DNA of 64,000 nucleotides, taken from contig DAOSLF010000010.1 in the NCBI GenBank assembly GCA_035368605.1, forward strand, positions 766 to 64,765. The letters run 5' to 3'. Both the position numbers and the translations under genes were made by a program. The notes under the pieces are model-generated. The model had not been told where the DNA came from and did not search any database. It saw only the letters and a list, made by a program, of their open reading frames with translations. Positions within the stretch are counted from its first letter, which is position 1, and every line of letters starts with the position of its first letter. This document shows, in pieces, positions 1-64,000 of the stretch. Source of the DNA: Candidatus Omnitrophota bacterium (GTDB lineage Bacteria; Omnitrophota; Omnitrophia; Omnitrophales; Aquincolibacteriaceae).

Positions 1-576
1 GTCGGGATGGTCATCCGTCACTCCGAGGCGTTTTCGATTTCCGAACGGCTGACGGTGTGGCGAAACAACAAGGCCGTATACCGCCCGACGGTGCATTACG
101 TCTACATGCCCTGCGACAGCACGCTCGCGTCCCTTCACGAGCTCCGGTGCCGCAACTACGACCTCCAGCCTTCTCTGCGGATCATCACGGATGAGATCAT
201 TAAAGGCAGGGATGCCTTGGGAGCCCTGATCATGGGACACCCGTACACTTCCTGGTGGACGGGAAGCATTCTGGACATCCGGGAAGCCCGAAAACTCGTT
301 CCGCACCAGAACGCTACCACCATCCAGGTTGCCATCGGAGTCGTGGCGGCCGTCACATGGATAATCAAGAATCCGAACCGGGGTGTCTGCCAGCCGGACG
401 ATCTCCCCCACGATGAGGTGCTTAAGGTCGCAAAGCCTTATCTGGGAACTTTTGTTTCGGAACCGAGCGACTGGACCCCGATCAAGAACTACCAGTCTTT
501 TTTTCCGAAAAATCCCCAGGCAAAGCTGGACAGGAAAAACCCCTGGATCTTTCAAAACTTTCTGCACAGAGACTAA
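1..576 (+). CDS. C-terminal fragment of a saccharopine dehydrogenase-family protein (homospermidine synthase-like?), truncated by window start
   Basis: ORF is open to position 1 (no upstream stop in window). Weak recollection of similarity to the C-terminal region of homospermidine synthase/saccharopine dehydrogenase; no strong motif. Confidence 0.3.
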   Translation, partial: VGMVIRHSEAFSISERLTVWRNNKAVYRPTVHYVYMPCDSTLASLHELRCRNYDLQPSLRIITDEIIKGRDALGALIMGHPYTSWWTGSILDIREARKLVPHQNATTIQVAIGVVAAVTWIIKNPNRGVCQPDDLPHDEVLKVAKPYLGTFVSEPSDWTPIKNYQSFFPKNPQAKLDRKNPWIFQNFLHRD

Positions 577-597
577 CGATACAGGAAAAGGATTCAT

Positions 598-1093
598 GAT
601 GCAGACCGACCGCCTCCGCGGAGTCGTCGTTCCGGAGACCCTGAAGATCGTCCCGGCGGGCAGCAAGGGCTTCTCGCTTGTCGCGAATCGAAGATTCCGG
701 TCGGGGGAAAAGGTCTGCTTCCTGGCCGGGGAACTTGTCGACGCCGCCGTTTCAACCCCGGAGGCAGTCCAGGTCTCCGAAACCCAGTTCATCGATACGG
801 ATTATCTGGTGGCTGAGGATTTCATAAACCATAGCTGCTCACCCAACACACGGCTTGATATCGAAAGCCGGTGGTTTATCGCCCTCCGGGATATTTCCCG
901 GGGCGAAGAGATCACGTATCACTATCTGACCACCGAATGGGACATGGAGGTCTGGGGGGCTGATTTCCGGTGCGCCTGCGGCTCCCCCCATTGCCTCGGA
1001 CATATCCGGGGTTTTAAATATCTGACCCGAGACGAAAAACTCCGGATAAAACCGTTTTTATCCCCTTTGCTCCGGGGAAAATGCGAAGCCTGA
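598..1093 (+). CDS. SET-domain protein (putative lysine methyltransferase)
   Basis: NHSCSPN motif, ELxF/Y-containing SET core and Cys-rich post-SET (CACGSPHC). ATG at 598 is preceded by AGGAAAAGGA. The longer upstream ORF from 383 overlaps the preceding gene. Confidence 0.75.
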
Positions 1094-1220
1094 TACCTTT
1101 TCAGGTCATCACCGCCCTTTTCTTCCGGTAGCAACTTTTGCTCCCGGACAATCTTTTTTCGTTCCCGGGTATAAAAACTATTTCTCGCCATTTGAGCCAA
1201 TTACCCCTATACTGGCACGC

Positions 1221-2471
1221 ATGCATCAACATCCCGCAAGTGAACCGCCCTCCCAAGCCAGCTTTTCCGGTCTCGGAATAGCGCCCCGGATTCTCGATAC
1301 CCTGTGCCGGCTCGGGTTCAGGGTGCCGACCCCGATCCAGCAGAAGGCCATCCCCATAGCTATCGAAGGGCATGACGTGATCGGCATCGCGCAAACCGGT
1401 ACCGGCAAGACCATGGCCTTCGGAATTCCGATGATCCAGCGCCTGGCAACCGGGGAGGGCCGCGGCCTGATCCTGGTCCCGACCCGCGAGCTCGCGCTCC
1501 AGGTCCATCAAAGTCTTCGCAAGATCGCCCCGCAGAAGAAATTCGCCGTCCTGATCGGCGGCGCCTCGATGCACAAGCAGATCCAGGAACTCCGCCAGCA
1601 CCCGCGTATCATTATCGCGACACCGGGCCGCCTGATCGACCATATGGAACAGCGGTACGTGTTCATAAACGACGTCAAAATCCTCGTTCTCGACGAAGCG
1701 GACCGGATGCTCGACATGGGCTTCGCGCCGCAAATCAACCAGATCCTGCGGAAGCTCCCCCGCGAGCGCCAGACAATGCTCTTCTCCGCCACGATGCCGG
1801 ACCAGATCATGAAGATCGCCTCCCGGCACATGAAACTTCCCGTCTCGGTCGAAATCGCGAAATCCGGCACAGTCGCGGAAAAGATCACGCAGGAGGTCTT
1901 CATCGTCAAAAAAGAAGCGAAACGGCAGCTGCTTCAGAAGCTTCTCGCGCAGTACCACGGAACCGTCCTCATTTTCTCGCGCACCAAGATCAACGCCTGG
2001 AAGATCAACAAGGCGGTCCGCGATATGGGTCACAAATCTGCCGAGATCCACGCGGACCGATCGCTCAACCAGCGCAGGGAAGCTCTCGACGGTTTCAAGA
2101 GCGGCCGTTACCGCATCCTCGTCGCGACCGATATCGCCGCGCGAGGCATCGACGTCGACGGAATCGAGCTCGTCATCAATTACGACCTGCCTGACGAGGC
2201 GGAAAATTACATCCACCGGATCGGCCGTACCGGCCGGATCGGCCACAAGGGACACGCCATTTCCTTCGCGACGCCGGAGCAGGGCAAAGAGGTCAAGAAC
2301 ATCGAAAAGCTCATGCGGATGGCCCTTCCCGTCTCGGAACATCCCGAGATGCCGCTCGAAAAATTCATTGCGGTCAAACCCCAGATCGTTGCCTCTTTCT
2401 CCGGCCGCCATTTCAGCCGGGGCCGTCGCTCCCGCGGATTCATCTCCTCCGCTTTTCGCAGGGCCCGGTAA
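1221..2471 (+). CDS. DEAD-box ATP-dependent RNA helicase with RG-rich C-terminal tail
   Basis: Q-motif (PTPIQ), Walker A AQTGTGKT, DEAD, SAT, HRIGRTGR motifs. Confidence 0.9.
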   Translation: MHQHPASEPPSQASFSGLGIAPRILDTLCRLGFRVPTPIQQKAIPIAIEGHDVIGIAQTGTGKTMAFGIPMIQRLATGEGRGLILVPTRELALQVHQSLRKIAPQKKFAVLIGGASMHKQIQELRQHPRIIIATPGRLIDHMEQRYVFINDVKILVLDEADRMLDMGFAPQINQILRKLPRERQTMLFSATMPDQIMKIASRHMKLPVSVEIAKSGTVAEKITQEVFIVKKEAKRQLLQKLLAQYHGTVLIFSRTKINAWKINKAVRDMGHKSAEIHADRSLNQRREALDGFKSGRYRILVATDIAARGIDVDGIELVINYDLPDEAENYIHRIGRTGRIGHKGHAISFATPEQGKEVKNIEKLMRMALPVSEHPEMPLEKFIAVKPQIVASFSGRHFSRGRRSRGFISSAFRRAR

Positions 2472-2755
2472 AATCAAATCCGCGGACGCTCACCGATAAA
2501 CGCAAAACAAGTGTCCCTGTTTCTGGCCGGCGGAACTCCGCTCTCTTCGAGGAACAGAAAGGTTGGAGGTCATGTGTCAGTCCCGCAGAAAAGAAAGGCT
2601 GAAACGCGGGTCGTGCGGTTTTTGCAGACGGATTTTTTATTTCCCTGCCAGAAGGATAGTGTTACACTATCGCTCTTCTATCATAAAAAGAACGGGGGCA
2701 CTCGTTTTTTGCCCATAGCAGGAGCGGCCCCGTATTCCCCAGGGAGGGTTTGGTA

Positions 2756-3505
2756 ATGTACAAGCTCGTTCTGATTCGTCACGGCGAAAGCATCTGGAAC
2801 AAGGAGAACCGGTTCACCGGCTGGTATGACGTGGACCTCTCCGAAAAAGGTCTTCAGGAGGCCAGGGACGGCGGCGCCCTTCTCAAAAAAGAAGGCTACA
2901 CCTTCGACGTCGCCTTCACCTCCGTTCTCAAACGCGCGATCCGCACCCTGTGGAACGTCCTCGATCAGATGGACCTGATGTGGATCCCTGTCATCCGGGA
3001 CTGGCGGCTGAACGAGCGTCATTACGGGGCGCTGCAGGGTCTCAACAAATCCGAAACGGCCATCAAGTACGGCGAGGCGCAGGTCAAGATCTGGCGCCGC
3101 AGTTACGACACGCCGCCCCCAAAGCTTGAACCGAACGATCCACGGAGCCCGGCGTTCGACCCGCGCTACAAGAACCTCAAGCCGAACGAACTGCCGCTCA
3201 CGGAATGCCTCAAGGACACCGTCGCGCGCGTGATCCCCTTCTGGAACGATACGATCGCGCCGGCCATCAAATCCGGCAAGAAGGTCCTCGTCGCGGCGCA
3301 TGGCAACAGCCTCCGCGCGATGGTAAAATTCCTCGATAATATCCCCGAAAGCGAGATCGTGGAGCTCAACATCCCGACCGGCATGCCGCTCGTCTACGAG
3401 CTCGACAAGGACCTGAAGCCGATCAGACATTACTATCTCGGCGATCCGGAAAAGATCAAGGCGGCGATGGAAGCCGTCGCGAACCAGGGGAAGGCGAAGA
3501 AATAA
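2756..3505 (+). CDS. gpmA: 2,3-bisphosphoglycerate-dependent phosphoglycerate mutase
   Basis: LIRHGESxWN catalytic His motif, RHYG and full-length dPGM similarity. ATG at 2756 preceded by GGGAGGG. Confidence 0.9.
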
Positions 3506-3700
3506 TCGCCACGCGTGCCGCGCCGCACGAAGAAGATCCTTCTCTCGCGGCATGTGCTGTGCGGCTTTTTGTCCGGTTTGAACAGAAAGGAAAAATAACG
3601 CGTCTCGGGTTCATGGCGACCCGCCGGCCCTTCATCTTCGGCGTGAGTTTTCCGCTTTCCGGCATCGCCGTCGCTTGAGCCTGTTCGCCGAAGAACCGTC

Positions 3701-4828
3701 TTATTCTTTCCGAAGCAGGAACCCGAAAACGTCTTCCGAGAGAAATTTCCCCCGCGTCGTGAGTCTCAGCGAATCACCGGCCCATTCCAGAAATCCCCCG
3801 TCGAGAAGTTCCCGGACCCTGTCCTTGATCCTCTCGTAGAGAACCGGAAAACGGGATGGGGCCGCACCTCCGCAAAGCCTCAGCCGCATCGTGAAACTTT
3901 CGGTCTCCTTGTCTTCCTCGCTCAAGACATCTTCGACATCGTTCGTCCACTCACCGGTCTCGCACTTCCTGAAATAGCCTTCGAGGTCATGCGCGAATCC
4001 GGAACGGACACCGGCAAGATAAGAGAATGAACCGGGCCCCAGGCCGAGATATTCCTCGTTGCGCCAGTAGATGAGGTTGTGCCGCGAGGCGAAACCCGGC
4101 CGTGCGAAGTTCGAGATCTCATAATGCTCGTACCCGGCGCCGGTGAGCGTGCGGATCGCGGCTTCATACATCGCCGCGTGTACCTGTTCGGCCGGTAAAT
4201 CGAGCTTTTGCTCGCGTTGCATGCGCCCGAAGACCGTCTCCTCGTGGATTTCGAGGTCGTAAAGGGAAACCTGGGAAACGCCGAGCCCGACCGCGCGGCA
4301 GAGCGAATCCCGGAAATCCACGACCGTTTGTCCCGGGAGGCGCAACATGAGATCCAGGCTGACATTGGTGATCCCGGCGCCGCGGATCCGGTCGAGCGTC
4401 ACGATCGTGTCATGGGCCGTATGCCGTCGTCCGAGCCTTTGGAGGATATCATCCCGGAATGACTGGGCACCGAGGCTGATCCGGTTCGCGCCGAGCGCCG
4501 AAAAGGCCCTCAGTTTTTCTTCATCGCCATCGCCGGGGTTCCATTCGCAGGTGATCTCCGCCCCCGGCCGGACCCCGAACGCCGCGCGGATCCTGTTTGC
4601 AATCTCCGTCATTTCGTCCTCGGTCAAAAGCGAGGGCGTGCCGCCTCCGAAATAGATCGTATCAAATTCAATCGCGCCGTGTTCCGCGCGCGCGTGGTCA
4701 AGCTCCCTGAAAAGACAGTTAAAGAATCTCCGCCGCACATCCGGCCCGGGGTCCGCGATCGAGATAAAATGGCAGTAATGGCACCTCGACTTGCAGAATG
4801 GGATGTGGATGTATAAACCTTTTTTCAT
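3701..4828 (-). CDS. hemW: radical SAM HemN-family protein (HemW-like heme chaperone / oxygen-independent coproporphyrinogen oxidase-like)
   Basis: N-terminal YIHIPFCxxxCxYC radical-SAM cluster motif and HemN C-terminal domain length. Confidence 0.8.
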   Translation of the reverse strand: MKKGLYIHIPFCKSRCHYCHFISIADPGPDVRRRFFNCLFRELDHARAEHGAIEFDTIYFGGGTPSLLTEDEMTEIANRIRAAFGVRPGAEITCEWNPGDGDEEKLRAFSALGANRISLGAQSFRDDILQRLGRRHTAHDTIVTLDRIRGAGITNVSLDLMLRLPGQTVVDFRDSLCRAVGLGVSQVSLYDLEIHEETVFGRMQREQKLDLPAEQVHAAMYEAAIRTLTGAGYEHYEISNFARPGFASRHNLIYWRNEEYLGLGPGSFSYLAGVRSGFAHDLEGYFRKCETGEWTNDVEDVLSEEDKETESFTMRLRLCGGAAPSRFPVLYERIKDRVRELLDGGFLEWAGDSLRLTTRGKFLSEDVFGFLLRKE

Positions 4829-4903
4829 GATGGATTATAGCCCCTTCTCCGGCCGCAGGGGCGATATCTTGCGGGAAGGCGCCTGTGGGATTGCCGGATC
4901 CGG

Positions 4904-5581
4904 CTATTCCTTTTTCAGCCGCCCGAGCAATCTCAAGAATCCGTCGAGGATGGTCATCGGATGCGGCGGGCAGCCGGGAATATAAAGGTCCACCGGGATT
5001 ATCGTGTCCAGGCCCCGGGACACTTCGGGACTCCGGGAAAAGATTCCCCCCGAGATCGCGCAGGCGCCCACGGCGATCACGATTTTGGGGTCCGGCACCG
5101 CCTCATAGGTCTTGAGGAGCGCCTCTTTCATATTACGCGTCACGGGGCCCGTGACGAGGACTCCGTCGGCATGACGCGGCGAGGCCACGAACTGGATACC
5201 GAAGCGGCTGAGGTCGAAAACGGGGGTGTTCAGGACGTTCGTATCCGCCTCGCAGGCATTACACCCCCCCGCTGAAACCTGCCTCAATTTGAGAGACCTG
5301 CCGAACAACTTCACGATCTTTCGATTCACCGCGCGCGCCAAGGCATACGTTTCGCCCTGAAGGACGAGATCCTGCCGGCGGCATGTCGCCATACGGAAGT
5401 CGTTGGAATGACGGATGCTGCTGTCCGGAACAAAGGTTATCTTTCCGAGATCGATCTCCTCCTCCGGGCCTGCCACGAGGGGACGACCGCGGTAGCGGGC
5501 GGGCAGAACCGGCGGTTTTCGTTTGGGAAAAGCCATCGTCCGGCACCCCTGCCTGAAACGCGTCATCAAGATCTTCAGCAT
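4904..5581 (-). CDS. group-4 hydrogenase small-subunit-like / NuoB-like protein (EhrS-like)
   Basis: Four Cys of the proximal FeS cluster are retained (GGCNAC, GACAISGG, GCPPHP). GAGG RBS upstream of the start at 5581. Confidence 0.75.
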   Translation of the reverse strand: MLKILMTRFRQGCRTMAFPKRKPPVLPARYRGRPLVAGPEEEIDLGKITFVPDSSIRHSNDFRMATCRRQDLVLQGETYALARAVNRKIVKLFGRSLKLRQVSAGGCNACEADTNVLNTPVFDLSRFGIQFVASPRHADGVLVTGPVTRNMKEALLKTYEAVPDPKIVIAVGACAISGGIFSRSPEVSRGLDTIIPVDLYIPGCPPHPMTILDGFLRLLGRLKKE

Positions 5582-5612
5582 ACCGGGACCTCGTTTTCAT
5601 TCGCGGCGCGGA

Positions 5613-7124
5613 TCATAGATCGTGCCCGCTGTAGGACAAATTAAAGCTCTTGTTGCACAATGGAAAATCCGAAATCTCCTGACCGCGCATGGCAAGAGTC
5701 AGCGCGAACCAGTTATGGAACGAGGGGTCCTTGATCTTGTAACGGCGCAGGCCTCCCCGGCCGTCGGTGAACGCCACATGCATGATTTCACCACGCCATC
5801 CTTCGACCATGGAAACAGCCAGCGCGCCCGGCGCGAGAGGCCCGGGGGCGGAAAAAATCGCACCCTGGGGCAAAGAGGCGAGAATCCTCTGCAGGAATTC
5901 CAGGGAGCGCATCACCTCCTGCCGTCGCACCAGCGCCCGGGCGTAAACGTCCCCGGTGACCGCGAGCGAAATGGGAACATGATAAAACCGCCAGATCCCG
6001 GAAGAATGATCGACGCGCGCATCACGCTCCACCTGACTCGCGCGCGCGGCGGGCCCGACCATCCCCATCTTTTTCGCGTCATCGGGGGAAACGGTTCCAA
6101 TGCCTTCAAACCGCGCGAGGACCGAGGGTCGGCTAAAAAGCAGATCGCTCACCTCTTCAAACTCCTTTTGATAACGTCGAAGCTTCCGGCGAAAATCTTC
6201 GGCCATGGAGGCCTCCATATCAAAAAGGACCCCGCCGGGGCGGCATAACCCTTTACCGAAGCGGTTCCCCGTCAACTCAAGCAGCAGATTCAGATAATCA
6301 CCCCGCATGCGGCCAAAATACGCGCTGGTCGGAAGAAACCCCGCGTCCATCCCGAGCGCGCCCAAATCCCCCACGTGGTTTGTGAGCCGCTCCAGTTCGA
6401 GCGCGATCGCGCGGATGGCCTGCGCCTTGAGCGGCACCGCGCAGCCCGCAAGGGATTCGACGGCCTCGCAGAAGGCCAGGGAATGTCCGATGGAGGTATC
6501 CCCCGCGACGGATTCGCTCAAAAGCACACTCCGGTTCAGGTCCCGCCCGCACATCATCGGTTCGATCCCGCGGTGCTGGTAGCCCAACTGGATCTCAAGA
6601 TGCATCACCTCTTCGCCGTGACACTGGAAACGGAAATGCCCCGGTTCGATAATGCCGGCATGCACGGGGCCCACACCCACTTCATGGACCTCTTCGCCGT
6701 CTACCGCATAAAAAGGATAGACCCCGGGGATCGTCCGCTTCGCGATCTCATCCCAGAGGTCGGGGCCGCCCCGGTAATTCACATGATAGCGGACGGGTTT
6801 GAGCCAGGGATGCCCTTCCGGGAGAACCGCCCATTGTTCCGCGATCTCGCGCTCGAAAAGATGCGCTTCGGGAAGCTCCGGCGTCAACGCGACATACCGG
6901 GGAGATCCCGGGGAGACCCTCATCGACAACACCTCAAGCTCCGGGTTCTCGTCCGCCGCGAGAATCGCGGCCAAACGAATATCCCCTCCCTCTTCCGGGA
7001 TCCCGAACAGATTGGCAAGCCGCGCGCCCTCACGACAGCGAAGGATCACTGTCTCGCGAAACTCTTTTTCCGCGAGAAGCGGGACATCCTTCCAGAAACT
7101 ACGCACACCGTTAAACAGTTCCAT
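5613..7124 (-). CDS. fused NuoC-like/large-subunit-like protein of an energy-converting hydrogenase-related complex (EhrL-like), lacking NiFe ligands
   Basis: HycE/NuoCD-like fold. The N-terminal RxCGxCxxxH site reads ...ESVAGDTSIGHSLAFC... (no CxxC). The C-terminal DPCxxCxxH site reads DFPLCNKSF (single Cys). Confidence 0.75.
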   Translation of the reverse strand: MELFNGVRSFWKDVPLLAEKEFRETVILRCREGARLANLFGIPEEGGDIRLAAILAADENPELEVLSMRVSPGSPRYVALTPELPEAHLFEREIAEQWAVLPEGHPWLKPVRYHVNYRGGPDLWDEIAKRTIPGVYPFYAVDGEEVHEVGVGPVHAGIIEPGHFRFQCHGEEVMHLEIQLGYQHRGIEPMMCGRDLNRSVLLSESVAGDTSIGHSLAFCEAVESLAGCAVPLKAQAIRAIALELERLTNHVGDLGALGMDAGFLPTSAYFGRMRGDYLNLLLELTGNRFGKGLCRPGGVLFDMEASMAEDFRRKLRRYQKEFEEVSDLLFSRPSVLARFEGIGTVSPDDAKKMGMVGPAARASQVERDARVDHSSGIWRFYHVPISLAVTGDVYARALVRRQEVMRSLEFLQRILASLPQGAIFSAPGPLAPGALAVSMVEGWRGEIMHVAFTDGRGGLRRYKIKDPSFHNWFALTLAMRGQEISDFPLCNKSFNLSYSGHDL

Positions 7125-7132
7125 CGATCCTC

Positions 7133-8560
7133 TCAGGCCCCGATCAGGGCCGCCGCTTCATGCAAAAGACCGCTCAAGGGGGCCGGCATCCAGAGTCCCA
7201 GCCCGACAAGCAGCGCGGCGGCGGCCGCTATGGTGATATTCATGAATAAATTCTCGCGCGGGGCCGGGGCCGGTTCTACCGGTTTGCCGTAGACGAGATC
7301 CAGCACGAGCCTCGAAATCCCCATGAAAATGACGGCCAGACACACAATGATGATCCCGGCCAGGACGTAATGCTCCGAGATAACGGAGGCGTTGATAATC
7401 AAAAGTTCGCTGTGAAAGGTCGCAAACGGGAACATCCCGGTCCCCGCCAGAAGCGCCACGAGCAGAAAAACGCCTGTCACGGGATAGAGATGAATGACCC
7501 CCCGGACCTCCGGGGCGCGGGACGATCCGTATTTCTGGGCAAGGGACCCCGCCGTGAGGAACATCACCACCTTGGCAAGGGCATTATTGATCATGTGGAA
7601 CAAGGCGCCGAAGACCCCGACTCCGCCCATGCCGAGCCCGAGGACCAGCAATCCCACATGCTCGACCGAGGAGAACGCGAAGGACCGCTTGAGGCTCTTC
7701 TCATCCAGGAGAAATACCGCGGGAACCACGAGCGACAGAACACCGGCCACGATCAAGATCGATCCGTAGAAATCGCCGAGCCCTGTTTTGTGACAGATCT
7801 GGCTCACGCGCATCAACGCGAGGAAAGAGCACTGGGTCAATCCCCCCGCCATCAGGACCGACACCATACCCGTCGCCTGGCCATAGGCCTCCGGCTTCCA
7901 GCTGTGCATTGGGGCAAGCCCCATCTTGCAACCGTATCCCACGAACAGGAAAATAACGCTCAATTTCAGCCAGCTGGTTGAAAGCAGGGGCGCGTTGTTC
8001 AGGATCGCGGGCAGGAGAAGCGTACGCGTCTCGTGGGCCGCGATCGCAAGGAAGAACGTTCCCATGAGCGCGAGCGCGATCCCGACGGAGCAAACCAGCA
8101 GATATTTCCAGGTAGCCTCCAGGCTTTTCCAGTTCCGGTGAAAGCTGATCAAAGGCGCGCTGAAAAGCGTGGTCGTTTCGATCGCCACCCACATCAGCCC
8201 GAGATGATAGCTCACCGACACCATCGTCGTCATCGAAAGCAGGCACAGGATGCAGGCCGTGAACGTGCGGTTGTTCCGGTGCTCGCGTTCGAAATAACCA
8301 ATCATGAAGAAAGACGTCGCCAGGAAAAGAAGGTCCAGGATCGAAAGGAGGAGGAGGCCGAGAGGATCGAGCACGAAATAGCCCTGAAGTTCCGGACCCG
8401 GCCGCCGCCACCAGAAGGACGCCACGACTGAGGCGTGGAAGAGCGAAACCGCGCACAGGAGCCGGACCCTGAAGATGTTTTTCGCCGGCAACAGGACAAT
8501 CAGAGCGGCGATCAGCGGGACCGCGATCAGAAGGATCAGCGTCATCAGCTCTCCCCCCAC
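7133..8560 (-). CDS. NuoM/N-like antiporter-type membrane subunit (HyfF-like)
   Basis: 475 aa, about 14 TM helices, PF00361-like conserved core. Confidence 0.7.
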   Translation of the reverse strand: MGGELMTLILLIAVPLIAALIVLLPAKNIFRVRLLCAVSLFHASVVASFWWRRPGPELQGYFVLDPLGLLLLSILDLLFLATSFFMIGYFEREHRNNRTFTACILCLLSMTTMVSVSYHLGLMWVAIETTTLFSAPLISFHRNWKSLEATWKYLLVCSVGIALALMGTFFLAIAAHETRTLLLPAILNNAPLLSTSWLKLSVIFLFVGYGCKMGLAPMHSWKPEAYGQATGMVSVLMAGGLTQCSFLALMRVSQICHKTGLGDFYGSILIVAGVLSLVVPAVFLLDEKSLKRSFAFSSVEHVGLLVLGLGMGGVGVFGALFHMINNALAKVVMFLTAGSLAQKYGSSRAPEVRGVIHLYPVTGVFLLVALLAGTGMFPFATFHSELLIINASVISEHYVLAGIIIVCLAVIFMGISRLVLDLVYGKPVEPAPAPRENLFMNITIAAAAALLVGLGLWMPAPLSGLLHEAAALIGA

Positions 8561-9195
8561 CTGGGCCGCCGCCCCGTGGAACGGGTGCGTTCGAACTCCT
8601 CGTTGATATGGTTGAGGACGATGGCCATGACAAAGACCGCGACAAAGATATCCAGCAGGATGCCCATTTCGATCGGCACCGGCATCGTGTCAAAGAGCGA
8701 CAGCGCGAAAAGGAAAATGCCGTTTTCGATCACCATGTAGCCCAGGACCTGCGTGACCGCGCGGGTCCGCGTCACCATCGTCATGAAACCGAGAAGGATC
8801 GTCGCCAGCGAACAAGGCAGGACCAGGCTCGACTCAAGCTTCCCGGGAAGTTTCATCGCGAGCGAGATCCAGAAGGCCACGGCGATCAGCACCGCTCCGC
8901 AGAGGATCGAAGCGCCGAGGCCCAGGATTGGCCTGACCTCGGAACGCATCGAAATGTGCCGGAGCTCCCAGAAAAGGACAGCGGGTACGAGCCCGGCCTT
9001 GAGCACCATCGTCACAAGCGAAACGGCGAGATCGCGTCCCGCAATAATGCCCCCGTGAAGGAAAAGCGGGACAAGACCCAGGAAAAACGACTGGACGGCA
9101 AATATCTTGATCATCCCCACAATGCGGTGCGTCGCGAGCAGAGTCAACGACAGGAACACCGCCAGGATACAGATCACATCGATCCAGGGCGTCAT
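8545..9195 (-). CDS. HyfE-like small polytopic membrane subunit
   Basis: 216 aa hydrophobic protein at the hyfE-equivalent position in the operon. Confidence 0.5.
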   Translation of the reverse strand: MTPWIDVICILAVFLSLTLLATHRIVGMIKIFAVQSFFLGLVPLFLHGGIIAGRDLAVSLVTMVLKAGLVPAVLFWELRHISMRSEVRPILGLGASILCGAVLIAVAFWISLAMKLPGKLESSLVLPCSLATILLGFMTMVTRTRAVTQVLGYMVIENGIFLFALSLFDTMPVPIEMGILLDIFVAVFVMAIVLNHINEEFERTRSTGRRPRWGES

Positions 9196-9199
9196 CGCT

Positions 9200-10135
9200 T
9201 CAGTTCCTCCATAGAGTGACGATCAGGCTGAAGAAGGCCAGGGCGAACGCGATCAGGAGAAGCAGCCTTACCCGATTGAGACGCAGGCGCGCCATAATGG
9301 ACTCCACGATCCCCACGAGAACCGCCATCGCGAACACCCCGCCAAGGAAGATCCCGGTGTCGACCGCCGGATGCCCCGTCCGCACGGGGATGATGATCGA
9401 AACCAGGATCGCGAAAAAGAGAAACAACTTCATCGCTGAGGCATAGAGCAGATAACCGAGGTCGACCCCGCTGTGATCCAGGATCATCACTTCATGGATC
9501 ATCGTGAGTTCCAAATGAGTGTCCGGATCGTCGACCGGGATACGGCAATTTTCCGCAAGGAGCACGATAAAAAAACTCCCCACCACGAGCAGCAGCACCG
9601 GATCCAGGCCTTTCCACGACATCGGGATATCGGCACCGATCATCCGGGAGAGCGAAAGACTCTCGGAAAGCAGCGACAGCGTGATGAAATTCATGAAAAG
9701 GGCCAGCTCCGACAGACACGAAAAAAAAGCTTCGCGGCTCGCTCCCATACCCTCGAAGCTGGACCCGGTATCCAGGGCGGCCAGGATCATGAAGAACCGG
9801 CCCAGCGCCAAAAGGTAGGCGACCAGCAGGATGTCTCCGGGAAACTGCACCGGGGCCCGGAACCTTCCGAAGGGAACCATCAGGGACAGGATCAACATGA
9901 CCGCGAGAGAGACGACCGGGGACGCGCGAAAAATCCACGTCGTCGTGGAACTGTAGACACATTTCTTGCGAAAGAGCTTCGCCAGGTCGAAGTAGGGCTG
10001 AAGGAGCGAAGGCCCCTTTTTCCCCGCGAAAAACGCCTTCACCCTGGCGATCACGCCGAAGAGCGCCGGCGACAACGCGCCGATGACCAGCCAGTGGAGC
10101 AGGAACGTGACCGCCTTATTGAACAGTAGACTCAC
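9200..10135 (-). CDS. NuoH/HycD-like membrane subunit
   Basis: 311 aa polytopic membrane protein with NuoH-like conserved charged loops, at the hyfC-equivalent position. Confidence 0.7.
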   Translation of the reverse strand: MSLLFNKAVTFLLHWLVIGALSPALFGVIARVKAFFAGKKGPSLLQPYFDLAKLFRKKCVYSSTTTWIFRASPVVSLAVMLILSLMVPFGRFRAPVQFPGDILLVAYLLALGRFFMILAALDTGSSFEGMGASREAFFSCLSELALFMNFITLSLLSESLSLSRMIGADIPMSWKGLDPVLLLVVGSFFIVLLAENCRIPVDDPDTHLELTMIHEVMILDHSGVDLGYLLYASAMKLFLFFAILVSIIIPVRTGHPAVDTGIFLGGVFAMAVLVGIVESIMARLRLNRVRLLLLIAFALAFFSLIVTLWRN

Positions 10136-10149
10136 ACGCCGCCTCGATT

Positions 10150-11973
10150 TTATTTAAGTTTCCAGATCAGCAAAAACACCAGAAACAAAAGAATATACAT
10201 CAGGTAAAGCTGGGTATAGCGGATGCGGCTATGCCCCAGTTTTTTGGAGATCTCGTTCGACAAGGCCAGTCCGGGCCGGAATATCATTTCTTCGGAAGCA
10301 TCGTGCACCGAGGACTTCATGTGCGCCTTGCCCGGGAAAACGCCGGTCACCTGTCCCCCGCGCCTCCGGAAAAGCAGGATGTTTTTCATCAGTTCGACGA
10401 TCATCCGGGCAAAGGAAGCGGACGTGTACTGGATTCGCGACGATACCGCCACAAAACCGCAACTCCATGTCTCCCGGACCGGCAGGGGCTTCGTCCCGAG
10501 GAAAAGACGCCGGAGGAGGACGAGTCCCAGGATCAGCGCGAGGAAAAGGAGCGCCATCCGGACCACCGTCGCGAGCGGACCAAGGACAGTCCCGAGCCTG
10601 ACCGCAAAGGCATCGGTATGCGCGAGATAAGTTCCGCCGCCAAAGATCAGGCTCGTCACGGACTGCGGCACAAGACCGATCCAGAGGCATAAGGCCGCGA
10701 GGATCGCCATAGGAAGGAGCATTGAAAACGGCGTGCCCTCGGGCGCGCCGTCCGTTTTGATATCGGTCCGGGGCTTGCCCAGGAAAACAATCCCGTAGAC
10801 CTTGCTGAAACAGGCCAGCGCAAGCGCCCCCATCAGCGCAAGCGAAAGGATCCCGAGCGAACAGGCGACCACCCCCTCGGGCGGAAGTTCCCGGAGCCCG
10901 GTGAAAAGACCGAAATAAATGAGAAACTCGCTCACGAAACCGTTAAAGAGCGGCAGTCCGCAGATCGACAAGGCCCCCGCGAGAAAGAAACCGGCGGTCC
11001 AGGGCATCGTCTTCGCGAGGCCCCCGAGGTGATCCATCTCGCCGGAATGCGTCCGGTGGATGACGGACCCCGCCCCGAGGAAAAGAAGACCCTTGAAAAG
11101 GGCGTGATTCACAACATGCAAAAGCGCCCCGCCGAACCCCAGGACCGCAAGAAACGGGACCTGATGGCTGCGACCCAACAGTCCGACGCCAAGTCCGACC
11201 GCGATGATGCCGATATTCTCGATGCTGTGATAGGCGAGCAACCGTTTCAGCTCGTGCTGGCCGAGCGCGTACAGAACGCCCATCAGACCGGAAACGATGC
11301 CGAGGGCCAAAAGCGTGTAACCACACCAGCCGGGAAGGGTCTTCACGATCCAGAGGACCCGGCAAATCCCGTAGATCCCCATCTTGATCGCGATCCCCGA
11401 CAAAAGCGCGGAGATATGCGCCGGGGCCGCCGGGTGCGCGTACGGCAGCCAGATATGCGTCGGAAGGAATCCCGCCTTGACGCCAAAACCGGCCAGCGCC
11501 AGGAGGAAGGCCAGCGCCGCGACGGCCTGCGGGAAATCCGTTCGCGCCATCACGTCAAAATCCATCGAACCCGCCGCGTGGGCCATTAAAAAGAACATCA
11601 GAAAAAGGAAGAACGTCGCACAATGGGACGCGATCAGATAGATGAATCCCGCCTGCCGCACCGCCGGTTTTTCATCGTCGAAAATAATCAGAAAGAACGT
11701 CGAAAGGGTCATAACCTCCCAGGCGCCGAGAAAAAGAATCGCGTTCCCGGCGGTGACGATAAGGACCATAGCCGCCATAAAAACCAGATAGAAAAACGCG
11801 TGGATCCCGAGAGGCTTCTTTCCCCGGTAAGGACGCAGGTAACCTGTGCCATAGATGGCGCTCGACAAAACGAGAACCACGATCGCCGCGAGGAAGACGA
11901 GGTTCAGGGGATCCAGGCGGAGCGAACATTCGCCAAACGGAACCGTCCAAGGGCCCCGGAAGATTTTTTCCAC
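10150..11973 (-). CDS. NuoL/HyfB-like antiporter-type membrane subunit
   Basis: 607 aa, more than 15 TM helices, proton-pumping antiporter-like core. Confidence 0.8.
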   Translation of the reverse strand: MEKIFRGPWTVPFGECSLRLDPLNLVFLAAIVVLVLSSAIYGTGYLRPYRGKKPLGIHAFFYLVFMAAMVLIVTAGNAILFLGAWEVMTLSTFFLIIFDDEKPAVRQAGFIYLIASHCATFFLFLMFFLMAHAAGSMDFDVMARTDFPQAVAALAFLLALAGFGVKAGFLPTHIWLPYAHPAAPAHISALLSGIAIKMGIYGICRVLWIVKTLPGWCGYTLLALGIVSGLMGVLYALGQHELKRLLAYHSIENIGIIAVGLGVGLLGRSHQVPFLAVLGFGGALLHVVNHALFKGLLFLGAGSVIHRTHSGEMDHLGGLAKTMPWTAGFFLAGALSICGLPLFNGFVSEFLIYFGLFTGLRELPPEGVVACSLGILSLALMGALALACFSKVYGIVFLGKPRTDIKTDGAPEGTPFSMLLPMAILAALCLWIGLVPQSVTSLIFGGGTYLAHTDAFAVRLGTVLGPLATVVRMALLFLALILGLVLLRRLFLGTKPLPVRETWSCGFVAVSSRIQYTSASFARMIVELMKNILLFRRRGGQVTGVFPGKAHMKSSVHDASEEMIFRPGLALSNEISKKLGHSRIRYTQLYLMYILLFLVFLLIWKLK

Positions 11974-12657
11974 TTAGGAGCCCCCGCCTGTTTTTGCTTC
12001 CGCAACCTGGAACGCGGTAAGGATTTCTTCGGGACTTGCGCGGCGGTCCAGGGCCGTTTTCACGGAGAGGTCCTGAAGACAAAAAGCCAACCGGGAGAGA
12101 AGCGACAGATGCCCCCTGAAGGAACCGGACAGGATCACGAACAGGGTGTGAACCCGCTCTCCGTCCGGCGCGGCAAAATTCACCGGCTTTTCGAGAAAAA
12201 AAAGTCCCACGATCGGATCCAGGCCGGCAAAGATCACGGGATGTTTGACGTGCGGGATGGCAATACCGTTCCCGATGCCCGTCGTGCCGACCTGCTCGCG
12301 GGAGATGAGCATCGCCTTCAGGGAAAGCTTGTCGACGGAGGCCGGAAGCGGAAGGGCGTTCAGAACTTCCCCGAAGATCTCGTCGCGTCGCTCCCCTTTA
12401 ACACCGGTATGAACCCCGCCGCGGAGGAGGGCGGGCGTCAGGATATCCTGGCCCGGGCGATTCCTTTCGCAGAGTTTCAGGGCCCCAAGGGTCAGGGGGA
12501 TGCGGTGTTTGAGGGCCCATTCCAGGACTTCCACGGAATTGAACAGGTATTGTCCGTTGGCCTTGACCGCCGGCATACCCCGGTCGTTGAGCCACTGGTA
12601 GAGCGTTTTCTCATCGACCTCGAAAGCCTTTTCAATCTTGCGGAAAGTCAGCTGCAT
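11974..12657 (-). CDS. HTH (excisionase/MerR-like) DNA-binding domain fused to a PTS EIIA type-2 (PtsN-like) domain
   Basis: N-terminal HTH-like segment. C-terminal GIAIPH phospho-His motif of PTS EIIA-2. Its stop abuts the start of the NuoL-like gene (first gene of the cluster). Confidence 0.7.
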   Translation of the reverse strand: MQLTFRKIEKAFEVDEKTLYQWLNDRGMPAVKANGQYLFNSVEVLEWALKHRIPLTLGALKLCERNRPGQDILTPALLRGGVHTGVKGERRDEIFGEVLNALPLPASVDKLSLKAMLISREQVGTTGIGNGIAIPHVKHPVIFAGLDPIVGLFFLEKPVNFAAPDGERVHTLFVILSGSFRGHLSLLSRLAFCLQDLSVKTALDRRASPEEILTAFQVAEAKTGGGS

Positions 12658-13026
12658 ATCATTTCCTGTCCGGTGAGAGACCCGAAAAACAAGGCTCCCC
12701 GGCCCGGTGTTACTTCATGGCACAAAATGATTTGATACAAGGTTGGAGACGCCGCGGACCCTGAACGATCCGTTCACTCATGTTAATCTCATCACAGACA
12801 GCCGATCATTTGCCAAGCTGGCTTTGCGGGCTGATGAAGCGGACATTACAGATCGTAAGACCAAAAGATTTCTTGCCATACGCGTCTACGTGTATTCACG
12901 CATACTAGAGCAAATATAAAAACTGTCAATGCCCCCTCATGGCTTTTCGCGGTATGCGCCGTGTGGCGTATGGCATGTCATACATTCTATTTGATTCCCC
13001 TGTTAAAATCAGTAAGCTTTGTTGCC

Positions 13027-14241
13027 ATGAACTCCCCAAAAAGCAAGGCACTTCGTCTCATCCTCCTCTTCGGATGCGTCAGTCTCTTTGGTGACATCAT
13101 TTATGAGGGCGCGCGCAGCGTCAACGGTCCCTACCTCAAGGTCCTCGGCGCAAACGCTCTTCTCGTCGGCGTCATCGCGGGGATCGGTGAGTTCCTCGGG
13201 TACACGATCCGTCTTTTTTCCGGCTATCTTTCCGACAAGACGCGTTCCTACTGGTTCTTCACGATCCTCGGCTACGCGTTGATCGTCTCGGTGCCGCTCC
13301 TCGCGTTCACGTCCCTCTGGCACGTCGCGGCGCTCCTGATCGTGGCGGAACGGATCGGGAAGGCCCTCCGCAGCCCGGCCAAAGACACGATCCTGTCACA
13401 GGCCACCAAACAGGTCGGCACCGGCTTCGGCTTCGGGCTGAACGAGATGATGGATCAGATCGGCGCGCTCGCCGGTCCGCTCATCTTCACGTTTTTCTTC
13501 CTGTCGAAAGGCGCGGGGGATCGGACGCTCGCGGACTACCAGCACGGCTACGGTCTCTTTTGGATCCCCTTTGCGCTCCTGATGCTCTGCGTGCTCTTCG
13601 CGTGGCGGAGTGTCCCTGACCCCGCGGCGCTCGAGCCTGCGAAAACGAACGAGCCGGACAAGCTCCCGAAGGTCTTCTGGACCTATACAGTGTTCAGTTT
13701 TCTCACAACCATGGGTTTCGTGAACTTCGTCCTGCTCGCCTTCCACTACAAAACACGGCAGGTACTCTCGGACATGGAGATTCCGCTCTATTACGCGATC
13801 GCGATGGGCGTGGACGGCGCCGCGGCGCTCGGCGTCGGAAAACTCTACGATATCCTGAAAGAAAAGAACGGCCACGATCACGGAGGACTCGCGACGCTCA
13901 TCGTGATCCCGGTCCTTTCGGCCCTGATCCCCTTCCTCGCTTTCTCGGGATCGCGGTGGGTCGTGGCCGCCGGGATCATCCTCTGGGGCATCGTCATGGC
14001 CTGCCATGAGACCATCATGAAATCCGCGATCGCAGATATCACGCCGCTCCGGAAAAGAGGCACGGGTTACGGGGTTCTCAATACTGCCTACGGCCTCGCG
14101 ATGCTGACGGGAGGTGTCTTGACGGGTTATCTGTACGACCGGTCCCTCCCTCTTCTGATCGGCGCGACGGTCACACTGCAGATATTCTCTCTTCCCTTCT
14201 TCATGTCGATCCAAAAAAGCGTTGCCGAAACGAAGACGTAA
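13027..14241 (+). CDS. MFS transporter
   Basis: 12 predicted TM helices and the MFS loop motif (GxLSDKxxR-like). Confidence 0.7.
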   Translation: MNSPKSKALRLILLFGCVSLFGDIIYEGARSVNGPYLKVLGANALLVGVIAGIGEFLGYTIRLFSGYLSDKTRSYWFFTILGYALIVSVPLLAFTSLWHVAALLIVAERIGKALRSPAKDTILSQATKQVGTGFGFGLNEMMDQIGALAGPLIFTFFFLSKGAGDRTLADYQHGYGLFWIPFALLMLCVLFAWRSVPDPAALEPAKTNEPDKLPKVFWTYTVFSFLTTMGFVNFVLLAFHYKTRQVLSDMEIPLYYAIAMGVDGAAALGVGKLYDILKEKNGHDHGGLATLIVIPVLSALIPFLAFSGSRWVVAAGIILWGIVMACHETIMKSAIADITPLRKRGTGYGVLNTAYGLAMLTGGVLTGYLYDRSLPLLIGATVTLQIFSLPFFMSIQKSVAETKT

Positions 14242-14431
14242 CCGCCAAACGGTGATTTTCCGGTCGGGAATCCTCCCGGGGAACCGCGGGACCTTCCTGA
14301 AAGCAGGCGGGGGATTTCGGGGAGGCTTTGGCTTTCACAAGGACAGAGACGGCCCGGCCAGCCGCGCCCAGGGCGCTTTTCGCATTCATCTCCGGAAGCG
14401 ATAAGGATGGGACAGCTCGGGATAAAAACGT

Positions 14432-16216
14432 TCAGCTGTTCTGAATGGCGGTCTGGTTCTTGCCGGAAGCCTTGGCTTTGAGCAGGGCCTCCCGGGCCCG
14501 CTGGACAACTTTATCCGGATTTTTTTCACCCGGCTTCAGTACCGCGACGCCGGCACTGACCGTGACATGGAAGGAAGGGTCACCGGCCTTGTCCGTCCTG
14601 AATTCGATCCGCTCAAGCGATTTCCGGATCCGCTCGGCGATGCCGAACGTGACTGTCGCGAGGTTGTATCCCGCGAGAAGCACGATGAATTCTTCGTCTC
14701 CGTAGCGGCCCGCGACATCGGGGACAACGCGGCCTTTCGTCCGGATCGCACCGCGGATCACCTCCGCCACGCGCTTGAGAACGATATTACCCATGCGGTA
14801 CCCGTAAACGTCATTGACTTTTCTGAAATCGTCGATGTCGAGGAGGATGACGGCGAACGGCTTGCGAAAGGTTTGAGCATAACGCATGGCCTGAACCAGA
14901 AATGTCGAGACATAACGCATCACGTAGAGCCCGGTCAGTTCGTCGCGCGCGGCCAGGTTGAGAAAATACATGCGCTCACGACGTTCGGCGATCTTGCCGG
15001 TCACCCCCGAGATCAGGAGAAACAGCGCGATCAAAAGGATCTGCGGGACAACACCGAACCACACGTTCGCTCCGCTGAAAAGCCAGAAAGACAGAAGCGC
15101 CCAGAGGGCCGCCAGGGCCGCCGCGGCGAGCATGGCATAAACACCCCGGATCGAGAGCATCACGGCCCCCGCGGCCAGCGCGACAAGGATCAGGCCGGCG
15201 GCCGCCTCGGCGGACGACGGAATCCGGATGAAATCCTCCGTCAGGATCATGTTGATGATGTTGCCGGTCACGCCGATCCCCGGTGTCGCGGCATCAAGGG
15301 GGGTTCTTTTGAAATCGGAAGCGGTCAGACCGATCAGGCATATCCTGTTCTTGAAATCTTCCGGCCGGATCGGGCTCGTCTGGCCCTTCTGGATTGCCGC
15401 GTACCCGTTCAGGATATCCGCGAAGGGATAATACCCCGAAAGGGCGTTCCATTTTTTCGTCCAGCGAATCATGAGATTGTTATTCCGGTCGAGGGGCAGC
15501 GCGCATTCCGCGGGCGGCGGCACGCTCTTCCCGAGATGGTCATAAGCGACGCGGAAACCAAGGTGCGGCAGCAGGTTCCGGTTGAACTTCACGTAGGGGT
15601 AGGCGCGACGGATCACCCCGTCGGGGTCTGGCGTGTAATTGATGTGGCCGATGCCCCGGGCTTCCGCGGCGTAGAGAGAATCCGACTGGTTCACGTAATA
15701 GTAGTTCCGGAAACCTTCCGATTCAAAGGAAAGGGGCAGGTAGATGTTCCCGGACCTATTGAACTCCGCGAGCAACGCCTCGTTGTCCTCCTGCGAGTCC
15801 CCGGCCTGCGAAAAGAAAAGATTAAAGACGACCGTCTTCGCGCCCCACTCCCGGAGGATGCGGGCCATGGCCGCATAGTAGCGCTTGGGCCAGGGAAACT
15901 GTTTGACGGACTGCAGGCTTTTGCGGTCAATCCCGATGTAAACAATGTCCGGACTGACGGGAGAGTCTCCCTGCGCCTTCAAGAAAATATCGAAAACACG
16001 ATTATCGAGATTCTGCACCCACGCGGTCTGTGAATGCCCGAGGAAGCAGATGAGAACCAGAAGGAAGGAAAGCAGCTGGATCAGACGGAGCGGCGTAAAA
16101 AAAACGACAATCCGCCGCAGCAGCTCGGTCGCGTATCCCTGCCGCCGGCGGACGAGACCTTGGGGCGTCTTTTCCATGAATCCGATACCGCCTTTCCTAG
16201 CTATGGGGTTCTCCAA
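14432..16216 (-). CDS. membrane sensor with periplasmic CHASE2-like domain and C-terminal GGDEF domain (motif reads GDEEF)
   Basis: N-terminal TM, long periplasmic segment, 3-TM block, then a GGDEF fold (DxFKxxND, RYGDEEF). Confidence 0.8.
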   Translation of the reverse strand: MENPIARKGGIGFMEKTPQGLVRRRQGYATELLRRIVVFFTPLRLIQLLSFLLVLICFLGHSQTAWVQNLDNRVFDIFLKAQGDSPVSPDIVYIGIDRKSLQSVKQFPWPKRYYAAMARILREWGAKTVVFNLFFSQAGDSQEDNEALLAEFNRSGNIYLPLSFESEGFRNYYYVNQSDSLYAAEARGIGHINYTPDPDGVIRRAYPYVKFNRNLLPHLGFRVAYDHLGKSVPPPAECALPLDRNNNLMIRWTKKWNALSGYYPFADILNGYAAIQKGQTSPIRPEDFKNRICLIGLTASDFKRTPLDAATPGIGVTGNIINMILTEDFIRIPSSAEAAAGLILVALAAGAVMLSIRGVYAMLAAAALAALWALLSFWLFSGANVWFGVVPQILLIALFLLISGVTGKIAERRERMYFLNLAARDELTGLYVMRYVSTFLVQAMRYAQTFRKPFAVILLDIDDFRKVNDVYGYRMGNIVLKRVAEVIRGAIRTKGRVVPDVAGRYGDEEFIVLLAGYNLATVTFGIAERIRKSLERIEFRTDKAGDPSFHVTVSAGVAVLKPGEKNPDKVVQRAREALLKAKASGKNQTAIQNS

Positions 16217-16317
16217 GAAACAAAACCCCGGCAGCAGTGAACAACGGCAAAAAACTCCCCCGGCTTTACGGAAGTTTTTTCAAAAAAGAGCTATGTGTTC
16301 AGCCTCGCACGCGGAAC

Positions 16318-16347
16318 GTAAATATAACCCCCAAAAGGGCGGGGGCG
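16318..16347 (-). terminator. rho-independent-like terminator after the 130-aa membrane protein gene
   Basis: On the minus strand: GCCCCCGCCCTTTTGGGGG hairpin followed by TTATATTT. Confidence 0.35.
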
Positions 16348-16360
16348 TGGCGGCGCACGG

Positions 16361-16753
16361 CTAGAAAATCATCCCCATCGTCAGGAGCGCCGCGCCGACC
16401 GCCGCTGACGACAGCATGACCACCCGCAGGGCGAGGGGTTCTTCCATGAGCGCGAGGACCATCTCCCGGCATCGCTTCCAGAAAAGGACCCCGGCGATGA
16501 CCTTGAAGAGGGTGAGAAGCATCATAAAGGTCACGACGAACGCGGCCGGAGTCGGAGCGCGGAAGAGCATCCCGATCGTCACGAGGAAGAGGACGGTCCA
16601 GAGGATACCGACATGGAGGACCCATCGCGGCCGGTCCTCTTTCGTGACCGCAAGCGCCATCCGTTTCCGGGCCGCCGGCCGAAAGACGACCCAAAGCCCG
16701 GTGAGGACCATCCAGCTGCCGATCGCGATGCCCAGAATCCTGAAGTAAGTCAT
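16361..16753 (-). CDS. hypothetical 4-TM membrane protein
   Basis: Hydrophobic 130-aa ORF with terminator-like hairpin downstream. Confidence 0.4.
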   Translation of the reverse strand: MTYFRILGIAIGSWMVLTGLWVVFRPAARKRMALAVTKEDRPRWVLHVGILWTVLFLVTIGMLFRAPTPAAFVVTFMMLLTLFKVIAGVLFWKRCREMVLALMEEPLALRVVMLSSAAVGAALLTMGMIF

Positions 16754-16756
16754 GCT

Positions 16757-16823
16757 TAGCCCCCGGTACCGGGTACGGGGTACGGAGCTTGCGTCGACGA
16801 GTTGCTTCCGTGCTCCGTACGCG
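16757..16823. repeat. GC-rich hairpin repeat (GGTACGGAG ... CTCCGTACG inverted units)
   Basis: ggtaccgggtacggggtacggagc ... gtgctccgtacgcgtac. Related copies at 30262-30316 and 37921-37995. Confidence 0.45.
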
Positions 16824-16825
16824 TA

Positions 16826-17038
16826 CTATTCCTTTTTCTTTTTCCGTCCTTCAATGATAAGCGCTACGCCGACCGTGAAGAATGACAGGAATCCGGCGAG
16901 TGAAAGAATCATGTTCTCCATCGTCCCCGCCCAGAATGCGGCCGCGATCAGCGCGATGCCCGGCAGAAACCATTTAAGCCAATAGCTTGATCGAAACATG
17001 CCTCCAGTTTCCTCCATTTCCTCCTCCCCTTCAACCAA
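16826..17038 (-). CDS. small hypothetical membrane protein
   Basis: 70-aa ORF with two hydrophobic helices; weak. Confidence 0.3.
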   Translation of the reverse strand: MVEGEEEMEETGGMFRSSYWLKWFLPGIALIAAAFWAGTMENMILSLAGFLSFFTVGVALIIEGRKKKKE

Positions 17039-17039
17039 T

Positions 17040-17060
17040 ATCCAACCTCGTAGGTTGGAT
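17040..17060. repeat. REP palindrome ATCCAACCTCGTAGGTTGGAT (copy A)
   Basis: 9-bp inverted arms around a 3-bp centre, immediately 3' of the RAYT gene. Confidence 0.7.
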
Positions 17061-17065
17061 ACCGG

Positions 17066-17725
17066 TCATTCCATCATCAAACCCTTGAGAATGGCTGTTT
17101 CCCTTTGAGCATCCCGATGCTTCTCCACAAAGTTTTGATATTCCGCAGATGTAAAATCAAAAACACCTTGAAACGCACAAAGCCCTGGCTCCTGGGACGA
17201 CCGGGACAAATACTCCTGATAGGAAGAGTGCTCCCATTCGCCCGGCTTGTTGACCAGACCGGCGCTCGCAGGATTCAAATGGATATAGCGTGACAAATGC
17301 AAGGCTTGTTCATTTGTTTTGACGCGAACATTTTTGAAGCGCCCCTCCCAAAGGGGTCCTTTCCGCTTATGCCTCAGATTAAAATACCGCGCATAACCAT
17401 TGAGGAGCCTTCCCATGAAAACAGATATACCGTTCGTTGCGGATTGCCTGAGAAACAAATGAATATGGGTCGGCATAAGGCAATAGGCGATAATATGAAC
17501 CAGTCGTTCTTTCTCCCGCCGCTCGGTCATCCGCGGGGTCATGTCCTTTCCAAGCCGTTTGAGCCACGAAAATTTCATGGCAGGATCCGAAACCTGGTGA
17601 AACTCCAGAAGCGATTTCATTCGGTCGAATTCGTCTTTATGGTTAAAAATGACGAATCCCGCGATACTTTTCGTATAAACATGGTAATACTCCCCCGTCG
17701 CCAACGGATCCTTGCGAACCTGCAT
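17066..17725 (-). mobile_element. REP-associated tyrosine transposase (RAYT, IS200/IS605 TnpA-like HUH enzyme)
   Basis: GEYYHVYTK N-terminal motif, HUH motif PTHIHLFL, catalytic Tyr motif YIHLNP. Flanked by inverted REP copies. Confidence 0.8.
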
Positions 17726-17749
17726 CTTTGAATCCTCGATTCCACCGCC

Positions 17750-17769
17750 TCCAACCTACGAGGTTGGAT
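17750..17769. repeat. REP palindrome (copy B, inverted orientation relative to copy A)
   Basis: TCCAACCTACGAGGTTGGAT is the reverse complement of copy A, on the other side of the RAYT gene. Confidence 0.7.
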
Positions 17770-17851
17770 ATGGTTTTAAGTAATATTTTGTTTGCTTATA
17801 ATATAATAACCGAAAGGATCCGTCCACTTTTTCTTGCGCTTCGAGACCGAA

Positions 17852-17872
17852 ATCCAACCTCACAGGTTGGAA
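17852..17872. repeat. REP-like variant ATCCAACCTCACAGGTTGGAA (copy C)
   Basis: Same arms with CAC centre, 5 bp after the stop of the 3601-aa gene. Confidence 0.55.
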
Positions 17873-17876
17873 TTGG

Positions 17877-20800
17877 TTAGGCGGCGGAGGCGAGGGAGCG
17901 GGCGGCTTCGGCAGCGATCTGGATATTCTCGGCCAGGAGGAGAATGGCACTCAGCGGCTGCACGCCCCGCGGGAGGTCCTTGTTCTCAAGCAAGGTGTTG
18001 AGGGAAGCGATCAAGCCGTAGGACCTCTGGCTCAGCGTCATCCCCTTGTCGTTATAGACCGAGAGCACCCGTTTCCCGCGGCCCGCCTTCGCGAGCGACG
18101 GCGCGAGCGAGCGCAACCCGGCCCCCTCGTCACCGCGCAGGTCATAGACCAGGCCGCCTTCGGAATTCCGTCCGAAGAATCCCGCAATTTTCATTTCGTC
18201 GGAGTCAACCGAAAGATCGATCCTCCCGCCCGCCTTGCGCGCTTTTTGCGCCATTTTCATGAGCATCCGGCTGAACTCCCCGAGCTCGGTCTTCGACACA
18301 CCCGGGATGATGATCTGAAAAAGGAATTTGCTGTTCGCGATCAGGACCACGAGCGTTTGAAGGACGGGATCGTTCGCCGCGGGGACCGCGTCAAAGATCA
18401 CCGCGACCTGCTCCCTCCCGCTCTCAAGCTTCACCGGATCCATCAGCAGGTCTTTTGCTTCCCGAGTCCCGGAACCCGGGGTCCGGATCTTCATCGTGTG
18501 TGCCGCTGGCACCAGGGAATCGAGGACTCGCCCGAGTTCCGCCCGTCCGATCGCGAGTACTCGCTCCTGCCGGAGCACATACGCCGCCGCTCGCGCCACG
18601 CCGATTTCGTTTGGATCGAGGATCCGTTTCTGGCTCTCCGCCAGGGAACGCTTTTCGCTCCGCCGGGCTGAAAGAGGAAGCCCCGCGACGTTCTTCGACA
18701 GAACGGAGCCGTCCCTTCTTTTCCCCGGCACCCCCCCCCTGTCTTCGGTCGGGGCCATCCTTTTCTCGCTGCGGGGATCTCCGGTCTCTGGTTCAAAAAC
18801 CCAGCGGAGCACGGTGACGTTATCCAGTGCCTTGTGATCGCCGGCCAGGACCACATAGTCATCGGCCATACGCCCCTTGAGAGACAAATCCCGTATCCTT
18901 CTGTCCCGCTCCACGCGTCCGCCCGGGTCATCTCCGTGTATGCCATCCGTGGCTACAAGAATCTCGATAGACTCCCGTGCGTCCGTCAGATCGATCTTCA
19001 GAATCTCGGGCTTCCGGATCAGCGTGGGCGAAAAAGCGCGGTCGCCAAAACCCCGCGTCGTGGTCGTGGACCTCCCCGTTCTCAAATTCCGGATGAAAAC
19101 GCGCCCGTCCTCCGCCGCAACCTCAAATCCGGGCGCGGGGCGCATATCCGGGTCTTCCGCGACCCCATGTTCGGGAAGCGGCACCGGCTCTCTCCGGTCC
19201 TTGAAAATGTAGACCGGCGAATCGCCGAGAATCATGACGTATGCGGTTTTCCGGTCCTTCGGGACATAGACGAGGGACAGCGTCGATCCCGAATACATCC
19301 ACGCGGTCAGTATCTGGAGGATGCGATTCGTCCCCGCGAGCGCCGATTCAATATTCCCCCGGTGCCAGAGGACCAGCACCCGGAAAAACGGAACAAGCAG
19401 GGCCCGGAGGAGATTGACCGCACCGGCGCCCCCGTGACCGTCCATCACCGCCATCATCCGCCCGCCGCCGCCCGGGAATCCCGAGATCAGAGAACCGACA
19501 TTCCTGTGGAAGAATCGGTCTTCCTGCTTCCCGCGAATCCCCTCGGCCTGGGCCGTCTCGAATTCACCGAAAATTTCGCCGAGCATGACCTTCAGGGTGC
19601 CGGCGATGATCCGTACCATCAATTTTCCGGACCAGCTCAGGACTTCGTCGGCATTCCGATCCAGGGCACGGATAAGCTCCGCCCGCGTCGGCGGCCCTTT
19701 CCCGAACCTGCGCTGCCACATGTGGAAAGAACACCAGCCGGGTTTTCGGGTATTGAACACCGTGGCGTAGGAAGGATAGATATCCAGTTCCTGCTGTCGC
19801 AGGGGACGCGGTCCGACGATCGACATTTCGCCTTTGAGGATGTTGATCGCCTGAGGGAGCTCATCGAGTCCCGTCCGGCGCAGGAATGCCCCGAAGCGGG
19901 TCGGCACCCTGTTGCCCGATACCGGCATCGTCCGGAATTTGTATATTTTGAAAAGCTTCCCTTTATAACCCGGGCGCTCTTGCGTGAAAAAAACAGGCCA
20001 TCCGATGAAAGGCGCAAAGACCGCGGTCGCGGCGGCAAGAACCGGCATAATGATAAAAAGAGACGCGACGATATCGATAGCCCTGAGCCACGGCGCCCAT
20101 TTCGCGTAAGGCGACCCCGCGAATATTTTCTCCGTGATAACTTCCGGGGCTGATTGTCCCGCAGGAGCTTTCTGCTTCGTGCCCGGTTCTGTGCGGACAC
20201 GCGGCGTGAGTTCCCAAATGCCGGGAGCTTCGAGGAGTTTTTTCCAATCTTCGATCGGAACGAACCGGTAATAGCTGATATCGCGGCCGTCCTCTCTTTC
20301 GAACTGAACGCTATGAAGCCTGGCATACGTCCCCGCCTTCAGGCTGTTTTTCGCGCCGTCCGACTCGATGAACCCGCGGAAGTGGAAGATGTCCCGCCGA
20401 TCCTGTCCCTTGCTGTCGGGAGCGTGCGGGATATAAAGTACGGCGCCGCCGGTAAGCCGCCGGGACGGGTCATCGAGCTTCTGCGAGGAAGAAACCTTCA
20501 TCAGTTCCGCGAGCGCCCCGGGATAGTCTTTGTCGTAAGAATAGATCGACCCGAGCTTCCGGAGAGCGTCATTGAAGGCCCGATGCGCGTCTTTTTCCTC
20601 AGGCCCCTTCAAAACCACCATATCCAACCTCGTAGGTTGGATGGGTTGCCGTACCTCCGGGCGGGAAACGGGAATGGATCCGTCCGTGCCTTGTGGCGAA
20701 CCGGAACGCGTCGGGTGGGCGAACTCCCGTGACAGAATCCTCTCGAAATCTTTCGGGATCATGACGCCATCGCTCATTACGAATTCAAAAGCGCCCGCGT

Positions 20801-23800
20801 TCATGTCGCTCCACGCCTGGGCATAAACCTTGATATCCGTCAGGAAAATTCTTCCGGAAGCGTCAATCGCGAATTCGATCACCAGCGGATGGCGAAAATA
20901 ATCCTGCCAGAACCGGGCAAGTTGATAAATTTCCCGGAGCTGGGGATTCCCGAGCGCGGCTTTCTGTCCGTCATTTTCCGGGATCTCTTCCGTCACAAGC
21001 CCTTCCCCGTCCGGATCGAGTGATTTTTGAGTTCTTTTTTCTCCGATATGGATCTTCGTAAAATCGTCGGGGGCATCCATCCGCACCAGATCCGTACCGA
21101 CCTCTTCCTGGGATCCCGCCGTCAAGCCGTATCCGGCACTCAGGACCATCGTCGAGCGGTTCACCGTAAGCACTCCGGAAACCTTTGCGGGGATCATCGG
21201 CTGGACAAACACGCTCATGAACCCGCCGAACATGTCCGTCCCTCTCATCTTACGCACCCCGATCGCCCGGGGCGTCCATGCGGAAGCGATCACTTCCTGG
21301 GCGGCCGCCGCAAGATTCTCCGCGCGAACCCCGATAACCGAGGCGTGAGTTCCCGGAAGAACAGCCCCGGAACTTTCCTCCTGTCCCGCCGAGCGCACGG
21401 CAAAACGCGCCTGCCGCCTGTCCCGGACAAGTTTTCCGGTCCACGCTTCCCATGGAAAATCCCTCAACCCTTTGCCGGGCCCATCAAGAAGCTGACGGAT
21501 TTTTTCGTAGCGTTTCCCGGCCGGGATATCTTCTTCCAGGATTCGCCGTATTTCGGGTTCAAAAGGCCCGACAGCCTCCTCAAAAGCCTTTCGGGTCATC
21601 ACGAACCCATCCTCGATAAAACCCGGTGCCCGGGGATCCGCCTCTTTCAGGACCAGCGCCTCTCCAAGCTCCCGGGCCTTTCCTCCGACCTCCTCCGCCG
21701 CGAAGAACGTCTGATTCAACCGCACGGCCGAAACGTCCTTGAACGGTTCTCTCTTTTCTTTGGATGTTTGTTCATAACTCTCGCGCAAATTTCGAACGGC
21801 CGGCAGATCCGTCAGTCCGAAATGTTCGGCTTCCTTTAACATCCTCGCGAGGGCGGGGAGGTCGGACGACACGATCTTTTTTTCAGTCGCGCTTTCCATT
21901 TTCGCGATTAACTTTCTGCTCAGGTCTTTCCAGCGGCGCATCACCTCTCTCTTGAAATCCCCCGTCTCCCGGACAAACCCCTGGTCCGCTTCGAAGCGCG
22001 GCCGGTCGCCTCCGAGACAGGCGTTGGCAAAAGCAACAAAGGATTCATACGCACGCATTCTCTTTTTCGTTTCCAGAAAAAGGGAAACAATCTCCTGGGG
22101 AAACGTGGTGTCGGTCACCTTCCCATGCGCCGACCGGAGCCAGTTCCGGAGTTCTTTTTCGCTCCGGGAAATATAACGGGCCAACTCCCCTTCGGAAACC
22201 CTGGCCTTGGCAAGCAAGGCCTTTTTCATATCGTCCGGGATCGTTCCGGAGGAAAGGATTTCCGACAAAAGATAGTCCCGCTGCCTCGCCGACAACGCGC
22301 CAAGATCGAATTGTTTGAGATCCCCCGCCGTCAGCAATCCGGCCTCCGCCTTTCCCAGAAGATCGAACTGCCGTCGAAACATCCTCGATGTCCCGAGAAT
22401 CTCTACTTTCCCGGTCTCATCCAGAAGCACGATCGTGTTTTCATCAGCCCGCACAAGGTCGGGAATCTCGCGGATTTGCCGCACCGAATAGCCTCCGATG
22501 TTTACGGCGGAATCTTTCTCGTATCTCCGCAACTCGAATCCGTCGGGCTGTTGCTCCCCGTTCCGGTGAATATCGATGTCCGGCAGACCGACCCGGTGCA
22601 CGCGAAGGCTTTGCAGCGAGAGATTGGTATGGCTCGTTAAATTGGCCAAACCCGACGATGTCTGCAGAATGCCGGCAATGCTGGAATCCTCCGCGCCCGG
22701 ATCTTTCGGGATCATCGCGATATCCTGATCGGAAATTTCATCGCGCAGCAGCACGTATCGCTCGTGGGAGGGCGCGTGAGAAGGCAGGCGCGTCACCAGC
22801 TTTCCCGCGCGCGGGGCAAGGCTTGGCGAAAATCCGCTCCCCTTGCAGCCATAAGTCAATTCCGGCGAAGACGTCTCAAGCCCTTGTCTTAAAGTTTCCT
22901 CTTTCACCGCCGTGTCCGCGGAGACATCAAACCTGGGGGTCATGAGCGGATAAAAAACCTCGAGCTGATCTTCGATCTCTGCGGCCAAGACCGTCCCGTC
23001 TTTTTTCTCCGCCGAAAGAACATAAACGAAAGAGCTCTGGTCCGCGTTCATCAGGGCATAGAAAACACGCGCCTGTCCCGGAAGCTCCACGGCAACCCTG
23101 ACCGCAAGAAAACGCCCGATCAGGGCAAGCGGTTTAAACCCGGAAAAATAATGCCGCGGAAGACGGTTTAAAACCTTCGCGCTTGCGAAAGACTGGTCCT
23201 GTTCGCCGACCGGCCGCGATAAAGCGTTAAGGAGCCGTTCGACCGGGGTTTTCCATTCGCTGTATTCGGGATTTTTCCCGAGAACACCGTCCCCGCCCCG
23301 GATCAGCCTTCCTTCGAGCAAGCCCTGCCGGATAGGCTCGACAAGATATTGGGCAAAAGACACCTGGTTCAGGAAAATCTCATCTTCGGGGAAAGGCTCA
23401 AGACCCAGCCCGGCAAGAATCCTGTTAAAATAATCCCGGGCTTGACCGACAGAAGATTGCGTGCGGAACATACGCATCCTTTTATCGATCTCCCCTTCAA
23501 TGTATTGAAGGGGCAGACGCGGATACCTCAGACCCATACCGGTCTTTCCGGCGGCATTCGCATCCGCTTCGGCCTGGCGGACCCTTCGGATGAGTTCCTC
23601 AAAAAGGAGATTGTCGGGGATATCCTTCAAAAGGTCCCGGCTCATTCCCAAATAGGCTCCCAGCATGGAGTCCATATTCACCAGACCCAGTCCCGAATAA
23701 AGCAGAACCGGTACCCGGCGGGACAGCGCGAAAAGCGAATGGGGCTCTTTCGCCGCGTCTTCATTTAAACGGGCTGCCACGGTCGGTTGGATCGTTGTCC

Positions 23801-26800
23801 TCAAAGTATTCCCGAGGGCCTCTCCGCCGGCATCGTTCCCTCCCGGCATCAGCAGAGCGTCCAGGTTCCCCTGGTTGCTCACGGGTCCCAGGGATAACGC
23901 CATGACCTGGTAATGCGCTCCGCGCGTCGGCTTGAATGTGAGCTTCGCCAGACTTCCGTTAAAGACCAGCGCCTCCTCGTAGGGGCCGACCAATGACGGG
24001 AAAGCCACCCCTGAAACGGGTTTCCGGTCGCGGGCCGTCCCGATCCCGTCGGCGACATAATCAGGAAGCGCGGGAGGCAAACTCTCCAGAAGAAAAGTCA
24101 GCGCCGCGGAATTCCTGCCGGAAAGCGTGTTATACGATGTCAGGTCCGTCAAATGGACGGGCGCGACCGCCTCGGTCTTTTCCGCAGGATCATACCGTAC
24201 CATCGGCGATACCACATGCAGGCCCGGATCGATAAGAACATTATAAAAACGGCTCCGCATCAACTCCTTGCGGTCGAGTCCCCGGAGCACCTCCGTCTTC
24301 CGCTGGTCTTCGGGGTCCGAAACGATGTTCCCAAAATGCGAGAGATAATAGTGGTGAAGAAAATTAACAAATTCATTCAGGATCTGCGCCCTCCGGATCC
24401 GGCTTTCCGGCCACTCGTAATCATGTTCCCACCCCGGAGAAATGGAAAGGAGGCTCGAGGGCGCGCTCGTCCGGCTCTTGCGAAACAACTCTTCCTTCTT
24501 CGCGGCAATCCGGCTGAAAAATTCGCGTTCCTTTTCCTGCCGGAACGCTCCGCGGAAGAGGTCCTTGAACGCGGAGGCGAAGGCGGTCACGGATTCCAGA
24601 AATTCATGCCGCTCCAGCTCCTTGAGGCCGGAACTTGTCGCGATAGCCTGTGCCTTTTCCCGGACTTTAAGATGCATCTTTTCAAATTCCGCCACGCGGG
24701 CGTCCAGAACGTTCCGGTTGATGGAATAAAAACCCAAATTCCAGAACGGGCCGTCTTTGCGAATATTCCTGCCTGTAAACAAAGAGGCCATATTCTCGGG
24801 AACGGCAAATCGCATCTCCTGATTCAGGAGGGCGCGCTCGTCCCCCGAAGGAACGGTGTCATCGTCAACATCTCCTTCGATGTCGGGGTCTTCATTCCGG
24901 ACAACCTTCGCTCGCTCCGGCGTTTCGGGCACAAAACTGATATAGACAATTTTCTCGAGATGAACAAGGTCGCTGAGATGCGCGCTCGTGACCGGCATCC
25001 CATAGAGTGTCCTGAAATTACGGATCACTTCCCTCAGTTTTTCAGCCCCTCCGAATTCCCGAACCGCGCGGTCGAGATTCTTTTTCATGAATTCACCCGT
25101 CAACCCCGCCCGGAGCATGAGCATGGGGTGCAGGAGCGCGCCAACGCCGGAATCCGTTTCACGGGCAATTTTCCGAAAATAATCAAAATCCTCACGGGAC
25201 ATGCCCGCGGCAACGGCCCTGCCTCTCAAATCTTCCAGAATCTCCGGCGTGACGGGGATTCTCCGCAGGTTTTCCCCGGCCAGGAATTTCAGTGAATCGG
25301 GATGAGGCCCTTTTAGCGCCCCGGCAAGAGCATCGAAGGAGTCGTGGATTTCCAGCAAGACTTCAGGGTCCTCCCGAACAAGACCGGCCAGAACGGCTCC
25401 TGCCTTTTCTTTTCCGGTTCGATCCGGGCTATGGAGCTGTCGTATCAACTCGGAGATTTGAGAACTTCTTGCCCGATTTTTATCATCCACCGGCTCGGTT
25501 CTCCGGTTTAGAAGAAGTTCCCGATCCGGGGCCGGAGGCTCCCGTTGTTCGGAACGGACGGACAAATCTTTGACGGGCTGAAGGATCGCCCGGACGCCTT
25601 TCGGAAAATATTTTTTCGCTATATCGTCCCGGACCATCAGCAACGCGATATAACGGTCCGAATGTGCGAACTCCTGGGATGTGGCCCCGGCGAGGACCGA
25701 GTAAGCTTCGCTGAAAGGCCCCATGATGTCTTCCCGCAGGGCGAAGGTCAACCCCGTGGTAATGACCATCGCGGGTTCAAGCCGTTTCACTTCCTCCAAA
25801 AAACTCATTTCCTCCCCTTCGGAATAAGCTCCGAAAACATAGGAGATGTTCATGACCACGATCGCGTCCTTCCACTCCGCGGGGTCCACCTCCCCCGAAT
25901 CCAGGGCTTTCCCGAGATATTCCACGGTCTGGTGGCGGTTCGGCTCCCAGCCGTTACGCTTGAGATTCCCAGCCAAACGGGCGCGTTTTACGGCAACAGG
26001 TTCCACAAAAAGGACTTTCGGGGAGTTCCGGAAAAACAATCCCAGTTTTCCGTCACTCGCTCCAAAATCAACGGCCGGGAAATCCTGAACGACCGGCCGG
26101 AGCTGTTGCATCAGTGCAAGAGCAACGTGAGCCGACGCGACCGGCGTTTCGGACCGCCCCATAAAGTCGGGGTTTTCCAACGCAATAAACTGCACATCCG
26201 GATACCGGGACGTCGCGGGGCCGAGGATCGCCCGAGTCGCAGGGTGATCCCGGTAATAAACGACATCTCCGTGCCGGCGAACGATCACCTGCTTTTCCCC
26301 GGATCCGTCGATGTCCGCTTCAAAATAATCCAGGGGGACCAGATCCCCATCCCGATTCGCGGAATGATAAAAATCATGTATCACGTCCGGGAATTTCTCA
26401 CGAAAGAGGGGGAAGAGCTCCCTGATAAAATCCCCCTCCACGGATCCGATCGATTCGTTGAGCGCGGCGCGGACCGCCTTGGGGAGGCTGGACATGAGAC
26501 CTTCCAGGCTCACCATCAAACGGTCCAGACATTCTCCTGCGTTAAAGTAATAGGAAGGATTCCCGATGTAGGCGGAAAGAGACGGAAAATCCCGTTTCAG
26601 ATGTTCAGTGACGCTTTTTGAACGCGCGAACGTGTCGGGAACGGCATTGTAACCGTAGGTCACTTTAAAACGATCCGGCCTTCGGACAAAATAAACCGCC
26701 CGTTGAGCCTCCGCGACACTCAGGAACGGTTTCACGTCTTCGTCCCGAAGCCTCGCCTCGGCGCGACCTTCCAACGGTTTCAACCGCGCGGGCCGACGAG

Positions 26801-28682
26801 GGTCCCGCGTAAGACCGTGGGCCGCCAGGGCCGGAGACCTGAGGGAAGCGATCAACTCACCGACAGGCGTTTTTCTCCGGCTGCTGATCACGTGAAGGGC
26901 TTCCCGGAATATTCCAAGAAGGCGATCAGCGGTGGCGGACCCAAGGTCTTGACGCAGGAGATGATATCCGGACGCGAACGAAGGAGGGCGGACATTGGAC
27001 GACCGGAATTGTCGTTCCGGCCCCGGAGACGAGGTCCGGTCTTTAAGGAGCATCGCATCCAGGTAGGCGCCGGGTTTGCCGGGTTTCGTGATGCGTGGCG
27101 TGACCCGCACGCAGGAGATCCCGGCCTTTTTCAGGAATTCCGTAACGCCGGTGGAGTGGTAACCGCCGGTAACGAGTACGGCGTTCGGCTGTTTCATTGC
27201 CTTCATCCGCGCGATCATGTTCGCAAGCAGGGCTTGCTCGCGGGCTTCAGCGGTTTCGTAAAACGCCCGGGCCTGGTTGAGCGCCGCCCGCACGGGGCTT
27301 CCGTCCGCCGGTTTTACTCCGGGCTCCGCACCCCGCACTGACTTTTGATATTCCTCACTCGTCAATTCCAGGCTGAAAAGCTTCTTCAGTATCCGGTACT
27401 CCCTGTACCGCTCGACCAGCGCCTTCTCTTCGGGCTTGCCGGCGAGTTTTTCAAGGATGCGGTCGTTCAGCCTTTCGACCTCTTCGAAAAGTTCGGGGGT
27501 CCGGAGTTCGGAGGAAAGGATCGCGCTGCCGATCTCCCTGGCCAGGACGGGATAGTCTTCGAATCTGAAACCGAGCGGTGAGGCGGATTCATAAAAACGC
27601 TCCACGGCCGTTCGGAAATCAGATGTAGTGCGGGGCGCGGAGTGCGGGGCGCGGCGTTTCAGATCATTGATAAATTCGCAAGAGTCCGGTTTGAGACCTT
27701 TCCCGCTCACCCATTCACGCAGTTTTGTTTCATCCACCCCGTGCTCCGTACGTTGTACGCCGTGCCCGGGTTTTTCAAGCTGTTGAAGTCTGAAAAATCT
27801 GACGAGTTGCGGCCAGTCATACTGTTCGTAAGGATCCGTGAGATCCAGGTCCAGATATTTCGCGGCGGCGCCGGCCATTCGATCGAGACCCGAGAACGGC
27901 TGATCCGCAACCTCGGTCCGGAAAGCCCATTCCCTGAAGAAGGTTTTGCATTCGGGGTTCAGGGTTCGGGAAGCGTCATCGGCGATCTTCTGCCGCTGAT
28001 CCCTGAGGAACGCATCGGTCCGCGGTTTGGCGGCATAGACCGCCCGGAACTGCTCGAGATTCTTTTTGTAAAGCGGAAGATCTTCCACGCCATGGACACG
28101 CCCCGGAACCTGGGCACGGGATACGGAGTACGGCTCAAGACCCGTTGACGCAGGCTCCGTGCCTCGGTCTCCGTACTCTGCACTCAAAAAAAGCTCGACG
28201 CCGCCGATCAGCCCGACCCGGTTCAATTCCTGAAGAAGCTCCCGATTGAGCTCACTGTCATCAAAGAACCGGAGCGCCTCGGGCTCCAGCTCTTGCCAGA
28301 CACCTTCGAGGTATACTGTATCAAGATTGTAATATTCGCGGAGATATTCGAGGATTCTGGCGATGTTCTCCTGCCCCTCCGGCTGCCCGTGGGCCTCCTC
28401 AATATGGACAATGAGTCCGGAAGAAGGACTCGCGGGACCGGCCGCGTAGCAAGTTTCCCGTATTGAACCGATCTCCGGGGGGATGACGATGTGATCCGGA
28501 AGCGTCAGCGACCGGATCTCCGAACTCCTTATTCCCGGCTCCGTATCGAGTGCGGGCATTCCCCACGCAATCGTGGTCGTGACAAAGCAGATCAGCGTGA
28601 ACAGACTGACCGCGCGAAGATAGTGACAAATCCTGCCTTGGTTTTTGAGCATAGCCGGACTGATAGAACGCCTTTCCTCCAA
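17877..28682 (-). CDS. giant 3601-aa multidomain protein. Order: N-terminal TM, shared ~450-aa His-motif domain, Rossmann/MTase-like segment, swivel-His-like domain, PEP-synthase/PPDK-type ATP-grasp domain, PglC-like phosphoglycosyl transferase, PP2C phosphatase, 300-aa C-terminal tail.
   Basis: Single uninterrupted ORF. Individual domain motifs are listed in the findings. Confidence 0.8.
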   Translation of the reverse strand: MEERRSISPAMLKNQGRICHYLRAVSLFTLICFVTTTIAWGMPALDTEPGIRSSEIRSLTLPDHIVIPPEIGSIRETCYAAGPASPSSGLIVHIEEAHGQPEGQENIARILEYLREYYNLDTVYLEGVWQELEPEALRFFDDSELNRELLQELNRVGLIGGVELFLSAEYGDRGTEPASTGLEPYSVSRAQVPGRVHGVEDLPLYKKNLEQFRAVYAAKPRTDAFLRDQRQKIADDASRTLNPECKTFFREWAFRTEVADQPFSGLDRMAGAAAKYLDLDLTDPYEQYDWPQLVRFFRLQQLEKPGHGVQRTEHGVDETKLREWVSGKGLKPDSCEFINDLKRRAPHSAPRTTSDFRTAVERFYESASPLGFRFEDYPVLAREIGSAILSSELRTPELFEEVERLNDRILEKLAGKPEEKALVERYREYRILKKLFSLELTSEEYQKSVRGAEPGVKPADGSPVRAALNQARAFYETAEAREQALLANMIARMKAMKQPNAVLVTGGYHSTGVTEFLKKAGISCVRVTPRITKPGKPGAYLDAMLLKDRTSSPGPERQFRSSNVRPPSFASGYHLLRQDLGSATADRLLGIFREALHVISSRRKTPVGELIASLRSPALAAHGLTRDPRRPARLKPLEGRAEARLRDEDVKPFLSVAEAQRAVYFVRRPDRFKVTYGYNAVPDTFARSKSVTEHLKRDFPSLSAYIGNPSYYFNAGECLDRLMVSLEGLMSSLPKAVRAALNESIGSVEGDFIRELFPLFREKFPDVIHDFYHSANRDGDLVPLDYFEADIDGSGEKQVIVRRHGDVVYYRDHPATRAILGPATSRYPDVQFIALENPDFMGRSETPVASAHVALALMQQLRPVVQDFPAVDFGASDGKLGLFFRNSPKVLFVEPVAVKRARLAGNLKRNGWEPNRHQTVEYLGKALDSGEVDPAEWKDAIVVMNISYVFGAYSEGEEMSFLEEVKRLEPAMVITTGLTFALREDIMGPFSEAYSVLAGATSQEFAHSDRYIALLMVRDDIAKKYFPKGVRAILQPVKDLSVRSEQREPPAPDRELLLNRRTEPVDDKNRARSSQISELIRQLHSPDRTGKEKAGAVLAGLVREDPEVLLEIHDSFDALAGALKGPHPDSLKFLAGENLRRIPVTPEILEDLRGRAVAAGMSREDFDYFRKIARETDSGVGALLHPMLMLRAGLTGEFMKKNLDRAVREFGGAEKLREVIRNFRTLYGMPVTSAHLSDLVHLEKIVYISFVPETPERAKVVRNEDPDIEGDVDDDTVPSGDERALLNQEMRFAVPENMASLFTGRNIRKDGPFWNLGFYSINRNVLDARVAEFEKMHLKVREKAQAIATSSGLKELERHEFLESVTAFASAFKDLFRGAFRQEKEREFFSRIAAKKEELFRKSRTSAPSSLLSISPGWEHDYEWPESRIRRAQILNEFVNFLHHYYLSHFGNIVSDPEDQRKTEVLRGLDRKELMRSRFYNVLIDPGLHVVSPMVRYDPAEKTEAVAPVHLTDLTSYNTLSGRNSAALTFLLESLPPALPDYVADGIGTARDRKPVSGVAFPSLVGPYEEALVFNGSLAKLTFKPTRGAHYQVMALSLGPVSNQGNLDALLMPGGNDAGGEALGNTLRTTIQPTVAARLNEDAAKEPHSLFALSRRVPVLLYSGLGLVNMDSMLGAYLGMSRDLLKDIPDNLLFEELIRRVRQAEADANAAGKTGMGLRYPRLPLQYIEGEIDKRMRMFRTQSSVGQARDYFNRILAGLGLEPFPEDEIFLNQVSFAQYLVEPIRQGLLEGRLIRGGDGVLGKNPEYSEWKTPVERLLNALSRPVGEQDQSFASAKVLNRLPRHYFSGFKPLALIGRFLAVRVAVELPGQARVFYALMNADQSSFVYVLSAEKKDGTVLAAEIEDQLEVFYPLMTPRFDVSADTAVKEETLRQGLETSSPELTYGCKGSGFSPSLAPRAGKLVTRLPSHAPSHERYVLLRDEISDQDIAMIPKDPGAEDSSIAGILQTSSGLANLTSHTNLSLQSLRVHRVGLPDIDIHRNGEQQPDGFELRRYEKDSAVNIGGYSVRQIREIPDLVRADENTIVLLDETGKVEILGTSRMFRRQFDLLGKAEAGLLTAGDLKQFDLGALSARQRDYLLSEILSSGTIPDDMKKALLAKARVSEGELARYISRSEKELRNWLRSAHGKVTDTTFPQEIVSLFLETKKRMRAYESFVAFANACLGGDRPRFEADQGFVRETGDFKREVMRRWKDLSRKLIAKMESATEKKIVSSDLPALARMLKEAEHFGLTDLPAVRNLRESYEQTSKEKREPFKDVSAVRLNQTFFAAEEVGGKARELGEALVLKEADPRAPGFIEDGFVMTRKAFEEAVGPFEPEIRRILEEDIPAGKRYEKIRQLLDGPGKGLRDFPWEAWTGKLVRDRRQARFAVRSAGQEESSGAVLPGTHASVIGVRAENLAAAAQEVIASAWTPRAIGVRKMRGTDMFGGFMSVFVQPMIPAKVSGVLTVNRSTMVLSAGYGLTAGSQEEVGTDLVRMDAPDDFTKIHIGEKRTQKSLDPDGEGLVTEEIPENDGQKAALGNPQLREIYQLARFWQDYFRHPLVIEFAIDASGRIFLTDIKVYAQAWSDMNAGAFEFVMSDGVMIPKDFERILSREFAHPTRSGSPQGTDGSIPVSRPEVRQPIQPTRLDMVVLKGPEEKDAHRAFNDALRKLGSIYSYDKDYPGALAELMKVSSSQKLDDPSRRLTGGAVLYIPHAPDSKGQDRRDIFHFRGFIESDGAKNSLKAGTYARLHSVQFEREDGRDISYYRFVPIEDWKKLLEAPGIWELTPRVRTEPGTKQKAPAGQSAPEVITEKIFAGSPYAKWAPWLRAIDIVASLFIIMPVLAAATAVFAPFIGWPVFFTQERPGYKGKLFKIYKFRTMPVSGNRVPTRFGAFLRRTGLDELPQAINILKGEMSIVGPRPLRQQELDIYPSYATVFNTRKPGWCSFHMWQRRFGKGPPTRAELIRALDRNADEVLSWSGKLMVRIIAGTLKVMLGEIFGEFETAQAEGIRGKQEDRFFHRNVGSLISGFPGGGGRMMAVMDGHGGAGAVNLLRALLVPFFRVLVLWHRGNIESALAGTNRILQILTAWMYSGSTLSLVYVPKDRKTAYVMILGDSPVYIFKDRREPVPLPEHGVAEDPDMRPAPGFEVAAEDGRVFIRNLRTGRSTTTTRGFGDRAFSPTLIRKPEILKIDLTDARESIEILVATDGIHGDDPGGRVERDRRIRDLSLKGRMADDYVVLAGDHKALDNVTVLRWVFEPETGDPRSEKRMAPTEDRGGVPGKRRDGSVLSKNVAGLPLSARRSEKRSLAESQKRILDPNEIGVARAAAYVLRQERVLAIGRAELGRVLDSLVPAAHTMKIRTPGSGTREAKDLLMDPVKLESGREQVAVIFDAVPAANDPVLQTLVVLIANSKFLFQIIIPGVSKTELGEFSRMLMKMAQKARKAGGRIDLSVDSDEMKIAGFFGRNSEGGLVYDLRGDEGAGLRSLAPSLAKAGRGKRVLSVYNDKGMTLSQRSYGLIASLNTLLENKDLPRGVQPLSAILLLAENIQIAAEAARSLASAA
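18798..19520 (-). other. PP2C-type Ser/Thr phosphatase domain within the 3601-aa protein
   Basis: RMMAVMDGHGG, ILGDSPVYIFKD, LVATDGIHGDD metal-binding motifs. Confidence 0.65.
19698..20075 (-). other. PglC-like monotopic phosphoglycosyl transferase (bacterial sugar transferase) domain within the 3601-aa protein
   Basis: Re-entrant hydrophobic helix, then FFTQERPGYKGKLFKIYKFRTM and TGLDELPQAINILKGEMSIVGPRP. This closely follows the PglC/WbaP catalytic-domain consensus, including the DE dyad. Confidence 0.8.
20622..20642. repeat. REP palindrome copy D, located in-frame inside the 3601-aa ORF
   Basis: Identical to copy A. Translates on the minus strand as IQPTRLD within ...VRQPIQPTRLDMVV... 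Confidence 0.7.
20800..21698 (-). other. PEP-synthase/PPDK N-terminal-type ATP-grasp nucleotide-binding domain within the 3601-aa protein
   Basis: AEEVGGKARELGEAL ... PGFIEDGFVMT (GGKA nucleotide-binding motif + PGF) and downstream DMFGGFMSVFVQPMI. Confidence 0.55.
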
Positions 28683-28865
28683 GGAGAGATTCCCTTATAA
28701 CCTCTTTTGGAGCAATGAGTTGATCGTTGAAGAAGGATAACATCCGGTTGCTTGCTTAGCAAATTTACTTAAAATGTTTTTATAATTTAATATAGCAAAA
28801 TATAATTATTCTTACCTTTTAAACGATTTTACAACATTTTCTATTAGAACTAAAAAATGCGTCTG

Positions 28866-28887
28866 ATTCTCGCGCATGCGCGAGAAT
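28866..28887. promoter_or_regulatory. perfect 22-bp palindrome ATTCTCGCGCATGCGCGAGAAT (candidate operator), with a second CCGCATGCGG palindrome at 28900-28909
   Basis: Perfect dyad symmetry about 150 bp upstream of sodB, in the AT-rich divergent intergenic region. Confidence 0.3.
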
Positions 28888-29035
28888 TCACGTCTTTCCG
28901 CATGCGGGACGGCAAAAGCAAAGAGGCCGGGGTTTTCAATTTACGGGAGATGTTCTCATGTTATAATGCCCTTCCCCTTTGATCGCATCTGCAGGTCAAA
29001 GCATCACTGTTGACTCAAACCCGGAGGTATTCATC

Positions 29036-29620
29036 ATGTCATTCGAACTGCCGAAGCTCCCTTATGAACTCGACGCGCTCGCCCCTGTTTTCTCGAAGGA
29101 AACGCTCGAATACCATTACGGAAAACACCATCAGACCTATGTCACGAATCTGAACAAGCTGACGGACGGAAAACCGGAAGCCGGCAAATCCCTCGAAGAG
29201 CTCATCAAGACCGCGAAGGGCGGAATCTACAACAATGCGGCACAGGTATGGAACCACACGTTCTACTGGAACTGCCTGAAACCCCGGACAGACGACAATG
29301 CCCCGGCCGGCGCGATCGCGGAGGCGATCAATCAATCTTTCGGAAGTTTCGAGGAATTCAAAAGCTTTTTTTCCAATGCCGCCGCGACCCTTTTCGGTTC
29401 CGGCTGGGTCTGGCTCGTGAAGGACGAGGATGGCTCTCTCGGTGTCGAATCCCTTTCAAACGCCGGCAATCCTCTCACGAACGGACAAAAACCCCTTTTG
29501 ACGATCGACGTTTGGGAACACGCCTACTACATCGATTACCGGAACGCGCGGGCGAAATACATCGAGGCCTTCTGGAACGCGGTGAACTGGGAGTTCGTGG
29601 CGAAAAATCTGGAGGCCTGA
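29036..29620 (+). CDS. sodB: Fe/Mn superoxide dismutase
   Basis: HHxxY N-terminal motif and DVWEHAYY metal-binding motif. GGAGGT RBS before ATG at 29036. Confidence 0.9.
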   Translation: MSFELPKLPYELDALAPVFSKETLEYHYGKHHQTYVTNLNKLTDGKPEAGKSLEELIKTAKGGIYNNAAQVWNHTFYWNCLKPRTDDNAPAGAIAEAINQSFGSFEEFKSFFSNAAATLFGSGWVWLVKDEDGSLGVESLSNAGNPLTNGQKPLLTIDVWEHAYYIDYRNARAKYIEAFWNAVNWEFVAKNLEA

Positions 29621-29753
29621 TTTTTCCGTGCGAAGCACGGAACGCGGCGCGCGGAAACTTCAGAAAAAAATCCCTGCGTAAGGGGAATTAAAAAATCCGG
29701 TCTTGCCATCAAGACCGGATTTTTTCTCCGCCCCCAAAACCCCGCGCTGCGTA

Positions 29754-30266
29754 CTAATTCAGCATCGACTCCATCCGGAGGATGGCTTTTTCGGCAAGCG
29801 TATATTGGGGATTTTGATCGAGCGCGTGCCGGTAGGCGTCGAGGGCCTTCATCCAGTTCCCCTGGTGTTCCCAGACCCTTCCCAGGTTGTACCAGGCGTA
29901 GAACCTTCCGTCATACCGCTCCGCCATCGTGGCTTTTTCGATCCAGGGAAGCGCCTCGTCCCAGCGCCCCATTTCGATCATATAAGCGCCGATGTCATTG
30001 TAGGGATTTCCGTAATCGGGGTCGAGGCGGACCGCCTTCTCACATTCACGGATCGCGTCGCCATACCGGCCTTTCAGGCTATACGCCCAACCCAAATAGC
30101 TGTGCCCCTCCGCGGTGGGGCAGAGTTCGAGCGATTTCAGATAAAGGGGAATGGCCTCATCGACCTTTCCGGTCATCTGGAGGTCGTAGGCCTGCGCCAG
30201 CAACTGCTGTGCCTGCTCGGTCTTGTCGGACGGATTGTACGGATTGTATTCTGTCATCATCGGCAC
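29754..30266 (-). CDS. TPR-repeat protein
   Basis: Four TPR-like 34-aa repeats (W-LG-Y-A-F-A-P pattern). Confidence 0.7.
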   Translation of the reverse strand: MPMMTEYNPYNPSDKTEQAQQLLAQAYDLQMTGKVDEAIPLYLKSLELCPTAEGHSYLGWAYSLKGRYGDAIRECEKAVRLDPDYGNPYNDIGAYMIEMGRWDEALPWIEKATMAERYDGRFYAWYNLGRVWEHQGNWMKALDAYRHALDQNPQYTLAEKAILRMESMLN

Positions 30267-30316
30267 GAAACACGGAGTTCGGGGTACGGCGTAAAAGATT
30301 TTACTCCGTACCGGTT
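30262..30316. repeat. GC-rich hairpin repeat (GGTACGG ... CCGTACC), same family as 16757-16823
   Basis: cggagttcggggtacggcgtaaaagattttactccgtaccgg, followed by a T-run on the plus strand. Confidence 0.4.
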
Positions 30317-30317
30317 T

Positions 30318-30917
30318 TTAAAATCGCATAAACGGATTGGTGTGTTTTTCATGCCCGATCGTCGTGCTATGCGCGTCGCCGTAGGCGTGTCCGGCGTAAA
30401 CCCTGGTCTTCTCATCGAGCTCCGCGAGACGCTTCAGGCTCTGCGCCATCTTCTCTTCATCCCCGCCCGGGAGATCACAGCGTCCGCAGGCCCCCGGGAA
30501 AAGCGTGTCGCCCGTGATTACGATGTCCCCGGTCAGGAAACACTGGGCCCCTTCGGTGTGGCCGGGCGTGTGAAGGACCGTAAGCTCAAGCCCGCCGATC
30601 CGGATATTCATTCCCTCCCGTGTCTCGACCAGGTTCCTCCTGAACTCCTTCAGGTATTTCGCCTCGTGCTCGTGAACATAAATCCTGCATCCGGTCTTCC
30701 GGATCAGCTCATCGACGCCGTTCGCGTGGTCAAAATGGGTATGTGTCAAAAGACCGGCCACGACCTTCATCCCGTCCGCTTTGGCCTGCTTCAGAACGGC
30801 ATCCACGTCCCAGGCCGGGTCCACAACCGCGCATTCCTTCGCTTCCGGGTCCCCGATCAGATAGACAAAATTGGCCATGTGTCCGACGGGGATCTGCTTC
30901 AGATAGAGCTTACTCAC
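30318..30917 (-). CDS. MBL-fold metallo-hydrolase (glyoxalase II-like)
   Basis: THTHFDHANG zinc-binding motif. Confidence 0.8.
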   Translation of the reverse strand: MSKLYLKQIPVGHMANFVYLIGDPEAKECAVVDPAWDVDAVLKQAKADGMKVVAGLLTHTHFDHANGVDELIRKTGCRIYVHEHEAKYLKEFRRNLVETREGMNIRIGGLELTVLHTPGHTEGAQCFLTGDIVITGDTLFPGACGRCDLPGGDEEKMAQSLKRLAELDEKTRVYAGHAYGDAHSTTIGHEKHTNPFMRF

Positions 30918-31404
30918 AACAACAGCATCCCGCTTTCCTCGCCTTCTCGTAATAGATGACTTCGAGAAAGGGATCGTCCTGCAGTTTCATCCGCCTCTTT
31001 TCGATAAACGTCGGCGGAACCTCGGGGTAGAGCACGTCGCCTTCGTAATCGGCATGGATGCGGGTCAGGTAAATACCGTCCACCCGGTCGATCGTGGTCC
31101 GGTAGAGCTCCGCACCCCCGATGATGAATGCGTCCCGCGTCCTGACGTGCCGGAGGGCGTCATCGAGATTCGTAAAGTAGGTCTGGCCGGGATAAGGATT
31201 CTGGCCGGTCCTGTCCAGCACGATATTGTCCCGCTTGGGGAGGGGCTTGCATCCGAGGCTTTCAAAGGTCTTGAGCCCCATGATTACAGTCTGCCCCAGC
31301 GTGGTCGCCTTGAAATGCTGCAGGTCGTTCGGAAAATGCCATGGCAGCTGGTTCGCCCTCCCGATCACACGATTATTCGCGACTGCGACGATGTGAAATA
31401 ACAT
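30910..31404 (-). CDS. folA: dihydrofolate reductase
   Basis: DHFR fold motifs (VIGR.NQLPW, TLG..VIMG). ATG at 31404 with GGAGG RBS. The longer ORF to 31446 was rejected. Confidence 0.85.
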   Translation of the reverse strand: MLFHIVAVANNRVIGRANQLPWHFPNDLQHFKATTLGQTVIMGLKTFESLGCKPLPKRDNIVLDRTGQNPYPGQTYFTNLDDALRHVRTRDAFIIGGAELYRTTIDRVDGIYLTRIHADYEGDVLYPEVPPTFIEKRRMKLQDDPFLEVIYYEKARKAGCCCCE

Positions 31405-31493
31405 GAAACCTCCGGATTTCCTGGTTGCCGAGCCATAACACCACATGCCTCATGAATCTTTTTATCTCGCAGCCTGTGGCCTTGCGGCGTGAT

Positions 31494-32288
31494 TTATACA
31501 GCGACCGGCGCCTTGATCGCCGGCCACGGATCGTAACCTTCGAGCGTAAAATCCTCGTATTTAAAAGCAAAGATGTCCTTCACCGCGGGGTTCAGATTCA
31601 TCCACGGCAGCGCCTTCGGCTCGCGGGAGAGCTGGAGGGCCACCTGCTCGCGGTGATTCAGGTAGATATGCACATCCCCGAACGTGTGGATGAATTCCCC
31701 CGGCCGGAGACCCGTCACCTGGGCCATCATCAGGGTCAGAAGCGAATACGACGCGATGTTGAACGGAACACCGAGGAACACATCCGCGCTGCGCTGATAG
31801 AGCTGGCAGGAAAGTTTCCCGCCCGCGACGTAGAAATGGAAGAACGTGTGGCAGGGCGGAAGCGCCATCTTTTCGATCTCGCCGACATTCCAGGCGCTGA
31901 CAATTATCCGCCGGCTGTCCGGGTTGTTCCTGATCGTGTCGACAACCTGTCTGATCTGGTCCACTTCCCTGCCGTCCGCCGTCTTCCACCGGCGCCATTG
32001 GGCCCCGTACACCGGCCCGAGATTCCCCTCCGCGTCCGCCCACTCATCCCAGATCGTCACGCCGTTGTCCCTGAGAAACCGGATGTTCGTGTCCCCGCGC
32101 AGAAGCCAGAGGAGTTCGTAGATCACGGATTTGAGGTGGACCTTTTTCGTCGTCAGGAGCGGAAACCCGGCGGAAAGATCAAAGCGCATCTGATAGCCGA
32201 AGGTGCTGATCGTGCCGGTACCGGTCCTGTCCTTTTTCTCCTGACCGCGGTCAAGGATGTGCCGGAGGAGGTCCAGATACGGTTTCAT
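31494..32288 (-). CDS. thyA: thymidylate synthase
   Basis: Full-length ThyA with DRTGTGT and PCH motif region. Confidence 0.9.
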
Positions 32289-33304
32289 GACGCCGCGTTC
32301 TCTTTCTCTTCCGCGGGCCCCTTCACGAATTTATCGTTCGTCACATTGAGGTCCTCAAAATAATAGCCGTTCAGGCGATAGACCTCGGGACTATCGGCCC
32401 GTTTCAGGAAATAAACGTAATCCTTCGCGTCCTTCGGACCGGCCAGAAGCGCAGTCTCTTTCCCGTCCTGCGTCACAGTCAATTTCCAGACGGGGTTCTC
32501 GAGCCCTAGGCTACGGTTCCGGGGGTTCTCGACCTTCTGGGCGCGGATGCTGTTCATCGTCGCGATGAATCCGAGAATCTTGCCGGGGTCCGCGGGGAGC
32601 GATTCTTTCGGCCCGCTCAGTTTCCAGTCGGAACTTCCCGCCGCGCTCCGTGATACCGAGGCCATCAGCGTCGTCACATCGTTCTTGACCCGGCCCACCG
32701 TTATTCGCGTCACCTTGTCGGGATCCACGCTCAGGAGGGAAAGGTCCGCCCAAAACTCATTCGCGGGCATCGCTTCTTCCAGGGCCGTAAAGAGTCCGAG
32801 CAAGCGGTCAAACGGCGTGTCCGTAAAAAAAACGTCCGCCTCGCCGCCCTCACGCATGAAGTAGCTTCCCGGACCCGCCGACCGGTTCCCGACCCGGAGA
32901 TCGAACAGCGGAGCGCCCGCGTCGTCCGCGACCTTGATGAAGAAGGCCTCGTCGTCCGTAATGGCGAAATCCCTGAAAAGCGCCTTGTCCGAACCGCGCA
33001 GGTCCCCCCGGAGCGCCGGCAGGGCCGCGAGCAGCGCCCCGACCTTGGCGGGATCGGCCTTCGCGTTCCACAGCTTCTTCACTTTCCAGGCACCGTTTTC
33101 CCTGAACAATTCCACGGAAGCGGCCCCGGACCCTTTACCGATTGCAATGAGCGACGCGCGGCCCGCGTCGAAAGACGCCATGACACGGGAAGAAACGCCG
33201 TCAGTGACCGCGGTGTCGTTTTTCCCCAGGAGGTCGCGGAAATAAACCCCTGCGATCAGAAGCGCGAGGATCACGGCGAGTGCGATAAGATGTTTTCGGT
33301 CCAT
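32285..33304 (-). CDS. DUF4340-like periplasmic protein associated with GldG-type ABC transporters
   Basis: N-terminal TM anchor, lies 3' of the permease/GldG gene. Similarity recalled, not verified. Confidence 0.45.
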
Positions 33305-33313
33305 TCGAAAAAC

Positions 33314-35824
33314 CTATGCAATGCTCTTGAGATAGCGCTGGCGGGCGCGGCCCCGGAAATAAAAATGAAGGAACCCCGCGACCGCGATCAGGAAAGGCGT
33401 CAGCAGCATCACAAAGGCCCGCCAGAAGATCTTGGTGGCGCGGGAGACCTTCGGAAGCGCGCGGCTCACGACGCTCTTGGACCGGATGCCGACCAGTTCA
33501 TCGCCCAAGGTCAGGATATCCATGGCGTTCATGAAAAAGGCCATGTGCCCCCCGCCCTGGATCAACTGCCGCTGGAACGGCGTCGCGGCGCCGATCAGGA
33601 TGAGCTTGCCGGGGGCTTCCTTGAGAGGCGCGGCTTCTTCCGCCTTCGTTTCTTTTTTGGCGTCCTCATCTTCCGGAGGAGTCCCTTCCGCGGACGGCCA
33701 GGCCGGAACCTTCAGGCCCCGGAACGCGTTCGCGAACTGTCCCCTCGCGAAGACCGCGAGCGGGAACGGCCCGGACGGACTGTTCGATTCCTTCAGCAGG
33801 TCCCGGGCGGTCATTGATTCCGGTTTGAACGGCACGGTCCAGGAGTTCCGGGTCGAGGAGATCAGGGTATCGACCGTCAGATTCCGGGCCCCGGTCTTTT
33901 TCGCATCCACAACGATGGCATTCCCCCACAGATAGAAAAAGGCCGGAAGTCTCGCCGTAATTGAAAGCCGCGAATTCATTTCCGAAGGGGTCAGGACGAT
34001 CTGGACCGGAAGGCGGACGGGAAACGTCGTCTCAAAAAGACCGGCACGGCCACCCGCCACGTTCACCGCTTCACTCTGTTCGTCCGCGAGCAAACGGGGA
34101 TCCACCTGGAACCCCCACGCGCCGAGCAGGTCGTTGATCTGCGGGGCCCTGTCGTTGGGAACAAGCTCAATGTCGTTGGGGAGAGGCCGGTAATTGAATT
34201 CCTGGTTCTGGACCGCGAGGAAGACCGAACCTCCCTGGACGAGGAACCGGTTGATCTCATATTTCTGGCGTTCATTCAAATGGGTCGGCGCGATCAGCGC
34301 GAGGGCCTTGACCCCTTCGGGAATCGGGGATGATTCCGTCAGGTCGATCCTTTCAACAGGATATCCCTCGTATTTAAGCCCCGCCTCGAGCATTTCGTAA
34401 GGGTCGTCCCTGAAGCTTTGCTGGACCTGATCGCCCGCGCCAAGCTGTTCGAGAAGCGCCTTGATGTTTGGGTCGATGGATCTGGTCTCCGACGGCGCCA
34501 CCATCGCAATCCGCGGAATCGCCGGCAGCGTCATGCGGTAGATTTTCGACAGGATCACATATTCCAGCTCGTCGAGATTGCCGAGATGCACGCGTCCGAT
34601 GACCTCTTCGGGCTTTTCCTTGTAGGCGATGCTGAGGGCGGAGTAGACCAGCTTCACGCCGAGCTCATCCGACTGCACGGATTCGACCTGGAACGGCTCG
34701 ATCCCTTTCTTCAGCAGCTGTTGCTCGGGCGTTTCTTCTTTTTTCCCGTCCTGCTCTTCCGTCACCGCGGAGGTGTCCATGTGATGGACCTTGTACTGGA
34801 AGCGTCCTTCGGAGGCGACGCGAAGCTCGTCCAGTTTGTCACGCACGTCCTGCTCGAGCGTTTTCATCGCGGTCGGCATTTTCTCGGCCGGCGAAATATA
34901 GAATTTGACCATGACGGGCGACTTGAGACTACGCAAAATATCGCGCGTCGACTTTGAAATGGTGTAGGCGCGGCCGTCGGTCAGATCGATCCTCCCGAGC
35001 GGGAGCCCCGAGACCAGCCAGTTGGTCACAAGAAAGATGGCGGCGCAGATGACAGCCGCCGTCGAAAAGATCGAAGCCGCCTTCGGCCGCATCCGTCCCT
35101 CGATCCAGAAACCGTTCAGGATGAGGCAGACCGCGGTCCCGACCGCGAAATAAGCGAGACCCCGGTTGTCAACGACGCCTTTCGAAAATGTCGTGAAATG
35201 ATCCGCCGCGCCGAGCGTACGCCGGAGAAAACTGCCGAGCCCGGCGACCCACCCGTCCAGCGAGGTCGCCGCGAAATCCGTCCCGATCAGGTAGAGGGCG
35301 AAGCAGAGCATCATGCTGAGGATGAAGGCCGTGATCTGGTCGCGGCAGAATCCCGAGACGAGAATCCCCGCCGCGAGGAAGAAGGCCCCGAGGACCGCGG
35401 CGCCGAGATAACCGCCGAGGATGGCACCGAGGTCGGGCTGGCCGAGCACGACGAGCATCACGGGGATCGACGCGGTCGACGCGAGCGCGATCAGGTAGAA
35501 ACAGAAACTTGCCAGAAATTTCCCCAGCACGAGCTCGTTCGTGGCTAGCGGGAAGGTCAGGAGAAGCTCCTGCGTATTCCCCCGTTTCTCCTCCGACCAG
35601 AGCCGCATGGAGACCGCCGGAAGAAAAACACAGAGCAGGACAGGCAGGCCGTAGAAGAACGAACGCATGTCCGCCCGGCCCATCATAAAGAACTGGGTCA
35701 TGAAGAGCCCGCAATTCAGAAGAGCGAAAACAAAAAGAAAGATATACGCGATGGCGGAATTGAAATAGGCCGCCATTTCCTTGCCGAACACGATGGAAAG
35801 CCGCCGCAGGAATCCCACGATCAC
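33314..35824 (-). CDS. ABC-2 permease (GldF-like) fused to GldG-like auxiliary domain
   Basis: N-terminal 6-TM ABC-2 permease block, then a large extracytoplasmic GldG-like domain with C-terminal TM. A probable GTG start at 35824 overlaps the ATPase stop as GTGA; the ORF remains open to 35917. Confidence 0.65.
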   Translation of the reverse strand: MIVGFLRRLSIVFGKEMAAYFNSAIAYIFLFVFALLNCGLFMTQFFMMGRADMRSFFYGLPVLLCVFLPAVSMRLWSEEKRGNTQELLLTFPLATNELVLGKFLASFCFYLIALASTASIPVMLVVLGQPDLGAILGGYLGAAVLGAFFLAAGILVSGFCRDQITAFILSMMLCFALYLIGTDFAATSLDGWVAGLGSFLRRTLGAADHFTTFSKGVVDNRGLAYFAVGTAVCLILNGFWIEGRMRPKAASIFSTAAVICAAIFLVTNWLVSGLPLGRIDLTDGRAYTISKSTRDILRSLKSPVMVKFYISPAEKMPTAMKTLEQDVRDKLDELRVASEGRFQYKVHHMDTSAVTEEQDGKKEETPEQQLLKKGIEPFQVESVQSDELGVKLVYSALSIAYKEKPEEVIGRVHLGNLDELEYVILSKIYRMTLPAIPRIAMVAPSETRSIDPNIKALLEQLGAGDQVQQSFRDDPYEMLEAGLKYEGYPVERIDLTESSPIPEGVKALALIAPTHLNERQKYEINRFLVQGGSVFLAVQNQEFNYRPLPNDIELVPNDRAPQINDLLGAWGFQVDPRLLADEQSEAVNVAGGRAGLFETTFPVRLPVQIVLTPSEMNSRLSITARLPAFFYLWGNAIVVDAKKTGARNLTVDTLISSTRNSWTVPFKPESMTARDLLKESNSPSGPFPLAVFARGQFANAFRGLKVPAWPSAEGTPPEDEDAKKETKAEEAAPLKEAPGKLILIGAATPFQRQLIQGGGHMAFFMNAMDILTLGDELVGIRSKSVVSRALPKVSRATKIFWRAFVMLLTPFLIAVAGFLHFYFRGRARQRYLKSIA

Positions 35825-36549
35825 ACTCCCTCCGGGGCAAGAAGGCTGATGAAAACCTCTTCGAGAGATGCGCCGGGTTTCCCCGCTTTCGCGGAAAGTT
35901 CCTCCCGCGTCCCGCAAGCGACAAGCCGGCCTTCATTGATGATGACGATCCGGTCGGCAAGCGCTTCGACCTCCTGAAGGATGTGCGTCGAGAAGACGAT
36001 CGTCTTGTCCTTCGAGAGGCTTTTGACGAGCTTGCGGATTCCGAGAATCTGGATCGGGTCCAGCCCCGAGGTCGGTTCGTCGAGGATCAGGACCCCGGGG
36101 TCATGGATCAGCGACTGTGCGAGGCCGACACGTTGCCCGTAACCTTTGGAGAGTTCGGCCGTCGGCTGTTTCCAGACCTTTTTGAGCTGGCAGGCATCCA
36201 TGACCCACCCAAGGCGTTTCCGGAGCTGCGCACCCGAAAGACCGCGCGCCGCGCCCACGAACCGGAGATATTCCTCGACGTTCATGAATCCGTAGAGCGG
36301 CACGGTCTCGGGAAGGTAGCCGATCCGCCTGCGGACGCCGACCGGGTCCTTGAGGATATCGAGGCCGTCGACCGAGGCAGTGCCGGAGGTCGGGTAAAGA
36401 TAGGTCGTGAGGATACGCATGGCCGTGGATTTTCCGGCGCCGTTCGGCCCGAGAAGTCCGAGAATCTCGCCCGGGTTGGCCCGGAAGGACACGCCGTCGA
36501 GCGCCGTCACGTGTCCGTAGCGCATGGTCAGATTCTTAACGTCGATCAT
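35821..36549 (-). CDS. ABC transporter ATP-binding protein (GldA-like)
   Basis: Walker A GPNGAGKST, signature LSGG-like motif, Walker B ILDEPT. Confidence 0.85.
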   Translation of the reverse strand: MIDVKNLTMRYGHVTALDGVSFRANPGEILGLLGPNGAGKSTAMRILTTYLYPTSGTASVDGLDILKDPVGVRRRIGYLPETVPLYGFMNVEEYLRFVGAARGLSGAQLRKRLGWVMDACQLKKVWKQPTAELSKGYGQRVGLAQSLIHDPGVLILDEPTSGLDPIQILGIRKLVKSLSKDKTIVFSTHILQEVEALADRIVIINEGRLVACGTREELSAKAGKPGASLEEVFISLLAPEGV

Positions 36550-36647
36550 TCAAACCTCAGTGATAAGTCCGGGGGTTAAGCGGTAAAGATTGCAAGTGCC
36601 GGACGCGGGGTCCCCTGATCACTTACAACTTGCCACTTATCACTCAT

Positions 36648-37331
36648 TTACCGCCTGCGCCCGAAAATACGCAGAAGGAACAGGAACATGTTGACGAAAT
36701 CCAGATAAAGGGCCAGCGCGCCGAGGATCGCGAGCTGGTCCGCGGCTCCTTGCGCATTCTGATGGATCCACTTGAGTTTCTGGGTGTCGTAGGCGGTCAA
36801 CCCGATGAAGACCGCGACCCCGACATACGAAAGAATCCAGTGGAAGGCCGGGGCCCGGAAGAACATTCCGACAAGGCTCGCGATCAGAACGCCCCAGATC
36901 GCCATCGCGCAAAAACTTCCGACAGAGGTCAGGTCCTGTTTTGTGACCCACCCGTAGAGGCTCACGCCCGCGAACATGGCGGCGCAGATAAAAAATGTCA
37001 CCGAAATGGACGTCGCGGTGTAGACAAGGAAGATGCTGGAGAGTGTGACGCCGTTCAGCGCCGAGTAGACCAGAAACAGCATCGTCGCGGCCGAAGCCGA
37101 CAGACGCCGGATATTGGCCGAGAGCCAGAACACGAGAAACAGTTCCACGATGAAGAAGAGCCACATCCCTCCCTTCACGAGAAACATCAGGAACCCGGCG
37201 TTCAGGACGGTCGCGAAGGCCGCGAGCCCGGTAAGACCAAGCCCCATCGCCATCCAGAAATAGACTCGTTGTATGAATGAGGAAAGCGCGGCGGCGCCGG
37301 AATAAGGCTGAGAATTGTGGTTTGGATCCAT
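36648..37331 (-). CDS. Bax inhibitor-1/YccA family membrane protein
   Basis: 7-TM protein about 225 aa with characteristic BI-1 C-terminal charged tail. Confidence 0.7.
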   Translation of the reverse strand: MDPNHNSQPYSGAAALSSFIQRVYFWMAMGLGLTGLAAFATVLNAGFLMFLVKGGMWLFFIVELFLVFWLSANIRRLSASAATMLFLVYSALNGVTLSSIFLVYTATSISVTFFICAAMFAGVSLYGWVTKQDLTSVGSFCAMAIWGVLIASLVGMFFRAPAFHWILSYVGVAVFIGLTAYDTQKLKWIHQNAQGAADQLAILGALALYLDFVNMFLFLLRIFGRRR

Positions 37332-37452
37332 GGTTCACTCCGTTGGCGACGGGCCCCGGTCAGCGGGGGCCCAAGTTGAGAGAGTCTTAATGACTTTCGT
37401 TAAAACTTCCTTCCGGGAATTGCGTATATTCTATACGAAAGGGGTCATCGCC

Positions 37453-37914
37453 TCAAGGCTGACCGAGCGAATCCGTCGTTCCCGTCGTTTCGTCCGCCGC
37501 CGGGGCTTGTCCTTCCGTTACCGAAGCCGCAGGCGCTTGCCCATCTGCCGACGACACCGCGGACACCAGGAATTCCCTGATTTTGCGGACCGGCCGGGCC
37601 AGGATCGCCCGGTCGCCCTGCTCCACGATCGGCCGCTGAAGCAGATCAGGATAGATCTCGATCAGGTCGAGATATTGGGCGTCCGTCAGGTTCTTCTCGC
37701 CGAGCCGCAGGTCCTCGTAAATCTGTTCTTTTGTGCGGAGCAATTCACGCAACGGCACTCCCATTTTCCGGGCAAGCTCGCAGAGCTTCGCCTTCGGAAT
37801 CCGCGTCACGTAATAATCGACAGATTCGATCTCGGCGCCGGCGTCTTTGAGAACCTGGCAGACCTCTTTACAGGCGGAGCAGGACGGTTTCTGATAGATC
37901 GTGATTTTTTCCAT
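37453..37914 (-). CDS. ArsC/Spx-family thioredoxin-fold protein
   Basis: N-terminal IYxKPSCSAC motif typical of the ArsC/Spx/YffB family. Confidence 0.7.
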   Translation of the reverse strand: MEKITIYQKPSCSACKEVCQVLKDAGAEIESVDYYVTRIPKAKLCELARKMGVPLRELLRTKEQIYEDLRLGEKNLTDAQYLDLIEIYPDLLQRPIVEQGDRAILARPVRKIREFLVSAVSSADGQAPAASVTEGQAPAADETTGTTDSLGQP

Positions 37915-37920
37915 GATAAC

Positions 37921-37995
37921 TCCCGGTGCGGAGTACGCGGTACGGGGTACGGCAAAAACCCTTTCGCTCCTGCTCCGTACTTCGTACGCCGTACT
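37921..37995. repeat. GC-rich hairpin repeat cluster (GTACGG/CCGTAC units)
   Basis: ccggtgcggagtacgcggtacggggtacggc ... ctgctccgtacttcgtacgccgtac. Confidence 0.4.
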
Positions 37996-38509
37996 AGCTT
38001 TTTAGAAAATACAACCCCACGTAAACTTTCGGGTCCACGAGCCGCCCGCTCTTTTCCATCGCAAGCAGCCAGGACTCCGCCTCCGCGAGCGGGACTTCAT
38101 GGACGGTGATCGACTCCGTCTCGTCCCCGCCCCCTTTATGTTTTTTGACGATCCCGGTCGCGAGATAAAAAGTGATAATTTCGGCGCTGAGACCGCTTGA
38201 GACCGGACCTTCGGCGACCCGCTCGAGCTTCCCGGCTTCATAGCCGGTCTCTTCAAGGAGTTCGCGTTTCGCCGCGGACTCCATCGATTCGGGGTCGTGA
38301 GACGTCTTGTCGTTCACGAGACCCGCGGGCCATTCGATCACGGAGGCCTTGACGGGCTTGCGGTGCTGTTCGACAAAAACGACCCTTCCGTCCTCCGTCC
38401 GCGGCACAATCACCACGATCCCGTCGCAGTTCGTCCGCCGGACATATTCCCAGTTGCCTTCACGGACCAGGTCCAGGAACTTTCCCTTATGAAGGATCTC
38501 TTGCGTCAC
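37994..38509 (-). CDS. NUDIX hydrolase (ADP-ribose pyrophosphatase-like)
   Basis: Nudix box GxxxxxExxxxxxxRELLEETG. Confidence 0.75.
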   Translation of the reverse strand: MTQEILHKGKFLDLVREGNWEYVRRTNCDGIVVIVPRTEDGRVVFVEQHRKPVKASVIEWPAGLVNDKTSHDPESMESAAKRELLEETGYEAGKLERVAEGPVSSGLSAEIITFYLATGIVKKHKGGGDETESITVHEVPLAEAESWLLAMEKSGRLVDPKVYVGLYFLKS

Positions 38510-38521
38510 CTTGTCTCTCCC

Positions 38522-40300
38522 TCAAACCGCGGCGGCGCCGTACAGGTCGCCGCGAAGATCGCTTTCCGCCACCAGCTTGCCGTTTTCTTCATCAAAACAA
38601 ACCATTTGCCCTTCGCCGAGAAAAGCCTGGCTCAGCGGCTTGTGGCCCCAAAGTTCGAGCTGAACGCGCCACGTATCCTGGTTGTAGAGCTCCTCCTCCA
38701 TGACCATAACACCATCCCGGTCAAAAACACGGGACACCTCGAGAATCCCCGCGCAGGGGACATTGAAATCCGCGCGCTGGACAAAAAGATTGAGCACCGT
38801 CTTCGCCGACTCCCGGCCGTCGGACGCGCTGAGAGCCATAACAGGACGGCCTTCCCGGAAAACAAAAAGGGGTGTAAAAAAATTCCTGGGTCGCTGACGG
38901 GGCCCCGGGATGTTCGGGAAATCGGGGTCTTTCATCGCGGCTTCGTCCGTGTCGAAATCCAGCATGAGATCGTTCAGAAAAAAACCGTATCCGGGGACCA
39001 GGATCCCGCTGCCGAAAGAATTTCCCATGGAAGCGGAATAATTCACGATATTGCCGTACCGGTCGATGATCAGGATGGAGACCGAAAGGGTATTCCTCGT
39101 TCCGGCTGAAGACCTCGTAAATGCGGAACGGCGCATGGCCTTGTTCAGGGCCACGCGGGACGCGCGTTCCCCGGTCCATTCTTTCGAAAGGATCTTCCCG
39201 ACAGGAAGGTCGAAAAAATCGGGATCTCCGATCGCCACGTCCAGCCCCCCCGTGAGTTTCATTGTCTCTGCCAGAAGATGAACGGCCTCGGGCTTTCCCG
39301 GAAAAGCGCTGAGCCCGAGCTCGTTCAGAAGATTGAGAGACGCGAACAGCATGACCCCGCCCGCGGACGGCGGGCCTGCCGTAAAAAGGTCCTGCTCGCC
39401 GTACGAGACATAGAGGGGGTCCTGTTTCACGATCGCGTAGTTTTTCAGATCGCCCGCGGTCAGGACGGATTGGGGAGCGGGCGCGGCCCCGGCAGCCTTG
39501 ACTACCGCGGCGCCGATCTTCCCTTCATAGAAAATATCGGGACCGTGTTTCTTCAAGAGCTTCAGCGTTTCGGCAAGATCGGTCTGACGAATCCGGTCCC
39601 CCGCCCCCGCGGTCAGACCGTTCCGGAAAAAGATCTCCCTGAAAGATCTCGAGGTCCCGAGCACGGACATGTTCTGCTTCAGGGCCGCGCCGAGAGGCTC
39701 CGAAACTTCCATCCCTTCTTCGGCGAACGTGATCGCCGGCGCGAGGAGGGCGCCAAAGTTCTTTTTGCCGCTCCCGTAACGGGCCTGGACCTCCGCGAGC
39801 AATTTCAAAGCGCCCGGCACCCCCACCGAAAGCCCGCTCGTTCTGACCGCGTCCGCGGAAAGAGGCCTGCCTCCCTTGTCCAGGAACATTTTCGGAAAAA
39901 GTTTCGCCGGCGAGCGGACGCTTCCGTCAAAATAAAGGACCGCCCGCGTTGCGCGATCATAATAAAGAAGCGACGCTCCACCCCCGATGCCGCTGGATTG
40001 GGGCGCGACGACGTTCAGAACGGCCTGCGCGGTGAGAAGCGCGTCCATCGCATTCCCGCCTTCGTTCAGGACTTTGAGGGCCGCTTGGGTCGCGCGCGGA
40101 TCGGGCGTCACCACTGCGGCTTTGGACCCCGTCACGGCGTGGACAACAGGGCAGGACAACATCAAGCAAGACAGGACGGGAAGGAAGGAAACGAGAAATG
40201 AAAAACGGCCGCGCCAAAACCCCCGGAGGTGATCCGCCGCACCCCGCACGACACGCGCCGCGGTACTATTTTGAGAGGATCTTCTTGGCAGCCGCAACAA
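38522..40300 (-). CDS. ggt: gamma-glutamyltranspeptidase
   Basis: Signal peptide and full-length GGT similarity (Ntn-hydrolase, catalytic Thr region). Start codon uncertain; overlaps the 3' end of tkt-C. Confidence 0.8.
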   Translation of the reverse strand: MLRLPRRSSQNSTAARVVRGAADHLRGFWRGRFSFLVSFLPVLSCLMLSCPVVHAVTGSKAAVVTPDPRATQAALKVLNEGGNAMDALLTAQAVLNVVAPQSSGIGGGASLLYYDRATRAVLYFDGSVRSPAKLFPKMFLDKGGRPLSADAVRTSGLSVGVPGALKLLAEVQARYGSGKKNFGALLAPAITFAEEGMEVSEPLGAALKQNMSVLGTSRSFREIFFRNGLTAGAGDRIRQTDLAETLKLLKKHGPDIFYEGKIGAAVVKAAGAAPAPQSVLTAGDLKNYAIVKQDPLYVSYGEQDLFTAGPPSAGGVMLFASLNLLNELGLSAFPGKPEAVHLLAETMKLTGGLDVAIGDPDFFDLPVGKILSKEWTGERASRVALNKAMRRSAFTRSSAGTRNTLSVSILIIDRYGNIVNYSASMGNSFGSGILVPGYGFFLNDLMLDFDTDEAAMKDPDFPNIPGPRQRPRNFFTPLFVFREGRPVMALSASDGRESAKTVLNLFVQRADFNVPCAGILEVSRVFDRDGVMVMEEELYNQDTWRVQLELWGHKPLSQAFLGEGQMVCFDEENGKLVAESDLRGDLYGAAAV

Positions 40301-41207
40301 TGTAGGGAGCCGTCAGGCCGTATTTTTCGAGAAGTTCTTCGGACTTGCCGGATTCGGCAAAAGTGTCCTGGATTGCGACAAAACCCATCTTGCAGGGGTG
40401 ATTCGCGGAAAGGAACGCGGCCACGGCGCTTCCAAGCCCGCCCCAGATCTGATGTTCTTCCGCCACAAGAATCCTTCCGGTTTTTTTCGCCTCTTCGAGC
40501 AAAAGCTCCTTGTCGAGAGGTTTCACGGTATGCATATCGATCACGGACGCCCGGATACCTTCCTTCGCGAGCCTTTCGGCCGCGTCAAGAGCTTCCACCA
40601 CTTCAAAACCGTTCGCCACAATCGTCAGGTCTTTCCCCTCGCGAAGACGCACGCCCTTTCCGATCCGGAACTGCGTGGAGGCCTGGTGGACGACCGCCGC
40701 TTTCGGACGACCGGTCCTCATGTAGACGGCGCCGTTATGCTTCGCCATTTCGCGGACCAGCGCGCGCGTGGATACTTCATCGGAGGGGACGATCACCGAA
40801 AAATACGGCAGGCTTGTCATCAGCGCGATGTCTTCGATCGACATCTGCGAAGCCCCGTCCTCGCCGACCGTGATGCCGCCGTGGGAACCGACGAGCTTCA
40901 CGTTGAGCTCCGAGAAGGCGATGCTCATGCGAAACTGATCGAAACCCTTGGAGACCAGGAAAGACGCGAAGCTCGACGCGAACGGGATCTTCCCGCACAT
41001 CGCGAGGCCCGCGGCCACTCCCGCGAGGTTCGCCTCCTGGATTCCGACGTTGAAGAAACGCTCCGGGAATCTTTCCGCGAACATCACGGATTTCGTCGAT
41101 TTTGAGAGGTCGGCATCGAGGACCACCACGTTGCGGTTCTCGTCCCCGATCGCGGCCAGGGTCTCCCCGTACGCGTCGCGGGTGGCTTTGCCCATTTTCC
41201 GTTCCAT
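40266..41207 (-). CDS. transketolase, C-terminal subunit
   Basis: Pyrimidine-binding and C-terminal transketolase domains; split-gene arrangement. Confidence 0.85.
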   Translation of the reverse strand: MERKMGKATRDAYGETLAAIGDENRNVVVLDADLSKSTKSVMFAERFPERFFNVGIQEANLAGVAAGLAMCGKIPFASSFASFLVSKGFDQFRMSIAFSELNVKLVGSHGGITVGEDGASQMSIEDIALMTSLPYFSVIVPSDEVSTRALVREMAKHNGAVYMRTGRPKAAVVHQASTQFRIGKGVRLREGKDLTIVANGFEVVEALDAAERLAKEGIRASVIDMHTVKPLDKELLLEEAKKTGRILVAEEHQIWGGLGSAVAAFLSANHPCKMGFVAIQDTFAESGKSEELLEKYGLTAPYIVAAAKKILSK

Positions 41208-42025
41208 TATTTCAGCTCCTCCAGCGCGCGCTTCACTTCGTCAGGCGTCGGCGCGACCCCGTGAAAGTGGTTGTTCCCTTCCATGAAGCTGACGCCCTTG
41301 CCCTTGATCGTGTGGCAGACGATCATGGCCGGCTGGTCCTTGACCTTTTTGGCGATCTCGATCGCCCTGATAACCGCGGCGAGGTCGTGACCGTCGATCT
41401 CCTGGACATGCCAGCGGAAGGACTTCCATTTGTCGATGACGGGCTCCATGTCGCAGATCTCTTTCGTGGAGCTGTCGAGCTGGTATTTGTTGTAATCGAG
41501 AAAGGCGATCAGATGATCGACCTTGTGGTGAGCGGCCATGGCTGCGGCTTCCCAGGTCTGGCCTTCGTTCATCTCGCCGTCGCTTGTCACGACATATGTG
41601 TAGTAGTCCTTTCGGTCCAGGCGCCGCGCGAGCGCAATACCGATCCCCACCGAAAGCCCCTGTCCGAGTGAACCTGTCGAGGCCTCGACACCGGGAAGCT
41701 TCCGGCGGTCGGGGTGTCCCTGGAGCGGACTGCCGAGCTTGCGGAAATCAGTCAGGGTCTCCGGATCGAAATAGCCCGACTCCGCAAGCACCGCGTAAAG
41801 CGCGGGCGACGCGTGCCCCTTGCTGAGAACCAGACGGTCCCGGTCGGCCCAGTGAGGGGCCCTGGGATCGTGGTTCATCTGGTGAAAGTAGAGCGCAACG
41901 AGAATCTCGGTGCAGGAAAGCGACCCGCCGGGGTGCCCGGAGGCGGCCGCACCGGTCATTTCGACAATGTGCCGCCGCACAAGCTTGGCTTTGGCCTCAA
42001 GTTCTTCGACGGAAAACTTACCCAT
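41207..42025 (-). CDS. transketolase, N-terminal (TPP-binding) subunit
   Basis: GHPGGSLS and TGSLGQGL TPP-binding motifs. Start set at the internal ATG 42025 (MGKFSVEELE...). Confidence 0.8.
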   Translation of the reverse strand: MGKFSVEELEAKAKLVRRHIVEMTGAAASGHPGGSLSCTEILVALYFHQMNHDPRAPHWADRDRLVLSKGHASPALYAVLAESGYFDPETLTDFRKLGSPLQGHPDRRKLPGVEASTGSLGQGLSVGIGIALARRLDRKDYYTYVVTSDGEMNEGQTWEAAAMAAHHKVDHLIAFLDYNKYQLDSSTKEICDMEPVIDKWKSFRWHVQEIDGHDLAAVIRAIEIAKKVKDQPAMIVCHTIKGKGVSFMEGNNHFHGVAPTPDEVKRALEELK

Positions 42026-42166
42026 TGATAAAAGCTGCCTTGACCGTTGAATGTGCTGGGGGAAAGGACATTGGAGTTTATCCGCTTTCCCCCGGAGCGT
42101 CAACGAATAAAACCCGACGCATGAGCGCGTTGCGGCGCCTGAGGTCTCATGGTATTCTTCTTTTCT

Positions 42167-43291
42167 ATGACGAATGAAAACCTTTTGATCCTCGGCTCGA
42201 GCGAGCGCAATGCGGATCTTTATTACGCGACGCGTTTTGCGGCGCCGGACCCGTTCGTTTTTCTCCGTCTGAAAGGCCGGGATCATATCCTCGTGAGCGA
42301 TCTCGAGATCGACCGGGCCCGGAAAGAGTCATCCGTCCGTTCGGTCCTCAGCCTTTCCGCCCTCTCAAGGGCCTTTAAAAAAAAGACGGGACGCTCCGCT
42401 TCGCTTGCCGAGCTCGTTGCCGTCCTGGTCCGGAAACATCGCGTCAAAGAGCTGACCGTTCCCCCGGATTTCCCGCTTTCTTATGCCCTGGCGTTCAAAA
42501 AAACCGGTATTCATTTGAGGTGCCGGAAAGGCCTTTTCTTCCCGGAGCGCCTGATCAAATCCCGGAGGGAGATCGCGGCAATCACACAAGCCATACGGGC
42601 CACTGAACGGTCCATGGCGAAGGCGGTGCGTATCCTGAAAAAATCCTCCGTCAGGCGCGGAAAATTGTATTTTCAAGGAACATTGCTCACGAGCGATTTT
42701 CTTCGCAAGGCGATCCACCGCGTGCTTCTGGATCACGGCTGCACGGGAGAACACACGATTGTCGCGTGCGGCCACCACTCCATCGACCCGCATGACCGCG
42801 GTTCGGGACCGCTTTTCGCGAACAAGCCGGTCCTTTTCGATATCTTCCCGCGGAACGACGCGACGTTCTATTACGGGGATTTTTCGCGAACCGTCGTCAA
42901 GGGCAAGGCCTCGCCCCGGCTCAAGGCAATGTACGAGGCGGTCAAAGAAGGTCAGGAGATCGCGTTCGGGATGATCGCAGACAACGTTCCGGCCCGAACT
43001 ATCCACGAGGCCGTTCACGGGCACTTCGAGAAACTCGGGTTCGGGACCGGGAAAAAAGCCGGCCGCATGCAGGGATTCTTCCACAGCACCGGGCACGGGC
43101 TCGGCCTTGAGATTCACGAACCGCCGCGCCTCGGACCGGGCGAGGATATCCTGAAGGCGGGGCAAGTCGTCACGGTCGAACCGGGGCTTTATTACAAAGG
43201 CACGGGCGGAGTGAGACTGGAAGATGTCGTGCTCGTGACAAAGAACGGCTGTATCAACCTCACCCGATTCCCGAAGGTGCTGGAACTATAA
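42167..43291 (+). CDS. M24-family Xaa-Pro aminopeptidase/dipeptidase
   Basis: Creatinase N-terminal domain plus pita-bread metal-ligand motifs (HSTGHGLGLEIHE). Confidence 0.8.
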   Translation: MTNENLLILGSSERNADLYYATRFAAPDPFVFLRLKGRDHILVSDLEIDRARKESSVRSVLSLSALSRAFKKKTGRSASLAELVAVLVRKHRVKELTVPPDFPLSYALAFKKTGIHLRCRKGLFFPERLIKSRREIAAITQAIRATERSMAKAVRILKKSSVRRGKLYFQGTLLTSDFLRKAIHRVLLDHGCTGEHTIVACGHHSIDPHDRGSGPLFANKPVLFDIFPRNDATFYYGDFSRTVVKGKASPRLKAMYEAVKEGQEIAFGMIADNVPARTIHEAVHGHFEKLGFGTGKKAGRMQGFFHSTGHGLGLEIHEPPRLGPGEDILKAGQVVTVEPGLYYKGTGGVRLEDVVLVTKNGCINLTRFPKVLEL

Positions 43292-43331
43292 CCCGGGGCT
43301 CATCCGGGTCCCATTATCAGGAAAGGTTTCT

Positions 43332-43607
43332 ATGAAACAGTTCATCATGCAGGTCAGCGCCCTCGCGGGCATCATCCTCCCCCTGTTCAACATCCCGCTT
43401 ATCATGAGGGTCGTGAAGCGAAAGTCCGCCGACGACATCAGCCTGGTCTGGCTCTTCGGCGTCTGGATCTGTATCCTTCTCATGTCACCCGCGGCCTTCG
43501 TATCGAACGATACTGTGTTCCGGCTCTTCGGCTACGCGAACCTTCTTTTTTTCACGGGCGTCGTTTTTGTGACTGTGAAATATCACCGTAAATTCAAAAG
43601 AAACTAG
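43332..43607 (+). CDS. PQ-loop/SemiSWEET-like 3-TM small membrane protein
   Basis: 91 aa with three helices. Pattern KRKSADDISLVWL resembles SemiSWEET KTRSARDISLGMF, but the PQ motif reads PL. Confidence 0.4.
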   Translation: MKQFIMQVSALAGIILPLFNIPLIMRVVKRKSADDISLVWLFGVWICILLMSPAAFVSNDTVFRLFGYANLLFFTGVVFVTVKYHRKFKRN

Positions 43608-43671
43608 GCGCCGGGACCCGGACCCGCAGAGTCCATGGAAACAAACGGGTTCCTGATCACGGATTTTTACC

Positions 43672-43998
43672 ATGCATCCCAAATACAAACGCATGCTGGA
43701 AGGCCTCGCAAAAAAAGAAACGATCAAAAAGAAAAAGCGCGTCGGGGACAAATGGTCGCTTTATATCCTGAAGTGCGGGGACGGGTCTCTCTACACGGGG
43801 ATCACGAACGATATCGAACGGCGCTTCCGGATGCACCAGAACGGAAAGGCGGCCCGCTACACACGGACGCGGCGACCGGTCGAACTCGTTTATCAGGAAA
43901 CCTGCGGCACGCGTTCCCGGGCACTGATCCGGGAGTGCGAGATCAAGGAATGGCCGCGAAAAAAGAAAGAGAAACTGTTTTCAGGAACTCGGGACTAG
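43672..43998 (+). CDS. GIY-YIG nuclease-family protein (UPF0213-like)
   Basis: YIL+C..G.LYTGIT.D..RR...H motif. Confidence 0.7.
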   Translation: MHPKYKRMLEGLAKKETIKKKKRVGDKWSLYILKCGDGSLYTGITNDIERRFRMHQNGKAARYTRTRRPVELVYQETCGTRSRALIRECEIKEWPRKKKEKLFSGTRD

Positions 43999-44088
43999 CT
44001 CGCCGCAAGGCATCGGATGAATCCGCCCGGGAGGTTTGGCGGATGCCCGGAAGCTCGTAAAATCCGGGGACACAAACAAATTCCGGTC

Positions 44089-44688
44089 TTAGTGGAGTTG
44101 ATCTTCGAGCTTTGCTGCCAGGGCCTCGATCTGCCTGAGGAGATGATCGGGAACGAGGTCTTCGTCTTTCAGCTGTTTTTTAGCGCCGTTCAGAAACCCG
44201 ATCAAACGCCGGATCGCGGAACTACGCTTTGCTTCCCTGGCCTCGGGCGTGTCCTTCGGCTTCCGTTCCGCGACAATCGCTTTTACCTTCGCGCGGACAT
44301 CCCTGAATTCCCTGGCTTCGTTGAGAACCTCATGGCGGAGTTCCGCAAACTCCTGGACCGGTATGTTCTTGTTCTGTTTCGCGAGACGCAGCAGGTTCAC
44401 GGCCTCGTAATCCGGGATCTTCCGGGGCTCCTCTTCGGTCGTGTATTCCGGTTTCACCATGCGCGGCTCCTCCCTTTCGAGAAACGAGTAAGATTTGAGG
44501 AGTTTTGAAGCCGTCGCCTCACGGATCTTGAGCTCCCTGACGCAGTACGCTTCGAAGGTATTGTACCCCCATTCCCTGAAAATCCTGTCCTTTGAGATGG
44601 AGAAAAGGTACTGCCCGAGCTCGATCCAGCTCGCCTTGTGTTTCCGTGCCACTTCCACCACTTTACCGCGCAATTCGTCGTTGCTCAT
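44089..44688 (-). CDS. hypothetical protein with possible N-terminal HTH and charged coiled-coil C-terminus
   Basis: No recognisable catalytic motifs. Confidence 0.3.
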   Translation of the reverse strand: MSNDELRGKVVEVARKHKASWIELGQYLFSISKDRIFREWGYNTFEAYCVRELKIREATASKLLKSYSFLEREEPRMVKPEYTTEEEPRKIPDYEAVNLLRLAKQNKNIPVQEFAELRHEVLNEAREFRDVRAKVKAIVAERKPKDTPEAREAKRSSAIRRLIGFLNGAKKQLKDEDLVPDHLLRQIEALAAKLEDQLH

Positions 44689-44785
44689 AAATTCCTTCTA
44701 TATGGAGTGAGAAGAGGTGCGGGGCACGGAGCCCGCTTTGACGGATTTTATTCCGCGCCTGAAACTCCGCATTCCGTACCGGTAT

Positions 44786-45673
44786 TTAAATGAATTCCGG
44801 TTTCACTTGATGAGGGATGATCTTCGCGGCGTACGCTTCGTCCATCAACCTGCGAAACCCCGCTTCGCCGTTCGCGCCGAGTTCAACCGTGTAGTCGTTC
44901 ACATACATCCCGACAAACCGGTCGTTTAAGTCGTCGGCAAGGCCCCGGCCGAATCGGCTCGCGTATTTTAATGCTTCTTTCCGGTGATTCAAGGCATATT
45001 GAATGCTTTCCCTGAAGAGCTCCGCGAACCGCCGCATCGTCTCCGGCCCGAGGTCCTTTCGGATGATGTCGATTCCGAGGGGAAGCGGCAGCCCCGTGTG
45101 AGCCAGCCACCATTTTCCGAGATCGGCGGCAAGCTCGAAGCCGTGTTTTTCATAGGTGATCTGGCCCTCGTGGATGATGAGACCGTAGTCCGCCTCGCCG
45201 TTTTTTACCGCATCAAAAATCTTGTCAAATGGCGTAAAAACCGCTTTGTACGGCATGCGGAGTGCGGAGTGCGGGGAATTGCTTCCGGTTTTTGCGTACA
45301 GCTGGAGGACCAGACTGGCTGTTGTCAGTTTTCCCGGAACCGCGATTTTTTTATTTTCAAAATCGGGGCCCGAACCCCGGCCCCCGGACCCGGGCTTTTT
45401 AACAAGGATCGGCCCGTAATCGTCACCGACGCTCGCACCCGAGCGCATGACGGCATATCTTTCGGAAAGATACGCGAAGGCGTGACAGGAGACGGCCGTG
45501 ACTTCGAGCTCCCCTTTCAGCGCCCGCTGATTGAGGGACTCTATGTCTTCGATCACGTGCTCCACGCGGAACCCGCGCATATCGATCTTCTCGTGCGCGA
45601 GCGCGTAGAACATGAACGCGTCGTCGGGATCGGGGCTGTGGCCGACCCGGATCAGTTGCGGGGAAGTTTTCAT
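44786..45673 (-). CDS. mqnD: 1,4-dihydroxy-6-naphthoate synthase (futalosine-pathway MqnD; MqnA/MqnD family)
   Basis: N-terminal LIRVGHSPDPDDAFMFYAL matches the MqnD SPCPNDTF motif. Start taken at the internal ATG 45673. Confidence 0.6.
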   Translation of the reverse strand: MKTSPQLIRVGHSPDPDDAFMFYALAHEKIDMRGFRVEHVIEDIESLNQRALKGELEVTAVSCHAFAYLSERYAVMRSGASVGDDYGPILVKKPGSGGRGSGPDFENKKIAVPGKLTTASLVLQLYAKTGSNSPHSALRMPYKAVFTPFDKIFDAVKNGEADYGLIIHEGQITYEKHGFELAADLGKWWLAHTGLPLPLGIDIIRKDLGPETMRRFAELFRESIQYALNHRKEALKYASRFGRGLADDLNDRFVGMYVNDYTVELGANGEAGFRRLMDEAYAAKIIPHQVKPEFI

Positions 45674-45781
45674 AGGAGCGATATTATATGCCACACACCG
45701 CATAAATCGCCACAAGTACTCTGCCGCACCCCGCATGAAAACCTTTCAGAAAGGGCGGCGATCTTGCGGCCCTGTGACAGC

Positions 45782-48700
45782 TTACGCGCTTCTCGCCGTC
45801 GCGAGGTACTCGGCCTGCATCTGTTCGACCATCTGACTCACGCCGAGACCGGCCAGGTTGAGGAAGTTCCGGAACATCTTCTGGTCGATCGTGACAACAT
45901 TGTCCTTCAACTGCTCGGCCAGAAGCGCCGCCTGCGGATTGTTCGCTCCCGCGAAAATCATGGCCTTCAGATTCAGGGAAGTGCCGCGGGCCCCGGTTTC
46001 CCGATCGGCGTCCAGGAGTTTTCTCGTCGCTTCATCCAGATCAGCGGCCGGCAGGATGGGAGGCCGGTTGGCCTGGCGGAGCCGGGCGTTGATCTTTTCA
46101 AGGAAACCAAGGTCCGCAGGATCTTCCGTCAGGACAACCGTGCGGATATTGCCAAACACATTGCGGATCACATAAACAAGACCGCGCTTGAAAGCGGTTT
46201 CGGGGTCAAGCACAAGCGCGTCGTTCGCCTGGAGCGTTTTGACCCCAAGCGACCGCCGAAGCATCCGGACGGTGAATTCGCTCTGGAATTTCTCCGGCCA
46301 GCTCGCCACCGTGACGGGCGCGGTCACCCTGGCGACCGGGGCCAGATTTTCAAGGATGATGTTTTTGATTTCATAGGAATACGCGAGAAGCGGTACGATC
46401 CCGTCCATGATCTTTTCCGTCACGGCGCGCATCGCGCGTTCGGACGCACCACTCAGGCGTTCATGATCCAGGAGAAACTCCTTATAGGTCAACACCGGGC
46501 CGGAGGCCGTGACAAGACCTCTCAATTCGCCCGCGATCTTCTGAGGCCGTGTTTCTGTCGAACGCGTTTCCGCGCGGGGGGCAGCAGAGCCGTCCAAAGG
46601 CGCCTCAGCCGCGGATTCGTTTTCCGTTTTAACGGACGGGATGACGGTAATGCCGGTCCCTTCGCGCTCGAGCTTCCAGAGACCGAGCTTCACACCCAGG
46701 GCAAGCGCGATCTCTTCCTGCGGCCGCAGCGGTCTTTCGGTGTTGTGCCCGAAAAGGTCCTTCAGGGAAATGACCGGCGGCATTCCTTGAACCGTTTTGG
46801 CCGGCGGCGGCACCAGGGCCTCCAGGATCGTCCGGATCCCGTCCTGGTTTTCTTTAATAAACCTTCCGCTAACACGGACAACGCGTTTCGTTCCGCGGAC
46901 CGTTATCCCGATCTCCGTATCTCTCGGATATTCCCTGCCGCCACGCTTGATCACGAGAGAATCCGCATAGAGCTTTTCAAAGGTCGCCGTTTCCCCGGCC
47001 GCTTCGTCTTTTTTAGCCCACTCCACGGCAGCGGCGTATTCGCCGATCGTCACGATCAGAAATGCCCGGTCGTCCTTCGAAAGCGTGAACTGTGTTTCAA
47101 AACGGTCAACAATCGCCGCAATCTCATCCTGTACCACCTCAGGGATCGCCCGTTTATTCATCGCGCCGTAGCGGCGGATAAGTTCGACATCCGGTTTCTG
47201 TTCGAGGGCAGTCACGAGGGCGGCCCGGCTCTTTTCGGCGGAGGACGGTCCTTTCGCCTTTTTCACGGAAGTCCTGGCCTCGGCGCGGACCGTCACCGGG
47301 GGTTTCAGACTTTCAAGAAAGCGGCTCGCGCGAAACAGCCCTTCAAAACCTTTGCGGCCACCCGAAACCAGTTCATGCCCGAGGAACAATTTTGCGGTCT
47401 TGCGAACGCCTTCGTCAGGATGGGAGGCGGCCACTTCCTCAAGCTCCTTGCGAACCCGGGCTTCGTCAGCCGCCGCGTTACGCAGTTCGGCCCGGGCGTG
47501 GTATTTCAGAACGCCGGCAAAAAATACGGCAAAGGACGCTGCCGGAGCCGCCGTCACCATACCCTTTGCCGCGGCCTGCGCTACTGCACGCAACTCGCTC
47601 CGCTCGCTCCACGCAGCGGGCCTTTCGCCGCTCGCTACCGGCGCGTCAGGGCGGTTTATGCCGACGGGGATCATCTGGAGCACCTGGAAACGCCATCCCG
47701 ACTGCTGAACTCCGGCAGGGTCCTTGCGCTTCACAACAGGCACGCCCACGCGCCAGCCTTCCCTGGAAAGAGAGGCTAACGTGTGTTCCCGCTCATAGAC
47801 CGTGTTCGCGGTCCAGTCACGTACTTTATAGACGGTCCCGGGAAGCAATCCCAACCGGTTGATGCTGCCCAAACCAAACCAGACCTTTCCTTCCTCTTTA
47901 TTGTAAGGCGTCTTGGCGAAATGGATCGGAATGACCACATGCCGCTTCTGTTCCGTCCCGTCCACCCTCTCGGTCACGGTGCGGGTAATGACAACGGCGG
48001 AGTCACGACTCGCATCATTGAGAAAGATGTCTCCTTTTTCAAAAAGATCTTTCATCTCCGGATCGGCCATGATCGCCTTCAGAGAGTGATACACTTCAGG
48101 ATCCCAGTCGCGCATATCTTCAAGGAATTCCGGTATCAGCCCCGCGATAAAAGCCATCACAGGACGCACGCCCTCGCTCCCGAAGCCCAGTTCCGAAACC
48201 ATTTTCCCGCGGGACAACGTAGAGATCGCCTTGAGACGCCGCTTCAGGTTTTCCGGGTCATGCCTCAAAAGATAGATCACTGTTTTTTTGAGCCAATAAC
48301 CCCGGGAGCGCTGCTGCCGGACCTGATCTTTGGGGTCCCCGGACACAAGCGCCCGGAGATCGTCGATAATGAACATTTCCTGGGATTGCTTTTGGGGACC
48401 TTCCAGTGCCATCTCCCCGGTTGGACGCAATCTCAGGATCTGAATGTCCGGTTCCGGAACGCCGATCGGAAGCGCCCCGCGGGACAGCGCCCAGAATGGA
48501 TAGGGTTTCCTGTCTTCGCCGTCACCGTAGATCTCGCCGGTGATGACGTTCGACACCTCATAGGCCATTTTCGATTCGGGGTCCGTTTGTCCGGTCAACC
48601 ACTCAAAAACCTTTTCCCCGTAGAATTGCCCCCAGGCTTTCGGCTCGCCGCCTTCCACCCCGGGATATTTCGGCTCCCCAAGGTTCAGCGCCACAATGTA

Positions 48701-51700
48701 TTTTTCCCCGTTTTCCTCGACCGCAAATCCCGCGAGGCTCTGGTTCAAAGACCCGAATTTCCGTCCCCTGGATTCCAGGTAGAAGTAAAGGTTCTGCCGG
48801 AACAGCGCGTTCCGGAAAAGTTCTTTGTAGCCTTCTCCCCGGGAGATCAAATACCCTTGCAGGATTTTCTCGGAAAGCCGGGCCACGAACAGATCCAGCA
48901 AACGAAGCGCGGCCAGATTCCCGCGCACTTTCTCCAGGGTGTTCGCCGAAGATTCAGCCTGTGCTTTCAGTGCGACCATCTCCTGATAGAGCATCGGCAA
49001 GGATTCCCTGAACGGTTCCAGATAAAAGAAGATCTTGCCAAAGATATCCCCCCGCGCCGCGTGATAAGCCACGGAACGATACCCTTCCGCGGCGTGAGTC
49101 CTCAGAAGGCGGGAACTTTCGATAAAATCCAAAACCCTGGGACCCGCAAGTTCCAGAGGCTCCGGCTTTTCCGTCCGCCAAATAAATCCGGCACGCTCAT
49201 CTTTTTCGCCTTGAGATAAAAACCTCAAAGCCTGTTCCGGAGAAAGCTGCGATTGCGCAAAGATCATCTGTTGTCTTTCTTTCTTTTGGATCACCTTTTG
49301 CCACAACTTCATATGGGCCCGGGCCTGGCTCTTTTCCATATCCACCAAGGGAGAGGAACGGAGCGCTTCCCATTCAAGGTTCATGCGTTCCGCGGGAACC
49401 TGATAACGCCCCTGAAGGTTTACGAGAGCTTCGATCATGGAGTGGGCCATCGGATAGCGTGCGTTGATTTCCACGATATTGCCGTCGGCATCCAGCGTGT
49501 TCAGGACAAATTTACGATCGCCTGTTTCGCTGTACTCCACGAGGTAACCGTTCGTAATCTTCCAATCCTTGCTATGGAGGTTTTTGACGAGCTGCTCGTA
49601 GGTCACATGTTCTTTGAAGATATCGACTTCCCGTCCGGTGGCCGTCTCAACGATCGTAAAAAGTTCGGGGCCCGCACCGCCCCAGGCCATAATCAGAACC
49701 GCTCCGTTCGGAAGCCCCTTCATCATGCTGGTCGCGGAAGCTTCCAGAACCTCGTAGGTGATCATTACGGTCGCGGAGTCTCCCTGGAAAAGGATCGGGG
49801 CGACTTCGATGTTGTAGTTTTCGATGGTCGCAAATTTGTCCTCGAGACCCAGCTCTTTGACAAGACCCTGAATCTCGAGGAATACGTCGTGTGCGTCCTG
49901 GCCGAATTCACGCCCCCCAAGGATCGCCCGGGCGGCGTGCTTTTTGTACCAGGCGAGTTTCGCGGGATCCGCCTTCAGGGAATACAGAATCTCCCGCCAT
50001 TTGTCCGGCCCCTTGTAGGAAACCTGCCGGCGCACGTTGGAAACAATCGCGGTCTTCAGAAATTCCCTTCTCAAGACCCGGATTTTTGTATCACCTGAAA
50101 TATCCTTCCACGCGTTCTCATTCACGAGCGCCACCTGGATCGCCCGGTAAAGGTCCCCGAGAACAGCGGCATCATCCACGGACTCCATCCCCAGCTCGCG
50201 GCGATAAGCTTCCATGGCTTTGTCGTACCAGGCGGGACGATTCTGACTTTGTTTCAGCCAAAGCATCAGCCGGCCTGTGAGATAAGCCTTGATCACATCG
50301 AATCGCTCCTGAAATTCTCCCAGAACCGCTTTACGGGCGGGATCGTTCAGTTTGGCGAAGAAATCCCGGTCGTCGACTTCATCCATTCCGAGTTTCCGTT
50401 TGTACGAATCGACAAGAGACCTGAAAAGCGGCGATTGCCATTGCTCAAAAAGGACCCCGTTCGTGCTACGAAGCCCGTCCCCGTTGTAGCTGTCAACAAT
50501 ATCCACATATCCGGGGGCCACTCCGCCGGCAACCGCCGGCGTATGTTCGTACAGGGCCACTCCGGTAATCATGTCGAAGATCATCCCGATCGCTTTCACC
50601 ACGTTAATCTTCCCCTTCTGAACGATGTAACGCCACAGGGAAACGGCATAACCCAAAAGCCTGGCTGAAACGGCCGCGGGCCCGTAAATCGTCGGTTCGA
50701 ACACCGAATGATTCATGTGATGATGGATCGCGTCGGGCAGAAGAGGCGTCGGAATACTGACAAAAACCTCATTGTCCACGAAGAGAATCTTCTTTTTGGC
50801 GAGACCCTTTTCCTGCAGCTTGAGGGTTAGAAGCTCCGTAATCCTTCCATAGACCGCCATTTGAAGATCGCGCCAGAGATTCGGGCCGCCATAGGGAGCG
50901 TCCGGATACACTTCGTCAAAAATCTGTACTTTCGCACCGTATTCATCGATGTAAAAGGCCTCCACGTAAAAGTTCGGCATCCCCCCGACTGATGTTTCCG
51001 TGGGGTAAACCTTGATCCGGATCTCGCGATCGGAAGCTTCCCGCGCCTGCTGAAGCCTTTTCCGGTAAAGCGTCCAATCCTTTTTTTGAGCTTCCAGTCC
51101 CGCGCGCGCGTTCGCGTCCCCCGATCCGGAGATCCGGCCGTCTATATCCGCGATGATCCCTTCCGCGCGTGAAATCCATTCTTCCGCGCCGGAGCGATAT
51201 TCACTTCCGGGTTCCATGAAAGTCTCCAGACGAAGACCGGGGTCTTCGCTGAGAACATCCCGCAAATAATCTCCCAGAGTCCTTTTGCCCTCTTTAACTT
51301 CTTCCGGAACGTCCTTGGCAAAACGCTGTCCCTTAATCTCATCATAGATCACGTTCACGGTAAACGCGTCATAGGCTTTCGCCTTGGGCCTCCCGAAGTT
51401 TTTTTGCCAGGAAGGGAAAAGATCGTGCATCAAGGCGCCAAGACCGCCGGTCACTGTCGTTGCAGCCACAAGACCCGCGATCGTTTCCCCAAACTTTTGA
51501 ATAAGCCTGTCGAGAATATCTCTTGAAAGCCCCGCTTCAAGCTGACGCGATACAACCGTATACTTCCCCAGTTCCGCGGGCTTTTTCGCCCAAGCGCGTG
51601 ATTCGGAGCGGGCAAAAACCCCGGGAGCAGATTCCGGCGCTTTTTTCCACATACGCGTCATTATCCGCACAGGACGCTCTTCCCGGACTTCGCTCCGGAC

Positions 51701-54700
51701 AAATTCGTCCCCGAGACCCGTCAGTCGATCCGCAAGCGCCCTGATATTCTCTTTCTCCTTCATCATGGCCCAAGCGCCCAGGATGGTCCGGATAAGCGTC
51801 AGGGCCGCGGCCTGCGAATCTTCATAGCCTTCTTTCAGGAGCGCCGTATAACCGGTAAAAATATCATTTGTCAGGAATTGTTCCCGTCCCTGGGCGTAGA
51901 AAGCGGCCGTCAGCAGCGCCGCGATCCGTTCGCTGACGCGTTTGTTCAGGAAGCGACCAAAAATCCCGCGGTGCCCGTGTTCAAAAGCGCGGATCCGGGT
52001 CTTTAAAAGGTGGATCGTCGCGAGCGCCGATTCGACCGGCGAGTAATTCTCTCTCTGGAATTGACGGAAATACCGGAGCGTATACTGCTGCCGGAGAGCG
52101 ATCGACGCGCCATCCGCGAAAACGAACGCAAGGGCGAGCATGGCCGAAACTTCGGAGGAGATATTCTTCGCGGCAAATTGTTCATAGACATTCCGGATCC
52201 GGTTTTCTGCGGCACGCGGGTCGCGATCGCGTTCGAGAACAAGCGCCGCCGCCAAAACAGCCTCGATGAGCAACTGGTCGTTCCTCCCGGTCTTGACGGC
52301 ATCCAGTTTTTCGGACCACGGCGCCATCTGTTCGTTCAGCCACGCGGAGGACTGATAGAGAGGGCTTTCTGCAGGTTCCGACTTCATCCACGTTTTGATT
52401 AGCCCGGAAACCGTCAACGCGGCAAATCCGTCCCCTTCCAGGGACTTTCGCGCCATCGCAAGGACGTCGCCCGCGCGGTTCTCGGTCTCAAGCATCGACC
52501 GTATCCTCAGAACATCAGGCGTTTCACGGACCTCGCTGCGCGCATCCTGTCCGGTGGCTCTGAACCATCGGCTCAGCCTATCCATATCCCGATCCCGCAT
52601 CGTCTGACCTTTCCGGTCCTTACGCGGGCGATAGGTTTGATCGAGCACCGTGAACAACATCCCTTCCGGCGACTCGATCTCGATCGTTATTTTTGAACCC
52701 CCCACATCCTTTAAAAAAATCCGGACAGGCTCCTCACCCTTCCCGCGCGTCACCGTCAAAGGCGTTCCGGCATAAAGATCAAAACCATCGCCCTCCCTTG
52801 AGATCATTTTCCCGTCGACGGAAATATTCGTATTTTGCGACTGCAAAAGAACATAGGCGCCGCCCTCGCAGGGCGAATCCATCACCAACCGGAATTCTCC
52901 GGCGCCAAAAACCAAGGTCTCGTCCAGTCCCAGCTCCTGTTCTGCTTTTCGGGTTTCGGATCGCATTGAGAACCTGAACCCTTGCCGGGTGAGAAAATCG
53001 CTCAGCGCCTGCGCATGCCGAGCGGACAACAGGTAAGCCGCCTCACCGCGTCCGTTCACGATCACAGCCTTTGGTGTTTCGATCACGCCGGAAACGAGCC
53101 GATCGCGGATCAGGTCCTCAATCAGGGGATTTTCAGGATGGGAAGATAGCAGAATAATCGGCGTTTGAACCTTTCCGGTGGCAGTTGAAAGAGCTTTCCT
53201 CGTCCAGGTCTTCCACTCTTCACGTTTGCTGGCCACATCGAAATTGACCAACGCGAGATCGAACGGGCCCTTATCCAGATTTTTCCATAATTCTTCACGG
53301 TTATAGCTGTCGATCCGGGCGGAAACAACCTTGGCTTGGGGGGCAAGTTCTTTCACCAGTTGCCTAAAACCGCTGATCCCCGGCTCACCATCTGCCACCA
53401 AAACATTCTTTAAAGCCGGAAAAGTCTTCCCGGGAATTTCGGTGGATAAAACCGCAGCCACTTCCGGACGCGCCTCGAAATGAACCCGGTGTTCTCTCAT
53501 CCGGACGTCCCACCGCCTGTTCTCCTTATCAAGGCGAACCGAGACCCCGAGATTCCGGTCACCGGCCTCAAGAATCCTCACGATTTCCTCCATGAGCGGG
53601 ATATATTTCAAATCTTCTGCCGTGAAATAAACAACCTGCCCCTCAACCCGATCCCGAATATCTCCCAGAATCAGCAATTCCAAAACGCGTTTGATGGTCG
53701 AAGCATCCGTTGCTTCTGCCAGGGCGCGGGTCCAGGCCTGGTAGCGTTCCCGGTAATGTTTTTCCCGGATCTCGCGAGGCGCCAAATAGCTCGTCCCGAG
53801 AATATGTCGAAGCGCCAAAAGGACCTGGCTGTCTTGCGCTTCCGCGGGGTCCAGTCTGCCGATCGCTTCACGATAAAGGATGTGCCCGGGAAGTCGCTGG
53901 TAGCGATACCGAAGCGGGAGTATCACGAGGCGATGGATCATTGCGGACACGCTCACGAAGAAGATCATGGCGGAAGCGAGGATCAGACAATCCCTCAATT
54001 CAGACCGCCGAACCGCAGAAACCGTTTCCTCCTGTTTTGAAATCTCCAGCCATTCCAGATCTTCGATCCCCCGGACCCCGGACTGGCGTGAAAGGCTGTC
54101 CACCATCCACAATCCCTGTCTCGCGGGATTATCGTCGATCATGATCGTATAGGCGATCCGGGCTTTCGGCTTGAAAGTCACGAATGTCCCCAGAAGGGCT
54201 TCGCGCGTGACCCCCTGCTTTTCAAGAAATGCAGCGATCGAGCCTTGAGCCTCGCCGAAATTCTTCCGGGAAAAAGACCACAAAACCTCTCCCGAAGGCA
54301 ACCCCGGACTTATTTCCAAAGAGGGCCGGGTATCGAACGCGGGAAGCGCGGCGTTCGGAATCTTCGTGACCTTGGGTTCGGATTTGCGGACCGGGACCGT
54401 TCTTTTTGAAACAAAAAAACCACTGATCGCAAGACCAGCCGCGACCACAAGGGCTGTTGTCAGAAAAGCACCGGCAACAAGACCCACTGCGGCAAACGTC
54501 AACGCAAGGGATGCTTTTTCCCTGACGGACCGGAGAACGGACCGCCGGCCGGCAAAGTCACGCCCTTCCGATCGCGCGCCCATCTGCTGATTCAGAACGT
54601 CTTCGAGCATACCGGCATCGTTCCAGCGGATCCTGGCCCCGTCGAACAGGATGTTCCTCGCGTCATGCGGATCGGCCGTGACCGTGACGCCGGCAGGAAG

Positions 54701-57700
54701 CAACGTCGCGAGCTTCTCGAAGAGATCGTCCCGGTTCGCGACGACCGTGCCTTTACCGTCGATCACGAGAACAAGCTTGTGGCCGGAGATCGTCTGCACC
54801 ATCACCCGCCGGATCCCGGAACGGACGTTTTCCGTCACAAGCTTCCCGGATGAAAATCCGCTTTTGAGGAATTCGCCGAGAGACACGCCGGGTTCTTTCG
54901 AAAGATTTTCATCCTTCATCCCAACCCGAAATTCGGAACGCAGGTTGGAGTTTGCGGCATCCCGAGCCCCGAAACGGGAATCGAACGGATCACGGGACAT
55001 AAGCGGCAGGCTTCCGGCATAAACGTCTCCCGCACCGAAATCCACGGTCAAAAGATCCCCTTCACGCAACGCTCTTCCCCCGAACATCACGCTTCCGTCC
55101 CGGAGGACGTTAAGACCCTGCACGCTGACTACGGTGGGGATTTTGTCGTAGTTAGCTACCACCGCGGCATGCGAGGTCAACCCCCCTTGGGAAGTTAAAA
55201 GTATGAGCCTTTTTCCGAAGGCCCTGAGTATGCGATTGGCATTGATAAGGTCCGGAGAATCTTCGGGCGTCGGGAAAGCACTGACAAGGATCACGGCTTC
55301 CACCTTTTCCTGCCGGGCCATGCGTTCCACCAAATCTCCCCGAAGCACTTCGGAGGGTTTCAGCGCAACAATCCCCCGCAAGGCCCCCTCGTTCCCGTAG
55401 GCGACGTTGCCGTGTCCTTCCGGAGTCCGGGAAATTTTTTCATGGTCCAAAAGCGGAAAGTTTTCCGTGTTCCCGACCCTTTGATCATAGACCGTCTGGA
55501 GGAACCACGGCTTTCTGCTTTCAACGGTGAACTCCACCATTTGGGGAACACCAAAATATGCGGCCAAAAGACTGGTGCCGGCTTTTAAACTCTCATAAAC
55601 GCGGGAATCCATGGTCTCGATCGGCCGTGTCGGGACACGCCCCTGCATGTGGTTCATGCCCTGTGAAAAAGGAACCCATTCCCCGCCAAAAACCGGATCA
55701 CCCGAATAAGGGTCGTGGGATGTGGCAATCCCCGCGCCGGAATGTTCATCCCGATCCCCAAAAACATAGGCTTGCACGATCACGGGCGTTGCCCATGCGT
55801 CTGAAATGTTTTTTTCTTTCCGGTAGCGGCTTGCCTTGGAATTTCCCCAGGATTCAAAAATTTTCTCGATCAGAAAATAAAGCTGTTTGTGTACATCCTG
55901 ATGCAGGGCCTCAAACTCCTCTTTCACGCCATAATGGTCCATGATCCCATACGCTTCCCGCACCATTTCAGAAAGATCCGACTCCCGGAGATCTTCCCAT
56001 TTCAGGACTTTGCCATCGCCAAGGAATCGGTTCGCCAAAGCCTCGAATTCGTCATGCGGAACGCCCAAACTCGTAGCCATTGATTCCACAAAACCGAGAA
56101 AGGCCCTGTAACCGGATTTAGCGCCTCTCGTTTCCAGGACATACTCCAGAATCTCCGGAGTGAATCCCACCGCCACGGCCGTTTCAAAAATCCCCGGCAT
56201 GATAAAGACAGCCCCGGAACGGACCGCGAGAAAAAGAGGCTCGCCATCTTCCCTGAGCAGAGGGGTCGGGGCCATGCCATAGCGGACAGGGTGCCCCTTC
56301 TTTCCAGACCATTCTTCTTCGAGTCTTCGGAGATGTTTTTTGATGGCTGTCTGGAACTGCTCCGGAAATTGCTTGTAAAAACGATACCGCCCGACATAGG
56401 AGGGGATCACAAAAGCGCTCGGAACCGGAAGTCCCAGGGAATTCATCCTCATCAGGTAGGTCCCTTTGCCGCCATAGGTTTTTCTTTCGTGTTGCCGGTA
56501 GTCGTAATGAGAATCCCGGTAATCATCAATGTGGGCGATCTCCCCGAACGGATCCTGTTCTTTTTGCCTGATAAAATTCCGGTGCGCCTCGGGGTTAACC
56601 GGTTTATCGGGATTCTGGTTCACCTGGACCTGCGTTCTGCTTTTGAGTTGTTCGAGAAGATCGATGGCAGCCACCGAGGCGAATTTTTCCTTGCGGATCA
56701 GGGCAATGGCACGTTCGTGCCTTTCATGGTCTTCGCCGTAAAGGAATTTTCCGGCCAGATGATATTGGGAAATCCACCGGGAGAATTCCCTCTGGATCCC
56801 TTTTTGCATGACATTGATCACATCCAGAAGTTGGCTATAACTCAGCTCCGAATCATTCAACAAATCGGACCACTGAGCCGCGTACCTTGTGATGAATCCG
56901 CTGTCAAACAGCTCGTCGGTCAGTTCCGCCATCAGCGTCAGCGCATCCTGAAAATCGGCGTCAGCCTCCCCCCATTCTTTCAGAAAGGTTCCGAGCGACA
57001 AACTCAACATTTGCCCCAAGGAACGGTCGATCACATAGAGCTTGTGCATAAGCAGGGGGTTATTCACGCTTTCCAGGATTTCTGTGACTGTCCGCCGCGC
57101 GGCAATGATTTTCCTTGTCCTTTCAAAAGAGGATTGATCATAAGCCTCCACAACAAGCTGTAGCGCTTTCTCCAGAGAGGGAAGCTCCTTGACGGTTTGG
57201 GTCTGAAGCCAGCGTTCAAAAAGGTCAGGCCTGGAAGTCCCTTCAAAAAGTGCGACCAGGGCCTGCTCCAATTGTCTGATTTGAGAATAAATTTCGTTCT
57301 TGTTCCGTCCGCCGTCGGTCATGGCAACCAGCTCGTCCCGAAGCTCCCGGTCCCGTTCCTCCAGAAAGAGCCGTTCGCGCTGGAGCCCGCCAGTGTCGCC
57401 CGTGTTCAGAAATTCCAGATAGGCCTGAACTTTGGAGAGTACCCCGTAAGAGAAAGAAGCCCCGTGAAGAGTCTGGCGGATTTCCGCCGCAAACTTGGTA
57501 CGCAATAATCGCTCGTCGAGATCCTCCGCAATTCCCCACAGAACGCTCCTGAGATCGAAGAAGGTATCGGCCGCCCCGTAGGGTAATGAGAGTACAAGCT
57601 CTTTAACAGGCCGTCTCAGGGATTTCGGGGTTTTAGCAAAAATCTGCGCGGCAAGGTTCCCGGACTGATCAACAAGATCGTCAGGATACTGTTCATAATC

Positions 57701-59710
57701 ACGCGAGTGGTTGAGGCGGAGCGTTTTTTTCTTTTCTCTCAAAAGAAGACTCAGCTGAAAGATCATATCCAGGTGGGCGCTCAGATCCTCCTGTTTCAGA
57801 ATCCACCGGATCACCGCAAACGCATCGCCCCAGGTTCTGATCTCCCGAAAATCCGGCGTATCTCCCCTCGCCTCGGAGCGTCGATGGGAAGAATCGGCAT
57901 CATCGGGACCGCTCCTTGTTTTCGAGTCCTGGAGAAATGCCGCGGGCGGCGATGCCTTGAGCCGGTCGACCCGATCGCCAACGGCATTCACGGCGGTTGT
58001 CACTTCTTTTGATCCGGAGCGAAAAGAAGCCGCGGCGGCGATAAAATTGCGGCGGACGGCGGCGACACCTTCCGGGGAAACCTGCCGGACGATCCCGGCA
58101 ACACGCTCGCCGGCCGCGGCAAAATCACGGTGCCAGGTCCGGGGAGACGTTTCCTGCCAAAACCGTATTTCGCTTCGGACTACGGGAGCCATGTGGGACT
58201 TCCCTGTCAATTCCTGTCCGAGCAGTGCGGCAAGATAGTTCTTCCGGGAATCTGCCGGAACCTCACCGATATGGGGCGTGATCCCGATGTAGGCATTGCC
58301 CGAACGCGTGATTCTCTCTTTAAGTCCGTCGGTGTGAAAACCGCCGGTAATAAGCACGGCCCTGGTCCGCTTGCGTTCTTTCATTCGCGCGAGAGACTTT
58401 TCCATCATGAAATCCTCGCGGCGAATCGCGCCGGCGTAGAATTCCAGCGCTGTTTGATAGAGGGTTTGCAAGGCGGGCGATACATCTGCCGCCAAATGTT
58501 CCGGAACGATTTTCCTCGAAACCACCTGCTGGTATTCTTCCCGGGAAAGCTCCAGATGAAAAAGTTTTTTGAGCAACAGATATTCCCGCAGCAACGCCAC
58601 GTGCCCGCGTTCGCTTTCGGTCCCGGTGGTCGCGACAACGATTTGCTTCGAAAGTTCCCGGATCTCTTGCTGCAGCGCCTCACCCTGAAGCTCGGACATG
58701 AGGACCAACTGCTGGATATGAAGGCGAAAGTTCGGATAAACGGCAAAAGAAAAATCGTTCGGCAAAGCGTCCATCATGCGTTCAAAGACAAACCGGGTTT
58801 CATAGACCGGAAGGGATCCGGTCTTCGCTGAGGCGAAAACCCGCTCCACCTCGCCCGCCACGGAGGATGAAAGGCCGGTTTCCGCAAAGAATTTCTTTTT
58901 CTCGATTTCGCTTTTGGCGAGGTCGATCCCGGCGCCCGCCTTTTTCAAACGGAAATAGCGGACCAGGGTCGGCCAGGCGACCTGTGCCGACGCGTCCAGA
59001 AGATCCAGATCCAGCGAGGAGAACGCCTTCTTCTTCAACGTTTCCAGCCAATCGGTGAGCGGACTTTGCCCTGTCTCGTAGGAAACATAACGGCTGAGGA
59101 ATTCCCGAAGGCCCTTATTCAAAACCGATGCGGCCTGGCCCTGCCACCGGAGATAAGCCTTGTCGAGAAAAGCGTTCCCGATCTCACGGCCTTTAAAAAC
59201 GGCCTTGAAAGCTTCGCGGTCCGCACGATACGCCGCAGCGTCTTCAACCCCCCAACCTTCTGCCCCTCGGGGCGCATCCATCAAAAAGACCTCCGCGCCG
59301 GTAAGTTCGCCGGCCTCCATCAACTTGCGATTTGCCTCGTGCTGCAATTTGGCGTCGGCGGGAAAAAAACGGAACAGCTTCGGTTCGAGCTTGTATCCGG
59401 CCCCTTCCATGAGAACCAGGTCAACGCCATAGTCCCTGGAAAGATACTGCAAAATACCCCGGATATTCTTTTGGGCGTCATAATTGGCGTGAGCTTCCTG
59501 AATATGGATCAGGACCGGTGATTGCGGAGCGGCCGGAATGATCTCATGCACTCGACCGAATGCGTCGGGGATTTTGAACGAGGAAACAAAAGAAGGCGCT
59601 TCCACACCCCGGGCATGGGCGAGCGGGGAAGGAGTCAGAGTGTTGGTCGCGAAGAAAGTGACAACAACGAAACCTGCCAGAAGTCTGTTAAGCTTCTTCA
59701 GAGAATACAT
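45782..59710 (-). CDS. giant 4642-aa multidomain protein. Order: N-terminal TM, shared ~450-aa His-motif domain, PEP-synthase/PPDK-type ATP-grasp + swivel-His dikinase module, internal TM block, REC-like + PilZ-like pair, GT35-like alpha-glucan phosphorylase region, ~1100-aa C-terminal region of unknown function.
   Basis: Single uninterrupted ORF with non-repetitive sequence. Domain motifs are listed in the findings. Confidence 0.8.
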   Translation of the reverse strand: MYSLKKLNRLLAGFVVVTFFATNTLTPSPLAHARGVEAPSFVSSFKIPDAFGRVHEIIPAAPQSPVLIHIQEAHANYDAQKNIRGILQYLSRDYGVDLVLMEGAGYKLEPKLFRFFPADAKLQHEANRKLMEAGELTGAEVFLMDAPRGAEGWGVEDAAAYRADREAFKAVFKGREIGNAFLDKAYLRWQGQAASVLNKGLREFLSRYVSYETGQSPLTDWLETLKKKAFSSLDLDLLDASAQVAWPTLVRYFRLKKAGAGIDLAKSEIEKKKFFAETGLSSSVAGEVERVFASAKTGSLPVYETRFVFERMMDALPNDFSFAVYPNFRLHIQQLVLMSELQGEALQQEIRELSKQIVVATTGTESERGHVALLREYLLLKKLFHLELSREEYQQVVSRKIVPEHLAADVSPALQTLYQTALEFYAGAIRREDFMMEKSLARMKERKRTRAVLITGGFHTDGLKERITRSGNAYIGITPHIGEVPADSRKNYLAALLGQELTGKSHMAPVVRSEIRFWQETSPRTWHRDFAAAGERVAGIVRQVSPEGVAAVRRNFIAAAASFRSGSKEVTTAVNAVGDRVDRLKASPPAAFLQDSKTRSGPDDADSSHRRSEARGDTPDFREIRTWGDAFAVIRWILKQEDLSAHLDMIFQLSLLLREKKKTLRLNHSRDYEQYPDDLVDQSGNLAAQIFAKTPKSLRRPVKELVLSLPYGAADTFFDLRSVLWGIAEDLDERLLRTKFAAEIRQTLHGASFSYGVLSKVQAYLEFLNTGDTGGLQRERLFLEERDRELRDELVAMTDGGRNKNEIYSQIRQLEQALVALFEGTSRPDLFERWLQTQTVKELPSLEKALQLVVEAYDQSSFERTRKIIAARRTVTEILESVNNPLLMHKLYVIDRSLGQMLSLSLGTFLKEWGEADADFQDALTLMAELTDELFDSGFITRYAAQWSDLLNDSELSYSQLLDVINVMQKGIQREFSRWISQYHLAGKFLYGEDHERHERAIALIRKEKFASVAAIDLLEQLKSRTQVQVNQNPDKPVNPEAHRNFIRQKEQDPFGEIAHIDDYRDSHYDYRQHERKTYGGKGTYLMRMNSLGLPVPSAFVIPSYVGRYRFYKQFPEQFQTAIKKHLRRLEEEWSGKKGHPVRYGMAPTPLLREDGEPLFLAVRSGAVFIMPGIFETAVAVGFTPEILEYVLETRGAKSGYRAFLGFVESMATSLGVPHDEFEALANRFLGDGKVLKWEDLRESDLSEMVREAYGIMDHYGVKEEFEALHQDVHKQLYFLIEKIFESWGNSKASRYRKEKNISDAWATPVIVQAYVFGDRDEHSGAGIATSHDPYSGDPVFGGEWVPFSQGMNHMQGRVPTRPIETMDSRVYESLKAGTSLLAAYFGVPQMVEFTVESRKPWFLQTVYDQRVGNTENFPLLDHEKISRTPEGHGNVAYGNEGALRGIVALKPSEVLRGDLVERMARQEKVEAVILVSAFPTPEDSPDLINANRILRAFGKRLILLTSQGGLTSHAAVVANYDKIPTVVSVQGLNVLRDGSVMFGGRALREGDLLTVDFGAGDVYAGSLPLMSRDPFDSRFGARDAANSNLRSEFRVGMKDENLSKEPGVSLGEFLKSGFSSGKLVTENVRSGIRRVMVQTISGHKLVLVIDGKGTVVANRDDLFEKLATLLPAGVTVTADPHDARNILFDGARIRWNDAGMLEDVLNQQMGARSEGRDFAGRRSVLRSVREKASLALTFAAVGLVAGAFLTTALVVAAGLAISGFFVSKRTVPVRKSEPKVTKIPNAALPAFDTRPSLEISPGLPSGEVLWSFSRKNFGEAQGSIAAFLEKQGVTREALLGTFVTFKPKARIAYTIMIDDNPARQGLWMVDSLSRQSGVRGIEDLEWLEISKQEETVSAVRRSELRDCLILASAMIFFVSVSAMIHRLVILPLRYRYQRLPGHILYREAIGRLDPAEAQDSQVLLALRHILGTSYLAPREIREKHYRERYQAWTRALAEATDASTIKRVLELLILGDIRDRVEGQVVYFTAEDLKYIPLMEEIVRILEAGDRNLGVSVRLDKENRRWDVRMREHRVHFEARPEVAAVLSTEIPGKTFPALKNVLVADGEPGISGFRQLVKELAPQAKVVSARIDSYNREELWKNLDKGPFDLALVNFDVASKREEWKTWTRKALSTATGKVQTPIILLSSHPENPLIEDLIRDRLVSGVIETPKAVIVNGRGEAAYLLSARHAQALSDFLTRQGFRFSMRSETRKAEQELGLDETLVFGAGEFRLVMDSPCEGGAYVLLQSQNTNISVDGKMISREGDGFDLYAGTPLTVTRGKGEEPVRIFLKDVGGSKITIEIESPEGMLFTVLDQTYRPRKDRKGQTMRDRDMDRLSRWFRATGQDARSEVRETPDVLRIRSMLETENRAGDVLAMARKSLEGDGFAALTVSGLIKTWMKSEPAESPLYQSSAWLNEQMAPWSEKLDAVKTGRNDQLLIEAVLAAALVLERDRDPRAAENRIRNVYEQFAAKNISSEVSAMLALAFVFADGASIALRQQYTLRYFRQFQRENYSPVESALATIHLLKTRIRAFEHGHRGIFGRFLNKRVSERIAALLTAAFYAQGREQFLTNDIFTGYTALLKEGYEDSQAAALTLIRTILGAWAMMKEKENIRALADRLTGLGDEFVRSEVREERPVRIMTRMWKKAPESAPGVFARSESRAWAKKPAELGKYTVVSRQLEAGLSRDILDRLIQKFGETIAGLVAATTVTGGLGALMHDLFPSWQKNFGRPKAKAYDAFTVNVIYDEIKGQRFAKDVPEEVKEGKRTLGDYLRDVLSEDPGLRLETFMEPGSEYRSGAEEWISRAEGIIADIDGRISGSGDANARAGLEAQKKDWTLYRKRLQQAREASDREIRIKVYPTETSVGGMPNFYVEAFYIDEYGAKVQIFDEVYPDAPYGGPNLWRDLQMAVYGRITELLTLKLQEKGLAKKKILFVDNEVFVSIPTPLLPDAIHHHMNHSVFEPTIYGPAAVSARLLGYAVSLWRYIVQKGKINVVKAIGMIFDMITGVALYEHTPAVAGGVAPGYVDIVDSYNGDGLRSTNGVLFEQWQSPLFRSLVDSYKRKLGMDEVDDRDFFAKLNDPARKAVLGEFQERFDVIKAYLTGRLMLWLKQSQNRPAWYDKAMEAYRRELGMESVDDAAVLGDLYRAIQVALVNENAWKDISGDTKIRVLRREFLKTAIVSNVRRQVSYKGPDKWREILYSLKADPAKLAWYKKHAARAILGGREFGQDAHDVFLEIQGLVKELGLEDKFATIENYNIEVAPILFQGDSATVMITYEVLEASATSMMKGLPNGAVLIMAWGGAGPELFTIVETATGREVDIFKEHVTYEQLVKNLHSKDWKITNGYLVEYSETGDRKFVLNTLDADGNIVEINARYPMAHSMIEALVNLQGRYQVPAERMNLEWEALRSSPLVDMEKSQARAHMKLWQKVIQKKERQQMIFAQSQLSPEQALRFLSQGEKDERAGFIWRTEKPEPLELAGPRVLDFIESSRLLRTHAAEGYRSVAYHAARGDIFGKIFFYLEPFRESLPMLYQEMVALKAQAESSANTLEKVRGNLAALRLLDLFVARLSEKILQGYLISRGEGYKELFRNALFRQNLYFYLESRGRKFGSLNQSLAGFAVEENGEKYIVALNLGEPKYPGVEGGEPKAWGQFYGEKVFEWLTGQTDPESKMAYEVSNVITGEIYGDGEDRKPYPFWALSRGALPIGVPEPDIQILRLRPTGEMALEGPQKQSQEMFIIDDLRALVSGDPKDQVRQQRSRGYWLKKTVIYLLRHDPENLKRRLKAISTLSRGKMVSELGFGSEGVRPVMAFIAGLIPEFLEDMRDWDPEVYHSLKAIMADPEMKDLFEKGDIFLNDASRDSAVVITRTVTERVDGTEQKRHVVIPIHFAKTPYNKEEGKVWFGLGSINRLGLLPGTVYKVRDWTANTVYEREHTLASLSREGWRVGVPVVKRKDPAGVQQSGWRFQVLQMIPVGINRPDAPVASGERPAAWSERSELRAVAQAAAKGMVTAAPAASFAVFFAGVLKYHARAELRNAAADEARVRKELEEVAASHPDEGVRKTAKLFLGHELVSGGRKGFEGLFRASRFLESLKPPVTVRAEARTSVKKAKGPSSAEKSRAALVTALEQKPDVELIRRYGAMNKRAIPEVVQDEIAAIVDRFETQFTLSKDDRAFLIVTIGEYAAAVEWAKKDEAAGETATFEKLYADSLVIKRGGREYPRDTEIGITVRGTKRVVRVSGRFIKENQDGIRTILEALVPPPAKTVQGMPPVISLKDLFGHNTERPLRPQEEIALALGVKLGLWKLEREGTGITVIPSVKTENESAAEAPLDGSAAPRAETRSTETRPQKIAGELRGLVTASGPVLTYKEFLLDHERLSGASERAMRAVTEKIMDGIVPLLAYSYEIKNIILENLAPVARVTAPVTVASWPEKFQSEFTVRMLRRSLGVKTLQANDALVLDPETAFKRGLVYVIRNVFGNIRTVVLTEDPADLGFLEKINARLRQANRPPILPAADLDEATRKLLDADRETGARGTSLNLKAMIFAGANNPQAALLAEQLKDNVVTIDQKMFRNFLNLAGLGVSQMVEQMQAEYLATARSA
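49200..51615 (-). other. GT35-like alpha-glucan phosphorylase region inside the 4642-aa protein
   Basis: Four GT35-type motifs in order: TGGLGALMHD (vs SGGLGVLAGDH), HHHMNHSVFE (vs HLNEGHAAF), EHTPAVAGG (vs THTPVPAGH), STNGVLFEQW (vs TNGVHxxTW). Confidence 0.5.
52675..53413 (-). other. REC-like (pseudo-receiver?) domain followed by PilZ-like c-di-GMP-binding domain inside the 4642-aa protein
   Basis: VLVADGEP ... FDLALVNFDV ... PIILLSSH (receiver-like). Then MRSETRK (RxxxR) and, 24 aa later, MDSPCEGGAYVLL (PilZ DxSxxG-like box). Confidence 0.4.
55000..56490 (-). other. PEP synthase/PPDK/rifampin-phosphotransferase-type dikinase module (ATP-grasp nucleotide-binding domain + phosphohistidine swivel domain) inside the 4642-aa protein
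   Basis: YGGKGTYLMRMNSLGLPVPSAFVI, LAVRSGAVFIMPGIFETAV, GIATSHDPYSGDPVFGGEWVPFSQGMNHMQGRVP, then LILLTSQGGLTSHAAVVANYDKIPTVV (TSH catalytic His). Confidence 0.75.
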
Positions 59711-59990
59711 AGCCTCAGCTTTTTTCCTTTTTGAACCGGATGAGAGAAAACTCCCCTAGAAAGTAACACAAACCTTTCAAATTTCAAGGCGTTAAAAAAG
59801 ATTTTATCAATCTTTGTTTTGTTATTTTCTTTTTAGCGCTTATTCGAGGGCTATTACTATTTTTTGCTATTTTTTACAATTTGCGACATCTGGTTTTTTA
59901 GTCAGCCGGTTTCTCCTGAAAGGCTTGATTATCGGGGGGCATCATGTTCCGGGTTGCTTCTCATGAATTTCTGGGCTATATATCTCAGAT

Positions 59991-62183
59991 ATGAAACGGT
60001 ATCTCCCGATTCTCGTCGCTTGTTTGATCCTGTCAGGCGGCTCGATCAACAGCTTCTCTCAGCAAACCACGGCATCGCAAGCCGGTACGATCAGCGTTGA
60101 TTGCCTTTCGGTTCCTGAAGAAATCGGAAAGATCAAAGAACGCTTCAAAGGCAACACCGGACGGACGGTCATCCAGATCCAGGATGTCCATGCCCACACC
60201 GTTGCCCAGGAGAACATCGCGGCAATCCTTGAGCGTCTTCGCGCGGTGTTCAATGTTGATCGGGTTGCGCTGGAAGGCGCCTGGTCAACCACCGCGCTCT
60301 CCGCAAGTCAGGCTATCCCCTCCTCGCGCGACAAGCAGCTCCTGGCGCGGTCACTCCTTGAAGAGGATCTCATTTCGGGGCCTGTTTACGCCGCCGTCCT
60401 TTCTCCCGGGCCGATCACGCTGGCCGGGATCGAGGAAGAGGCCGCGTATGAAAAGAACCGGCAAATCTATCTCGACCATCAGGGCGCGATCCCTCTTATT
60501 AAAGAAAAGATCGCGGCGTACTTCGACCGGCTGAAGCACTCGCAAAAGACACTCTGGAACCCCGGCCTGTTCACTTTCGGAAATTCCCTGGCGGCCTTTC
60601 GGGAGCGCGGGGACGTCGCGACCTATCTCGCCTCCGCCATCAAGACCGCGGACGCCCATGCGACGGACCTCTCAGACCTGGCGCAGATCTCCCTGATCCG
60701 GGAGATCATCACCCTCGAAAATCAGGTCGATCGCAGTCGACTCAAAACGGAGATCGATCAGCTGATCCGGAAATACAAGAACACGCCTTACACGCTTGAA
60801 GAATTGATCCGCGGCGGGATGATTCCGGAAGAAACGACCGGTCTCTATCCCGAGGTCAAAAAGATACGGCATCTGACCGAACTCCGGGACAGGATTTCGA
60901 TCAGCGAATTCCAGCGGGAACTCGAGATCATGACCCGGCGGATCATGGAAACTCTTGCCGTGAACGACGATGAGTCGGCGCTTTGGGACAGGACCGGGAG
61001 GTTCTACCTGGGACAAAGCGTTCTGTCGCTTCAGGCAACGCCGGACATTCTCGATGCGTTCGAAAAAGAGCTCCCGGCAGCCAAAGAGGAATTCGCGGCC
61101 GCCGGGCTCGCGAAAGAACTGGATCGGGCCCTTGATTTCTATGCCACCGTTAAAGAAAGGGATTCGTTTTTCGCGAAAAAGATTCTCGAAGGTCCGCGCT
61201 TTCAGGGAACGGTCGCCGTCGTCACCGGAGGTTTTCACACGGATGGTCTTTCCCGCAAGCTGCGGGAGGCCGGCGTTTCCTTCATCACGATCGCGCCGGA
61301 ACTGGGGGACGGCAAAGTGAACGAGGAACTTTATGAAAAAAGAATGGCGGAAGACCTTCGGCAAGGTCCCGCTTTAAACAAGGTTCAGGATCAGGCACGA
61401 AGCAACGCGGACAGTCAGACCCTTTCCGAACTCCGGAACAGGCTTGAAATCGTCGATGAGCGGTTCCCGGTCAGTCTCGGTGTCCTTTCGGCCACCAAAA
61501 ACATCCTGAGCGCGGTCGCCGTCTATCAAGGCGAGTCGCCCGCCGCCCTGCAAAGCTCCGCCGCGGCACCCAACACCCCGGCAAGACCCCATCGTCAAGC
61601 CGCAGGGGTACCCGTCACACCACCGCTCTCTTTTTCGATCGAGCCGTTTATGAGAGCGGCGCGCGAGTCCCAATTGGCCGAGGTCCGCGCGTGGATGGAA
61701 CAGGTCGGGAAGGCGGATGCGCGGGCAATGCTGGTGGCGGAAGCGGACGCGATGAAAAGGCTTCTTGAGGATAAGGCGGGCGCCCGGGCTCTCAAACGGC
61801 TCCTGGACGAGGGCGATATTCTCGCTCTCGCGCAAAACATCCCCTCCCGGGACCTTCCCGAAGACCTTCTTTTCGCGCATGGCATCGAACGTTTTGAGAT
61901 CAAAAACGAGGACCCTTCCCTTGCGGATATCGAAGTCCTGCTTCAGGGAACACCGCGCTTCAAACGATTCGCCAGGAAATATCCGTTCGTGATCATGAAA
62001 AACGGTTATGAGAACCCGACATTCGTTGTGTTGCCGGAGTCCCCCGTCTCGCTGGTTCTGTACCGGCTGATCGCCCTGAACGCGGAACTCTGCAGGGCGG
62101 CGAAGAACGCTGAATTCCTGAAACTTCTGGAAGGTCTGACGGCGGAAATCCTGTCCCGGCAGGCTGCGGGGCAAGCGGCCTGA
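59991..62183 (+). CDS. 730-aa secreted/membrane-anchored paralog carrying only the shared N-terminal His-motif domain plus a 250-aa C-terminal extension
   Basis: Signal/TM segment. IQIQDVHAHTVAQENI near the N-terminus and VAVVTGGFHTDGLSRKLREAGVSFITIAP at aa 409-437. Both motifs are conserved in the two giant proteins. Confidence 0.7.
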   Translation: MKRYLPILVACLILSGGSINSFSQQTTASQAGTISVDCLSVPEEIGKIKERFKGNTGRTVIQIQDVHAHTVAQENIAAILERLRAVFNVDRVALEGAWSTTALSASQAIPSSRDKQLLARSLLEEDLISGPVYAAVLSPGPITLAGIEEEAAYEKNRQIYLDHQGAIPLIKEKIAAYFDRLKHSQKTLWNPGLFTFGNSLAAFRERGDVATYLASAIKTADAHATDLSDLAQISLIREIITLENQVDRSRLKTEIDQLIRKYKNTPYTLEELIRGGMIPEETTGLYPEVKKIRHLTELRDRISISEFQRELEIMTRRIMETLAVNDDESALWDRTGRFYLGQSVLSLQATPDILDAFEKELPAAKEEFAAAGLAKELDRALDFYATVKERDSFFAKKILEGPRFQGTVAVVTGGFHTDGLSRKLREAGVSFITIAPELGDGKVNEELYEKRMAEDLRQGPALNKVQDQARSNADSQTLSELRNRLEIVDERFPVSLGVLSATKNILSAVAVYQGESPAALQSSAAAPNTPARPHRQAAGVPVTPPLSFSIEPFMRAARESQLAEVRAWMEQVGKADARAMLVAEADAMKRLLEDKAGARALKRLLDEGDILALAQNIPSRDLPEDLLFAHGIERFEIKNEDPSLADIEVLLQGTPRFKRFARKYPFVIMKNGYENPTFVVLPESPVSLVLYRLIALNAELCRAAKNAEFLKLLEGLTAEILSRQAAGQAA

Positions 62184-62249
62184 TCTCCGGCCACAGAGGT
62201 ACACGCCACAAGACGAAAAGCTTTTCACGTAACATGCGGCTTGTGGCGA

Positions 62250-62690
62250 TTATGCTTTCTCGACTCTTTCTTTCCAGTTCAGAAGTGTCTGCTCGAAGCT
62301 CGTCTCGAGAATCTCAAAAACCTTCCGCTCACCGAGCAACATCCCCGCGATCCCGAGGTCCCATTTCGCGTTGACCTTCACTTCGACGCCGTCCGGCGTT
62401 CGGGAGAATTCCAAGGTGCGGTCCATCCATCCGTTCATGGGAAGCGATGTCTTGATGCGCGCACGCGACATCGGCTCCCACTCGATAAACTCATGTTCCA
62501 TTTCGATGTTCTGGTTCTTGAAAAGGGAACGCTCCCGCCAGCAAAGCCCCTTACCCTCCGAGACTTCCCCCGTCCGCTCGCTTTCCTGGACGCCATCGAC
62601 CCATTCGGGCGTGCGCCGCGTATCGGCCATGAGAGCCCAGACCTTTTCGAGCGAAGCGTTGATTAAAACAGATTTAATGAGCGAGTTCAT
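62250..62690 (-). CDS. SRPBCC-family (START/Bet v1-like) protein
   Basis: About 146 aa with SRPBCC-like hydrophobic pattern; weak assignment. Confidence 0.4.
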   Translation of the reverse strand: MNSLIKSVLINASLEKVWALMADTRRTPEWVDGVQESERTGEVSEGKGLCWRERSLFKNQNIEMEHEFIEWEPMSRARIKTSLPMNGWMDRTLEFSRTPDGVEVKVNAKWDLGIAGMLLGERKVFEILETSFEQTLLNWKERVEKA

Positions 62691-62774
62691 AGCCTCCGCC
62701 ACAAGGCCACAACGGCGCAAAACGCCACAAGACGGAAAATCTTTCGTGTGGTGCGCGGCGCACGGCTTCGTGTC

Positions 62775-63536
62775 CTATTTTAATTGTATCTCCACCGGCG
62801 CATGATCCGACCCCGCCACATCCTTCAGGATCGTCGCCGATTTTACTTTGGGCACAAGAGTTTCAGTCACAAAGTGATAATCGATCCGCCATCCGACATT
62901 CCGCTCCCGCGCCCCTGATTTCAGGTCCCACCACGAATAGTGCCCGGGTCCTTCATGAAACTTCCGGAAAACATCGATCTGTCCGTCCGCGACCCATTTG
63001 TCGAGCCAGGCCCGTTCAACCGGAAGGAATCCCGAAACGTCCTCATTCTCCTTCGGCCGCGCGAGATCGATTGGCTTATGCGCGGTATTGTAGTCACCGC
63101 AAACGATAATGTTGGGCTGTTTTTTCTTGAGCTTGCGGACGAACTCAAGCGTCTCTTCGTAAAAATCCATCTTGTACCGAAGCCGTTCGTCGCTTGCTTT
63201 CCCGTTGGGGAAATAAACCGTGAGGAACGCGAACTCCGGATATTCGGCCGTAATCACGCGGCCTTCGTCATCGAATCGCTTGATCCCGAACCCGTTCGTC
63301 ACCTTGAGCGGACGCTCACGCGTAAAAAGAGCGACGCCGCTGTACCCGGGCCGCACCGCGGAATTCCAGTAGGTGTGATAACCCTCGGGGTGCATGAGAA
63401 AGATGTCGAGCTGTTCGGGCTTCGCTTTCGTCTCCTGGACACCGAGAATGTCCGGCTTCTCCCGCCTGAGCCACTCGAGAAAACCTTTTTTCTGGACGGC
63501 CCGAATGCCGTTCACGTTCCAGGAAAGAATTTTCAT
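62775..63536 (-). CDS. xth: exodeoxyribonuclease III (AP endonuclease)
   Basis: MKILSWNVNGIRA N-terminus and C-terminal SDHAPV catalytic motif. Confidence 0.85.
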   Translation of the reverse strand: MKILSWNVNGIRAVQKKGFLEWLRREKPDILGVQETKAKPEQLDIFLMHPEGYHTYWNSAVRPGYSGVALFTRERPLKVTNGFGIKRFDDEGRVITAEYPEFAFLTVYFPNGKASDERLRYKMDFYEETLEFVRKLKKKQPNIIVCGDYNTAHKPIDLARPKENEDVSGFLPVERAWLDKWVADGQIDVFRKFHEGPGHYSWWDLKSGARERNVGWRIDYHFVTETLVPKVKSATILKDVAGSDHAPVEIQLK

Positions 63537-63542
63537 CGGACT

Positions 63543-63935
63543 TTATCTGGAAAGGAGTTCCTGCGCGCGCTCGGGCTGGTCGGTGCGAAGGACAAGGCAC
63601 CCGCCCTCCTGGCTCAAGGTCGCGGTGCAATAGGCGTAAAAAATATTGATGTCCGCCTCGGCAAGCGACTGGGCGATCCTGGCCAGCGCGCCGGCTTTAT
63701 TCTCAAGCTCGATCACGAGAACATCCTGCTCCGTCACATAGAACTCTTCCTGTTCCAGGAGAAGGATCGCCTTGGTCGGCTGGTCCACGATCAAGCGGAT
63801 CACGCCGCTATCCACAGTGTCATGGACCGCCATCGCCAGGATATTGACCCCCGCCCCGGAAAGGATGGCGCAGGTCCGTCCAAGAACCCCCGGACGGTTC
63901 GGAAGGAACACGGAAAGCTGCTTCTGGATCGGCAT
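63543..63935 (-). CDS. ACT-domain protein
   Basis: Two ACT-like beta-alpha-beta-beta-alpha-beta units (NRPGVLGR...GVNI). Confidence 0.55.
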   Translation of the reverse strand: MPIQKQLSVFLPNRPGVLGRTCAILSGAGVNILAMAVHDTVDSGVIRLIVDQPTKAILLLEQEEFYVTEQDVLVIELENKAGALARIAQSLAEADINIFYAYCTATLSQEGGCLVLRTDQPERAQELLSR

Positions 63936-64000
63936 AAGATTTTCTCCCTTAAGGCAAAAATACTAGCATGCATCCCGGGAAGGGGCAAATCCTTTACCCT

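Follow-up and report, generated by a model that had tools for sequence, protein, structure and literature searches.

The R-ehrABCDLS locus comprises seven tightly packed genes on the minus strand of DNA from an Omnitrophota bacterium (positions 4904-12657 of the 64-kb stretch that was analysed, here called the window) and is an operon that encodes an Ehr (energy-converting-hydrogenase-related) complex. Gene content and comparisons between genomes make it probable, in our judgement, that this complex moves ions and that R, the product of the first gene, acts as a switch that depends on phosphorylation and is coupled to Ehr.

Gene content of the R-ehrABCDLS locus

The following features were assigned:

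12902..12929, minus strand: candidate promoter TTGACA-16 nt-TAGTAT, about 245 nt 5' of the R start codon (consensus scan, 10/12 matches)
11974..12657, minus strand: R, HTH_17 plus PtsN-like EIIA, 227 aa (HTH_17 26.9 bits, PTS_EIIA_2 64.7 bits)
10150..11973, minus strand: EhrA, HyfB/NuoL-type antiporter-like subunit, 607 aa (best match HyfB NF005086, 552 bits)
9200..10135, minus strand: EhrB, NuoH/HyfC-like membrane subunit (NADHdh), 311 aa (PF00146, E 3e-32)
8545..9195, minus strand: EhrC, HyfE-like membrane subunit, 216 aa (NF008556, 81 bits, E 1.3e-22; Oxidored_q2 weak)
7133..8560, minus strand: EhrD, HyfF/NuoN-type antiporter-like subunit, longest open reading frame 475 aa (HyfF, 278 bits)
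5613..7124, minus strand: EhrL, NuoC-NuoD/HycE-type large subunit, 503 aa (weak Complex1_30kDa and Complex1_49kDa)
4904..5581, minus strand: EhrS, vestigial HycF/NuoI-like N-terminal region plus HycG/NuoB-like domain (Oxidored_q6)
3701..4828, minus strand: HemW-like radical SAM gene (TIGR00539, 270 bits against a cutoff of 205)

The leader region matched no Rfam family. For EhrD, the public annotation places the start at 8545, which gives 470 aa. The same locus was found in the NCBI, ENA and Logan assemblies (tblastn), where every tested protein was 100% identical.

The profile matches bear out the six-gene Ehr-type cluster with an HTH-EIIA head gene that a first-pass annotation had proposed, and the stop codon of R does abut the next start, the TAA being followed directly by the GTG of EhrA. 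The HemW-like gene that had been noted 3' of the cluster is present, 75 nt from EhrS, and may be co-transcribed with ehr in the window, but it is lineage-specific and not part of the system. Of all related loci, L090, the closest relative, was the only one with HemW 3' of Ehr, and one Verrucomicrobiota locus, L008, had it 5' of Ehr.

The published Ehr set consists of HyfB, NuoH, HyfE and HyfF together with two fusions, NuoC-NuoD and NuoI-NuoB, and is devoid of Ni-Fe ligands (PMC6349859 Supplementary Note 4; PMC10284858). The six-subunit composition of the window matches this set and EhrL falls into the cysteine-less clade described below; we therefore assign the complex to the known Ehr class, as had been supposed at first sight. 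In the membrane arm, EhrA lacks about 60 N-terminal residues compared to the HyfB profile (match from position 66 of 669) and retains GluTM5 (E86), LysTM7 (K166), LysTM8 (K197) and GluTM12 (E349), and EhrD retains E128, K212 and E385. Both antiporter-like subunits thus still have the charged residues by which complex I and Hyf translocate ions. The EhrB orthologues in related loci were 43-81% identical.

R and its association with Ehr

R joins a PtsN-type EIIA domain, with the histidine that accepts the phosphate in PtsN, to an HTH domain of the excisionase/MerR type. Both domains that had been named for the first gene, an HTH and a PTS EIIA-2 with GIAIPH, were matched, the HTH_17 score lying just under the Pfam cutoff of 27 bits. 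No PRD domains, as in the MtlR/LicR regulators, were found; the 227 aa hold only HTH_17 and EIIA_2. The EIIA_2 fold comes with a histidine at the phospho-accepting position of the GIAIPH loop: H136 lies in GIGNGIAIPH (12250-12279) and a second conserved histidine in GHLSLLS (12094-12114). Over an alignment of 147 aa, R and E. coli PtsN shared 35% identity (E 2e-15), and H136 fell on H73 of PtsN. An AlphaFold2 model (pLDDT 87.7, pTM 0.85) had the PtsN/EIIA-Ntr structures 3urr, 2a0j and 1a6j as its best PDB fold matches. Against the PtsN equivalogs TIGR01419 and NF008145, R scored 61.8 and 49.2 bits and stayed far below their cutoffs of 138.7 and 221. The active-site histidines are kept in nearly all R orthologues, and R identity within Omnitrophota (65-86%) is like that of the structural subunits.

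R was present in 44 of the 54 evaluable genome loci (43 by automatic count, plus L021 with a frameshifted R), and R-Ehr loci were found in at least eight phyla, namely Omnitrophota, Verrucomicrobiota, Planctomycetota, Gemmatimonadota, Spirochaetota, Hydrogenedentota, Desulfobacterota and Acidobacteriota. When Omnitrophota metagenome loci were inspected, EhrA followed directly after R in all 36 that could be evaluated, and no Ehr cluster adjoined the EIIA-only homologues in the metagenome loci. When the flanking open reading frames were clustered all against all, no accessory family but R proved to be conserved. In 14 loci the next gene starts at -4 nt relative to the R stop, and in 28 of 43 the spacing falls between -11 and +10 nt. 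R is embedded between structural genes in some Verrucomicrobiota and in one locus of Planctomycetota, and in two Planctomycetaceae loci (L026, L032) it lies directly 5' of L-S, the available sequence around these loci containing no A-D genes. R was missing from 10 of the 54 evaluable loci (Riflebacteria, Geothrix/Holophagaceae, one Myxococcota and some Desulfobacterota), showing that Ehr can work without it. No operator-like motif 5' of R was conserved across 48 Omnitrophota loci. These comparisons show that R accompanies Ehr in many phyla and is in most cases translationally coupled to it, an association of which no mention was found in the literature searched.

In a Thermoanaerobaculia locus (L040) a complete gene for PTS Enzyme I adjoins R divergently, and stand-alone EIIA genes lie 5' of R in L090 and L118. 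Within the window no gene for HPr/NPr or Enzyme I was found. The PTS link that had been suggested from the window is strengthened by the adjacency of HTH-EIIA and Ehr across phyla, the retained PtsN histidine and the Enzyme I gene of L040.

The large and small subunits

When EhrL was aligned with E. coli HycE (PDB 7z0s), RVCGICGFAHS of HycE paired with SVAGDTSIGHS and DPCYSC with NLSYSG, so that A, T, S and G stand where HycE has its four Ni-Fe cysteines. In the DNA, AGDT takes the place of CGIC at 6483-6509. The substitutions recur in 170 homologues, in which the four cysteine columns have the pattern xxSG and D209 of EhrL is kept in 94%. The closest solved relatives were HycE (7z0s; E 4e-53), MbhL and Nqo4; Tyr87 of Nqo4, the quinone tyrosine of complex I, aligns to Gly in EhrL. 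The C-terminus of EhrL is DFPLCNKSFNLSYSGHDL (5616-5669). EhrL is accordingly HycE-like and incapable of Ni-Fe binding, and the loss of both NiFe CxxC motifs, which the first-pass annotation had reported, extends to every one of the four cysteines.

A neighbour-joining tree was calculated from 179 sequences, 170 of them cysteine-less, with 100 bootstraps. EhrL fell within a large cysteine-less clade, and E. coli HycE, HyfG and NuoCD were outside in 99/100 bootstraps; six cysteine-containing relatives were separated from the clade in only 45/100. The identity of EhrL was 21.8% to E. coli NuoCD, 29.8% to HycE and 33-36% to cysteine-containing group 4 relatives.

In EhrS, the four FeS cysteines noted previously are the proximal-cluster cysteines C107, C110, C174 and C204, and the orthologue N-terminal regions share the consensus SAGGCNACEA at the first proximal-cluster motif. 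The N-terminal half of the EhrS family profile matched HycF (3e-24), HyfH (8e-23) and NuoI (3e-19), which marks EhrS as a HycF-HycG fusion family with HyfH/HycF at the N-terminus of the small subunit. The cluster indeed has no HyfA/HycB, HyfD or NuoEFG, but HyfH, once listed with them as absent, is represented by the domain fused to EhrS. In the window this region (residues 1 to about 100) is a vestige in which both ferredoxin cysteine motifs are lost. They are also lost in the Omnitrophota loci L004 and L005, whereas most family members carry two [4Fe-4S] motifs. Therefore, only one Fe-S cluster site is left in these Omnitrophota proteins. Losing the HycF-type motifs is particular to this lineage and is no bar to Ehr membership. 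Because the two HycF-type clusters are lost and there is no obvious electron entry path, it is doubtful that this Ehr member is redox-driven. The earlier description as an ion-translocating redox complex holds for the Ehr membership and is weakened here in the word redox.

Proposed mechanism, alternatives and known systems

In the proposed mechanism, an HPr/NPr-type carrier would pass its phosphate to H136 of R, and R would thereby report the PEP/pyruvate or the nitrogen-PTS state. The HTH domain of R may then control the transcription of the operon, towards which we lean slightly, or R may be a regulatory subunit that attaches to the EhrL/EhrS arm, a serious candidate on which we are a little more hesitant; both could hold. 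Ehr itself would most likely translocate ions through the membrane, and this would be coupled to what happens at the degenerate EhrL/EhrS site.

The Hyf-like gene order, the best profile matches and HycE as the closest solved structure would also fit a genuine group 4 [NiFe]-hydrogenase of the Hyf/FHL type, with the cysteines hidden by sequence errors. Masked cysteines had been considered in the first-pass annotation, but three independent assemblies share the locus with all tested proteins identical, and all four ligand positions are likewise substituted in the 170 homologues. In addition, EhrL is without the C-terminal extension for protease processing, and the assigned genes of the cluster include no separate HyfA/HycB-type gene. 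With the L1 and L2 cysteine ligands missing, the hydrogenase is refuted at the level of sequence and we give it practically no credence. The large subunit had also been thought of as a possible bona fide NuoD, in which case the cluster would supply NuoB, C, D, H, L, M and N of a respiratory complex I whose other nuo genes lie elsewhere in the genome. Pfam and NCBIfam do match NuoB, NuoD, NuoH, NuoL, NuoM and NuoN as well, yet a bona fide NuoD is rejected because NuoCD, like HycE and HyfG, falls outside the EhrL clade. EhrL is closer to HycE than to NuoCD and lacks the quinone tyrosine, EhrC is HyfE-like, the small subunit has a HycG-type CxxC motif, and neither NuoA, NuoJ and NuoK genes nor a NuoEFG module are found in the cluster, which makes a split complex I very improbable. 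It is just as hard to believe that R is an ordinary adjacent transcription factor or a stand-alone PtsN paralogue next to Ehr by chance. Operon heads often hold regulator genes and a conserved operator was not found, but the adjacency in at least eight phyla and in every evaluable Omnitrophota metagenome locus, the overlapping stop and start codons and the placement amid structural genes in some lineages contradict a chance neighbour.

A further alternative, which we consider unlikely, is that Ehr is a non-redox machine, coupled to an ion gradient, that serves the metabolism of inorganic carbon or C4 acids and that R gates by the PEP/pyruvate ratio. Examples would be vectorial CO2/HCO3- conversion or decarboxylation-linked ion transport, similar to NDH-1-Cup and DAB, and a precedent is given by PMF-coupled carbonic anhydrases on antiporter-like subunits (PMC13144422; PMC6981117). 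In Desulfobulbales, an LCIB-like protein of about 393 aa is encoded directly 5' of EhrA instead of R (L058, L060, L166/L167, L171, L172, L173). Its sole Pfam relative is LCIB_C_CA (16/18 members, best E 7.9e-6) and Cys53, Asp55, His105 and Cys132 are invariant; however, these matches are all under the Pfam threshold, the AlphaFold2 pLDDT is only 43.6 and no PDB sequence matched. The Desulfofustis glycolicus locus also has a β-carbonic anhydrase and a SulP transporter, and in L173 a SulP gene lies directly 3' of EhrS. On the same strand 5' of R-Ehr, 14 of 51 Omnitrophota loci carry an ACT-malic enzyme gene and 14 of 51 a DauA-like SulP gene, with the full order ArsR-ME-SulP-R-Ehr in L098 and L126. 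These LCIB-like, malic enzyme and DauA-like SulP neighbours hint at a C4-acid or CO2 link, and the loss of the electron-relay clusters from the Omnitrophota EhrS would agree with a non-redox function. In the window, however, genes for SulP, malic enzyme and carbonic anhydrase are all missing, such neighbours are rare beyond Omnitrophota and Desulfobulbales (6 SulP in 80 loci), and synteny inside one phylum may be mere inheritance. The proximal Fe-S cysteines are strictly kept, which favours some redox role. A more detailed version appears rather improbable to us: Ehr would be a non-redox ion-gradient device for C4-acid decarboxylation plus CO2/bicarbonate, and the head-of-operon protein, PtsN-like R in most phyla and the LCIB-like protein in Desulfobulbales, would sit on the complex as a cytoplasmic module in physical contact with it. 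The Omnitrophota R would then be a phospho-switch subunit that responds to the PEP/pyruvate ratio by opening or closing a complex that has a single cluster and transfers no electrons.

According to PMC7894505, Ehr was named by Coppi and co-workers about 20 years ago. Papers up to 2023 still call its function unknown, and such complexes are widespread, with at least 599 genome loci in our scan. With R as a switch coupled to Ehr, the reading that we prefer, the translationally coupled PtsN-like partner would be the first specific regulatory handle on Ehr, and PTS signalling would be tied to complex I-type energy converters, a link not found in the literature searched. Hypotheses on the coupled reaction can be drawn from the loss of the electron-relay clusters and from the recurrent neighbours, which encode malic enzyme, DauA-like SulP and a carbonic-anhydrase-like protein.

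The cyanobacterial NDH-1MS (CupA) and DAB combine antiporter-like subunits with a carbonic-anhydrase-like protein, an arrangement that is mirrored in gene content by the LCIB-like gene at the head of the Desulfobulbales Ehr operons, whose product has weak homology. Ehr differs from them by its own degenerate hydrogenase module, and the window has no carbonic-anhydrase-like gene. With E. coli Hyf/Hyc (FHL, 7z0s) the cluster shares the gene order B-C-E-F-G-(H)I, and EhrS is 47% identical to HyfI and HycG. In contrast to Hyf/Hyc, Ehr is without Ni-Fe ligands, HyfA/HycB, HyfD and an adjoining formate dehydrogenase; its HycF is degenerate and fused to the small subunit instead of being separate, and its regulator is an HTH-EIIA protein instead of the σ54 activators HyfR/FhlA. 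R has an active-site loop, GIGNGIAIPH, identical to that of E. coli PtsN, but carries an extra N-terminal HTH_17 domain and belongs to the ehr operon instead of the rpoN operon. The Ehr of Geobacter sulfurreducens (GSU0739-0745) has the same subunit set as the window cluster; in Geobacteraceae and Geomonas, EhrL is 46-51% identical to that of the window and R also precedes ehrA. Compared to Geobacter, the Omnitrophota Ehr has lost both HycF-type Fe-S motifs, its EhrA is about 60 N-terminal residues shorter, and a single EhrA stands in place of EhrA-1 and EhrA-2.

The gene cluster and its large subunit

On the minus strand of the window, at 3701-12929, eight ORFs separated by very short spacers lie downstream of a leader of about 245 nt. 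Profile searches gave the following assignments, where R is the gene heading the operon and Ehr the six-subunit energy-converting-hydrogenase-related complex:

12929-12902 (-): promoter-like site before the leader
11974-12657 (-): R, HTH_17 and PTS_EIIA_2 domains
10150-11973 (-): EhrA, HyfB-like membrane subunit
9200-10135 (-): EhrB, NuoH/HyfC-like membrane subunit
8545-9195 (-): EhrC, HyfE-like membrane subunit
7133-8560 (-): EhrD, HyfF-like membrane subunit
5613-7124 (-): EhrL, NuoC+NuoD/HycE-like large subunit
4904-5581 (-): EhrS, NuoB/HycG-like small subunit
3701-4828 (-): HemW

The cluster described in the first-pass annotation is real, with R and six ehr ORFs assigned by profile, and its first gene does encode an HTH domain fused to a PTS EIIA-2 domain. 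The TAA stop of R is directly followed by the GTG start of EhrA, the NuoL-like gene, as had been described. Three independent public assemblies, among them the NCBI Omnitrophota MAG GCA_029553765.1, carry the same locus, and every protein tested was 100% identical. For both EhrL and R, the closest homologues all belong to Candidatus Omnitrophota. The leader was searched for riboswitches and leader RNAs and gave no Rfam match at E ≤ 1.

The upstream flank holds a divergent MFS transporter (12961-14241, +), a CHASE2-GGDEF diguanylate cyclase (14432-16216, -) and an IS200-like Y1 transposase (17066-17725, -). Downstream of HemW, a SET-domain protein (383-1093, +) and a histidine phosphatase (His_Phos_1; 2750-3505, +) have no apparent operon link. 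Two giant ORFs of 3601 and 4642 residues (17877-28682 and 45782-59710, both -) each contain PPDK_N, the ATP-binding domain of PEP synthase and pyruvate phosphate dikinase; one also has Bac_transf and the other the PEP-utilizers mobile domain, and Pfam domains cover only the smaller part of their length.

Among solved structures, E. coli HycE (7z0s_E, E 4e-53) came closest to EhrL, with MbhL and Nqo4 next; the PDB copy searched contains no Ehr structure. The HycE alignment pairs RVCGICGFAHS with SVAGDTSIGHS and DPCYSC with NLSYSG, so all four Ni-Fe ligands are missing from EhrL, as the reported loss of both CxxC motifs had indicated. The quinone-site Tyr87 of Nqo4 is a glycine in the aligned EhrL. 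We then compared 179 sequences, comprising the genome-locus orthologues, the best representatives of a search of 1.8 billion proteins and E. coli HycE, HyfG and NuoCD. The cysteines were absent in 170 of them (patterns ATSG, SSSG, ASSG and others), and the CCCC pattern occurred only in HycE, HyfG and six representatives. The family has an aspartate of its own, D209 (94% conserved), between the sites of the two lost L1 cysteines.

Neighbour-joining analysis with NuoCD as the root (100 bootstraps) placed the window EhrL deep within the cysteine-less clade. HycE, HyfG and NuoCD fell outside the Ehr clade in 99/100 bootstraps, and the identity of the window EhrL was 33-36% to the cysteine-containing relatives, 29.8% to HycE, 27.9% to HyfG and 21.8% to NuoCD. 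Because of this tree and these identities, a split complex I, with EhrL inside bona fide NuoD, was rejected. Support for strict monophyly of the cysteine-less sequences against the six unnamed CCCC relatives was weak (45/100), in line with papers that put Ehr near the group 4f or 4a enzymes.

The small subunit and the membrane subunits

The four Fe-S cysteines that had been noted in the small subunit are kept in EhrS as C107, C110, C174 and C204. The C-terminal half of a profile built from the EhrS orthologues matched HyfI and HycG (1e-48), and the N-terminal half matched HycF (3e-24), HyfH (8e-23) and NuoI (3e-19), in agreement with the description of the Ehr small subunit as a NuoI-NuoB fusion (PMC6349859). 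The cluster had been said to lack hyfH, which is imprecise: the HycF/HyfH/NuoI-like half is fused into the EhrS family. Most phyla keep two ferredoxin motifs there, CxxxCxxCxxxCP and CxxCxxCxxxCP. In the three Omnitrophota EhrS proteins compared (the window and the related loci L004 and L005), both motifs are gone and the protein is about 30 residues shorter. Since both motifs are lost, the window complex is predicted to have just one Fe-S cluster, and a path for relaying electrons is not obvious.

In Gemmatimonadota EhrS, the second motif is gone (L013, L014, L016, L017, L019 and L049, with GACLFSPEEA...), and some of these loci lack the first one too. This loss is independent and partial, paralleling the complete loss in Omnitrophota.

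EhrA aligns to the HyfB profile only from position 66 onwards, and therefore about 60 N-terminal residues are missing. GluTM5, LysTM7, LysTM8 and GluTM12 are all present in EhrA, whereas EhrD has GluTM5, LysTM7 and GluTM12 without LysTM8, the pattern of HyfF. Judged by these residues, the predicted ion-translocation sites are retained in both antiporter-like subunits. In the Omnitrophota metagenome loci L102, L105, L108 and L109, R and, where present, EhrL and EhrS are about 70-72% identical to the window, EhrA-D just 43-58%, and a gap of about 200 nt precedes an EhrA with a full-length N-terminus. This pattern would fit either a mosaic operon or two lineages of the membrane arm in the phylum.

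The PtsN-like protein R and its association with Ehr

Over 147 residues, R shares 35% identity with E. coli PtsN. Both proteins have the same active-site loop, GIGNGIAIPH, and H136 of R is aligned to H73 of PtsN; nearly all R orthologues keep this phospho-accepting residue as well as a second histidine. The AlphaFold2 model of R was confident and showed two domains (pLDDT 87.7, pTM 0.85). Its top PDB fold matches were PtsN/EIIA-Ntr structures, and no full-length analogue was found in this search. The N-terminal β-α-α-β-β-α domain is an excisionase/MerR-type HTH fold.

A scan with one genome per species yielded at least 599 EhrL loci. The best 80 of these, spread over many phyla and about 50% identical, were scored for R by tblastn with the window proteins, and in most R lay directly upstream of EhrA. 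R was present in 44 of the 54 evaluable genome loci, including a frameshifted copy in L021. The carriers were Omnitrophota, Verrucomicrobiota, Planctomycetota, Gemmatimonadota, Spirochaetota, Hydrogenedentota, Desulfobacterota and Acidobacteriota/Thermoanaerobaculia; among the same 54 loci, R was not found in Riflebacteria, Geothrix/Holophagaceae, one Myxococcota and some Desulfobacterota. Scanning metagenomes with R gave 51 Omnitrophota loci, and EhrA was next after R in all 36 with enough downstream sequence. The weaker EIIA-only matches were ordinary rpoN/ptsN/npr/ptsI neighbourhoods with no adjoining Ehr cluster. The PTS link, proposed tentatively before, has strong comparative evidence in its favour, with phosphotransfer itself as a prediction.

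All-against-all clustering of the flanking ORFs showed no other conserved accessory family and no conserved gene for NPr, Enzyme I or a redox partner. The HemW-like gene noted at the 3' end is present in the window but is not a conserved neighbour in related loci, and HemW was rejected as a component of the system. Next to R, in divergent orientation, one Thermoanaerobaculia genome carries a complete PTS Enzyme I gene (L040 2084-3877, minus strand), and stand-alone EIIA_2 genes occur about 1-3 kb upstream of R in the two closest Omnitrophota loci (L090 7400-7864, L118 5723-6052).

R may act as a transcription factor, as its HTH fold and the position of its gene at the operon head would fit. 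It may also be a bound regulatory subunit of Ehr. For this speaks the translational coupling of R to the next ehr gene, with a 4-nt overlap in 14 loci and a distance of -11 to +10 nt in 28 of 43. R is also located inside the operon in some loci: several Verrucomicrobiota loci, as well as L071 and L063, have a more divergent copy (25-27% identity) placed among the structural genes. Two Planctomycetaceae loci have R immediately before EhrL-EhrS as a mini-cluster, with no membrane-subunit genes in the surrounding sequence examined. Furthermore, R is conserved as highly as the structural subunits, at 65-86% within Omnitrophota and about 38% across phyla.

No general operator emerged when 48 upstream regions from Omnitrophota were aligned and their k-mers counted. 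Only L104, L116 and L117 have a near-perfect palindrome, TATATGTAAATATTTACATATA, about 40-70 nt before the R start and adjoining a TTGACA...TATTAT-like promoter; this palindrome is a candidate operator. An R-EhrL fusion was not relied on as Rosetta-stone evidence. The single 780-aa ORF with R-like and EhrL sequence (L026 9143-11485) looks frameshifted, and the MAG may carry indel errors; its R part has an arginine-rich N-terminal region and lacks the active histidine, and the ORF is probably an assembly artefact or a decaying gene. Long EhrL representatives contained no R fusion, only L-S and D-L fusions or mis-joins.

Neighbouring genes and comparison with known Ehr complexes

In R-less Desulfobulbales, a conserved gene for a protein of about 393 residues takes the slot of R directly before EhrA. 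Its sole Pfam relative is LCIB_C_CA (β-carbonic-anhydrase-like), matched by 16 of 18 members, all below threshold (best E 7.9e-6). Cys53, Asp55, His105 and Cys132 are invariant. With the near-identical L166 and L167 taken as one, six separate loci have this gene before EhrA; one exception adjoins a transposase remnant:

L058 15-899: LCIB-like gene
L060 3694-4866: LCIB-like gene
L166 10001-11182: LCIB-like gene
L171, L172, L173 9001-~10180: LCIB-like gene

The AlphaFold2 model was too poor as a fold test (pLDDT 43.6), and a PDB profile search gave no matches. The Desulfofustis glycolicus locus also has β-carbonic anhydrase (Pro_CA) and SulP transporter genes, and in L173 SulP immediately follows EhrS.

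Among the 51 Omnitrophota R-Ehr loci, the same strand upstream carries an ArsR gene in 18, an ACT-domain malic enzyme gene in 14 and a SulP gene, best matching the C4-dicarboxylate transporter DauA, in 14. The full order ArsR-malic enzyme-SulP-R-EhrABCDLS is found in L098 and L126. Such genes, the SulP ones with STAS, stand upstream at L098 5380-9681 and L126 5332-9672 and in many of L087-L134, often with a gap to R below 60 nt. The window contains none of the three; the IS200-like transposase may explain their absence. A link of Ehr to C4 acids or CO2 is only a lead, because the window has no such genes, these neighbours are rare outside Omnitrophota and Desulfobulbales, and the structural check on the LCIB-like protein was unsuccessful.

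The searchable literature, which did not extend to Marreiros et al. 2013 (BBA) and Coppi's Ehr paper, ties no EIIA/PtsN-like gene to Ehr. In conclusion, the Ehr assignment was correct and the complex belongs to a known class, with EhrL in the cysteine-less clade. Within this class, the window locus is, by its predicted proteins, a reduced variant in which one Fe-S site is left and EhrA is truncated, and the conserved PtsN-like partner of Ehr appears to be undescribed in the literature searched.

Follow-up and report, generated by a model that had tools for sequence, protein, structure and literature searches.

What kind of protein carries a phosphoglycosyl transferase (PGT), a PP2C phosphatase and an ATP-grasp domain in one polypeptide of 3601 residues? 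The question is raised by a minus-strand ORF in the window, the 64,000-nucleotide stretch of a Candidatus Omnitrophota contig that was analysed here, where a preliminary description had seen a glycoconjugate or polysaccharide 'initiation-plus-modification machine'. Our analysis points elsewhere: the protein probably belongs to a family of mosaic giants, built as head, variable cargo and tail, and confined almost entirely to Omnitrophota.

The gene and its layout

Counted from a TTG codon, the ORF spans positions 17877–28682 on the minus strand. The CDS in the database (17877–28652, minus strand) begins at an ATG at 28652, 10 codons inside the TTG ORF, which gives a product of 3591 aa; its record is HOE68966.1, with the NCBI product name 'sugar transferase [Candidatus Omnitrophota bacterium]'. 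The next gene downstream codes for an IS200-type transposase. The features of the protein (residues counted from the TTG) and the related part of a second giant are as follows.

17877–28682, minus: whole ORF, 3601 aa from TTG; 3591-aa members in at least seven assemblies
28560–28652, minus: putative Sec-type signal peptide, residues 11–41, with basic n-region, hydrophobic core AVSLFTLICFVTTTI and c-region AWG/MP, as read from the sequence
27003–28559, minus: shared head, residues 42 to ~560, with conserved HIEEAH (93–98), E126 and TGGYHS (505–510)
26751–26765, minus: RAEAR, residues 640–644, R[SA]E.R punctuation
25557–26750, minus: module A, residues 645–1042, an orphan (no Pfam match, no PDB match, no homologue in the fetched giants)
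25542–25556, minus: RSEQR, residues 1043–1047, R[SA]E.R punctuation
21696–25541, minus: orphan block, residues 1048–2329, including the 'TSH' segment at 2005–2020 (no Pfam or NCBIfam match)
20841–21695, minus: PPDK_N-type ATP-grasp (nucleotide-binding), residues 2330–2614, from Pfam and the PEP synthase structures 9goj/8a8e
20097–20840, minus: orphan linker, residues 2615–2862, with degenerate punctuation relics
19581–20096, minus: monotopic PGT, from Pfam Bac_transf, PglC alignment, hydrophobicity scan and clade alignment
18774–19565, minus: PP2C/PPM phosphatase, residues ~3040–3303, joined to the PGT without intervening punctuation
18648–18773, minus: two RSEKR motifs, residues 3304–3308 and 3341–3345, around a 32-aa spacer, R[SA]E.R punctuation
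17880–18647, minus: conserved C-terminal tail, residues 3346–3601, doubly wound alpha/beta, ending ...AAEAARSLASAA
58211–59710, minus: paralogous signal peptide and head of the 4642-aa giant (45782–59710), from BLASTP

The 3591-aa product is found in at least seven independent assemblies (NCBI, ENA, JGI and Logan) at 99.1–100% identity and with zero indels. The variants carry substitutions only, none of them in the head or the PGT. One continuous giant ORF, as first described, is confirmed by this recurrence of a same-length product, which also rules out a mis-join or sequencing errors as its origin; the ORF is a real gene. That several genes were fused by assembly or sequencing error, or that the ORF is a pseudogene-like relic with dead enzyme modules, is accordingly a notion to which we give next to no credence. 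It could appeal to the adjoining transposase gene, to the roughly one half of the protein (~1,900 aa) in which Pfam, run on the full length and on slices, recognizes no domain, and to the departures from consensus in the C-terminal third of the PGT and, by eye, in parts of the ATP-grasp. Against it stand the identical length of the product and the lack of substitutions in head and PGT across assemblies, the intact catalytic motifs of both PGT and PP2C, the status of the divergent PGT motif as a clade trait (see below), and the finding that giant ORFs are the rule in the head-bearing family.

Three enzyme modules and the question of a glycan pathway

Bac_transf (PF02397) matches residues 2867–3034 with an E value of 2.1e-31 and 109.3 bits against a threshold of 27, covering profile positions 2–178 of 179, and the PGT module aligns to the PglC structures 8e37 and 8g1n (E 1e-21; 1.2e-21 for 8e37). 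The hydrophobic segment of 38 residues at 2863–2900, with a proline in IIMPVL, matches the PglC re-entrant helix in hydrophobicity scan and alignment, and is predicted to form an intact re-entrant membrane helix. The KFRTM motif occupies residues 2915–2919, whereas the Asp-Glu dyad (D2940–E2941, within LDELPQ) and GPRP (2957–2960) are invariant in the clade alignment; an Asp-Glu catalytic dyad and a nucleotide-binding PRP motif mark monotopic PGTs (PMC10186338). The label 'textbook' minimal PGT therefore fits the first two thirds of the module (score, helix, dyad and PRP) but not its C-terminal part. There, the motif PG[IL]TG.AQ..GRN, which is common in small PGTs and is not listed as defining in the accessible parts of the PGT papers, is absent, and KPGWCSFHMWQRRFGKG (residues 2980–2996) stands in its place. 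The replacement follows a clade-specific pattern, PG.[CM]S..M.[QE]RGFGKG, that is kept in the embedded PGTs of two other giants, P0040 and P0048. Because it is conserved among embedded PGTs at 44–56% identity, the divergence marks the clade and is no sign of decay. The activity expected of a monotopic PGT is the transfer of sugar-1-phosphate from an NDP-sugar to a polyprenyl phosphate, and the divergent C-terminal third, conserved within the clade, suggests that the donor here is an unusual one.

The premise that PGTs are normally small and stand-alone proved imprecise, since the literature, as far as its accessible text goes, recognizes bifunctional fusions as a class and describes large PGTs as the most abundant one. 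Bifunctional monotopic PGTs (BiPGTs; PMC11626204, PMC10312794) combine, as here, a PglC-like core of re-entrant helix, Asp-Glu dyad and PRP with a C-terminal catalytic partner. In the sections of these two papers that were available, the partner belongs to the same glycan pathway and is either an acetyltransferase or a glycosyltransferase. The present protein differs from BiPGTs in its PP2C partner, in the position of the PGT ~2,860 residues from the N terminus of a protein with a signal peptide, and in the clade-specific C-terminal motif.

A PP2C module does follow the PGT immediately, as had been proposed. Scanned alone, the slice 3030–3340 matches PF00481 at 24.4 bits (cut-off 20.3); the full-length scan does not list it. 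The homologous module of the giant L003, 47% identical, reaches 31.4 bits. A profile of nine module sequences matches 64 solved PPM phosphatases in the PDB over nearly their full length (best E 1.9e-15), and the module shares the canonical metal- and phosphate-binding motifs with PPM/PP2C Ser/Thr phosphatases such as FEM-2 (4jnd), PPM1K (2iq1) and the plant clade-A PP2Cs. The motifs R..QED, MDGHGG, GDSPVY, FGDRAF, ATDGIHG and DNVTV are all present, with R3049..QED3053–3055, MDGHGG (3080–3085), ATDG (3244–3247) and DN (3287–3288) invariant across the nine sequences. By reference to PP2C-alpha, we take the aspartates of ED, DGHGG, DG and DN to bind metal and the arginine to bind phosphate. Unlike the known PPM/PP2C enzymes, the module forms a clade of its own, mostly inside giants, and a single sequence scores barely above the Pfam threshold.

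The dikinase-like module fared less well. Its PPDK_N-like ATP-grasp is well supported (PF01326, residues 2330–2614, E 2.2e-25, 90.1 bits against a gathering score of 27), with PEPS or rifampin-phosphotransferase-like proteins as closest relatives at 25–29% identity; some of its motifs look divergent by eye. The His half, in contrast, fails the significance test. PEP-utilizers (PF00391) gave no Pfam match in the full-length protein or its slices. The segment taken for a swivel-His domain (residues 2005–2020, with His2018; window positions 22623–22670) does exist as text, yet when a custom 6-sequence PEP-utilizers profile was run against 160-aa tiles of the whole protein, it scored about −1 bit, which is background and no better than other tiles. 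A homologue search with residues 1940–2620 returned matches to the ATP-grasp part only, and Pfam and NCBIfam place no PEP/pyruvate-binding TIM-barrel domain anywhere in the protein. Hence the ATP-grasp is not a demonstrable dikinase, because no phospho-histidine carrier can be demonstrated, and the 'reversed module order' relative to the other giant loses its statistical support, because the swivel-His segment scores at noise. An order like that of plant glucan-water dikinase (His domain before ATP-grasp) was dropped on the same ground, the His domain itself being unsupported. In sum, the protein shares PPDK_N, at 90 bits, with the family of PEP synthase, pyruvate phosphate dikinase and rifampin phosphotransferase, but has neither a detectable phospho-histidine swivel nor a PEP/pyruvate-binding domain, whereas both PPDK_N and PEP-utilizers are detected in the neighbouring 4642-aa giant.

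Could the three modules nevertheless form a dedicated membrane-anchored machine in the producer for glycoconjugates or polysaccharides, in which the PGT initiates a lipid-linked glycan, the dikinase-like module phosphorylates it or alters it in some other way, and PP2C regulates the process? Both PGT and PP2C are intact, one runs straight into the other, and no delimiter lies between residues 1043 and 3304; all three recognized modules also need cytoplasmic cofactors. Moreover, bifunctional PGTs exist, and phospho-signalling partners are known to regulate PGTs (PMC12802240, in the text available). We nonetheless regard such a machine as unlikely. Without swivel-His and PEP/pyruvate domain, there is no demonstrable dikinase, and a canonical signal peptide stands ahead of all modules. 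The window ORFs scanned include no gene for a glycosyltransferase, flippase or polymerase. Around the ORF lie a hydrogenase or complex-I-like operon and genes for an MFS transporter, CHASE2-GGDEF, the IS200 transposase, SOD, DHFR, ThyA, a GldG-like ABC system, GGT, transketolase and MqnA; given these neighbours among the scanned ORFs, the context of a glycan-synthesis operon is rejected. Where the PGT module recurs in other giants, its companions are HAD, methyltransferase, helicase or GNAT modules, glycan enzymes never being among them, and the PGT–PP2C–ATP-grasp combination is confined to one species-level cluster. Since the partners of the PGT are non-glycan and the scanned window ORFs hold no glycan genes, a coherent machine is not indicated.

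Head, tail and punctuation in a family of mosaic giants

The hydrophobic segment at the N terminus, described earlier as a transmembrane helix, is present, but it looks like a cleavable Sec signal peptide: the n/h/c pattern, with small-x-small and then proline, is common to about 25 homologues. The domain behind it is indeed shared with the 4642-aa protein (pairwise BLASTP, residues 23–531 against 9–481, 31% identity, E 1.6e-55). Beyond this head, BLASTP finds no other similarity between the two giants, and the proposed paralogy thus holds in the head and nowhere else. A homologue search with the head gave few matches, from Omnitrophota. In sequence alignment, members conserve HIE[ED]AH, LEG and GG[FY]H. 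From its model, which resembles the EreA/ChaN/TIKI/TraB hydrolases, the head is a probable enzyme of that fold, and the three motifs may correspond to the His/Glu constellation of the superfamily (a His motif near the N terminus, a Glu following strand 2 and a G..H near the C terminus). The head sequence profile found no member in the PDB, and Foldseek with the head model against the PDB returned nothing significant.

The modules are set apart by the short motif R[SA]E.R, which occurs 4 times in the 3601-aa protein against 0.28 expected, 13 times against 0.35 in the 4642-aa giant, and up to 22 times against 0.41 in relatives. In all cases checked by coordinates, it lies outside every Pfam match and closely brackets the modules. 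It is the protein sequence that is conserved, for the codons of the motif vary and serine is encoded by both AGC and TCN; a repeat or recombination joint in the DNA is thereby ruled out. In the present protein, the cargo comprises the orphan module A of ~400 aa, followed by residues 1048–3303, an unpunctuated block that ends in PPDK_N, PGT and PP2C. The orphan part of this block (1048–2329) has no homologues outside its own cluster, and the linker ahead of the PGT retains relics of the motif, RPEVR at residue 2674 and RVRTEPG in place of the RSEAR of P0040. For module A, a class-I methyltransferase was considered and set aside, as the motif was seen by eye only and neither Pfam nor the PDB gave a match.

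The same layout recurs across the head-bearing family, which comprises 15 genome loci. Every member begins with a Sec-type signal peptide and a head of ~500 aa, the sole part common to all; most of the ORFs are of at least 3,800 aa, with relatives of up to at least 7,652 aa, and several members close with the same alpha/beta tail of ~230 aa. Between the two ends, unrelated enzyme modules, delimited by R[SA]E.R, differ from protein to protein: SF1 helicase and GlnD in L001; GNAT, DEAD helicase and HPr in L011; PP2C in L003; and, together with a PGT, HAD and methyltransferase in P0040 or helicase and GNAT in P0048. Close homologues of the PGT module lie inside P0040 (4446 aa, 52% identity), P0048 (2204 aa) and P0138 (7365 aa), and the PP2C module is found in at least eight other giants, so that PGT and PP2C modules recur separately. 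Their combination with the ATP-grasp is known from a single cluster, in which identity is 99% or more, and for that reason selection for it cannot be shown. PPDK_N, PGT and PP2C together are best seen as one permutation of the cargo rather than as the enzymes of a conserved glycan pathway.

As a phenomenon, then, the fusion is not 'unprecedented'. Homologous PGT modules sit in other giants, and giant multi-enzyme proteins of the same phylum, with a signal peptide and unrelated Pfam domains tiling one polypeptide, have been published (West-Roberts et al. 2023, bioRxiv 10.1101/2023.11.21.568195; bioRxiv 10.64898/2026.06.07.730766). The available portions of these two studies report PPDK_N, Ser/Thr phosphatase, NUDIX, GNAT, methyltransferase and HAD content and suspect a role in interaction with other cells. 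By the features that the 2026 preprint uses for its 'multi-enzyme' class, the present protein has the Omnitrophota origin, the many distinct enzyme domains and the signal peptide or TM; at 3,591–3,601 aa, it is shorter than the published giants of at least 10–30 kAA and falls below the preprint's threshold of 10,000 aa. What does remain of the claimed novelty is the PGT at residue ~2870 joined to PP2C, which is undescribed in the PGT literature as far as its available text extends. Within the portions seen, neither Omnitrophota study mentions a sugar transferase or Bac_transf, nor a linker, polyprotein or motif; the N-terminal features given are signal peptides and C39/S8 peptidase domains only, and the C-terminal mentions in West-Roberts et al. 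concern domains other than the tail found here. Head, tail, punctuation and embedded PGT therefore appear undescribed in those portions of the giant-protein studies.

Is the punctuation a set of cutting sites? In a polyprotein, R[SA]E.R would be processed by the TIKI/TraB-like head or another protease, to release the head, module A, one ATP-grasp–PGT–PP2C protein of ~2,250 aa and the tail, an outcome compatible with a mosaic family. The 14- to 50-fold over-representation of the motif, its retention at the protein level and its placement in Pro/Glu/Arg-rich stretches that separate Pfam domains are in keeping with processing, and West-Roberts et al. (bioRxiv 10.1101/2023.11.21.568195), in the text available, propose that Omnitrophota giants are cleaved at points unknown. 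We consider it somewhat doubtful, however, given that some motif pairs, such as that in P0041 (residues 2959–2994), bracket a single transmembrane helix, odd as a released product, that in other lineages the head-bearing giants have repeated linkers of a different kind (GASLG in P0138, Ala/Pro runs in P0095) in place of the motif, that P0053 and P0042 carry the motif with no detectable head, and that it may be no more than a flexible or phosphorylatable linker.

Site of action and implications

A paradox bears on where the cargo of such a mosaic protein works: the signal peptide precedes ATP-, UDP-sugar- and SAM-dependent modules, and no transmembrane helix intervenes. Both flanks of a re-entrant-helix PGT are normally cytoplasmic. 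From the rules of signal-peptide topogenesis, we lean tentatively towards export, in which case the cofactor-dependent cargo would act on or inside another cell; action on the cytoplasmic membrane face of the producer itself is quite possible. PP2C would dephosphorylate a Ser/Thr-phosphorylated partner at the membrane site of the PGT; as no delimiter separates the two modules, they would remain physically linked. The ATP-grasp is predicted to bind ATP, with no demonstrable phospho-histidine carrier.

A bolder version of export takes its cue from MARTX toxins, in which conserved N- and C-terminal regions surround strain-variable enzyme 'effector' modules with inter-module sites. The head-bearing giants would be exported, polymorphic multi-effector polyproteins of this kind, with a Sec signal peptide for export, R[SA]E.R sites cut by the TIKI/TraB-like head or a partner protease, and cargo that works inside a prey or host cell. 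The likeness, one of analogy and not homology, lies in the conserved ends around a variable enzyme array, and the MARTX effector RRSP appears, from the model, to share the fold class of the head. In contrast to MARTX, the protein showed neither RTX repeats nor a cysteine protease domain or a signal for type I secretion, and export would proceed via Sec. We hold this version to be improbable. If it were true, a self-inserting PGT, fused to PP2C and ATP-grasp, would attach a dead-end sugar phosphate to the undecaprenyl phosphate of the victim and, by tying up this scarce carrier, starve its cell-wall synthesis.

For glycobiology, the mosaic architecture presents the 'minimal' monotopic PGT core as a portable module that sits thousands of residues deep in a signal-peptide-bearing giant, carries a clade-specific motif of its own on the donor side and is joined to a protein phosphatase, an arrangement that none of the classes used in superfamily annotation (small, large, bifunctional) covers. 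For the giants of predatory or parasitic Omnitrophota, module parsing and cleavage testing have been blocked by missing information on cleavage points (West-Roberts et al., bioRxiv 10.1101/2023.11.21.568195, in the text available). A common head, a common tail and a delimiter that respects domain boundaries offer handles on what these proteins do and whether they are cleaved: the strongly over-represented delimiter lets their modules be parsed informatically and makes the cleavage hypothesis testable.

The gene and its enzyme modules

The gene is read in the window as one unbroken ORF (17877..28682, − strand) encoding 3601 residues from a TTG codon. An ATG at 28652, ten codons inside this ORF, yields the 3591-residue product found by exact-product look-up, which returned no exact match for the product from TTG. 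The 3591-residue CDS lies on NCBI contig JAKPKJ010000061.1 (assembly GCA_029553765.1), and its protein record is HOE68966.1, 'sugar transferase [Candidatus Omnitrophota bacterium]'. At 90% it falls in a cluster of 14 sequences, whose sources are NCBI, ENA, JGI and Logan. Seven of these are full length (exactly 3591 residues) and 99.1–100% identical to the window protein, with differences confined to substitutions; across these seven, no substitution falls in the PGT (monotopic phosphoglycosyl transferase) or in the head, i.e., the N-terminal signal peptide and ~500-residue domain. Because of these seven members, the mis-joining of several genes, a possibility raised in the preliminary description, is excluded for practical purposes.

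Features of the 3601-residue protein
Window 28560–28652, −: Sec-type signal peptide, n/h/c pattern read from sequence
aa 2005–2020: proposed 'swivel-His' segment, about −1 bit, equal to background
aa 2330–2614: PPDK_N (ATP-grasp), Pfam 90.1 bits, E 2.2e-25
aa 2867–3034: Bac_transf (PGT), Pfam 109.3 bits, E 2.1e-31
aa 3030–3340 (slice): PP2C phosphatase, Pfam 24.4 bits, cut-off 20.3
Window 17880–18647, −: C-terminal tail, ~230 residues, alpha/beta, conserved in several head-bearing giants

The PGT, expected in the C-terminal part from the first reading, is confirmed by its Pfam score and by alignment to solved PglC (8e37 and 8g1n) across the re-entrant helix, KFRTM, the Asp-Glu dyad of LDELPQ, and GPRP; the helix, dyad and GPRP are among the features by which the literature defines monotopic PGTs. 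All invariant catalytic positions are retained in a clade alignment of the embedded PGTs, and the C-terminal PG[IL]TG.AQ..GRN motif is replaced by a clade-specific sequence common to them, which together favour a working enzyme whose donor side has diverged over a decayed one. The PGT would dock through its re-entrant helix and move sugar phosphate onto polyprenyl phosphate.

The PP2C proposed to follow immediately is likewise present. Absent from the full-length Pfam scan list, it exceeds the gathering score when the slice is scanned alone. A profile of nine such modules matches 64 PPM phosphatase structures over nearly the whole length (best E 1.9e-15), and the alignment of the nine contains every canonical PPM motif without variation. 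The phosphatase may work at the same site as the PGT.

What had been described as a dikinase-like module reduces to its ATP-grasp domain, predicted to bind ATP. An NCBIfam scan concurs for both the PGT part and the PEP-synthase-like part, with every score far under the equivalog cut-offs. A PEP/pyruvate domain was not found in the protein, and Pfam gave no PEP-utilizers match in the full protein or its slices; when genuine mobile domains, that of the 4642-residue neighbour among them, were made into a PEP-utilizers profile, the 'swivel-His' segment scored the same as every other tile. Since this segment fails, the module order said to be reversed relative to the other giant is without support.

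A common head and tail around variable cargo

The N-terminal domain ascribed to both giants of the window is indeed common to them (BLASTP, 31% identity over ~510 residues, E 1.6e-55), and BLASTP found no similarity between the two beyond it. A search of 5.8 billion proteins with the head (aa 1–560) gave only five matches, of which one is named Omnitrophota. A genome scan gave 15 loci, nearly all in Omnitrophota MAGs, and in most of these the head-bearing ORF is itself a giant (at least 3,800 residues, running off the fetched flank). The head is the sole region that the locus ORFs have in common with the 3601-residue protein by BLASTP, except for locus L003, which additionally has the PP2C (47% identical; Pfam 31.4 bits) and the C-terminal region. 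The head is probably an EreA/ChaN/TIKI/TraB-fold hydrolase, although Foldseek and a sequence profile gave no confirmation of this assignment.

Downstream of the head, the cargo differs in each head-bearing relative scanned.

Cargo modules of relatives (L, loci from the genome scan; P, proteins from protein searches; Pfam)
L001: SF1 helicase, GlnD
L003: PP2C
L011: GNAT, DEAD helicase, PTS-HPr
P0040: HAD, methyltransferase, PGT
P0048: SF1 helicase, GNAT, PGT

An exhaustive HMMER search with aa 2330–3330 placed the PGT module within P0040 (4446 residues, 52% identity), P0048 (2204 residues) and P0138 (7365 residues), and the PP2C module within at least eight proteins of 1,276–7,989 residues; their named sources are Omnitrophota, with one labelled Elusimicrobia. 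No protein listed matched more than one of PPDK_N, PGT and PP2C, and the query's own full-length cluster was missing from the matches, so the absence of further such proteins is inconclusive. The relatives' repertoire leans towards regulation and signalling: PTS HPr, GlnD uridylyltransferase and SF1/DEAD helicases occur in the L011 (9815–21631) and L001 (8684–20437) ORFs, one giant relative is named 'Fic family protein', and by eye P0086 has a Ser/Thr kinase-like motif and a sigma-factor-like stretch, and P0138 cNMP-binding-like and response-regulator-like stretches.

The tail also closes P0040, P0043, L003, P0041 and P0053. Every giant examined ends in small residues (..SAA, ..RSA, ..QAA, ..WAA, ..IAA, ..KSA), a pattern that may mirror the C-terminal tags recognised by tail-specific or ClpXP-type proteases.

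Genomic setting, compartment and comparison with known proteins

Other features of the window
4904–11973, −: membrane-bound hydrogenase or complex-I-like operon (Oxidored_q6, Complex1_49kDa/NiFeSe, two Proton_antipo_M, NADHdh, Oxidored_q2-like gene)
17066–17725, −: IS200-like Y1 transposase (PF01797), directly downstream of the giant gene and annotated there on the NCBI contig too
29703–30959, +; 59991–62183, +; 36640–37338, −; 44089–44688, −: ORFs of 199–730 residues adjoining the giants, no Pfam match at E ≤ 0.001
45782–59710, −: 4642-residue giant, with a complete PPDK_N and PEP-utilizers pair (aa 1079–1558), transmembrane segments at about aa 1733–1768 and 1907–1933, and weak, sub-threshold alpha-glucan/glycogen phosphorylase matches at aa ~3262–3441 (PF00343, E 0.008; TIGR02094, E 0.004)

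The scanned window ORFs are housekeeping or unrelated genes (besides the operon and transposase above, among others DEAD helicase, radical-SAM enzyme, MFS transporter, CHASE2-GGDEF, SOD, DHFR, ThyA, GldG-like ABC system, GGT, transketolase, M24 peptidase and MqnA), and none of them encodes a glycosyltransferase, flippase or polymerase. The proposal of an unprecedented, dedicated machine for glycan initiation and modification is not supported, given this lack of glycan genes, the mosaic cargo of the relatives and the failed 'swivel-His'. Like the bifunctional monotopic PGTs, the protein fuses a catalytic core with the PGT-defining features to a second enzyme, whereas its fusion partner and context fall outside the described PGT classes. 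It fits the published 'multi-enzyme' long proteins of Omnitrophota in everything but length.

In about 25 homologues, the first ~40 residues show the n, h and c regions of a cleavable Sec signal peptide, with a small-x-small site before Pro (predicted ends AWG|MP, AWA|AP, AMA|MP and AFA|Q), and they lie ahead of enzymes that depend on ATP, SAM, acetyl-CoA or UDP-sugar. In the 3601-residue protein, only the signal peptide and the helix of the PGT are strongly hydrophobic; several relatives have no such segment past the signal peptide, yet contain helicase, HPr, GNAT, methyltransferase or PP2C modules. This is a genuine topology paradox. We lean slightly towards export, in which the giants would leave the producer and the cofactor-dependent cargo would act in another cell, a reading in keeping with the predation or parasitism that the literature proposes for Omnitrophota. 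That the signal-like N-terminus fails to drive export is slightly less favoured.

A punctuation motif between modules

On reading the sequences, we noticed that R[SA]E.R recurs between modules in the relatives.

Occurrences of R[SA]E.R, with expectation from shuffles
3601-residue protein (aa 640, 1043, 3304, 3341): observed 4, expected 0.28
4642-residue neighbour: observed 13, expected 0.35
P0041: observed 22, expected 0.41
P0053: observed 15, expected 0.67

The excess in the giants is 14- to 50-fold, and the motif is also found in L001, L003, L006–L008 and L011. The codons at its sites differ, with AGC as well as TCN used for serine; it is thus the amino-acid sequence of the motif that is maintained. 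Where its positions were compared with Pfam coordinates, it lies outside every Pfam match and closely brackets modules, such as PP2C in L003 and P0041, and HPr, GNAT and helicase in L011; in P0040, RSEAR precedes the PGT. The variable residue is mostly uniform within a protein (RSELR in P0053, RSEIR in P0041, RSEKR in the 3601-residue protein). Between aa 1043 and 3304 of the latter the motif does not occur, from which its orphan region, ATP-grasp, PGT and PP2C are read as a single unpunctuated block with a direct PGT–PP2C fusion. Degenerate relics are seen as RPEVR at 2674 and as RVRTEPG at the position of P0040's RSEAR. Other lineages repeat other linkers (GASLG in P0138, Ala/Pro runs in P0095).

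West-Roberts et al. raise cleavage of the Omnitrophota giants as a speculation and give its cleavage points as unknown; a word search of Omnitrophota giant-protein papers found no mention of a linker, motif or polyprotein. The modules, their catalytic motifs and the mosaic logic of the family are shown here, and a head, punctuation motif and tail defined at the family level make the question of cleavage testable.

Follow-up and report, generated by a model that had tools for sequence, protein, structure and literature searches.

A divergent phosphoglycosyl transferase domain embedded in giant mosaic proteins of the Omnitrophota type

Within a 64-kb window (the whole stretch of DNA analysed here, 64,000 nucleotides from a Candidatus Omnitrophota bacterium) a single open reading frame (ORF) encodes a giant protein of 3601 aa which, judged by sequence and by structural model, contains at aa 2867-3034 a genuine monotopic phosphoglycosyl transferase (PGT) domain, i.e. 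the enzyme module that starts bacterial surface-sugar synthesis. The embedded PGT is not a one-off: we found that it recurs in at least four further giants (lengths 2,204-7,818 aa), that all four share its core and its replacements of conserved residues, and that the embedded domains constitute a hitherto undescribed branch of the known PGT family. As the best explanation of the whole we favour, with a probability of about 0.5, a genuine monotopic PGT module of a divergent clade, re-entrant in the membrane and carried by mosaic giants of the Omnitrophota type. From N- to C-terminus the protein consists of a signal-like N-terminus, an N-module, about 1700 aa without assignment, an ATP-grasp domain, a linker of about 250 aa, the PGT, a PP2C domain and a C-module. 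The features of the window are as follows:

17877..28682, minus strand: giant ORF, 3601 aa, uninterrupted, with a TTG start and an ATG at codon 11
28548..28682, minus strand: signal-peptide-like or signal-anchor segment, aa 1-45 (RR..K..R..R, then AVSLFTLICFVTTTIAWG followed by MPAL; hydropathy 1.77)
27045..28547, minus strand: N-module, aa 46-546, conserved (HIxEAH ... TGG[FY]H)
20841..21695, minus strand: PPDK_N-type ATP-grasp domain, aa 2330-2614 (Pfam E 2e-25; PEP synthase 9goj E 5e-7)
19983..20096, minus strand: hydrophobic helix of the PGT, presumed re-entrant, aa 2863-2900 (hydropathy, PglC alignment, AF2)
19581..20084, minus strand: Bac_transf (monotopic PGT) catalytic domain, aa 2867-3034 (Pfam, PDB, AF2)
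19860..19865, minus strand: catalytic Asp-Glu dyad D2940-E2941 within GLDELPQ, equivalent to PglC D93-E94
19803..19811, minus strand: PRP nucleotide-binding motif, P2958-R2959-P2960 (alignment to PglC)
19695..19745, minus strand: clade-specific loop in place of the canonical KPGxTGxxQxxGRN, aa 2980-2996, KPGWCSFHMWQRRFGKG
18798..19550, minus strand: PP2C (PPM) phosphatase domain, aa ~3045-3295 (PF00481 E 1.5e-5; PDB 4jnd E 6e-4)
17880..18665, minus strand: C-module, aa ~3340-3601, which ends many related giants and is conserved to the last residues (...SLASAA)
45782..59710, minus strand: second giant ORF of the same family, 4642 aa

The PGT domain and its neighbours

Pfam assigned Bac_transf (PF02397) at E 2.1e-31 and 109 bits (cut-off 27), over profile positions 2-178 of 179, and sequence comparison with the PDB retrieved PglC (E 1e-21) and WbaP (E 1e-19). 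An AF2 model of the domain reached pLDDT 83.9 and pTM 0.79 with an alignment of 115 sequences; these sequences are mostly canonical small PGTs, and the model is weakest in the divergent region (aa 2982-3011, pLDDT 63-77). Foldseek superposed the model best on WbaP (TM 0.70, rmsd 3.0) and also on PglC (TM 0.66-0.69, rmsd 3.8-4.6, 182-196 columns), which were the only significant matches (the next having E 0.66). A chance match is ruled out by the Pfam E-value, the PDB matches and the fold match of a model of pLDDT 84, and the PglC-type fold that the initial annotation had seen behind a hydrophobic helix is thereby corroborated. The span that it gave for the catalytic core, 19698-20075 (reading DIVASLFIIMPVLAAATAVFAPFIGWPVFFTQERPGYKGKLFKIYKFRTM...GAFLRRTGLDELPQAINILKGEMSIVGPRPL...RKPGWCSFHMWQRRFGK on the minus strand), does lie inside the domain (aa 2870-2995) and covers about its first three quarters, but the helix it quoted begins 7 residues upstream of the given end.

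The ATP-requiring ATP-grasp domain that had been proposed upstream of the PGT was recovered as PPDK_N, a nucleotide-binding domain of the PEP synthase/PPDK type. Downstream, the PP2C domain scored 25.2 bits against the PF00481 cut-off of 20.3 (aa 3040-3300 scanned alone) and keeps all metal-binding motifs (QEDRF, DGHGG, LGDSP, GFGDR, ATDGI, LDNVT). Scanned in 460-aa pieces, aa 1-2330 and 3240-3601 gave zero Pfam matches. A phosphohistidine swivel domain was considered at 'LTSH' (aa ~2015) and rejected, being supported neither by Pfam nor by the PEP-utilizers region of the second giant.

The hydrophobic helix and the topology of the giant

Nowhere in the protein is the Kyte-Doolittle score (19-residue window) higher than in the helix at aa 2863-2900, which reaches 2.48; the next peaks are 1.88 and 1.81 (within globular domains) and 1.77 (N-terminus), and no segment of aa 46-2862 attains 1.4, in agreement with the soluble appearance ascribed to this part of the protein. 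The outcome named beforehand as speaking against a membrane-bound PGT (no membrane segment at this position and no Bac_transf assignment) did not materialise, given that Pfam assigns Bac_transf and that this segment tops the hydrophobicity profile. PglC Arg8, Asp11 and Pro24 have their equivalents in R2867, D2870 and P2880, of which the last (the helix-breaking proline) comes after Met and not after Ser; a helix of about 25-30 residues would be expected, and its C-terminal flank is strongly basic (ERPGYKGKLFKIYKFR). The placement of residue ~2860 at the membrane interface thus holds by homology, since a PGT fold is preceded here by the hydrophobic helix of its family.

Each of the five giants carries cofactor-dependent domains of the cytoplasmic type before and after its PGT, and no hydrophobic segment separates them from it. 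Upstream and downstream, respectively, these are ATP-grasp and PP2C in the 3601-aa giant, HAD plus SAM-methyltransferase and UPF0489 in P0128, SF1 helicase plus GNAT and the protein end in P0139, chorismatase/RidA and SAM-methyltransferase in P0224, and His_Phos_1 and two SAM-methyltransferases in a further giant. For this reason we favour a helix that is re-entrant from the cytoplasmic side. It would dip into the cytoplasmic leaflet and re-emerge, as in PglC and WbaP, and would hold the C-terminal quarter of the giant against the inside of the cell membrane; the upstream ATP-grasp, the downstream PP2C and the C-module would all reside in the cytoplasm, and the N-terminal signal-like segment may act as a mere second anchor. 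It took cysteine-accessibility experiments on PglC and on a homologue of WbaP to establish the re-entrant topology (PMC6133551), and that of large PGTs was first misassigned by computational methods (PMC10942596); the DeepTMHMM prediction proposed as a check could therefore not settle the matter.

The N-terminal transmembrane segment of the initial annotation exists as a hydrophobic stretch, but it resembles a Sec signal peptide or signal anchor, with a positive n-region, a Thr/Ser-rich h-region of 12-17 aa and small residues at -3/-1. This pattern is present in 14 family members, several of which have AxA-type sites. The N-module behind it is common to the second giant ORF and to 79 loci (mostly Omnitrophota, 27-54% identity); 15 of 42 members matched PF04187 (best E 2.8e-4), the 3601-aa protein itself falling below threshold, and we consider the module a candidate remote member of the ChaN/Tiki superfamily, whose members are usually extracytoplasmic. 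Profile searches with the N-module and the C-module against the PDB gave no matches. A signal-like N-terminus, a PGT in a cytoplasm-type setting and the lack of any re-entry segment in aa 46-2862 imply that one of the localisation signals is misleading; the signal-like N-terminus thus sharpens the topology problem and does not remove it, and the conflict is the localisation puzzle already known from Omnitrophota giants.

An unlikely solution, the strongest of the rivals, is that the signal peptide works, that ~2,800 residues are exported and that the helix at aa 2863-2900 is a single-span stop-transfer segment running from outside to inside, which would leave the PGT core, PP2C and C-module cytoplasmic. 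The signal-peptide-like N-termini found throughout the family (with their several AxA-type sites) and the weak ChaN/Tiki-like matches of the N-module would fit this arrangement, as would the 39% of long Omnitrophota proteins with SP+TM in the 2026 preprint (Nielsen & Lui). Past the N-terminus the PGT helix is the sole strong hydrophobic segment in the 3601-aa giant and in P0128, its uncharged run of 29 residues is enough to span the membrane, and its flanks carry charges (about +1 N-terminally, about +5 C-terminally) that agree with an outside-to-inside orientation. However, ATP-, SAM- and acetyl-CoA-dependent domains would then have to function extracellularly (the ATP-grasp here, the methyltransferase of P0128, the helicase and GNAT of P0139 and the chorismatase of P0224), the Arg8, Asp11 and Pro24 equivalents and the lengths of the helix arms are PglC-like, and the model, with its helix, fits PglC and WbaP along practically its entire length. 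The same rival gains from the clade-wide loss of Lys7 and Asp169, which in PglC help to hold the N-terminus of the helix at the cytoplasmic face: Lys7 (97% conserved in small PGTs) is replaced by L2866 and its partner Asp169 (98%) by M3022, both are missing in 5/5 embedded copies, and the neighbouring Arg8 is retained (R2867). In PglC, K7A abolishes activity and the double variant K7A/R8A makes the re-entrant topology less tight (PMC6133551); of the two determinants known to keep the helix re-entrant, one is therefore weakened here.

With regard to the favoured re-entrant arrangement, the PGT helix is among the few internal elements of such giants whose topology is known experimentally in homologues. 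It therefore offers a testable anchor point with both flanks expected to be cytoplasmic, and it speaks against accepting SP+TM predictions for Omnitrophota giants as they stand; the recurrent embedded PGT provides a fixed point for the question of which membrane side these proteins occupy.

Catalytic residues and the embedded clade

Residues were mapped onto Campylobacter concisus PglC and 114 small PGTs. In comparison with the small monotopic PGTs (PglC, Campylobacter; PDB 5W7L, 8G1N, 8E37) the embedded domain has 32-34% identity and the same fold, and shares with PglC the helix with its central proline, the Asp-Glu dyad, PRP, Arg88 and Lys59. It differs in its location (2,860 residues into a 3,601-aa protein, whereas the PglC-type domain is N-terminal in a protein of ~200 aa) and in the disappearance of the K7-D169 salt-bridge pair. 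The retained PglC positions are D11, P24, Q45, R47, G49, F55, K59 (K2915), R88 (R2935), D93, E94, P96, N100, P111-R112-P113 (the nucleotide-binding motif; PMC10186338), P134-G135 and G144. The dyad is 100% conserved in the 114 small PGTs and present in 5/5 embedded copies. K2995 aligns with PglC Arg145, a polyprenol-phosphate-binding residue whose mutation causes a 100-200-fold loss of activity, and is K/K/K/K/R in the embedded copies, in an alignment made uncertain by a loop insertion.

On the other hand, the domain carries replacements at seven positions whose conservation in the 114 small PGTs is 96% or more (K7, T137, G138, Q141, D157, Y160 and D169). Besides the helix-to-core pair, these replacements are T137C, G138S, Q141M, D157N and Y160E (each position 96-99% conserved in small PGTs), and the canonical loop has become KPGWCS...FGKG (PGxTGxxQ to PGWCSxxxxQ). 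The mobile loop, implicated in substrate binding in PglC (61-81), is left with ~9 residues and is about 12 shorter. The description of the core as 'active-looking' is thus apt for the N-terminal two thirds, with dyad and PRP intact, but not for the N-terminal flank and the C-terminal third, which contain the seven replaced near-invariant positions; activity is not assured, since T137, G138, Q141, D157 and Y160 are replaced.

Embedded PGTs were found in P0128 (4446 aa, 52% identity), P0139 (2204 aa), P0224 (7365 aa) and P0130 (7818 aa). These relatives surfaced only in an exhaustive HMMER search; word-indexed searches, queried with aa 2701-3401 or a clade profile, returned ordinary PGTs only. 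Among 123 sequences the embedded domains form an exclusive neighbour-joining clade of 8 (16 of 25 bootstraps, 64%). The replacements recur in the PGTs of other giants and are therefore no product of decay but point to selection. For the PGT field, this clade breaks several 'invariant' positions in concert (including an experimentally important salt bridge) and yet keeps the catalytic dyad.

We regard it as distinctly unlikely that the fold serves mainly as a monotopic tether, or has changed its chemistry or acceptor, with classical phospho-sugar transfer to polyprenol phosphate being lost. Such a loss could be read from the seven replaced positions of 96-99% conservation (including K7, where substitution by Ala inactivates PglC) and from the reduced mobile loop, but short mobile loops occur also in ordinary small PGTs (P0153, P0166) and the replacements are conserved inside the clade (Y160E 5/5, N146G 5/5, G138S 4/5). 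Glycan-pathway context is missing among the domain neighbours in the other giants and in the 64-kb window, where no glycan-assembly genes (glycosyltransferases, Wzx/Wzy) were found; nevertheless, the invariance of the catalysis-linked residues D93, E94, R88, PRP and K59 in all five copies, with K or R at R145, is hard to square with a mere anchor. The machinery of the first half-reaction is intact (Asp nucleophile, Glu, Mg2+ site, PRP nucleotide site, Arg88 and Lys59 equivalents), and on this ground the PGT module probably still moves phospho-sugar from a nucleotide sugar onto polyprenol phosphate. The sugar-side loop and the helix-to-core packing (K7-D169) have been rebuilt, so that known enzymes are no guide to the donor specificity and possibly none to the acceptor specificity. 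A diNAcBac-type PGT is contradicted by the missing aromatic box (Y118, Y122, W150, F154, F197) and GLLLP motif of that PglC subgroup: the domain has lost the GLLLP loop, carries R3000 at the position of W150 and has no C-terminal extension.

Known PGT classes and the mosaic giants

With the large PGT WbaP (PDB 8T53) the protein shares an internal PGT helix with a cytoplasmic domain upstream, but it has no four-helix transmembrane bundle, no PF13727 nucleotide-sensing domain (neither PF13727 nor upstream hydrophobic segments were found by Pfam and hydropathy) and no helix-turn-helix insert; the NCBIfam large-PGT models all scored far below their cut-offs (e.g. TIGR03025, 110 bits vs 296). Bifunctional monotopic PGTs (PMC11626204, PMC10942596) display the same principle of a PGT core fused to enzymes on its N- and C-terminal sides, but their described partners are glycan-pathway enzymes (e.g. 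acetyltransferases, glycosyltransferases), whereas the partners in these 2,200-7,800-aa giants are ATP-grasp, PP2C, methyltransferases, helicase, chorismatase and others, and the PGT belongs to a separate clade. The architecture consequently falls outside the small/large/bifunctional scheme.

The phylum-level setting, the N-terminal signal/TM features and the patchwork of enzyme domains are common to the Omnitrophota giant mosaics, in surveys of which PPDK_N ranks among the commonest domains and cytoplasm-type enzymes predicted to lie outside pose a paradox (West-Roberts et al. 2023 preprint; Nielsen & Lui 2026 preprint). At 3.6 kaa the present protein is under the 10-kaa threshold of these surveys. 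Bac_transf/PGT domains are unmentioned in the main texts of both preprints and in one supplement, and we found no literature linking Omnitrophota with PGTs. We observed that a conserved N-module and C-module frame a variable cargo, which suggests how these giants are put together: a signal-like N-terminus and the N-module (~500 aa) occur in three of the four other PGT-bearing giants, two of which also have the C-module (~260 aa), and the latter is 29-54% identical in P0126-P0135 and P0176 and matched no known family.

It is highly improbable, in our view, that the giant is an effector polyprotein which an Omnitrophota cell living as episymbiont or predator secretes, with ATP-grasp, PGT and PP2C acting in the prey and the PGT entering the prey membrane from the prey cytoplasm (e.g. 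tying up polyprenol phosphate). This would square the signal-like N-terminus with the cofactor-dependent domains, would give the C-module, conserved to its last residue, a possible role as sorting element, and accords with the link of Omnitrophota giants to predation in the literature; nonetheless, a hydrophobic helix of 29 residues is expected to stop Sec export, the C-module matches no known secretion signal and no secretion-system genes were seen in the 64-kb window. Very doubtful, too, is the broader conjecture that the framed giants are exported cargo carriers, the PGT being delivered to the membrane of another cell or rebuilt as a single-pass fold in that of the producer; if true, the lost K7-D169 clamp and the rebuilt loop would mark a PGT topology or acceptor never described for the superfamily.

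That the giant is an assembly chimera or a fusion through sequencing error has next to no probability, even though the exact protein is absent from protein libraries (closest entry: a 330-aa C-terminal fragment, 99% identical), since the 10.8-kb ORF (58% GC) is uninterrupted, its composition has no sharp break across the PGT domain, the order N-module/embedded PGT/C-module is repeated in independent assemblies (P0128, P0130) and P0224, from another assembly, carries N-module and PGT. No full-length orthologue was found by tblastn, in 79 fetched loci or in the protein libraries. The DNA likewise had no compositional break that would point to a recent insertion of the PGT. The second giant ORF of the window lacks a PGT and opens with a signal-like segment and an N-module of the same kind (31% identity, E 2e-55), together with PPDK_N and PEP-utilizers domains and several hydrophobic segments.

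The phosphoglycosyl transferase domain of the first giant

The first giant protein has a TTG start (alternative ATG at codon 11) downstream of an AT-rich promoter-like spacer, and its ORF is uninterrupted:

17877-28682, minus strand, giant ORF, 3601 aa
27045-28547, minus strand, N-module (aa 46-546)
aa 2330-2614, minus strand, PPDK_N ATP-grasp domain (Pfam E 2e-25)
aa 2867-3034, minus strand, Bac_transf domain PF02397, the phosphoglycosyl transferase (PGT; Pfam E 2.1e-31)
19698-20075, minus strand, encoding aa 2870-2995, where the initial annotation placed a PglC-type core
aa ~3045-3295, minus strand, PP2C phosphatase domain directly after the PGT (PF00481, 25.2 bits)
17880-18665, minus strand, C-module, ~260 aa

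The conserved ends of the protein (the first ~546 and last ~260 residues) are modules without assigned function, and ~1,700 residues between them received no domain in the Pfam scan. As the NCBIfam scan returned solely PGT and PEP-synthase families, all far under their cut-offs, the protein has no equivalog among named enzymes. The PP2C domain, missed by Pfam in the long query, passed the PF00481 threshold (25.2 vs 20.3 bits) with aa 3040-3300 as sole query. Its metal-binding motifs are present (QEDRF, DGHGG, GDS, GD, DG, DN), and relatives that stand alone match PF00481 at 1e-19 to 1e-23.

At 109 bits the PGT domain exceeds the Pfam gathering score of 27 (profile positions 2-178 of 179), and its nearest solved structures by sequence were C. 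concisus PglC (E 1e-21, domain alone as query) and the large PGT WbaP. Over the entire protein, Kyte-Doolittle hydropathy in 19-residue windows peaks within aa 2863-2900 (2.48), and upstream of this stretch only the N-terminal aa 21-45 (1.77) reach 1.4. Since the Pfam assignment, the PglC/WbaP matches and the Kyte-Doolittle maximum agree, the PGT domain and its membrane helix are real: a Bac_transf profile match and a hydrophobic segment before the fold were both found where the initial annotation had proposed them. A model of aa 2852-3045 built from a 115-sequence alignment (pLDDT 83.9, pTM 0.79; a shallow alignment gave a poor model, pLDDT 55.6) contained a single long helix (aa 2858-2893) and was least confident (63-77) at the divergent aa 2982-3011. 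Foldseek searches of the PDB with this model matched PglC (TM 0.66-0.69, rmsd 3.8-4.6 over 182-196 columns) and WbaP (TM 0.70, rmsd 3.0 over 182 columns) only, the next match having E 0.66; from the near-full-length superposition on both, we infer a helix bend at Pro2880.

Related giants and their constant ends

In an exhaustive HMMER search of aa 2402-3601 against 1.84 billion representative proteins, the only trace of the first giant itself was a 330-aa fragment (99% identical). Embedded PGTs were found in further large proteins:

P0128, 4446 aa, PGT at 1702-1907 (52% identical), N- and C-modules as in the first giant
P0130, 7818 aa, PGT at 6530-6706, N-module 52% and C-module 48% identical
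P0224, 7365 aa, PGT at 5430-5569, N-module as in the first giant
P0139, 2204 aa (N-terminally truncated), PGT at 1921-2091
P0127, fragment with an embedded-type PGT

A further embedded-type copy lies at locus L080, in a gene broken by frameshifts. There (L080:1-5278) short ORFs abut one another on the same strand, one of them with the variant PGT; they look like pieces of a giant gene cut up by frameshift errors, a case which implies that such giants are under-counted in protein databases. The best word-indexed matches to the PGT region (P0001-P0120) were ~454-aa proteins with two tandem small-PGT domains, an architecture that to our knowledge falls outside the small, large and bifunctional scheme.

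The PP2C domain and the C-module also recur in giants of 2,000-8,000 aa. The same divergent PP2C domain was observed in P0126, P0129, P0131, P0134, P0144, P0147, P0178 and P0184 (1,276-7,989 aa), most of which lack a PGT, so that PP2C, like PPDK_N, is a common cargo module of the family. The C-module closes P0126, P0128, P0130, P0135 and P0176, is conserved through its very last residues (...SLASAA), matched no Pfam or PDB family, and may serve in sorting or docking.

The same window encodes a second giant (45782-59710, minus strand, 4642 aa), whose first ~510 residues resemble those of the first (31% identity over 515 aa, E 2e-55); it carries PPDK_N and PEP-utilizers domains, a weak glycogen-phosphorylase-like stretch and, after its N-terminus, five strongly hydrophobic segments (KD19 >= 1.6). 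An N-module search (one genome per species) yielded 79 loci (best 54% identical), nearly all from Omnitrophota MAGs with a few from Elusimicrobiota or Planctomycetia. The first giant's middle had no match in the stretches fetched for these loci, which covered 10 kb beyond the match, so that a PGT farther downstream would escape. The N-module has invariant His98 and Glu126-Gly127 and a nearly invariant TGGFH; that of the first giant matched nothing in Pfam, a profile of the module matched nothing in the PDB, and 15 of 42 N-modules weakly matched PF04187 (ChaN/Tiki haem-binding; best E 2.8e-4). As the N-module also occurs alone (L002:9974-12190, 738 aa) and with the C-module only (L005:9950-13942, ~1.7 kb apart, ~1330 aa), the two modules appear to frame a variable cargo, which suggests that giants arise through cargo insertion between two constant ends.

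The first giant's neighbours in the window are housekeeping or unrelated genes:

17066-17725, minus strand, IS200-like Y1 transposase (PF01797, E 4e-9), ~150 bp past the giant ORF's stop codon
14432-16216, minus strand, CHASE2-GGDEF diguanylate cyclase, two genes downstream

The others encode Nuo/Mrp-type subunits, an MFS and an ABC-2/GldG-like transporter, superoxide dismutase, gamma-glutamyltranspeptidase, transketolase and a menaquinone biosynthesis protein. Because the 64-kb window holds no glycosyltransferases, flippases or polymerases, this context gives no pointer to the glycan of the PGT.

Kept and replaced positions of the catalytic core

We aligned PglC (sequence recovered from a PDB alignment), the five embedded domains (first giant, P0128, P0139, P0224 and P0130) and 114 diverse small PGTs. 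All five embedded copies keep Asp11, Gln45, Arg47, Gly49, Phe55, Lys59, Arg88, the Asp93-Glu94 dyad (D2940-E2941), Pro96, Asn100, Pro-Arg-Pro 111-113, Pro134-Gly135 and Gly144, and four of them Pro24 (Thr aligned in P0128). Arg145, whose mutation in PglC lowers activity 100-200-fold (PMC10519829), aligns tentatively with Lys2995 of the first giant (K/K/K/K/R in the embedded clade), in a loop that carries an insertion. The replaced positions are tabulated below; Asn146, beyond the 96-99% set, is Gly in all five.

Positions 96-99% conserved in small PGTs (PglC numbering) and residues in the five embedded copies
Lys7: L/L/S/A/A
Thr137: C/C/F/M/I
Gly138: S/S/S/S/D
Gln141: M/M/K/M/S
Asp157: N/N/N/D/A
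Tyr160: Glu in all five
Asp169: M/M/Q/G/Y

A salt bridge joins Lys7 to Asp169 in PglC, whose K7A variant has no activity (PMC6133551); since both partners were lost together, the embedded PGTs look like a coordinated rebuild, not decay. In comparison to PglC, the mobile loop (61-81) of the first giant's PGT is cut to ~nine residues, as in some ordinary small PGTs, and the aromatic box and GLLLP motif of diNAcBac-specific enzymes are missing. Neighbour-joining of 123 domains placed the eight embedded-type sequences in an exclusive clade (16 of 25 bootstraps). The earlier description of the core as active-looking thus holds for the nucleophile and for the sites that bind metal and nucleotide. 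The sugar-side loop and helix-to-core packing are clade-specific; the core looks competent and is probably active.

Membrane topology of the giants

Two preprints (West-Roberts et al. 2023; Nielsen & Lui 2026) describe Omnitrophota giants as signal- or TM-bearing enzyme mosaics with PPDK_N among the commonest domains, and both concede that an 'extracellular' placement of metabolic domains is implausible. Bac_transf is not mentioned in the main text of either or in one supplement, and our literature search found no paper connecting Omnitrophota with PGTs; the PGT of the first giant represents a divergent clade, not described before, that resides in the framed mosaic giants of this phylum. The finding is of value mainly because the embedded PGT can mark topology from within a protein class of openly disputed localisation, and because its clade offers a natural test of PGT residues held to be 'invariant'.

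The N-terminal signal-like evidence and the PGT-flanking domains pull in opposite directions. Sec signal-peptide-like N-termini (basic n-region, 12-17-residue Thr/Ser-rich h-region, small residues at -3/-1) occur in both giants and twelve relatives, with sites AHA↓R, ANA↓Q, AMA↓M and SYA↓A in the family and AWG↓M in the first giant; members of the ChaN/Tiki superfamily, weakly matched by 15 of the 42 N-modules, are typically extracytoplasmic. The ATP-grasp domain of both giants lies between this N-terminus and the first hydrophobic segment. On the other hand, all five PGT-bearing giants have cytoplasmic, cofactor-dependent kinds of domain around the PGT, with no hydrophobic segment between these and the PGT helix in any of them:

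First giant: ATP-grasp upstream, PP2C downstream
P0128: HAD and SAM-methyltransferase upstream, UPF0489 downstream
P0139: SF1 helicase and GNAT upstream, protein end downstream
P0130: histidine phosphatase upstream, two SAM-methyltransferases downstream
P0224: chorismatase/RidA upstream, SAM-methyltransferase downstream

A re-entrant helix, demonstrated by cysteine accessibility for PglC and a WbaP homologue (PMC6133551), fits this pattern because it leaves both flanks on the same side. We therefore favour, at roughly even odds, a PglC-like re-entrant helix with its whole neighbourhood cytoplasmic; both flanks of the first giant's PGT would then face the cytoplasm, and its N-terminal signal-like segment would tether it at a second point. 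Among the rivals, a type-I arrangement with the PGT helix spanning the membrane comes first. It draws on the N-terminus with its signal-like features, the run of 29 uncharged residues in the helix, the charges of the helix flanks and the lost Lys7-Asp169 clamp, but we hold it unlikely, as it puts ATP-, SAM- and acetyl-CoA-dependent domains outside the cell. That the PGT is an anchor only, or has been re-purposed, seems rather improbable, and an exported effector that works in a prey cell is a distant prospect. Independent assemblies show the same domain order, which in practice excludes an assembly artefact.

Follow-up and report, generated by a model that had tools for sequence, protein, structure and literature searches.

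The analyzed window (the whole stretch of 64,000 nucleotides of a Candidatus Omnitrophota contig) contains on its minus strand a giant ORF (positions 17877..28682) of 3601 aa, which in public records has 3591 aa and the name 'sugar transferase'. Its product comprises an N-terminal family domain, a PPDK_N domain (ATP-grasp-type; Pfam, aa 2330-2614, positions 20841..21695, minus strand), a Bac_transf domain (phosphoglycosyl transferase, PGT; Pfam, aa 2867-3034, positions 19581..20084, minus strand), a PP2C-like region and a C-terminal family domain. Downstream of it lies a gene for a RAYT-like Y1 (HUH) transposase of 219 aa (positions 17066..17725, minus strand), accompanied by three copies of a REP-like palindrome; a fourth copy is located within the giant ORF, 2.9 kb from the RAYT-like gene.

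The RAYT-like protein matched the Y1_Tnp model (Pfam PF01797) with 37 bits (cut-off 23). It has the Y1_Tnp fold, an HUH motif (H87-I88-H89) and a YIxxNP tyrosine (Y147 in YIHLNP, 147-152), and both motifs align to those of E. coli TnpA-REP (4ER8), the best PDB match (E=0.0014). The best NCBIfam match was the REP-associated tyrosine transposase model NF047646 (61.2 bits); this score is below the cut-off of 80 yet far above that of the IS200 model (17.7 bits), which points to a distant relative of the curated RAYTs. The REP/RAYT connection drawn by the sequence-only reading of this DNA is supported by these matches. There is one RAYT copy in the 64 kb, and in the relative L016 (RAYT 61% identical) the gene likewise follows the giant gene.

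The REP copy directly downstream of the RAYT gene (17040..17060, plus strand) has the loop CGT, and the copy directly upstream (17749..17769, minus strand; loop ACG) differs from it by one mismatch and is inverted, so that the RAYT ORF is flanked by inverted REPs. A variant with the loop TCACA (17852..17872, plus strand) lies 5 nt past the stop codon of the giant gene; it and the 17749 copy, at a distance of 103 nt, make up a doublet. All four copies in the window are short imperfect stem-loop palindromes with a two-tier fold (a 9-bp stem with a 3-nt loop, and an outer helix of 3-4 bp), and no copy was found in 100 shuffles. Three of the four cluster around the RAYT gene; with one copy in 64 kb outside this cluster the family is sparse in this stretch, where it can only weakly be called repetitive. 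Apparent half-sites at 54921/54943 and 12740 were rejected as chance matches.

The arrangement of gene plus REPs seen in the window recurs in the relatives L002/L016, L005 and L009; in L005 the flanking REPs are likewise inverted, and in L016 they share the same loop orientation (CGT). Exact REP copies were present on 2-3 contigs per genome in the relatives and absent from the viral contigs searched, while a covariance model search, which included every giant gene examined, revealed no decayed or degenerate copies. REP sequences usually vary from lineage to lineage; the 21-nt core of this family is identical across several candidate phyla. Among the family copies examined, 19 of 20 were extragenic, the copy in the giant ORF being the sole one inside a long ORF.

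This in-ORF copy is an exact 21-mer, ATCCAACCTCGTAGGTTGGAT (20622..20642; minus strand, ATCCAACCTACGAGGTTGGAT on the coding strand), with a 9-bp stem and a 3-nt loop. As the sequence-only reading had stated, its core is translated as IQPTRLD (aa 2681-2687, in the frame context VRQPIQPTRLDMVV), and the element is read through in frame as QPIQPTRLDMVV... within a continuous ORF of 10.8 kb. The same reading took the unit to be 21 bp, or seven codons, which is too short: the extended hairpin, in which an internal loop separates the core stem from an outer AACC/GGTT helix, spans 35 nt (20613..20647, minus strand), the similarity to the 17040 copy extends over about 49-54 nt (49 nt in a local alignment), and the canonical unit in a relative has 33 nt. 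With its one-sided tail the element reaches a maximal extent of 54 nt (20594..20647, minus strand; aa 2679-2696, QPIQPTRLDMVVLKGPEE). The covariance model R1, built from 21 REP copies, gave the in-ORF copy a score of 46 bits (E=5e-11). At the level of sequence, these results confirm that 20622-20642 truly belongs to a REP-like family and that this family is linked to a RAYT-like gene.

Given the Pfam positions of PPDK_N and Bac_transf, the in-ORF copy lies between both domains, as the sequence-only reading had stated; it is situated in a P/S/G-rich spacer of low complexity. One nucleotide separates the extended element from RPEVR (20649..20663, minus strand; aa 2674-2678), an instance of the inter-module motif RSExR. 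Terminator-like features were looked for in the in-ORF hairpin and not found, and its mRNA fold was unremarkable in context (z = -0.3). In an AlphaFold model calculated without alignment, the REP peptide lies within a 44-residue coil (pLDDT 40.7, too poor to establish disorder).

The closest relative of the in-ORF copy is the REP at 17040-17060. Their cores are identical at 21/21 positions and they have a one-sided tail (TTGAAGGGG..GAGGAAA) in common; the score of the flanks alone was matched by 75 of 5000 random windows, and CCCCTTCAA occurs four times in the window (1.1 expected). These data bear on the view that the resemblance to REPs arose by chance, or as a by-product of selection on the linker peptide. 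Such selection would be in line with the giant gene of L014, in which three (D/E)QPT(R/H)(L/F)G modules with differing codons stand right after RSExR. However, the QPTR residues of L014 lie outside the hairpin of that module, and the core identity, the outer helix and the common tail go beyond what selection on a peptide can account for. This view can hardly be correct: the shuffles, which yielded no match, the covariance model score and the common tail effectively refute it.

The in-ORF copy is unchanged in nine contigs of the same species that were assembled independently (identity 99.56-100% over 10.8 kb, without indels), which indicates that it is fixed in the species and is not an assembly artefact. 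All full-length members of the 90% cluster of the giant protein have 3591 aa. The codon differences within the species cluster near the copy (5/43 in aa 2629-2700).

The collections searched contained no orthologue of intermediate divergence and none with an empty site. Neither aa 2330-3040 nor aa 2600-2870 gave a match in word-index protein searches, and when 1.84 billion representatives were scanned in full with HMMER, the matches across the region were to the PGT domain only. A metagenome scan retrieved two identical loci with similarity beginning only at aa 2830, a search with the N-terminal domain returned short fragments only, and exact look-ups (with the RAYT and the neighbouring superoxide dismutase gene) as well as the RAYT 90% cluster yielded only strains at least 99.5% identical to the window. 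The window contains no paralogue of the linker region. We infer that the in-ORF REP probably arose by insertion.

The only positional orthologue, in genome L016, has 4446 aa, and the two loci have flanking genes in common on both sides. Within this gene we identified a perfect in-frame palindrome of 33 nt (positions 9484-9516; 15-bp stem), translated as THIPPTRWDMG. It occupies a different place in the gene but has the same orientation and reading frame as the copy in the window, and the in-ORF copies of both genomes start 1-3 nt past an RSExR motif. This regularity speaks against a purely neutral passenger, unless there is strong selection or target preference. Both arms of the L016 palindrome carry the variant CCCACC/GGTGGG, which among the 21 aligned copies occurs elsewhere only in the RAYT-downstream REP of L016, in one arm. 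The L016 copy carries the REP variant of its own genome; its copying or homogenization therefore postdates the split of the lineages.

The presence in the orthologue of its own in-frame copy with a private variant indirectly supports activity of the REP/RAYT system on the giant gene; that the gene has been remodelled by this activity, as the sequence-only reading suggested, is speculation. The perfection of the L016 palindrome fits either a recent origin or upkeep by selection. The flanks of the in-ORF copies of both genomes showed no demonstrable homology: the downstream score was reached by 3 of 300 shuffles, and there was no signal upstream. The L016 copy is flanked by direct repeats (identical 15-mers, 117 nt apart). 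HUH Y1 enzymes are not known to generate flanking direct repeats of this kind, and the repeats weigh against the explanation favoured below.

The RSExR motif marks boundaries within these proteins. The best relative, P0001, is alignable in the N-terminal, PGT and C-terminal blocks only, and the interiors of the two positional orthologues are unalignable. Conserved blocks start at RSExR: the PGT block of P0001 begins at aa 1702, directly after RSEAR (1697-1701), and the C-terminal blocks begin at RSEKR or RSESR. Relatives also contain other in-frame palindromic modules directly after RSExR, whose DNA is 89-93% identical between genomes in which the DNA of the PGT domain is merely 65% identical. 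A generalization that the linkers of all giants of the family are DNA palindromes was rejected, as P0080 has a GASLG linker motif at the protein level and no repeated palindromes.

The position of the copy might also be explained by gene fusion: a REP located between a gene ending near aa 2680 and the next gene would have become coding through loss of a stop codon. REP copies elsewhere are found at gene ends, an ATG directly follows the core (DMVV), where one gene caller started an ORF on a truncated contig, and the tail that the in-ORF copy has in common with the 17040 copy coincides in part, at the latter site, with the ribosome-binding region of a small gene, all of which would be in keeping with a former intergenic spacer. 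However, ATATGGT is part of the outer helix in other REP copies, and the ATG after the core is therefore derived from the element. The PGT module of the relatives P0001 and L014 is embedded far inside one continuous ORF, and the ORF of P0001 additionally encodes both family domains (N-terminal and C-terminal), so that a single polypeptide is the ancestral state. Moreover, the copy adjoins RSExR, a mark of internal module boundaries and not of gene ends. No trace of a former stop codon can be seen, and all nine assemblies have an unbroken frame. Fusion is thus an improbable origin of the in-ORF REP.

According to another explanation, the in-ORF REP is under selection as a working RAYT site. It and the REPs at the gene's 3′-end would bracket the C-terminal modules (PGT, PP2C and the C-terminal domain) as a cassette; REPs at RSExR would then be points of module excision, insertion or swap, and would account for the scrambled interiors of the orthologues. 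The RAYT and the REP doublet that immediately follow the giant gene in two genomes with RAYTs only 61% identical, the unalignable interiors with conserved blocks starting at RSExR, the common orientation, frame and RSExR abutment of both in-ORF REPs, the perfect L016 palindrome and the other palindromic modules of the relatives all speak for such a site. So does the geometry in the window, where the in-ORF and RAYT-downstream copies are in direct orientation, 3.6 kb apart. This geometry is not conserved, however, since in L016 the in-ORF and RAYT-downstream copies have opposite orientations. The REPs also do not coincide with the boundaries of the alignable blocks of the two orthologues, and over the 10.8 kb of the nine assemblies we found no rearrangement, indel or cassette polymorphism. 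P0080, with its protein-level linker, is a family giant without palindromes, and none of the giant genes examined contains degenerate older REPs. On balance, we consider selection for a working site unlikely.

The explanation that we favour, and hold to be reasonably probable, is that a RAYT-associated REP was copied locally into a permissive spacer between modules, where it is translated as a passenger. The source would be the REP adjacent to the RAYT gene, and the copy may have been delivered by RAYT-catalysed single-strand cleavage and joining or, alternatively, by a templated patch. The element could have survived because (i) its length kept the frame, (ii) five of the six frames of the element lack a stop codon (the REP core has one in just 1/6), and (iii) it sits in a flexible spacer between modules. 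Cleavage at RSExR has been suggested for giant proteins of this kind; if it takes place here, the additional residues would end up at the N-terminus of the next product, where they would do no harm. At present the element would contribute about 11-18 residues (within QPIQPTRLDMVVLKGPEE) that have no necessary function in the protein. Its inter-domain position, the P/S/G-rich context, the lack of homologues of the region, the clustering of within-species codon differences there and the start of both in-ORF copies right after RSExR support a permissive site; the sparseness of the family and the RAYT score under the NCBIfam cut-off count against the favoured explanation.

The statement of the sequence-only reading that REPs are normally intergenic is correct as a rule, but in-frame intragenic REPs, as well as RPEs, have already been documented (PMC3733652), and the in-ORF REP adds one more case to them. 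The uvrA genes of O. terrae and Thioalkalivibrio, for example, contain intragenic GTAG/CGTC REPs (Di Nocera et al. 2013, PMC3733652); O. terrae (Verrucomicrobia, PVC-group) has most of the intragenic cases among the GTAG repeats, and such insertions were argued to be tolerated in modular proteins. Like these, the element described here is a short palindrome of the RAYT-linked type, placed in frame in a real gene, where such repeats add about 10-30 residues. It differs from them in that GTAG is located where the loop meets the 3′-arm (CCT CGTAG GTTGG), and does not stand as a 5′ terminal tag at the element's end. Further differences are the sparseness of the family over the 64 kb seen, the host, which is a giant gene of many modules beside the RAYT itself, and the in-frame copy that the positional orthologue of another genome has of its own.

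The RPEs of Rickettsia, as summarized in PMC3733652 (its refs 13, 14), are likewise palindromic selfish repeats in frame in functional, translated ORFs. In that account RPE-1 insertions are longer palindromic elements, and the intragenic REPs RPE-4 and RPE-6 of R. conorii are CGTC-type, for which no dedicated transposase was found (PMC3733652). The present element, in contrast, has 33-54 nt and an adjacent RAYT-like gene.

With the REP/REPIN-RAYT systems (Nunvar 2010, PMC2817692; Bertels and Rainey 2011, PMC3116915; 4ER8) the locus shares a Y1 HUH gene flanked by inverted hairpin repeats, an inverted REP doublet approx. 100 nt apart beside the gene, and singletons dispersed in the same genomes. 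Here, however, the protein is distant (below the NCBIfam cut-off), the copy number is apparently low, and the core has remained identical across several candidate phyla despite a RAYT identity of 44-61%.

In IS200/IS605 elements and their non-autonomous palindrome-associated derivatives, single-strand hairpin ends are recognized by a Y1 HUH enzyme, and the mobile unit reaches some nucleotides past the hairpin on one side. The one-sided extension is alike in our case, but the flanking hairpins are inverted and not direct, and there is no TnpB. Since the RAYT-like gene is syntenic in two distant genomes, a domesticated RAYT fits better than an active IS.

In-frame REPs illustrate that selfish hairpin repeats are able to turn into protein sequence. 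In this case the same giant gene of two distant genomes carries, in each, the repeat variant of its own genome directly after a module-boundary motif, which provides a testable hint as to which positions in giant multi-module proteins tolerate insertions. As a doubtful speculation, the RSExR boundaries of the giant genes of this Omnitrophota clade might be places where in-frame palindromic mobile elements preferentially land or are retained, and these elements would act as joints for the gain, loss or exchange of modules, with the RAYT as a domesticated diversifying tool; were this true, it would bear on how the domain content of giant genes changes. Among the elements concerned would be the REP of the RAYT that is retained beside the giant gene, together with two or more further families of palindromic modules in the relatives. 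For annotation, the 'MVVLKG...' start called on truncated contigs should be treated with caution, as it is derived from the repeat.

The 21-mer ATCCAACCTCGTAGGTTGGAT, which folds as a 9-bp stem with a 3-nt loop, was found at positions 20622-20642 of the window, within the giant ORF 17877..28682 (minus strand, 3601 aa). In this frame the REP (a short hairpin repeat tied to RAYT transposases) is translated as ...SRPEVRQPIQPTRLDMVVLKGPEEK..., and IQPTRLD, the peptide named in the sequence-only reading, occupies aa 2681-2687. That reading's placement of the element between the ATP-grasp and phosphoglycosyl transferase (PGT) domains was likewise borne out, because the Pfam limits of PPDK_N (aa 2330-2614) and Bac_transf (aa 2867-3034) flank this peptide. 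The window contains a second exact copy (17040-17060) and two near copies, one inverted with 1 mismatch (17749-17769) and one loop variant (17852-17872). All four fold into a two-tier hairpin, in which an internal loop separates the core stem from an outer ACC/GGT helix. Shuffled sequence gave no match to the 21-mer, and a merely chance resemblance to a REP appears extremely improbable.

A 219-aa ORF (17066-17725) is flanked by the REPs at 17040 and 17749 in inverted orientation. It matches Pfam Y1_Tnp with a score above the gathering cut-off, and among NCBIfam models the REP-associated tyrosine transposase fits it best (61.2 bits, below the curated cut-off of 80), scoring far higher than the IS200 model. 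The closest solved structure is E. coli TnpA-REP (4ER8), with which both the HUH motif (H87-I88-H89) and the YIHLNP tyrosine align. We infer that the in-gene hairpin is a REP of this RAYT-like gene. Between the stop of the giant gene and the RAYT start lies a REP doublet (17749-17872; inverted copies approx. 100 nt apart, separated by an AT-rich spacer), conserved at 16351-16466 of L016, a locus from another genome. The spacer of the window doublet includes a promoter-like site (17826-17798, minus strand), which may drive the RAYT gene.

The exact 21-mer recurs in representative genomes that carry the labels Omnitrophota, Saccharibacteria, Berkelbacteria and 'uncultured bacterium' (range of G+C, 35-55%), and in several of them RAYT homologues (44-61% identity) adjoin the REP. 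Conservation of a REP core across phyla is unusual. The outer helix varies in sequence among the family copies, with complementarity kept. Of the 20 family copies examined, all but the in-gene copy of the window are extragenic. The capture of an originally intergenic REP by gene fusion is a doubtful explanation, to which we give little credence. The earlier generalization that REPs are normally intergenic fits these other copies, but in-frame intragenic REPs and RPEs are on record (PMC3733652), among them cases in modular proteins and in a PVC-group bacterium. An in-frame intragenic REP as such is already known, and the window case therefore joins a known class. In comparison with the documented examples (PMC3733652), its specific features are the neighbouring RAYT, a parallel copy in the orthologous protein P0001 and the location beside the peptide motif RSExR. 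The two papers on Omnitrophota giant genes make no mention of palindromes within ORFs. In a Saccharibacteria locus (L004 3923-4604), a 147-aa ORF lies between two REP copies that are 665 nt apart, and it gave no tblastn match to the window RAYT (E<=1e-3).

The inserted unit had been described as 21 bp (7 codons); the element proved to be larger. The hairpin of the in-gene copy spans 20613-20647, and alignment with the RAYT-downstream copy extends over 49 nt, including a one-sided tail (TTGAAGGGG..GAGGAAA); just 75 of 5000 random windows reached the similarity of this tail. The element may thus account for as many as 54 nt (20594-20647, aa 2679-2696). The ATG directly after the core belongs to the ATATGGT outer helix of the REP family and gives no indication of a former start codon. 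Another palindrome within the giant ORF, CCCCTTCAAT-GT-ATTGAAGGGG (23492-23513), is read as LPLQYIEG; both its arms contain the 9-mer CCCCTTCAA (4 occurrences, 1.1 expected), which is found elsewhere only beside the two exact REP copies.

The window is identical to JAKPKJ010000061.1, and one record names the species Ca. Omnitrophica bacterium ADurb.Bin314. The in-gene REP was unchanged in nine independently assembled contigs (99.56-100% identity over 10.8 kb, no indels), and all full-length members of the giant protein's cluster have 3591 aa. The in-gene REP is real and fixed in the species. Comparison of the giant gene between two strain groups revealed 31 non-synonymous and 12 synonymous codon differences and no stops; five of these 43 fall within aa 2629-2700 and none within the element. 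Around the REP (20592-20800, 72 codons) codon differences are approx. 5 times denser than gene-wide. Exact-protein look-ups returned the same species only, and no protein in the searched collections aligned across aa 2615-2840, a metagenome relative being alignable only from aa 2830 onwards. No paralogue of the linker region was found in the window.

A second in-frame REP was predicted beforehand from the peptide IPPTRWDM of P0001 (4446 aa), encoded on CAZDVO010000011.1 (locus L016), and was then checked in the DNA. This protein is the positional orthologue of the 3601-aa protein because the two loci have common upstream genes (thymidylate synthase, DHFR, a lactamase_B protein, a TPR protein and Fe-SOD), RAYT and the REP doublet lie directly downstream in both, and the giants align in three blocks only: N-terminal (42%), PGT (52%) and C-terminal (about 30%). 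The prediction was confirmed: L016 9484-9516 reads ACCCATATCCCACCT-ACG-AGGTGGGATATGGGT, a perfect 33-nt palindrome of exactly 11 codons (THIPPTRWDMG), and the mRNA fold of the surrounding 71-nt stretch has an energy of -36.5 kcal/mol (z = -5.9). Both in-gene REPs have the same orientation (ACG loop on the coding strand) and an identical reading frame; the L016 copy starts 3 nt past RSEMR and the window copy 1 nt past RPEVR. Their flanks have no demonstrable homology, and their places in the gene differ: relative to the PGT domain, the L016 copy is downstream and the window copy upstream.

Both arms of the L016 in-gene REP have the form CCCACC/GGTGGG, which occurs elsewhere among 21 aligned copies only in one arm of L016's own RAYT-downstream REP; outer flank aside, these two REPs differ at one stem position. 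In each genome the nearest relative of the in-gene REP is thus its own RAYT-adjacent REP; copying or homogenisation therefore postdates the split of the two lineages. The L016 in-gene REP is situated in a 117-nt segment (9466-9597) bounded by identical 15-mers, CGCTCCGAAATGCGC (RSEMR), and also containing another hairpin of 43 nt, which is unique (fold z = -6.4). This segment looks like an inserted block; a Y1 HUH transposase would not be expected to leave direct repeats on either side.

Across the four giants examined, the counts of the motif R-[SAP]-E-x-R were 5, 13, 14 and 8, the motif-bearing giants being those at window 17877-28682 and 45782-59710, L016 3001-16341 and L014 (a relative with a PGT module inside the giant ORF). 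RSExR is a protein-level motif, because its codons vary synonymously. Blocks conserved between orthologous giants start at RSExR, which makes it look like a module boundary or processing site. Maintenance of the REP site for the exchange of module cassettes is, in our opinion, unlikely. We consider it probable that local copying placed a RAYT-associated REP in a permissive spacer immediately past a module boundary. Selection would have acted as a filter (frame kept, flexible site, a stop codon in only one of the six reading frames of the REP core), and the inserted REP would then have been kept as a translated passenger. The main difficulty for this passenger model is how regularly the copies are placed in two genomes, which it covers only via strong selection or target preference.

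Relatives contain further in-frame palindromic modules directly after RSExR. One of approx. 80 nt (L014 5266-5349, 7528-7611, 8386-8469 and 10036-10119; L016 5921-6002; absent from the window) encodes QDI[HL]SPAR[IT]RAGTKEV[PL]AE[LM]R and has two hairpins, CAGGAC..GTCCTG and GCTGGGAC..GTCCCAGC. Its DNA is 89-93% identical between the two genomes, in contrast to only 65% for their PGT-domain DNA, and it has the appearance of a second intragenic palindromic element, either mobile or under strong constraint. A third module, with the core CTCGGAGACCGGGTCTCCGAG, follows RSExR at L014 803-858, 2225-2280 and 5966-6021 and encodes (D/E)QPT(R/H)(L/F)G.(R/P)VSEG; QPTRL is common to this module and the window REP peptide, with different codons. 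The more distant giant P0080 (L046) has a (G)ASLG motif in place of RSExR and no repeated palindromes. The second giant ORF of the window (45782-59710, minus strand) encodes 4642 aa, and the N-terminal domains of this protein and the 3601-aa protein show 31.5% identity; a further, weaker paralogue fragment maps to the plus strand (about 59991-62183).
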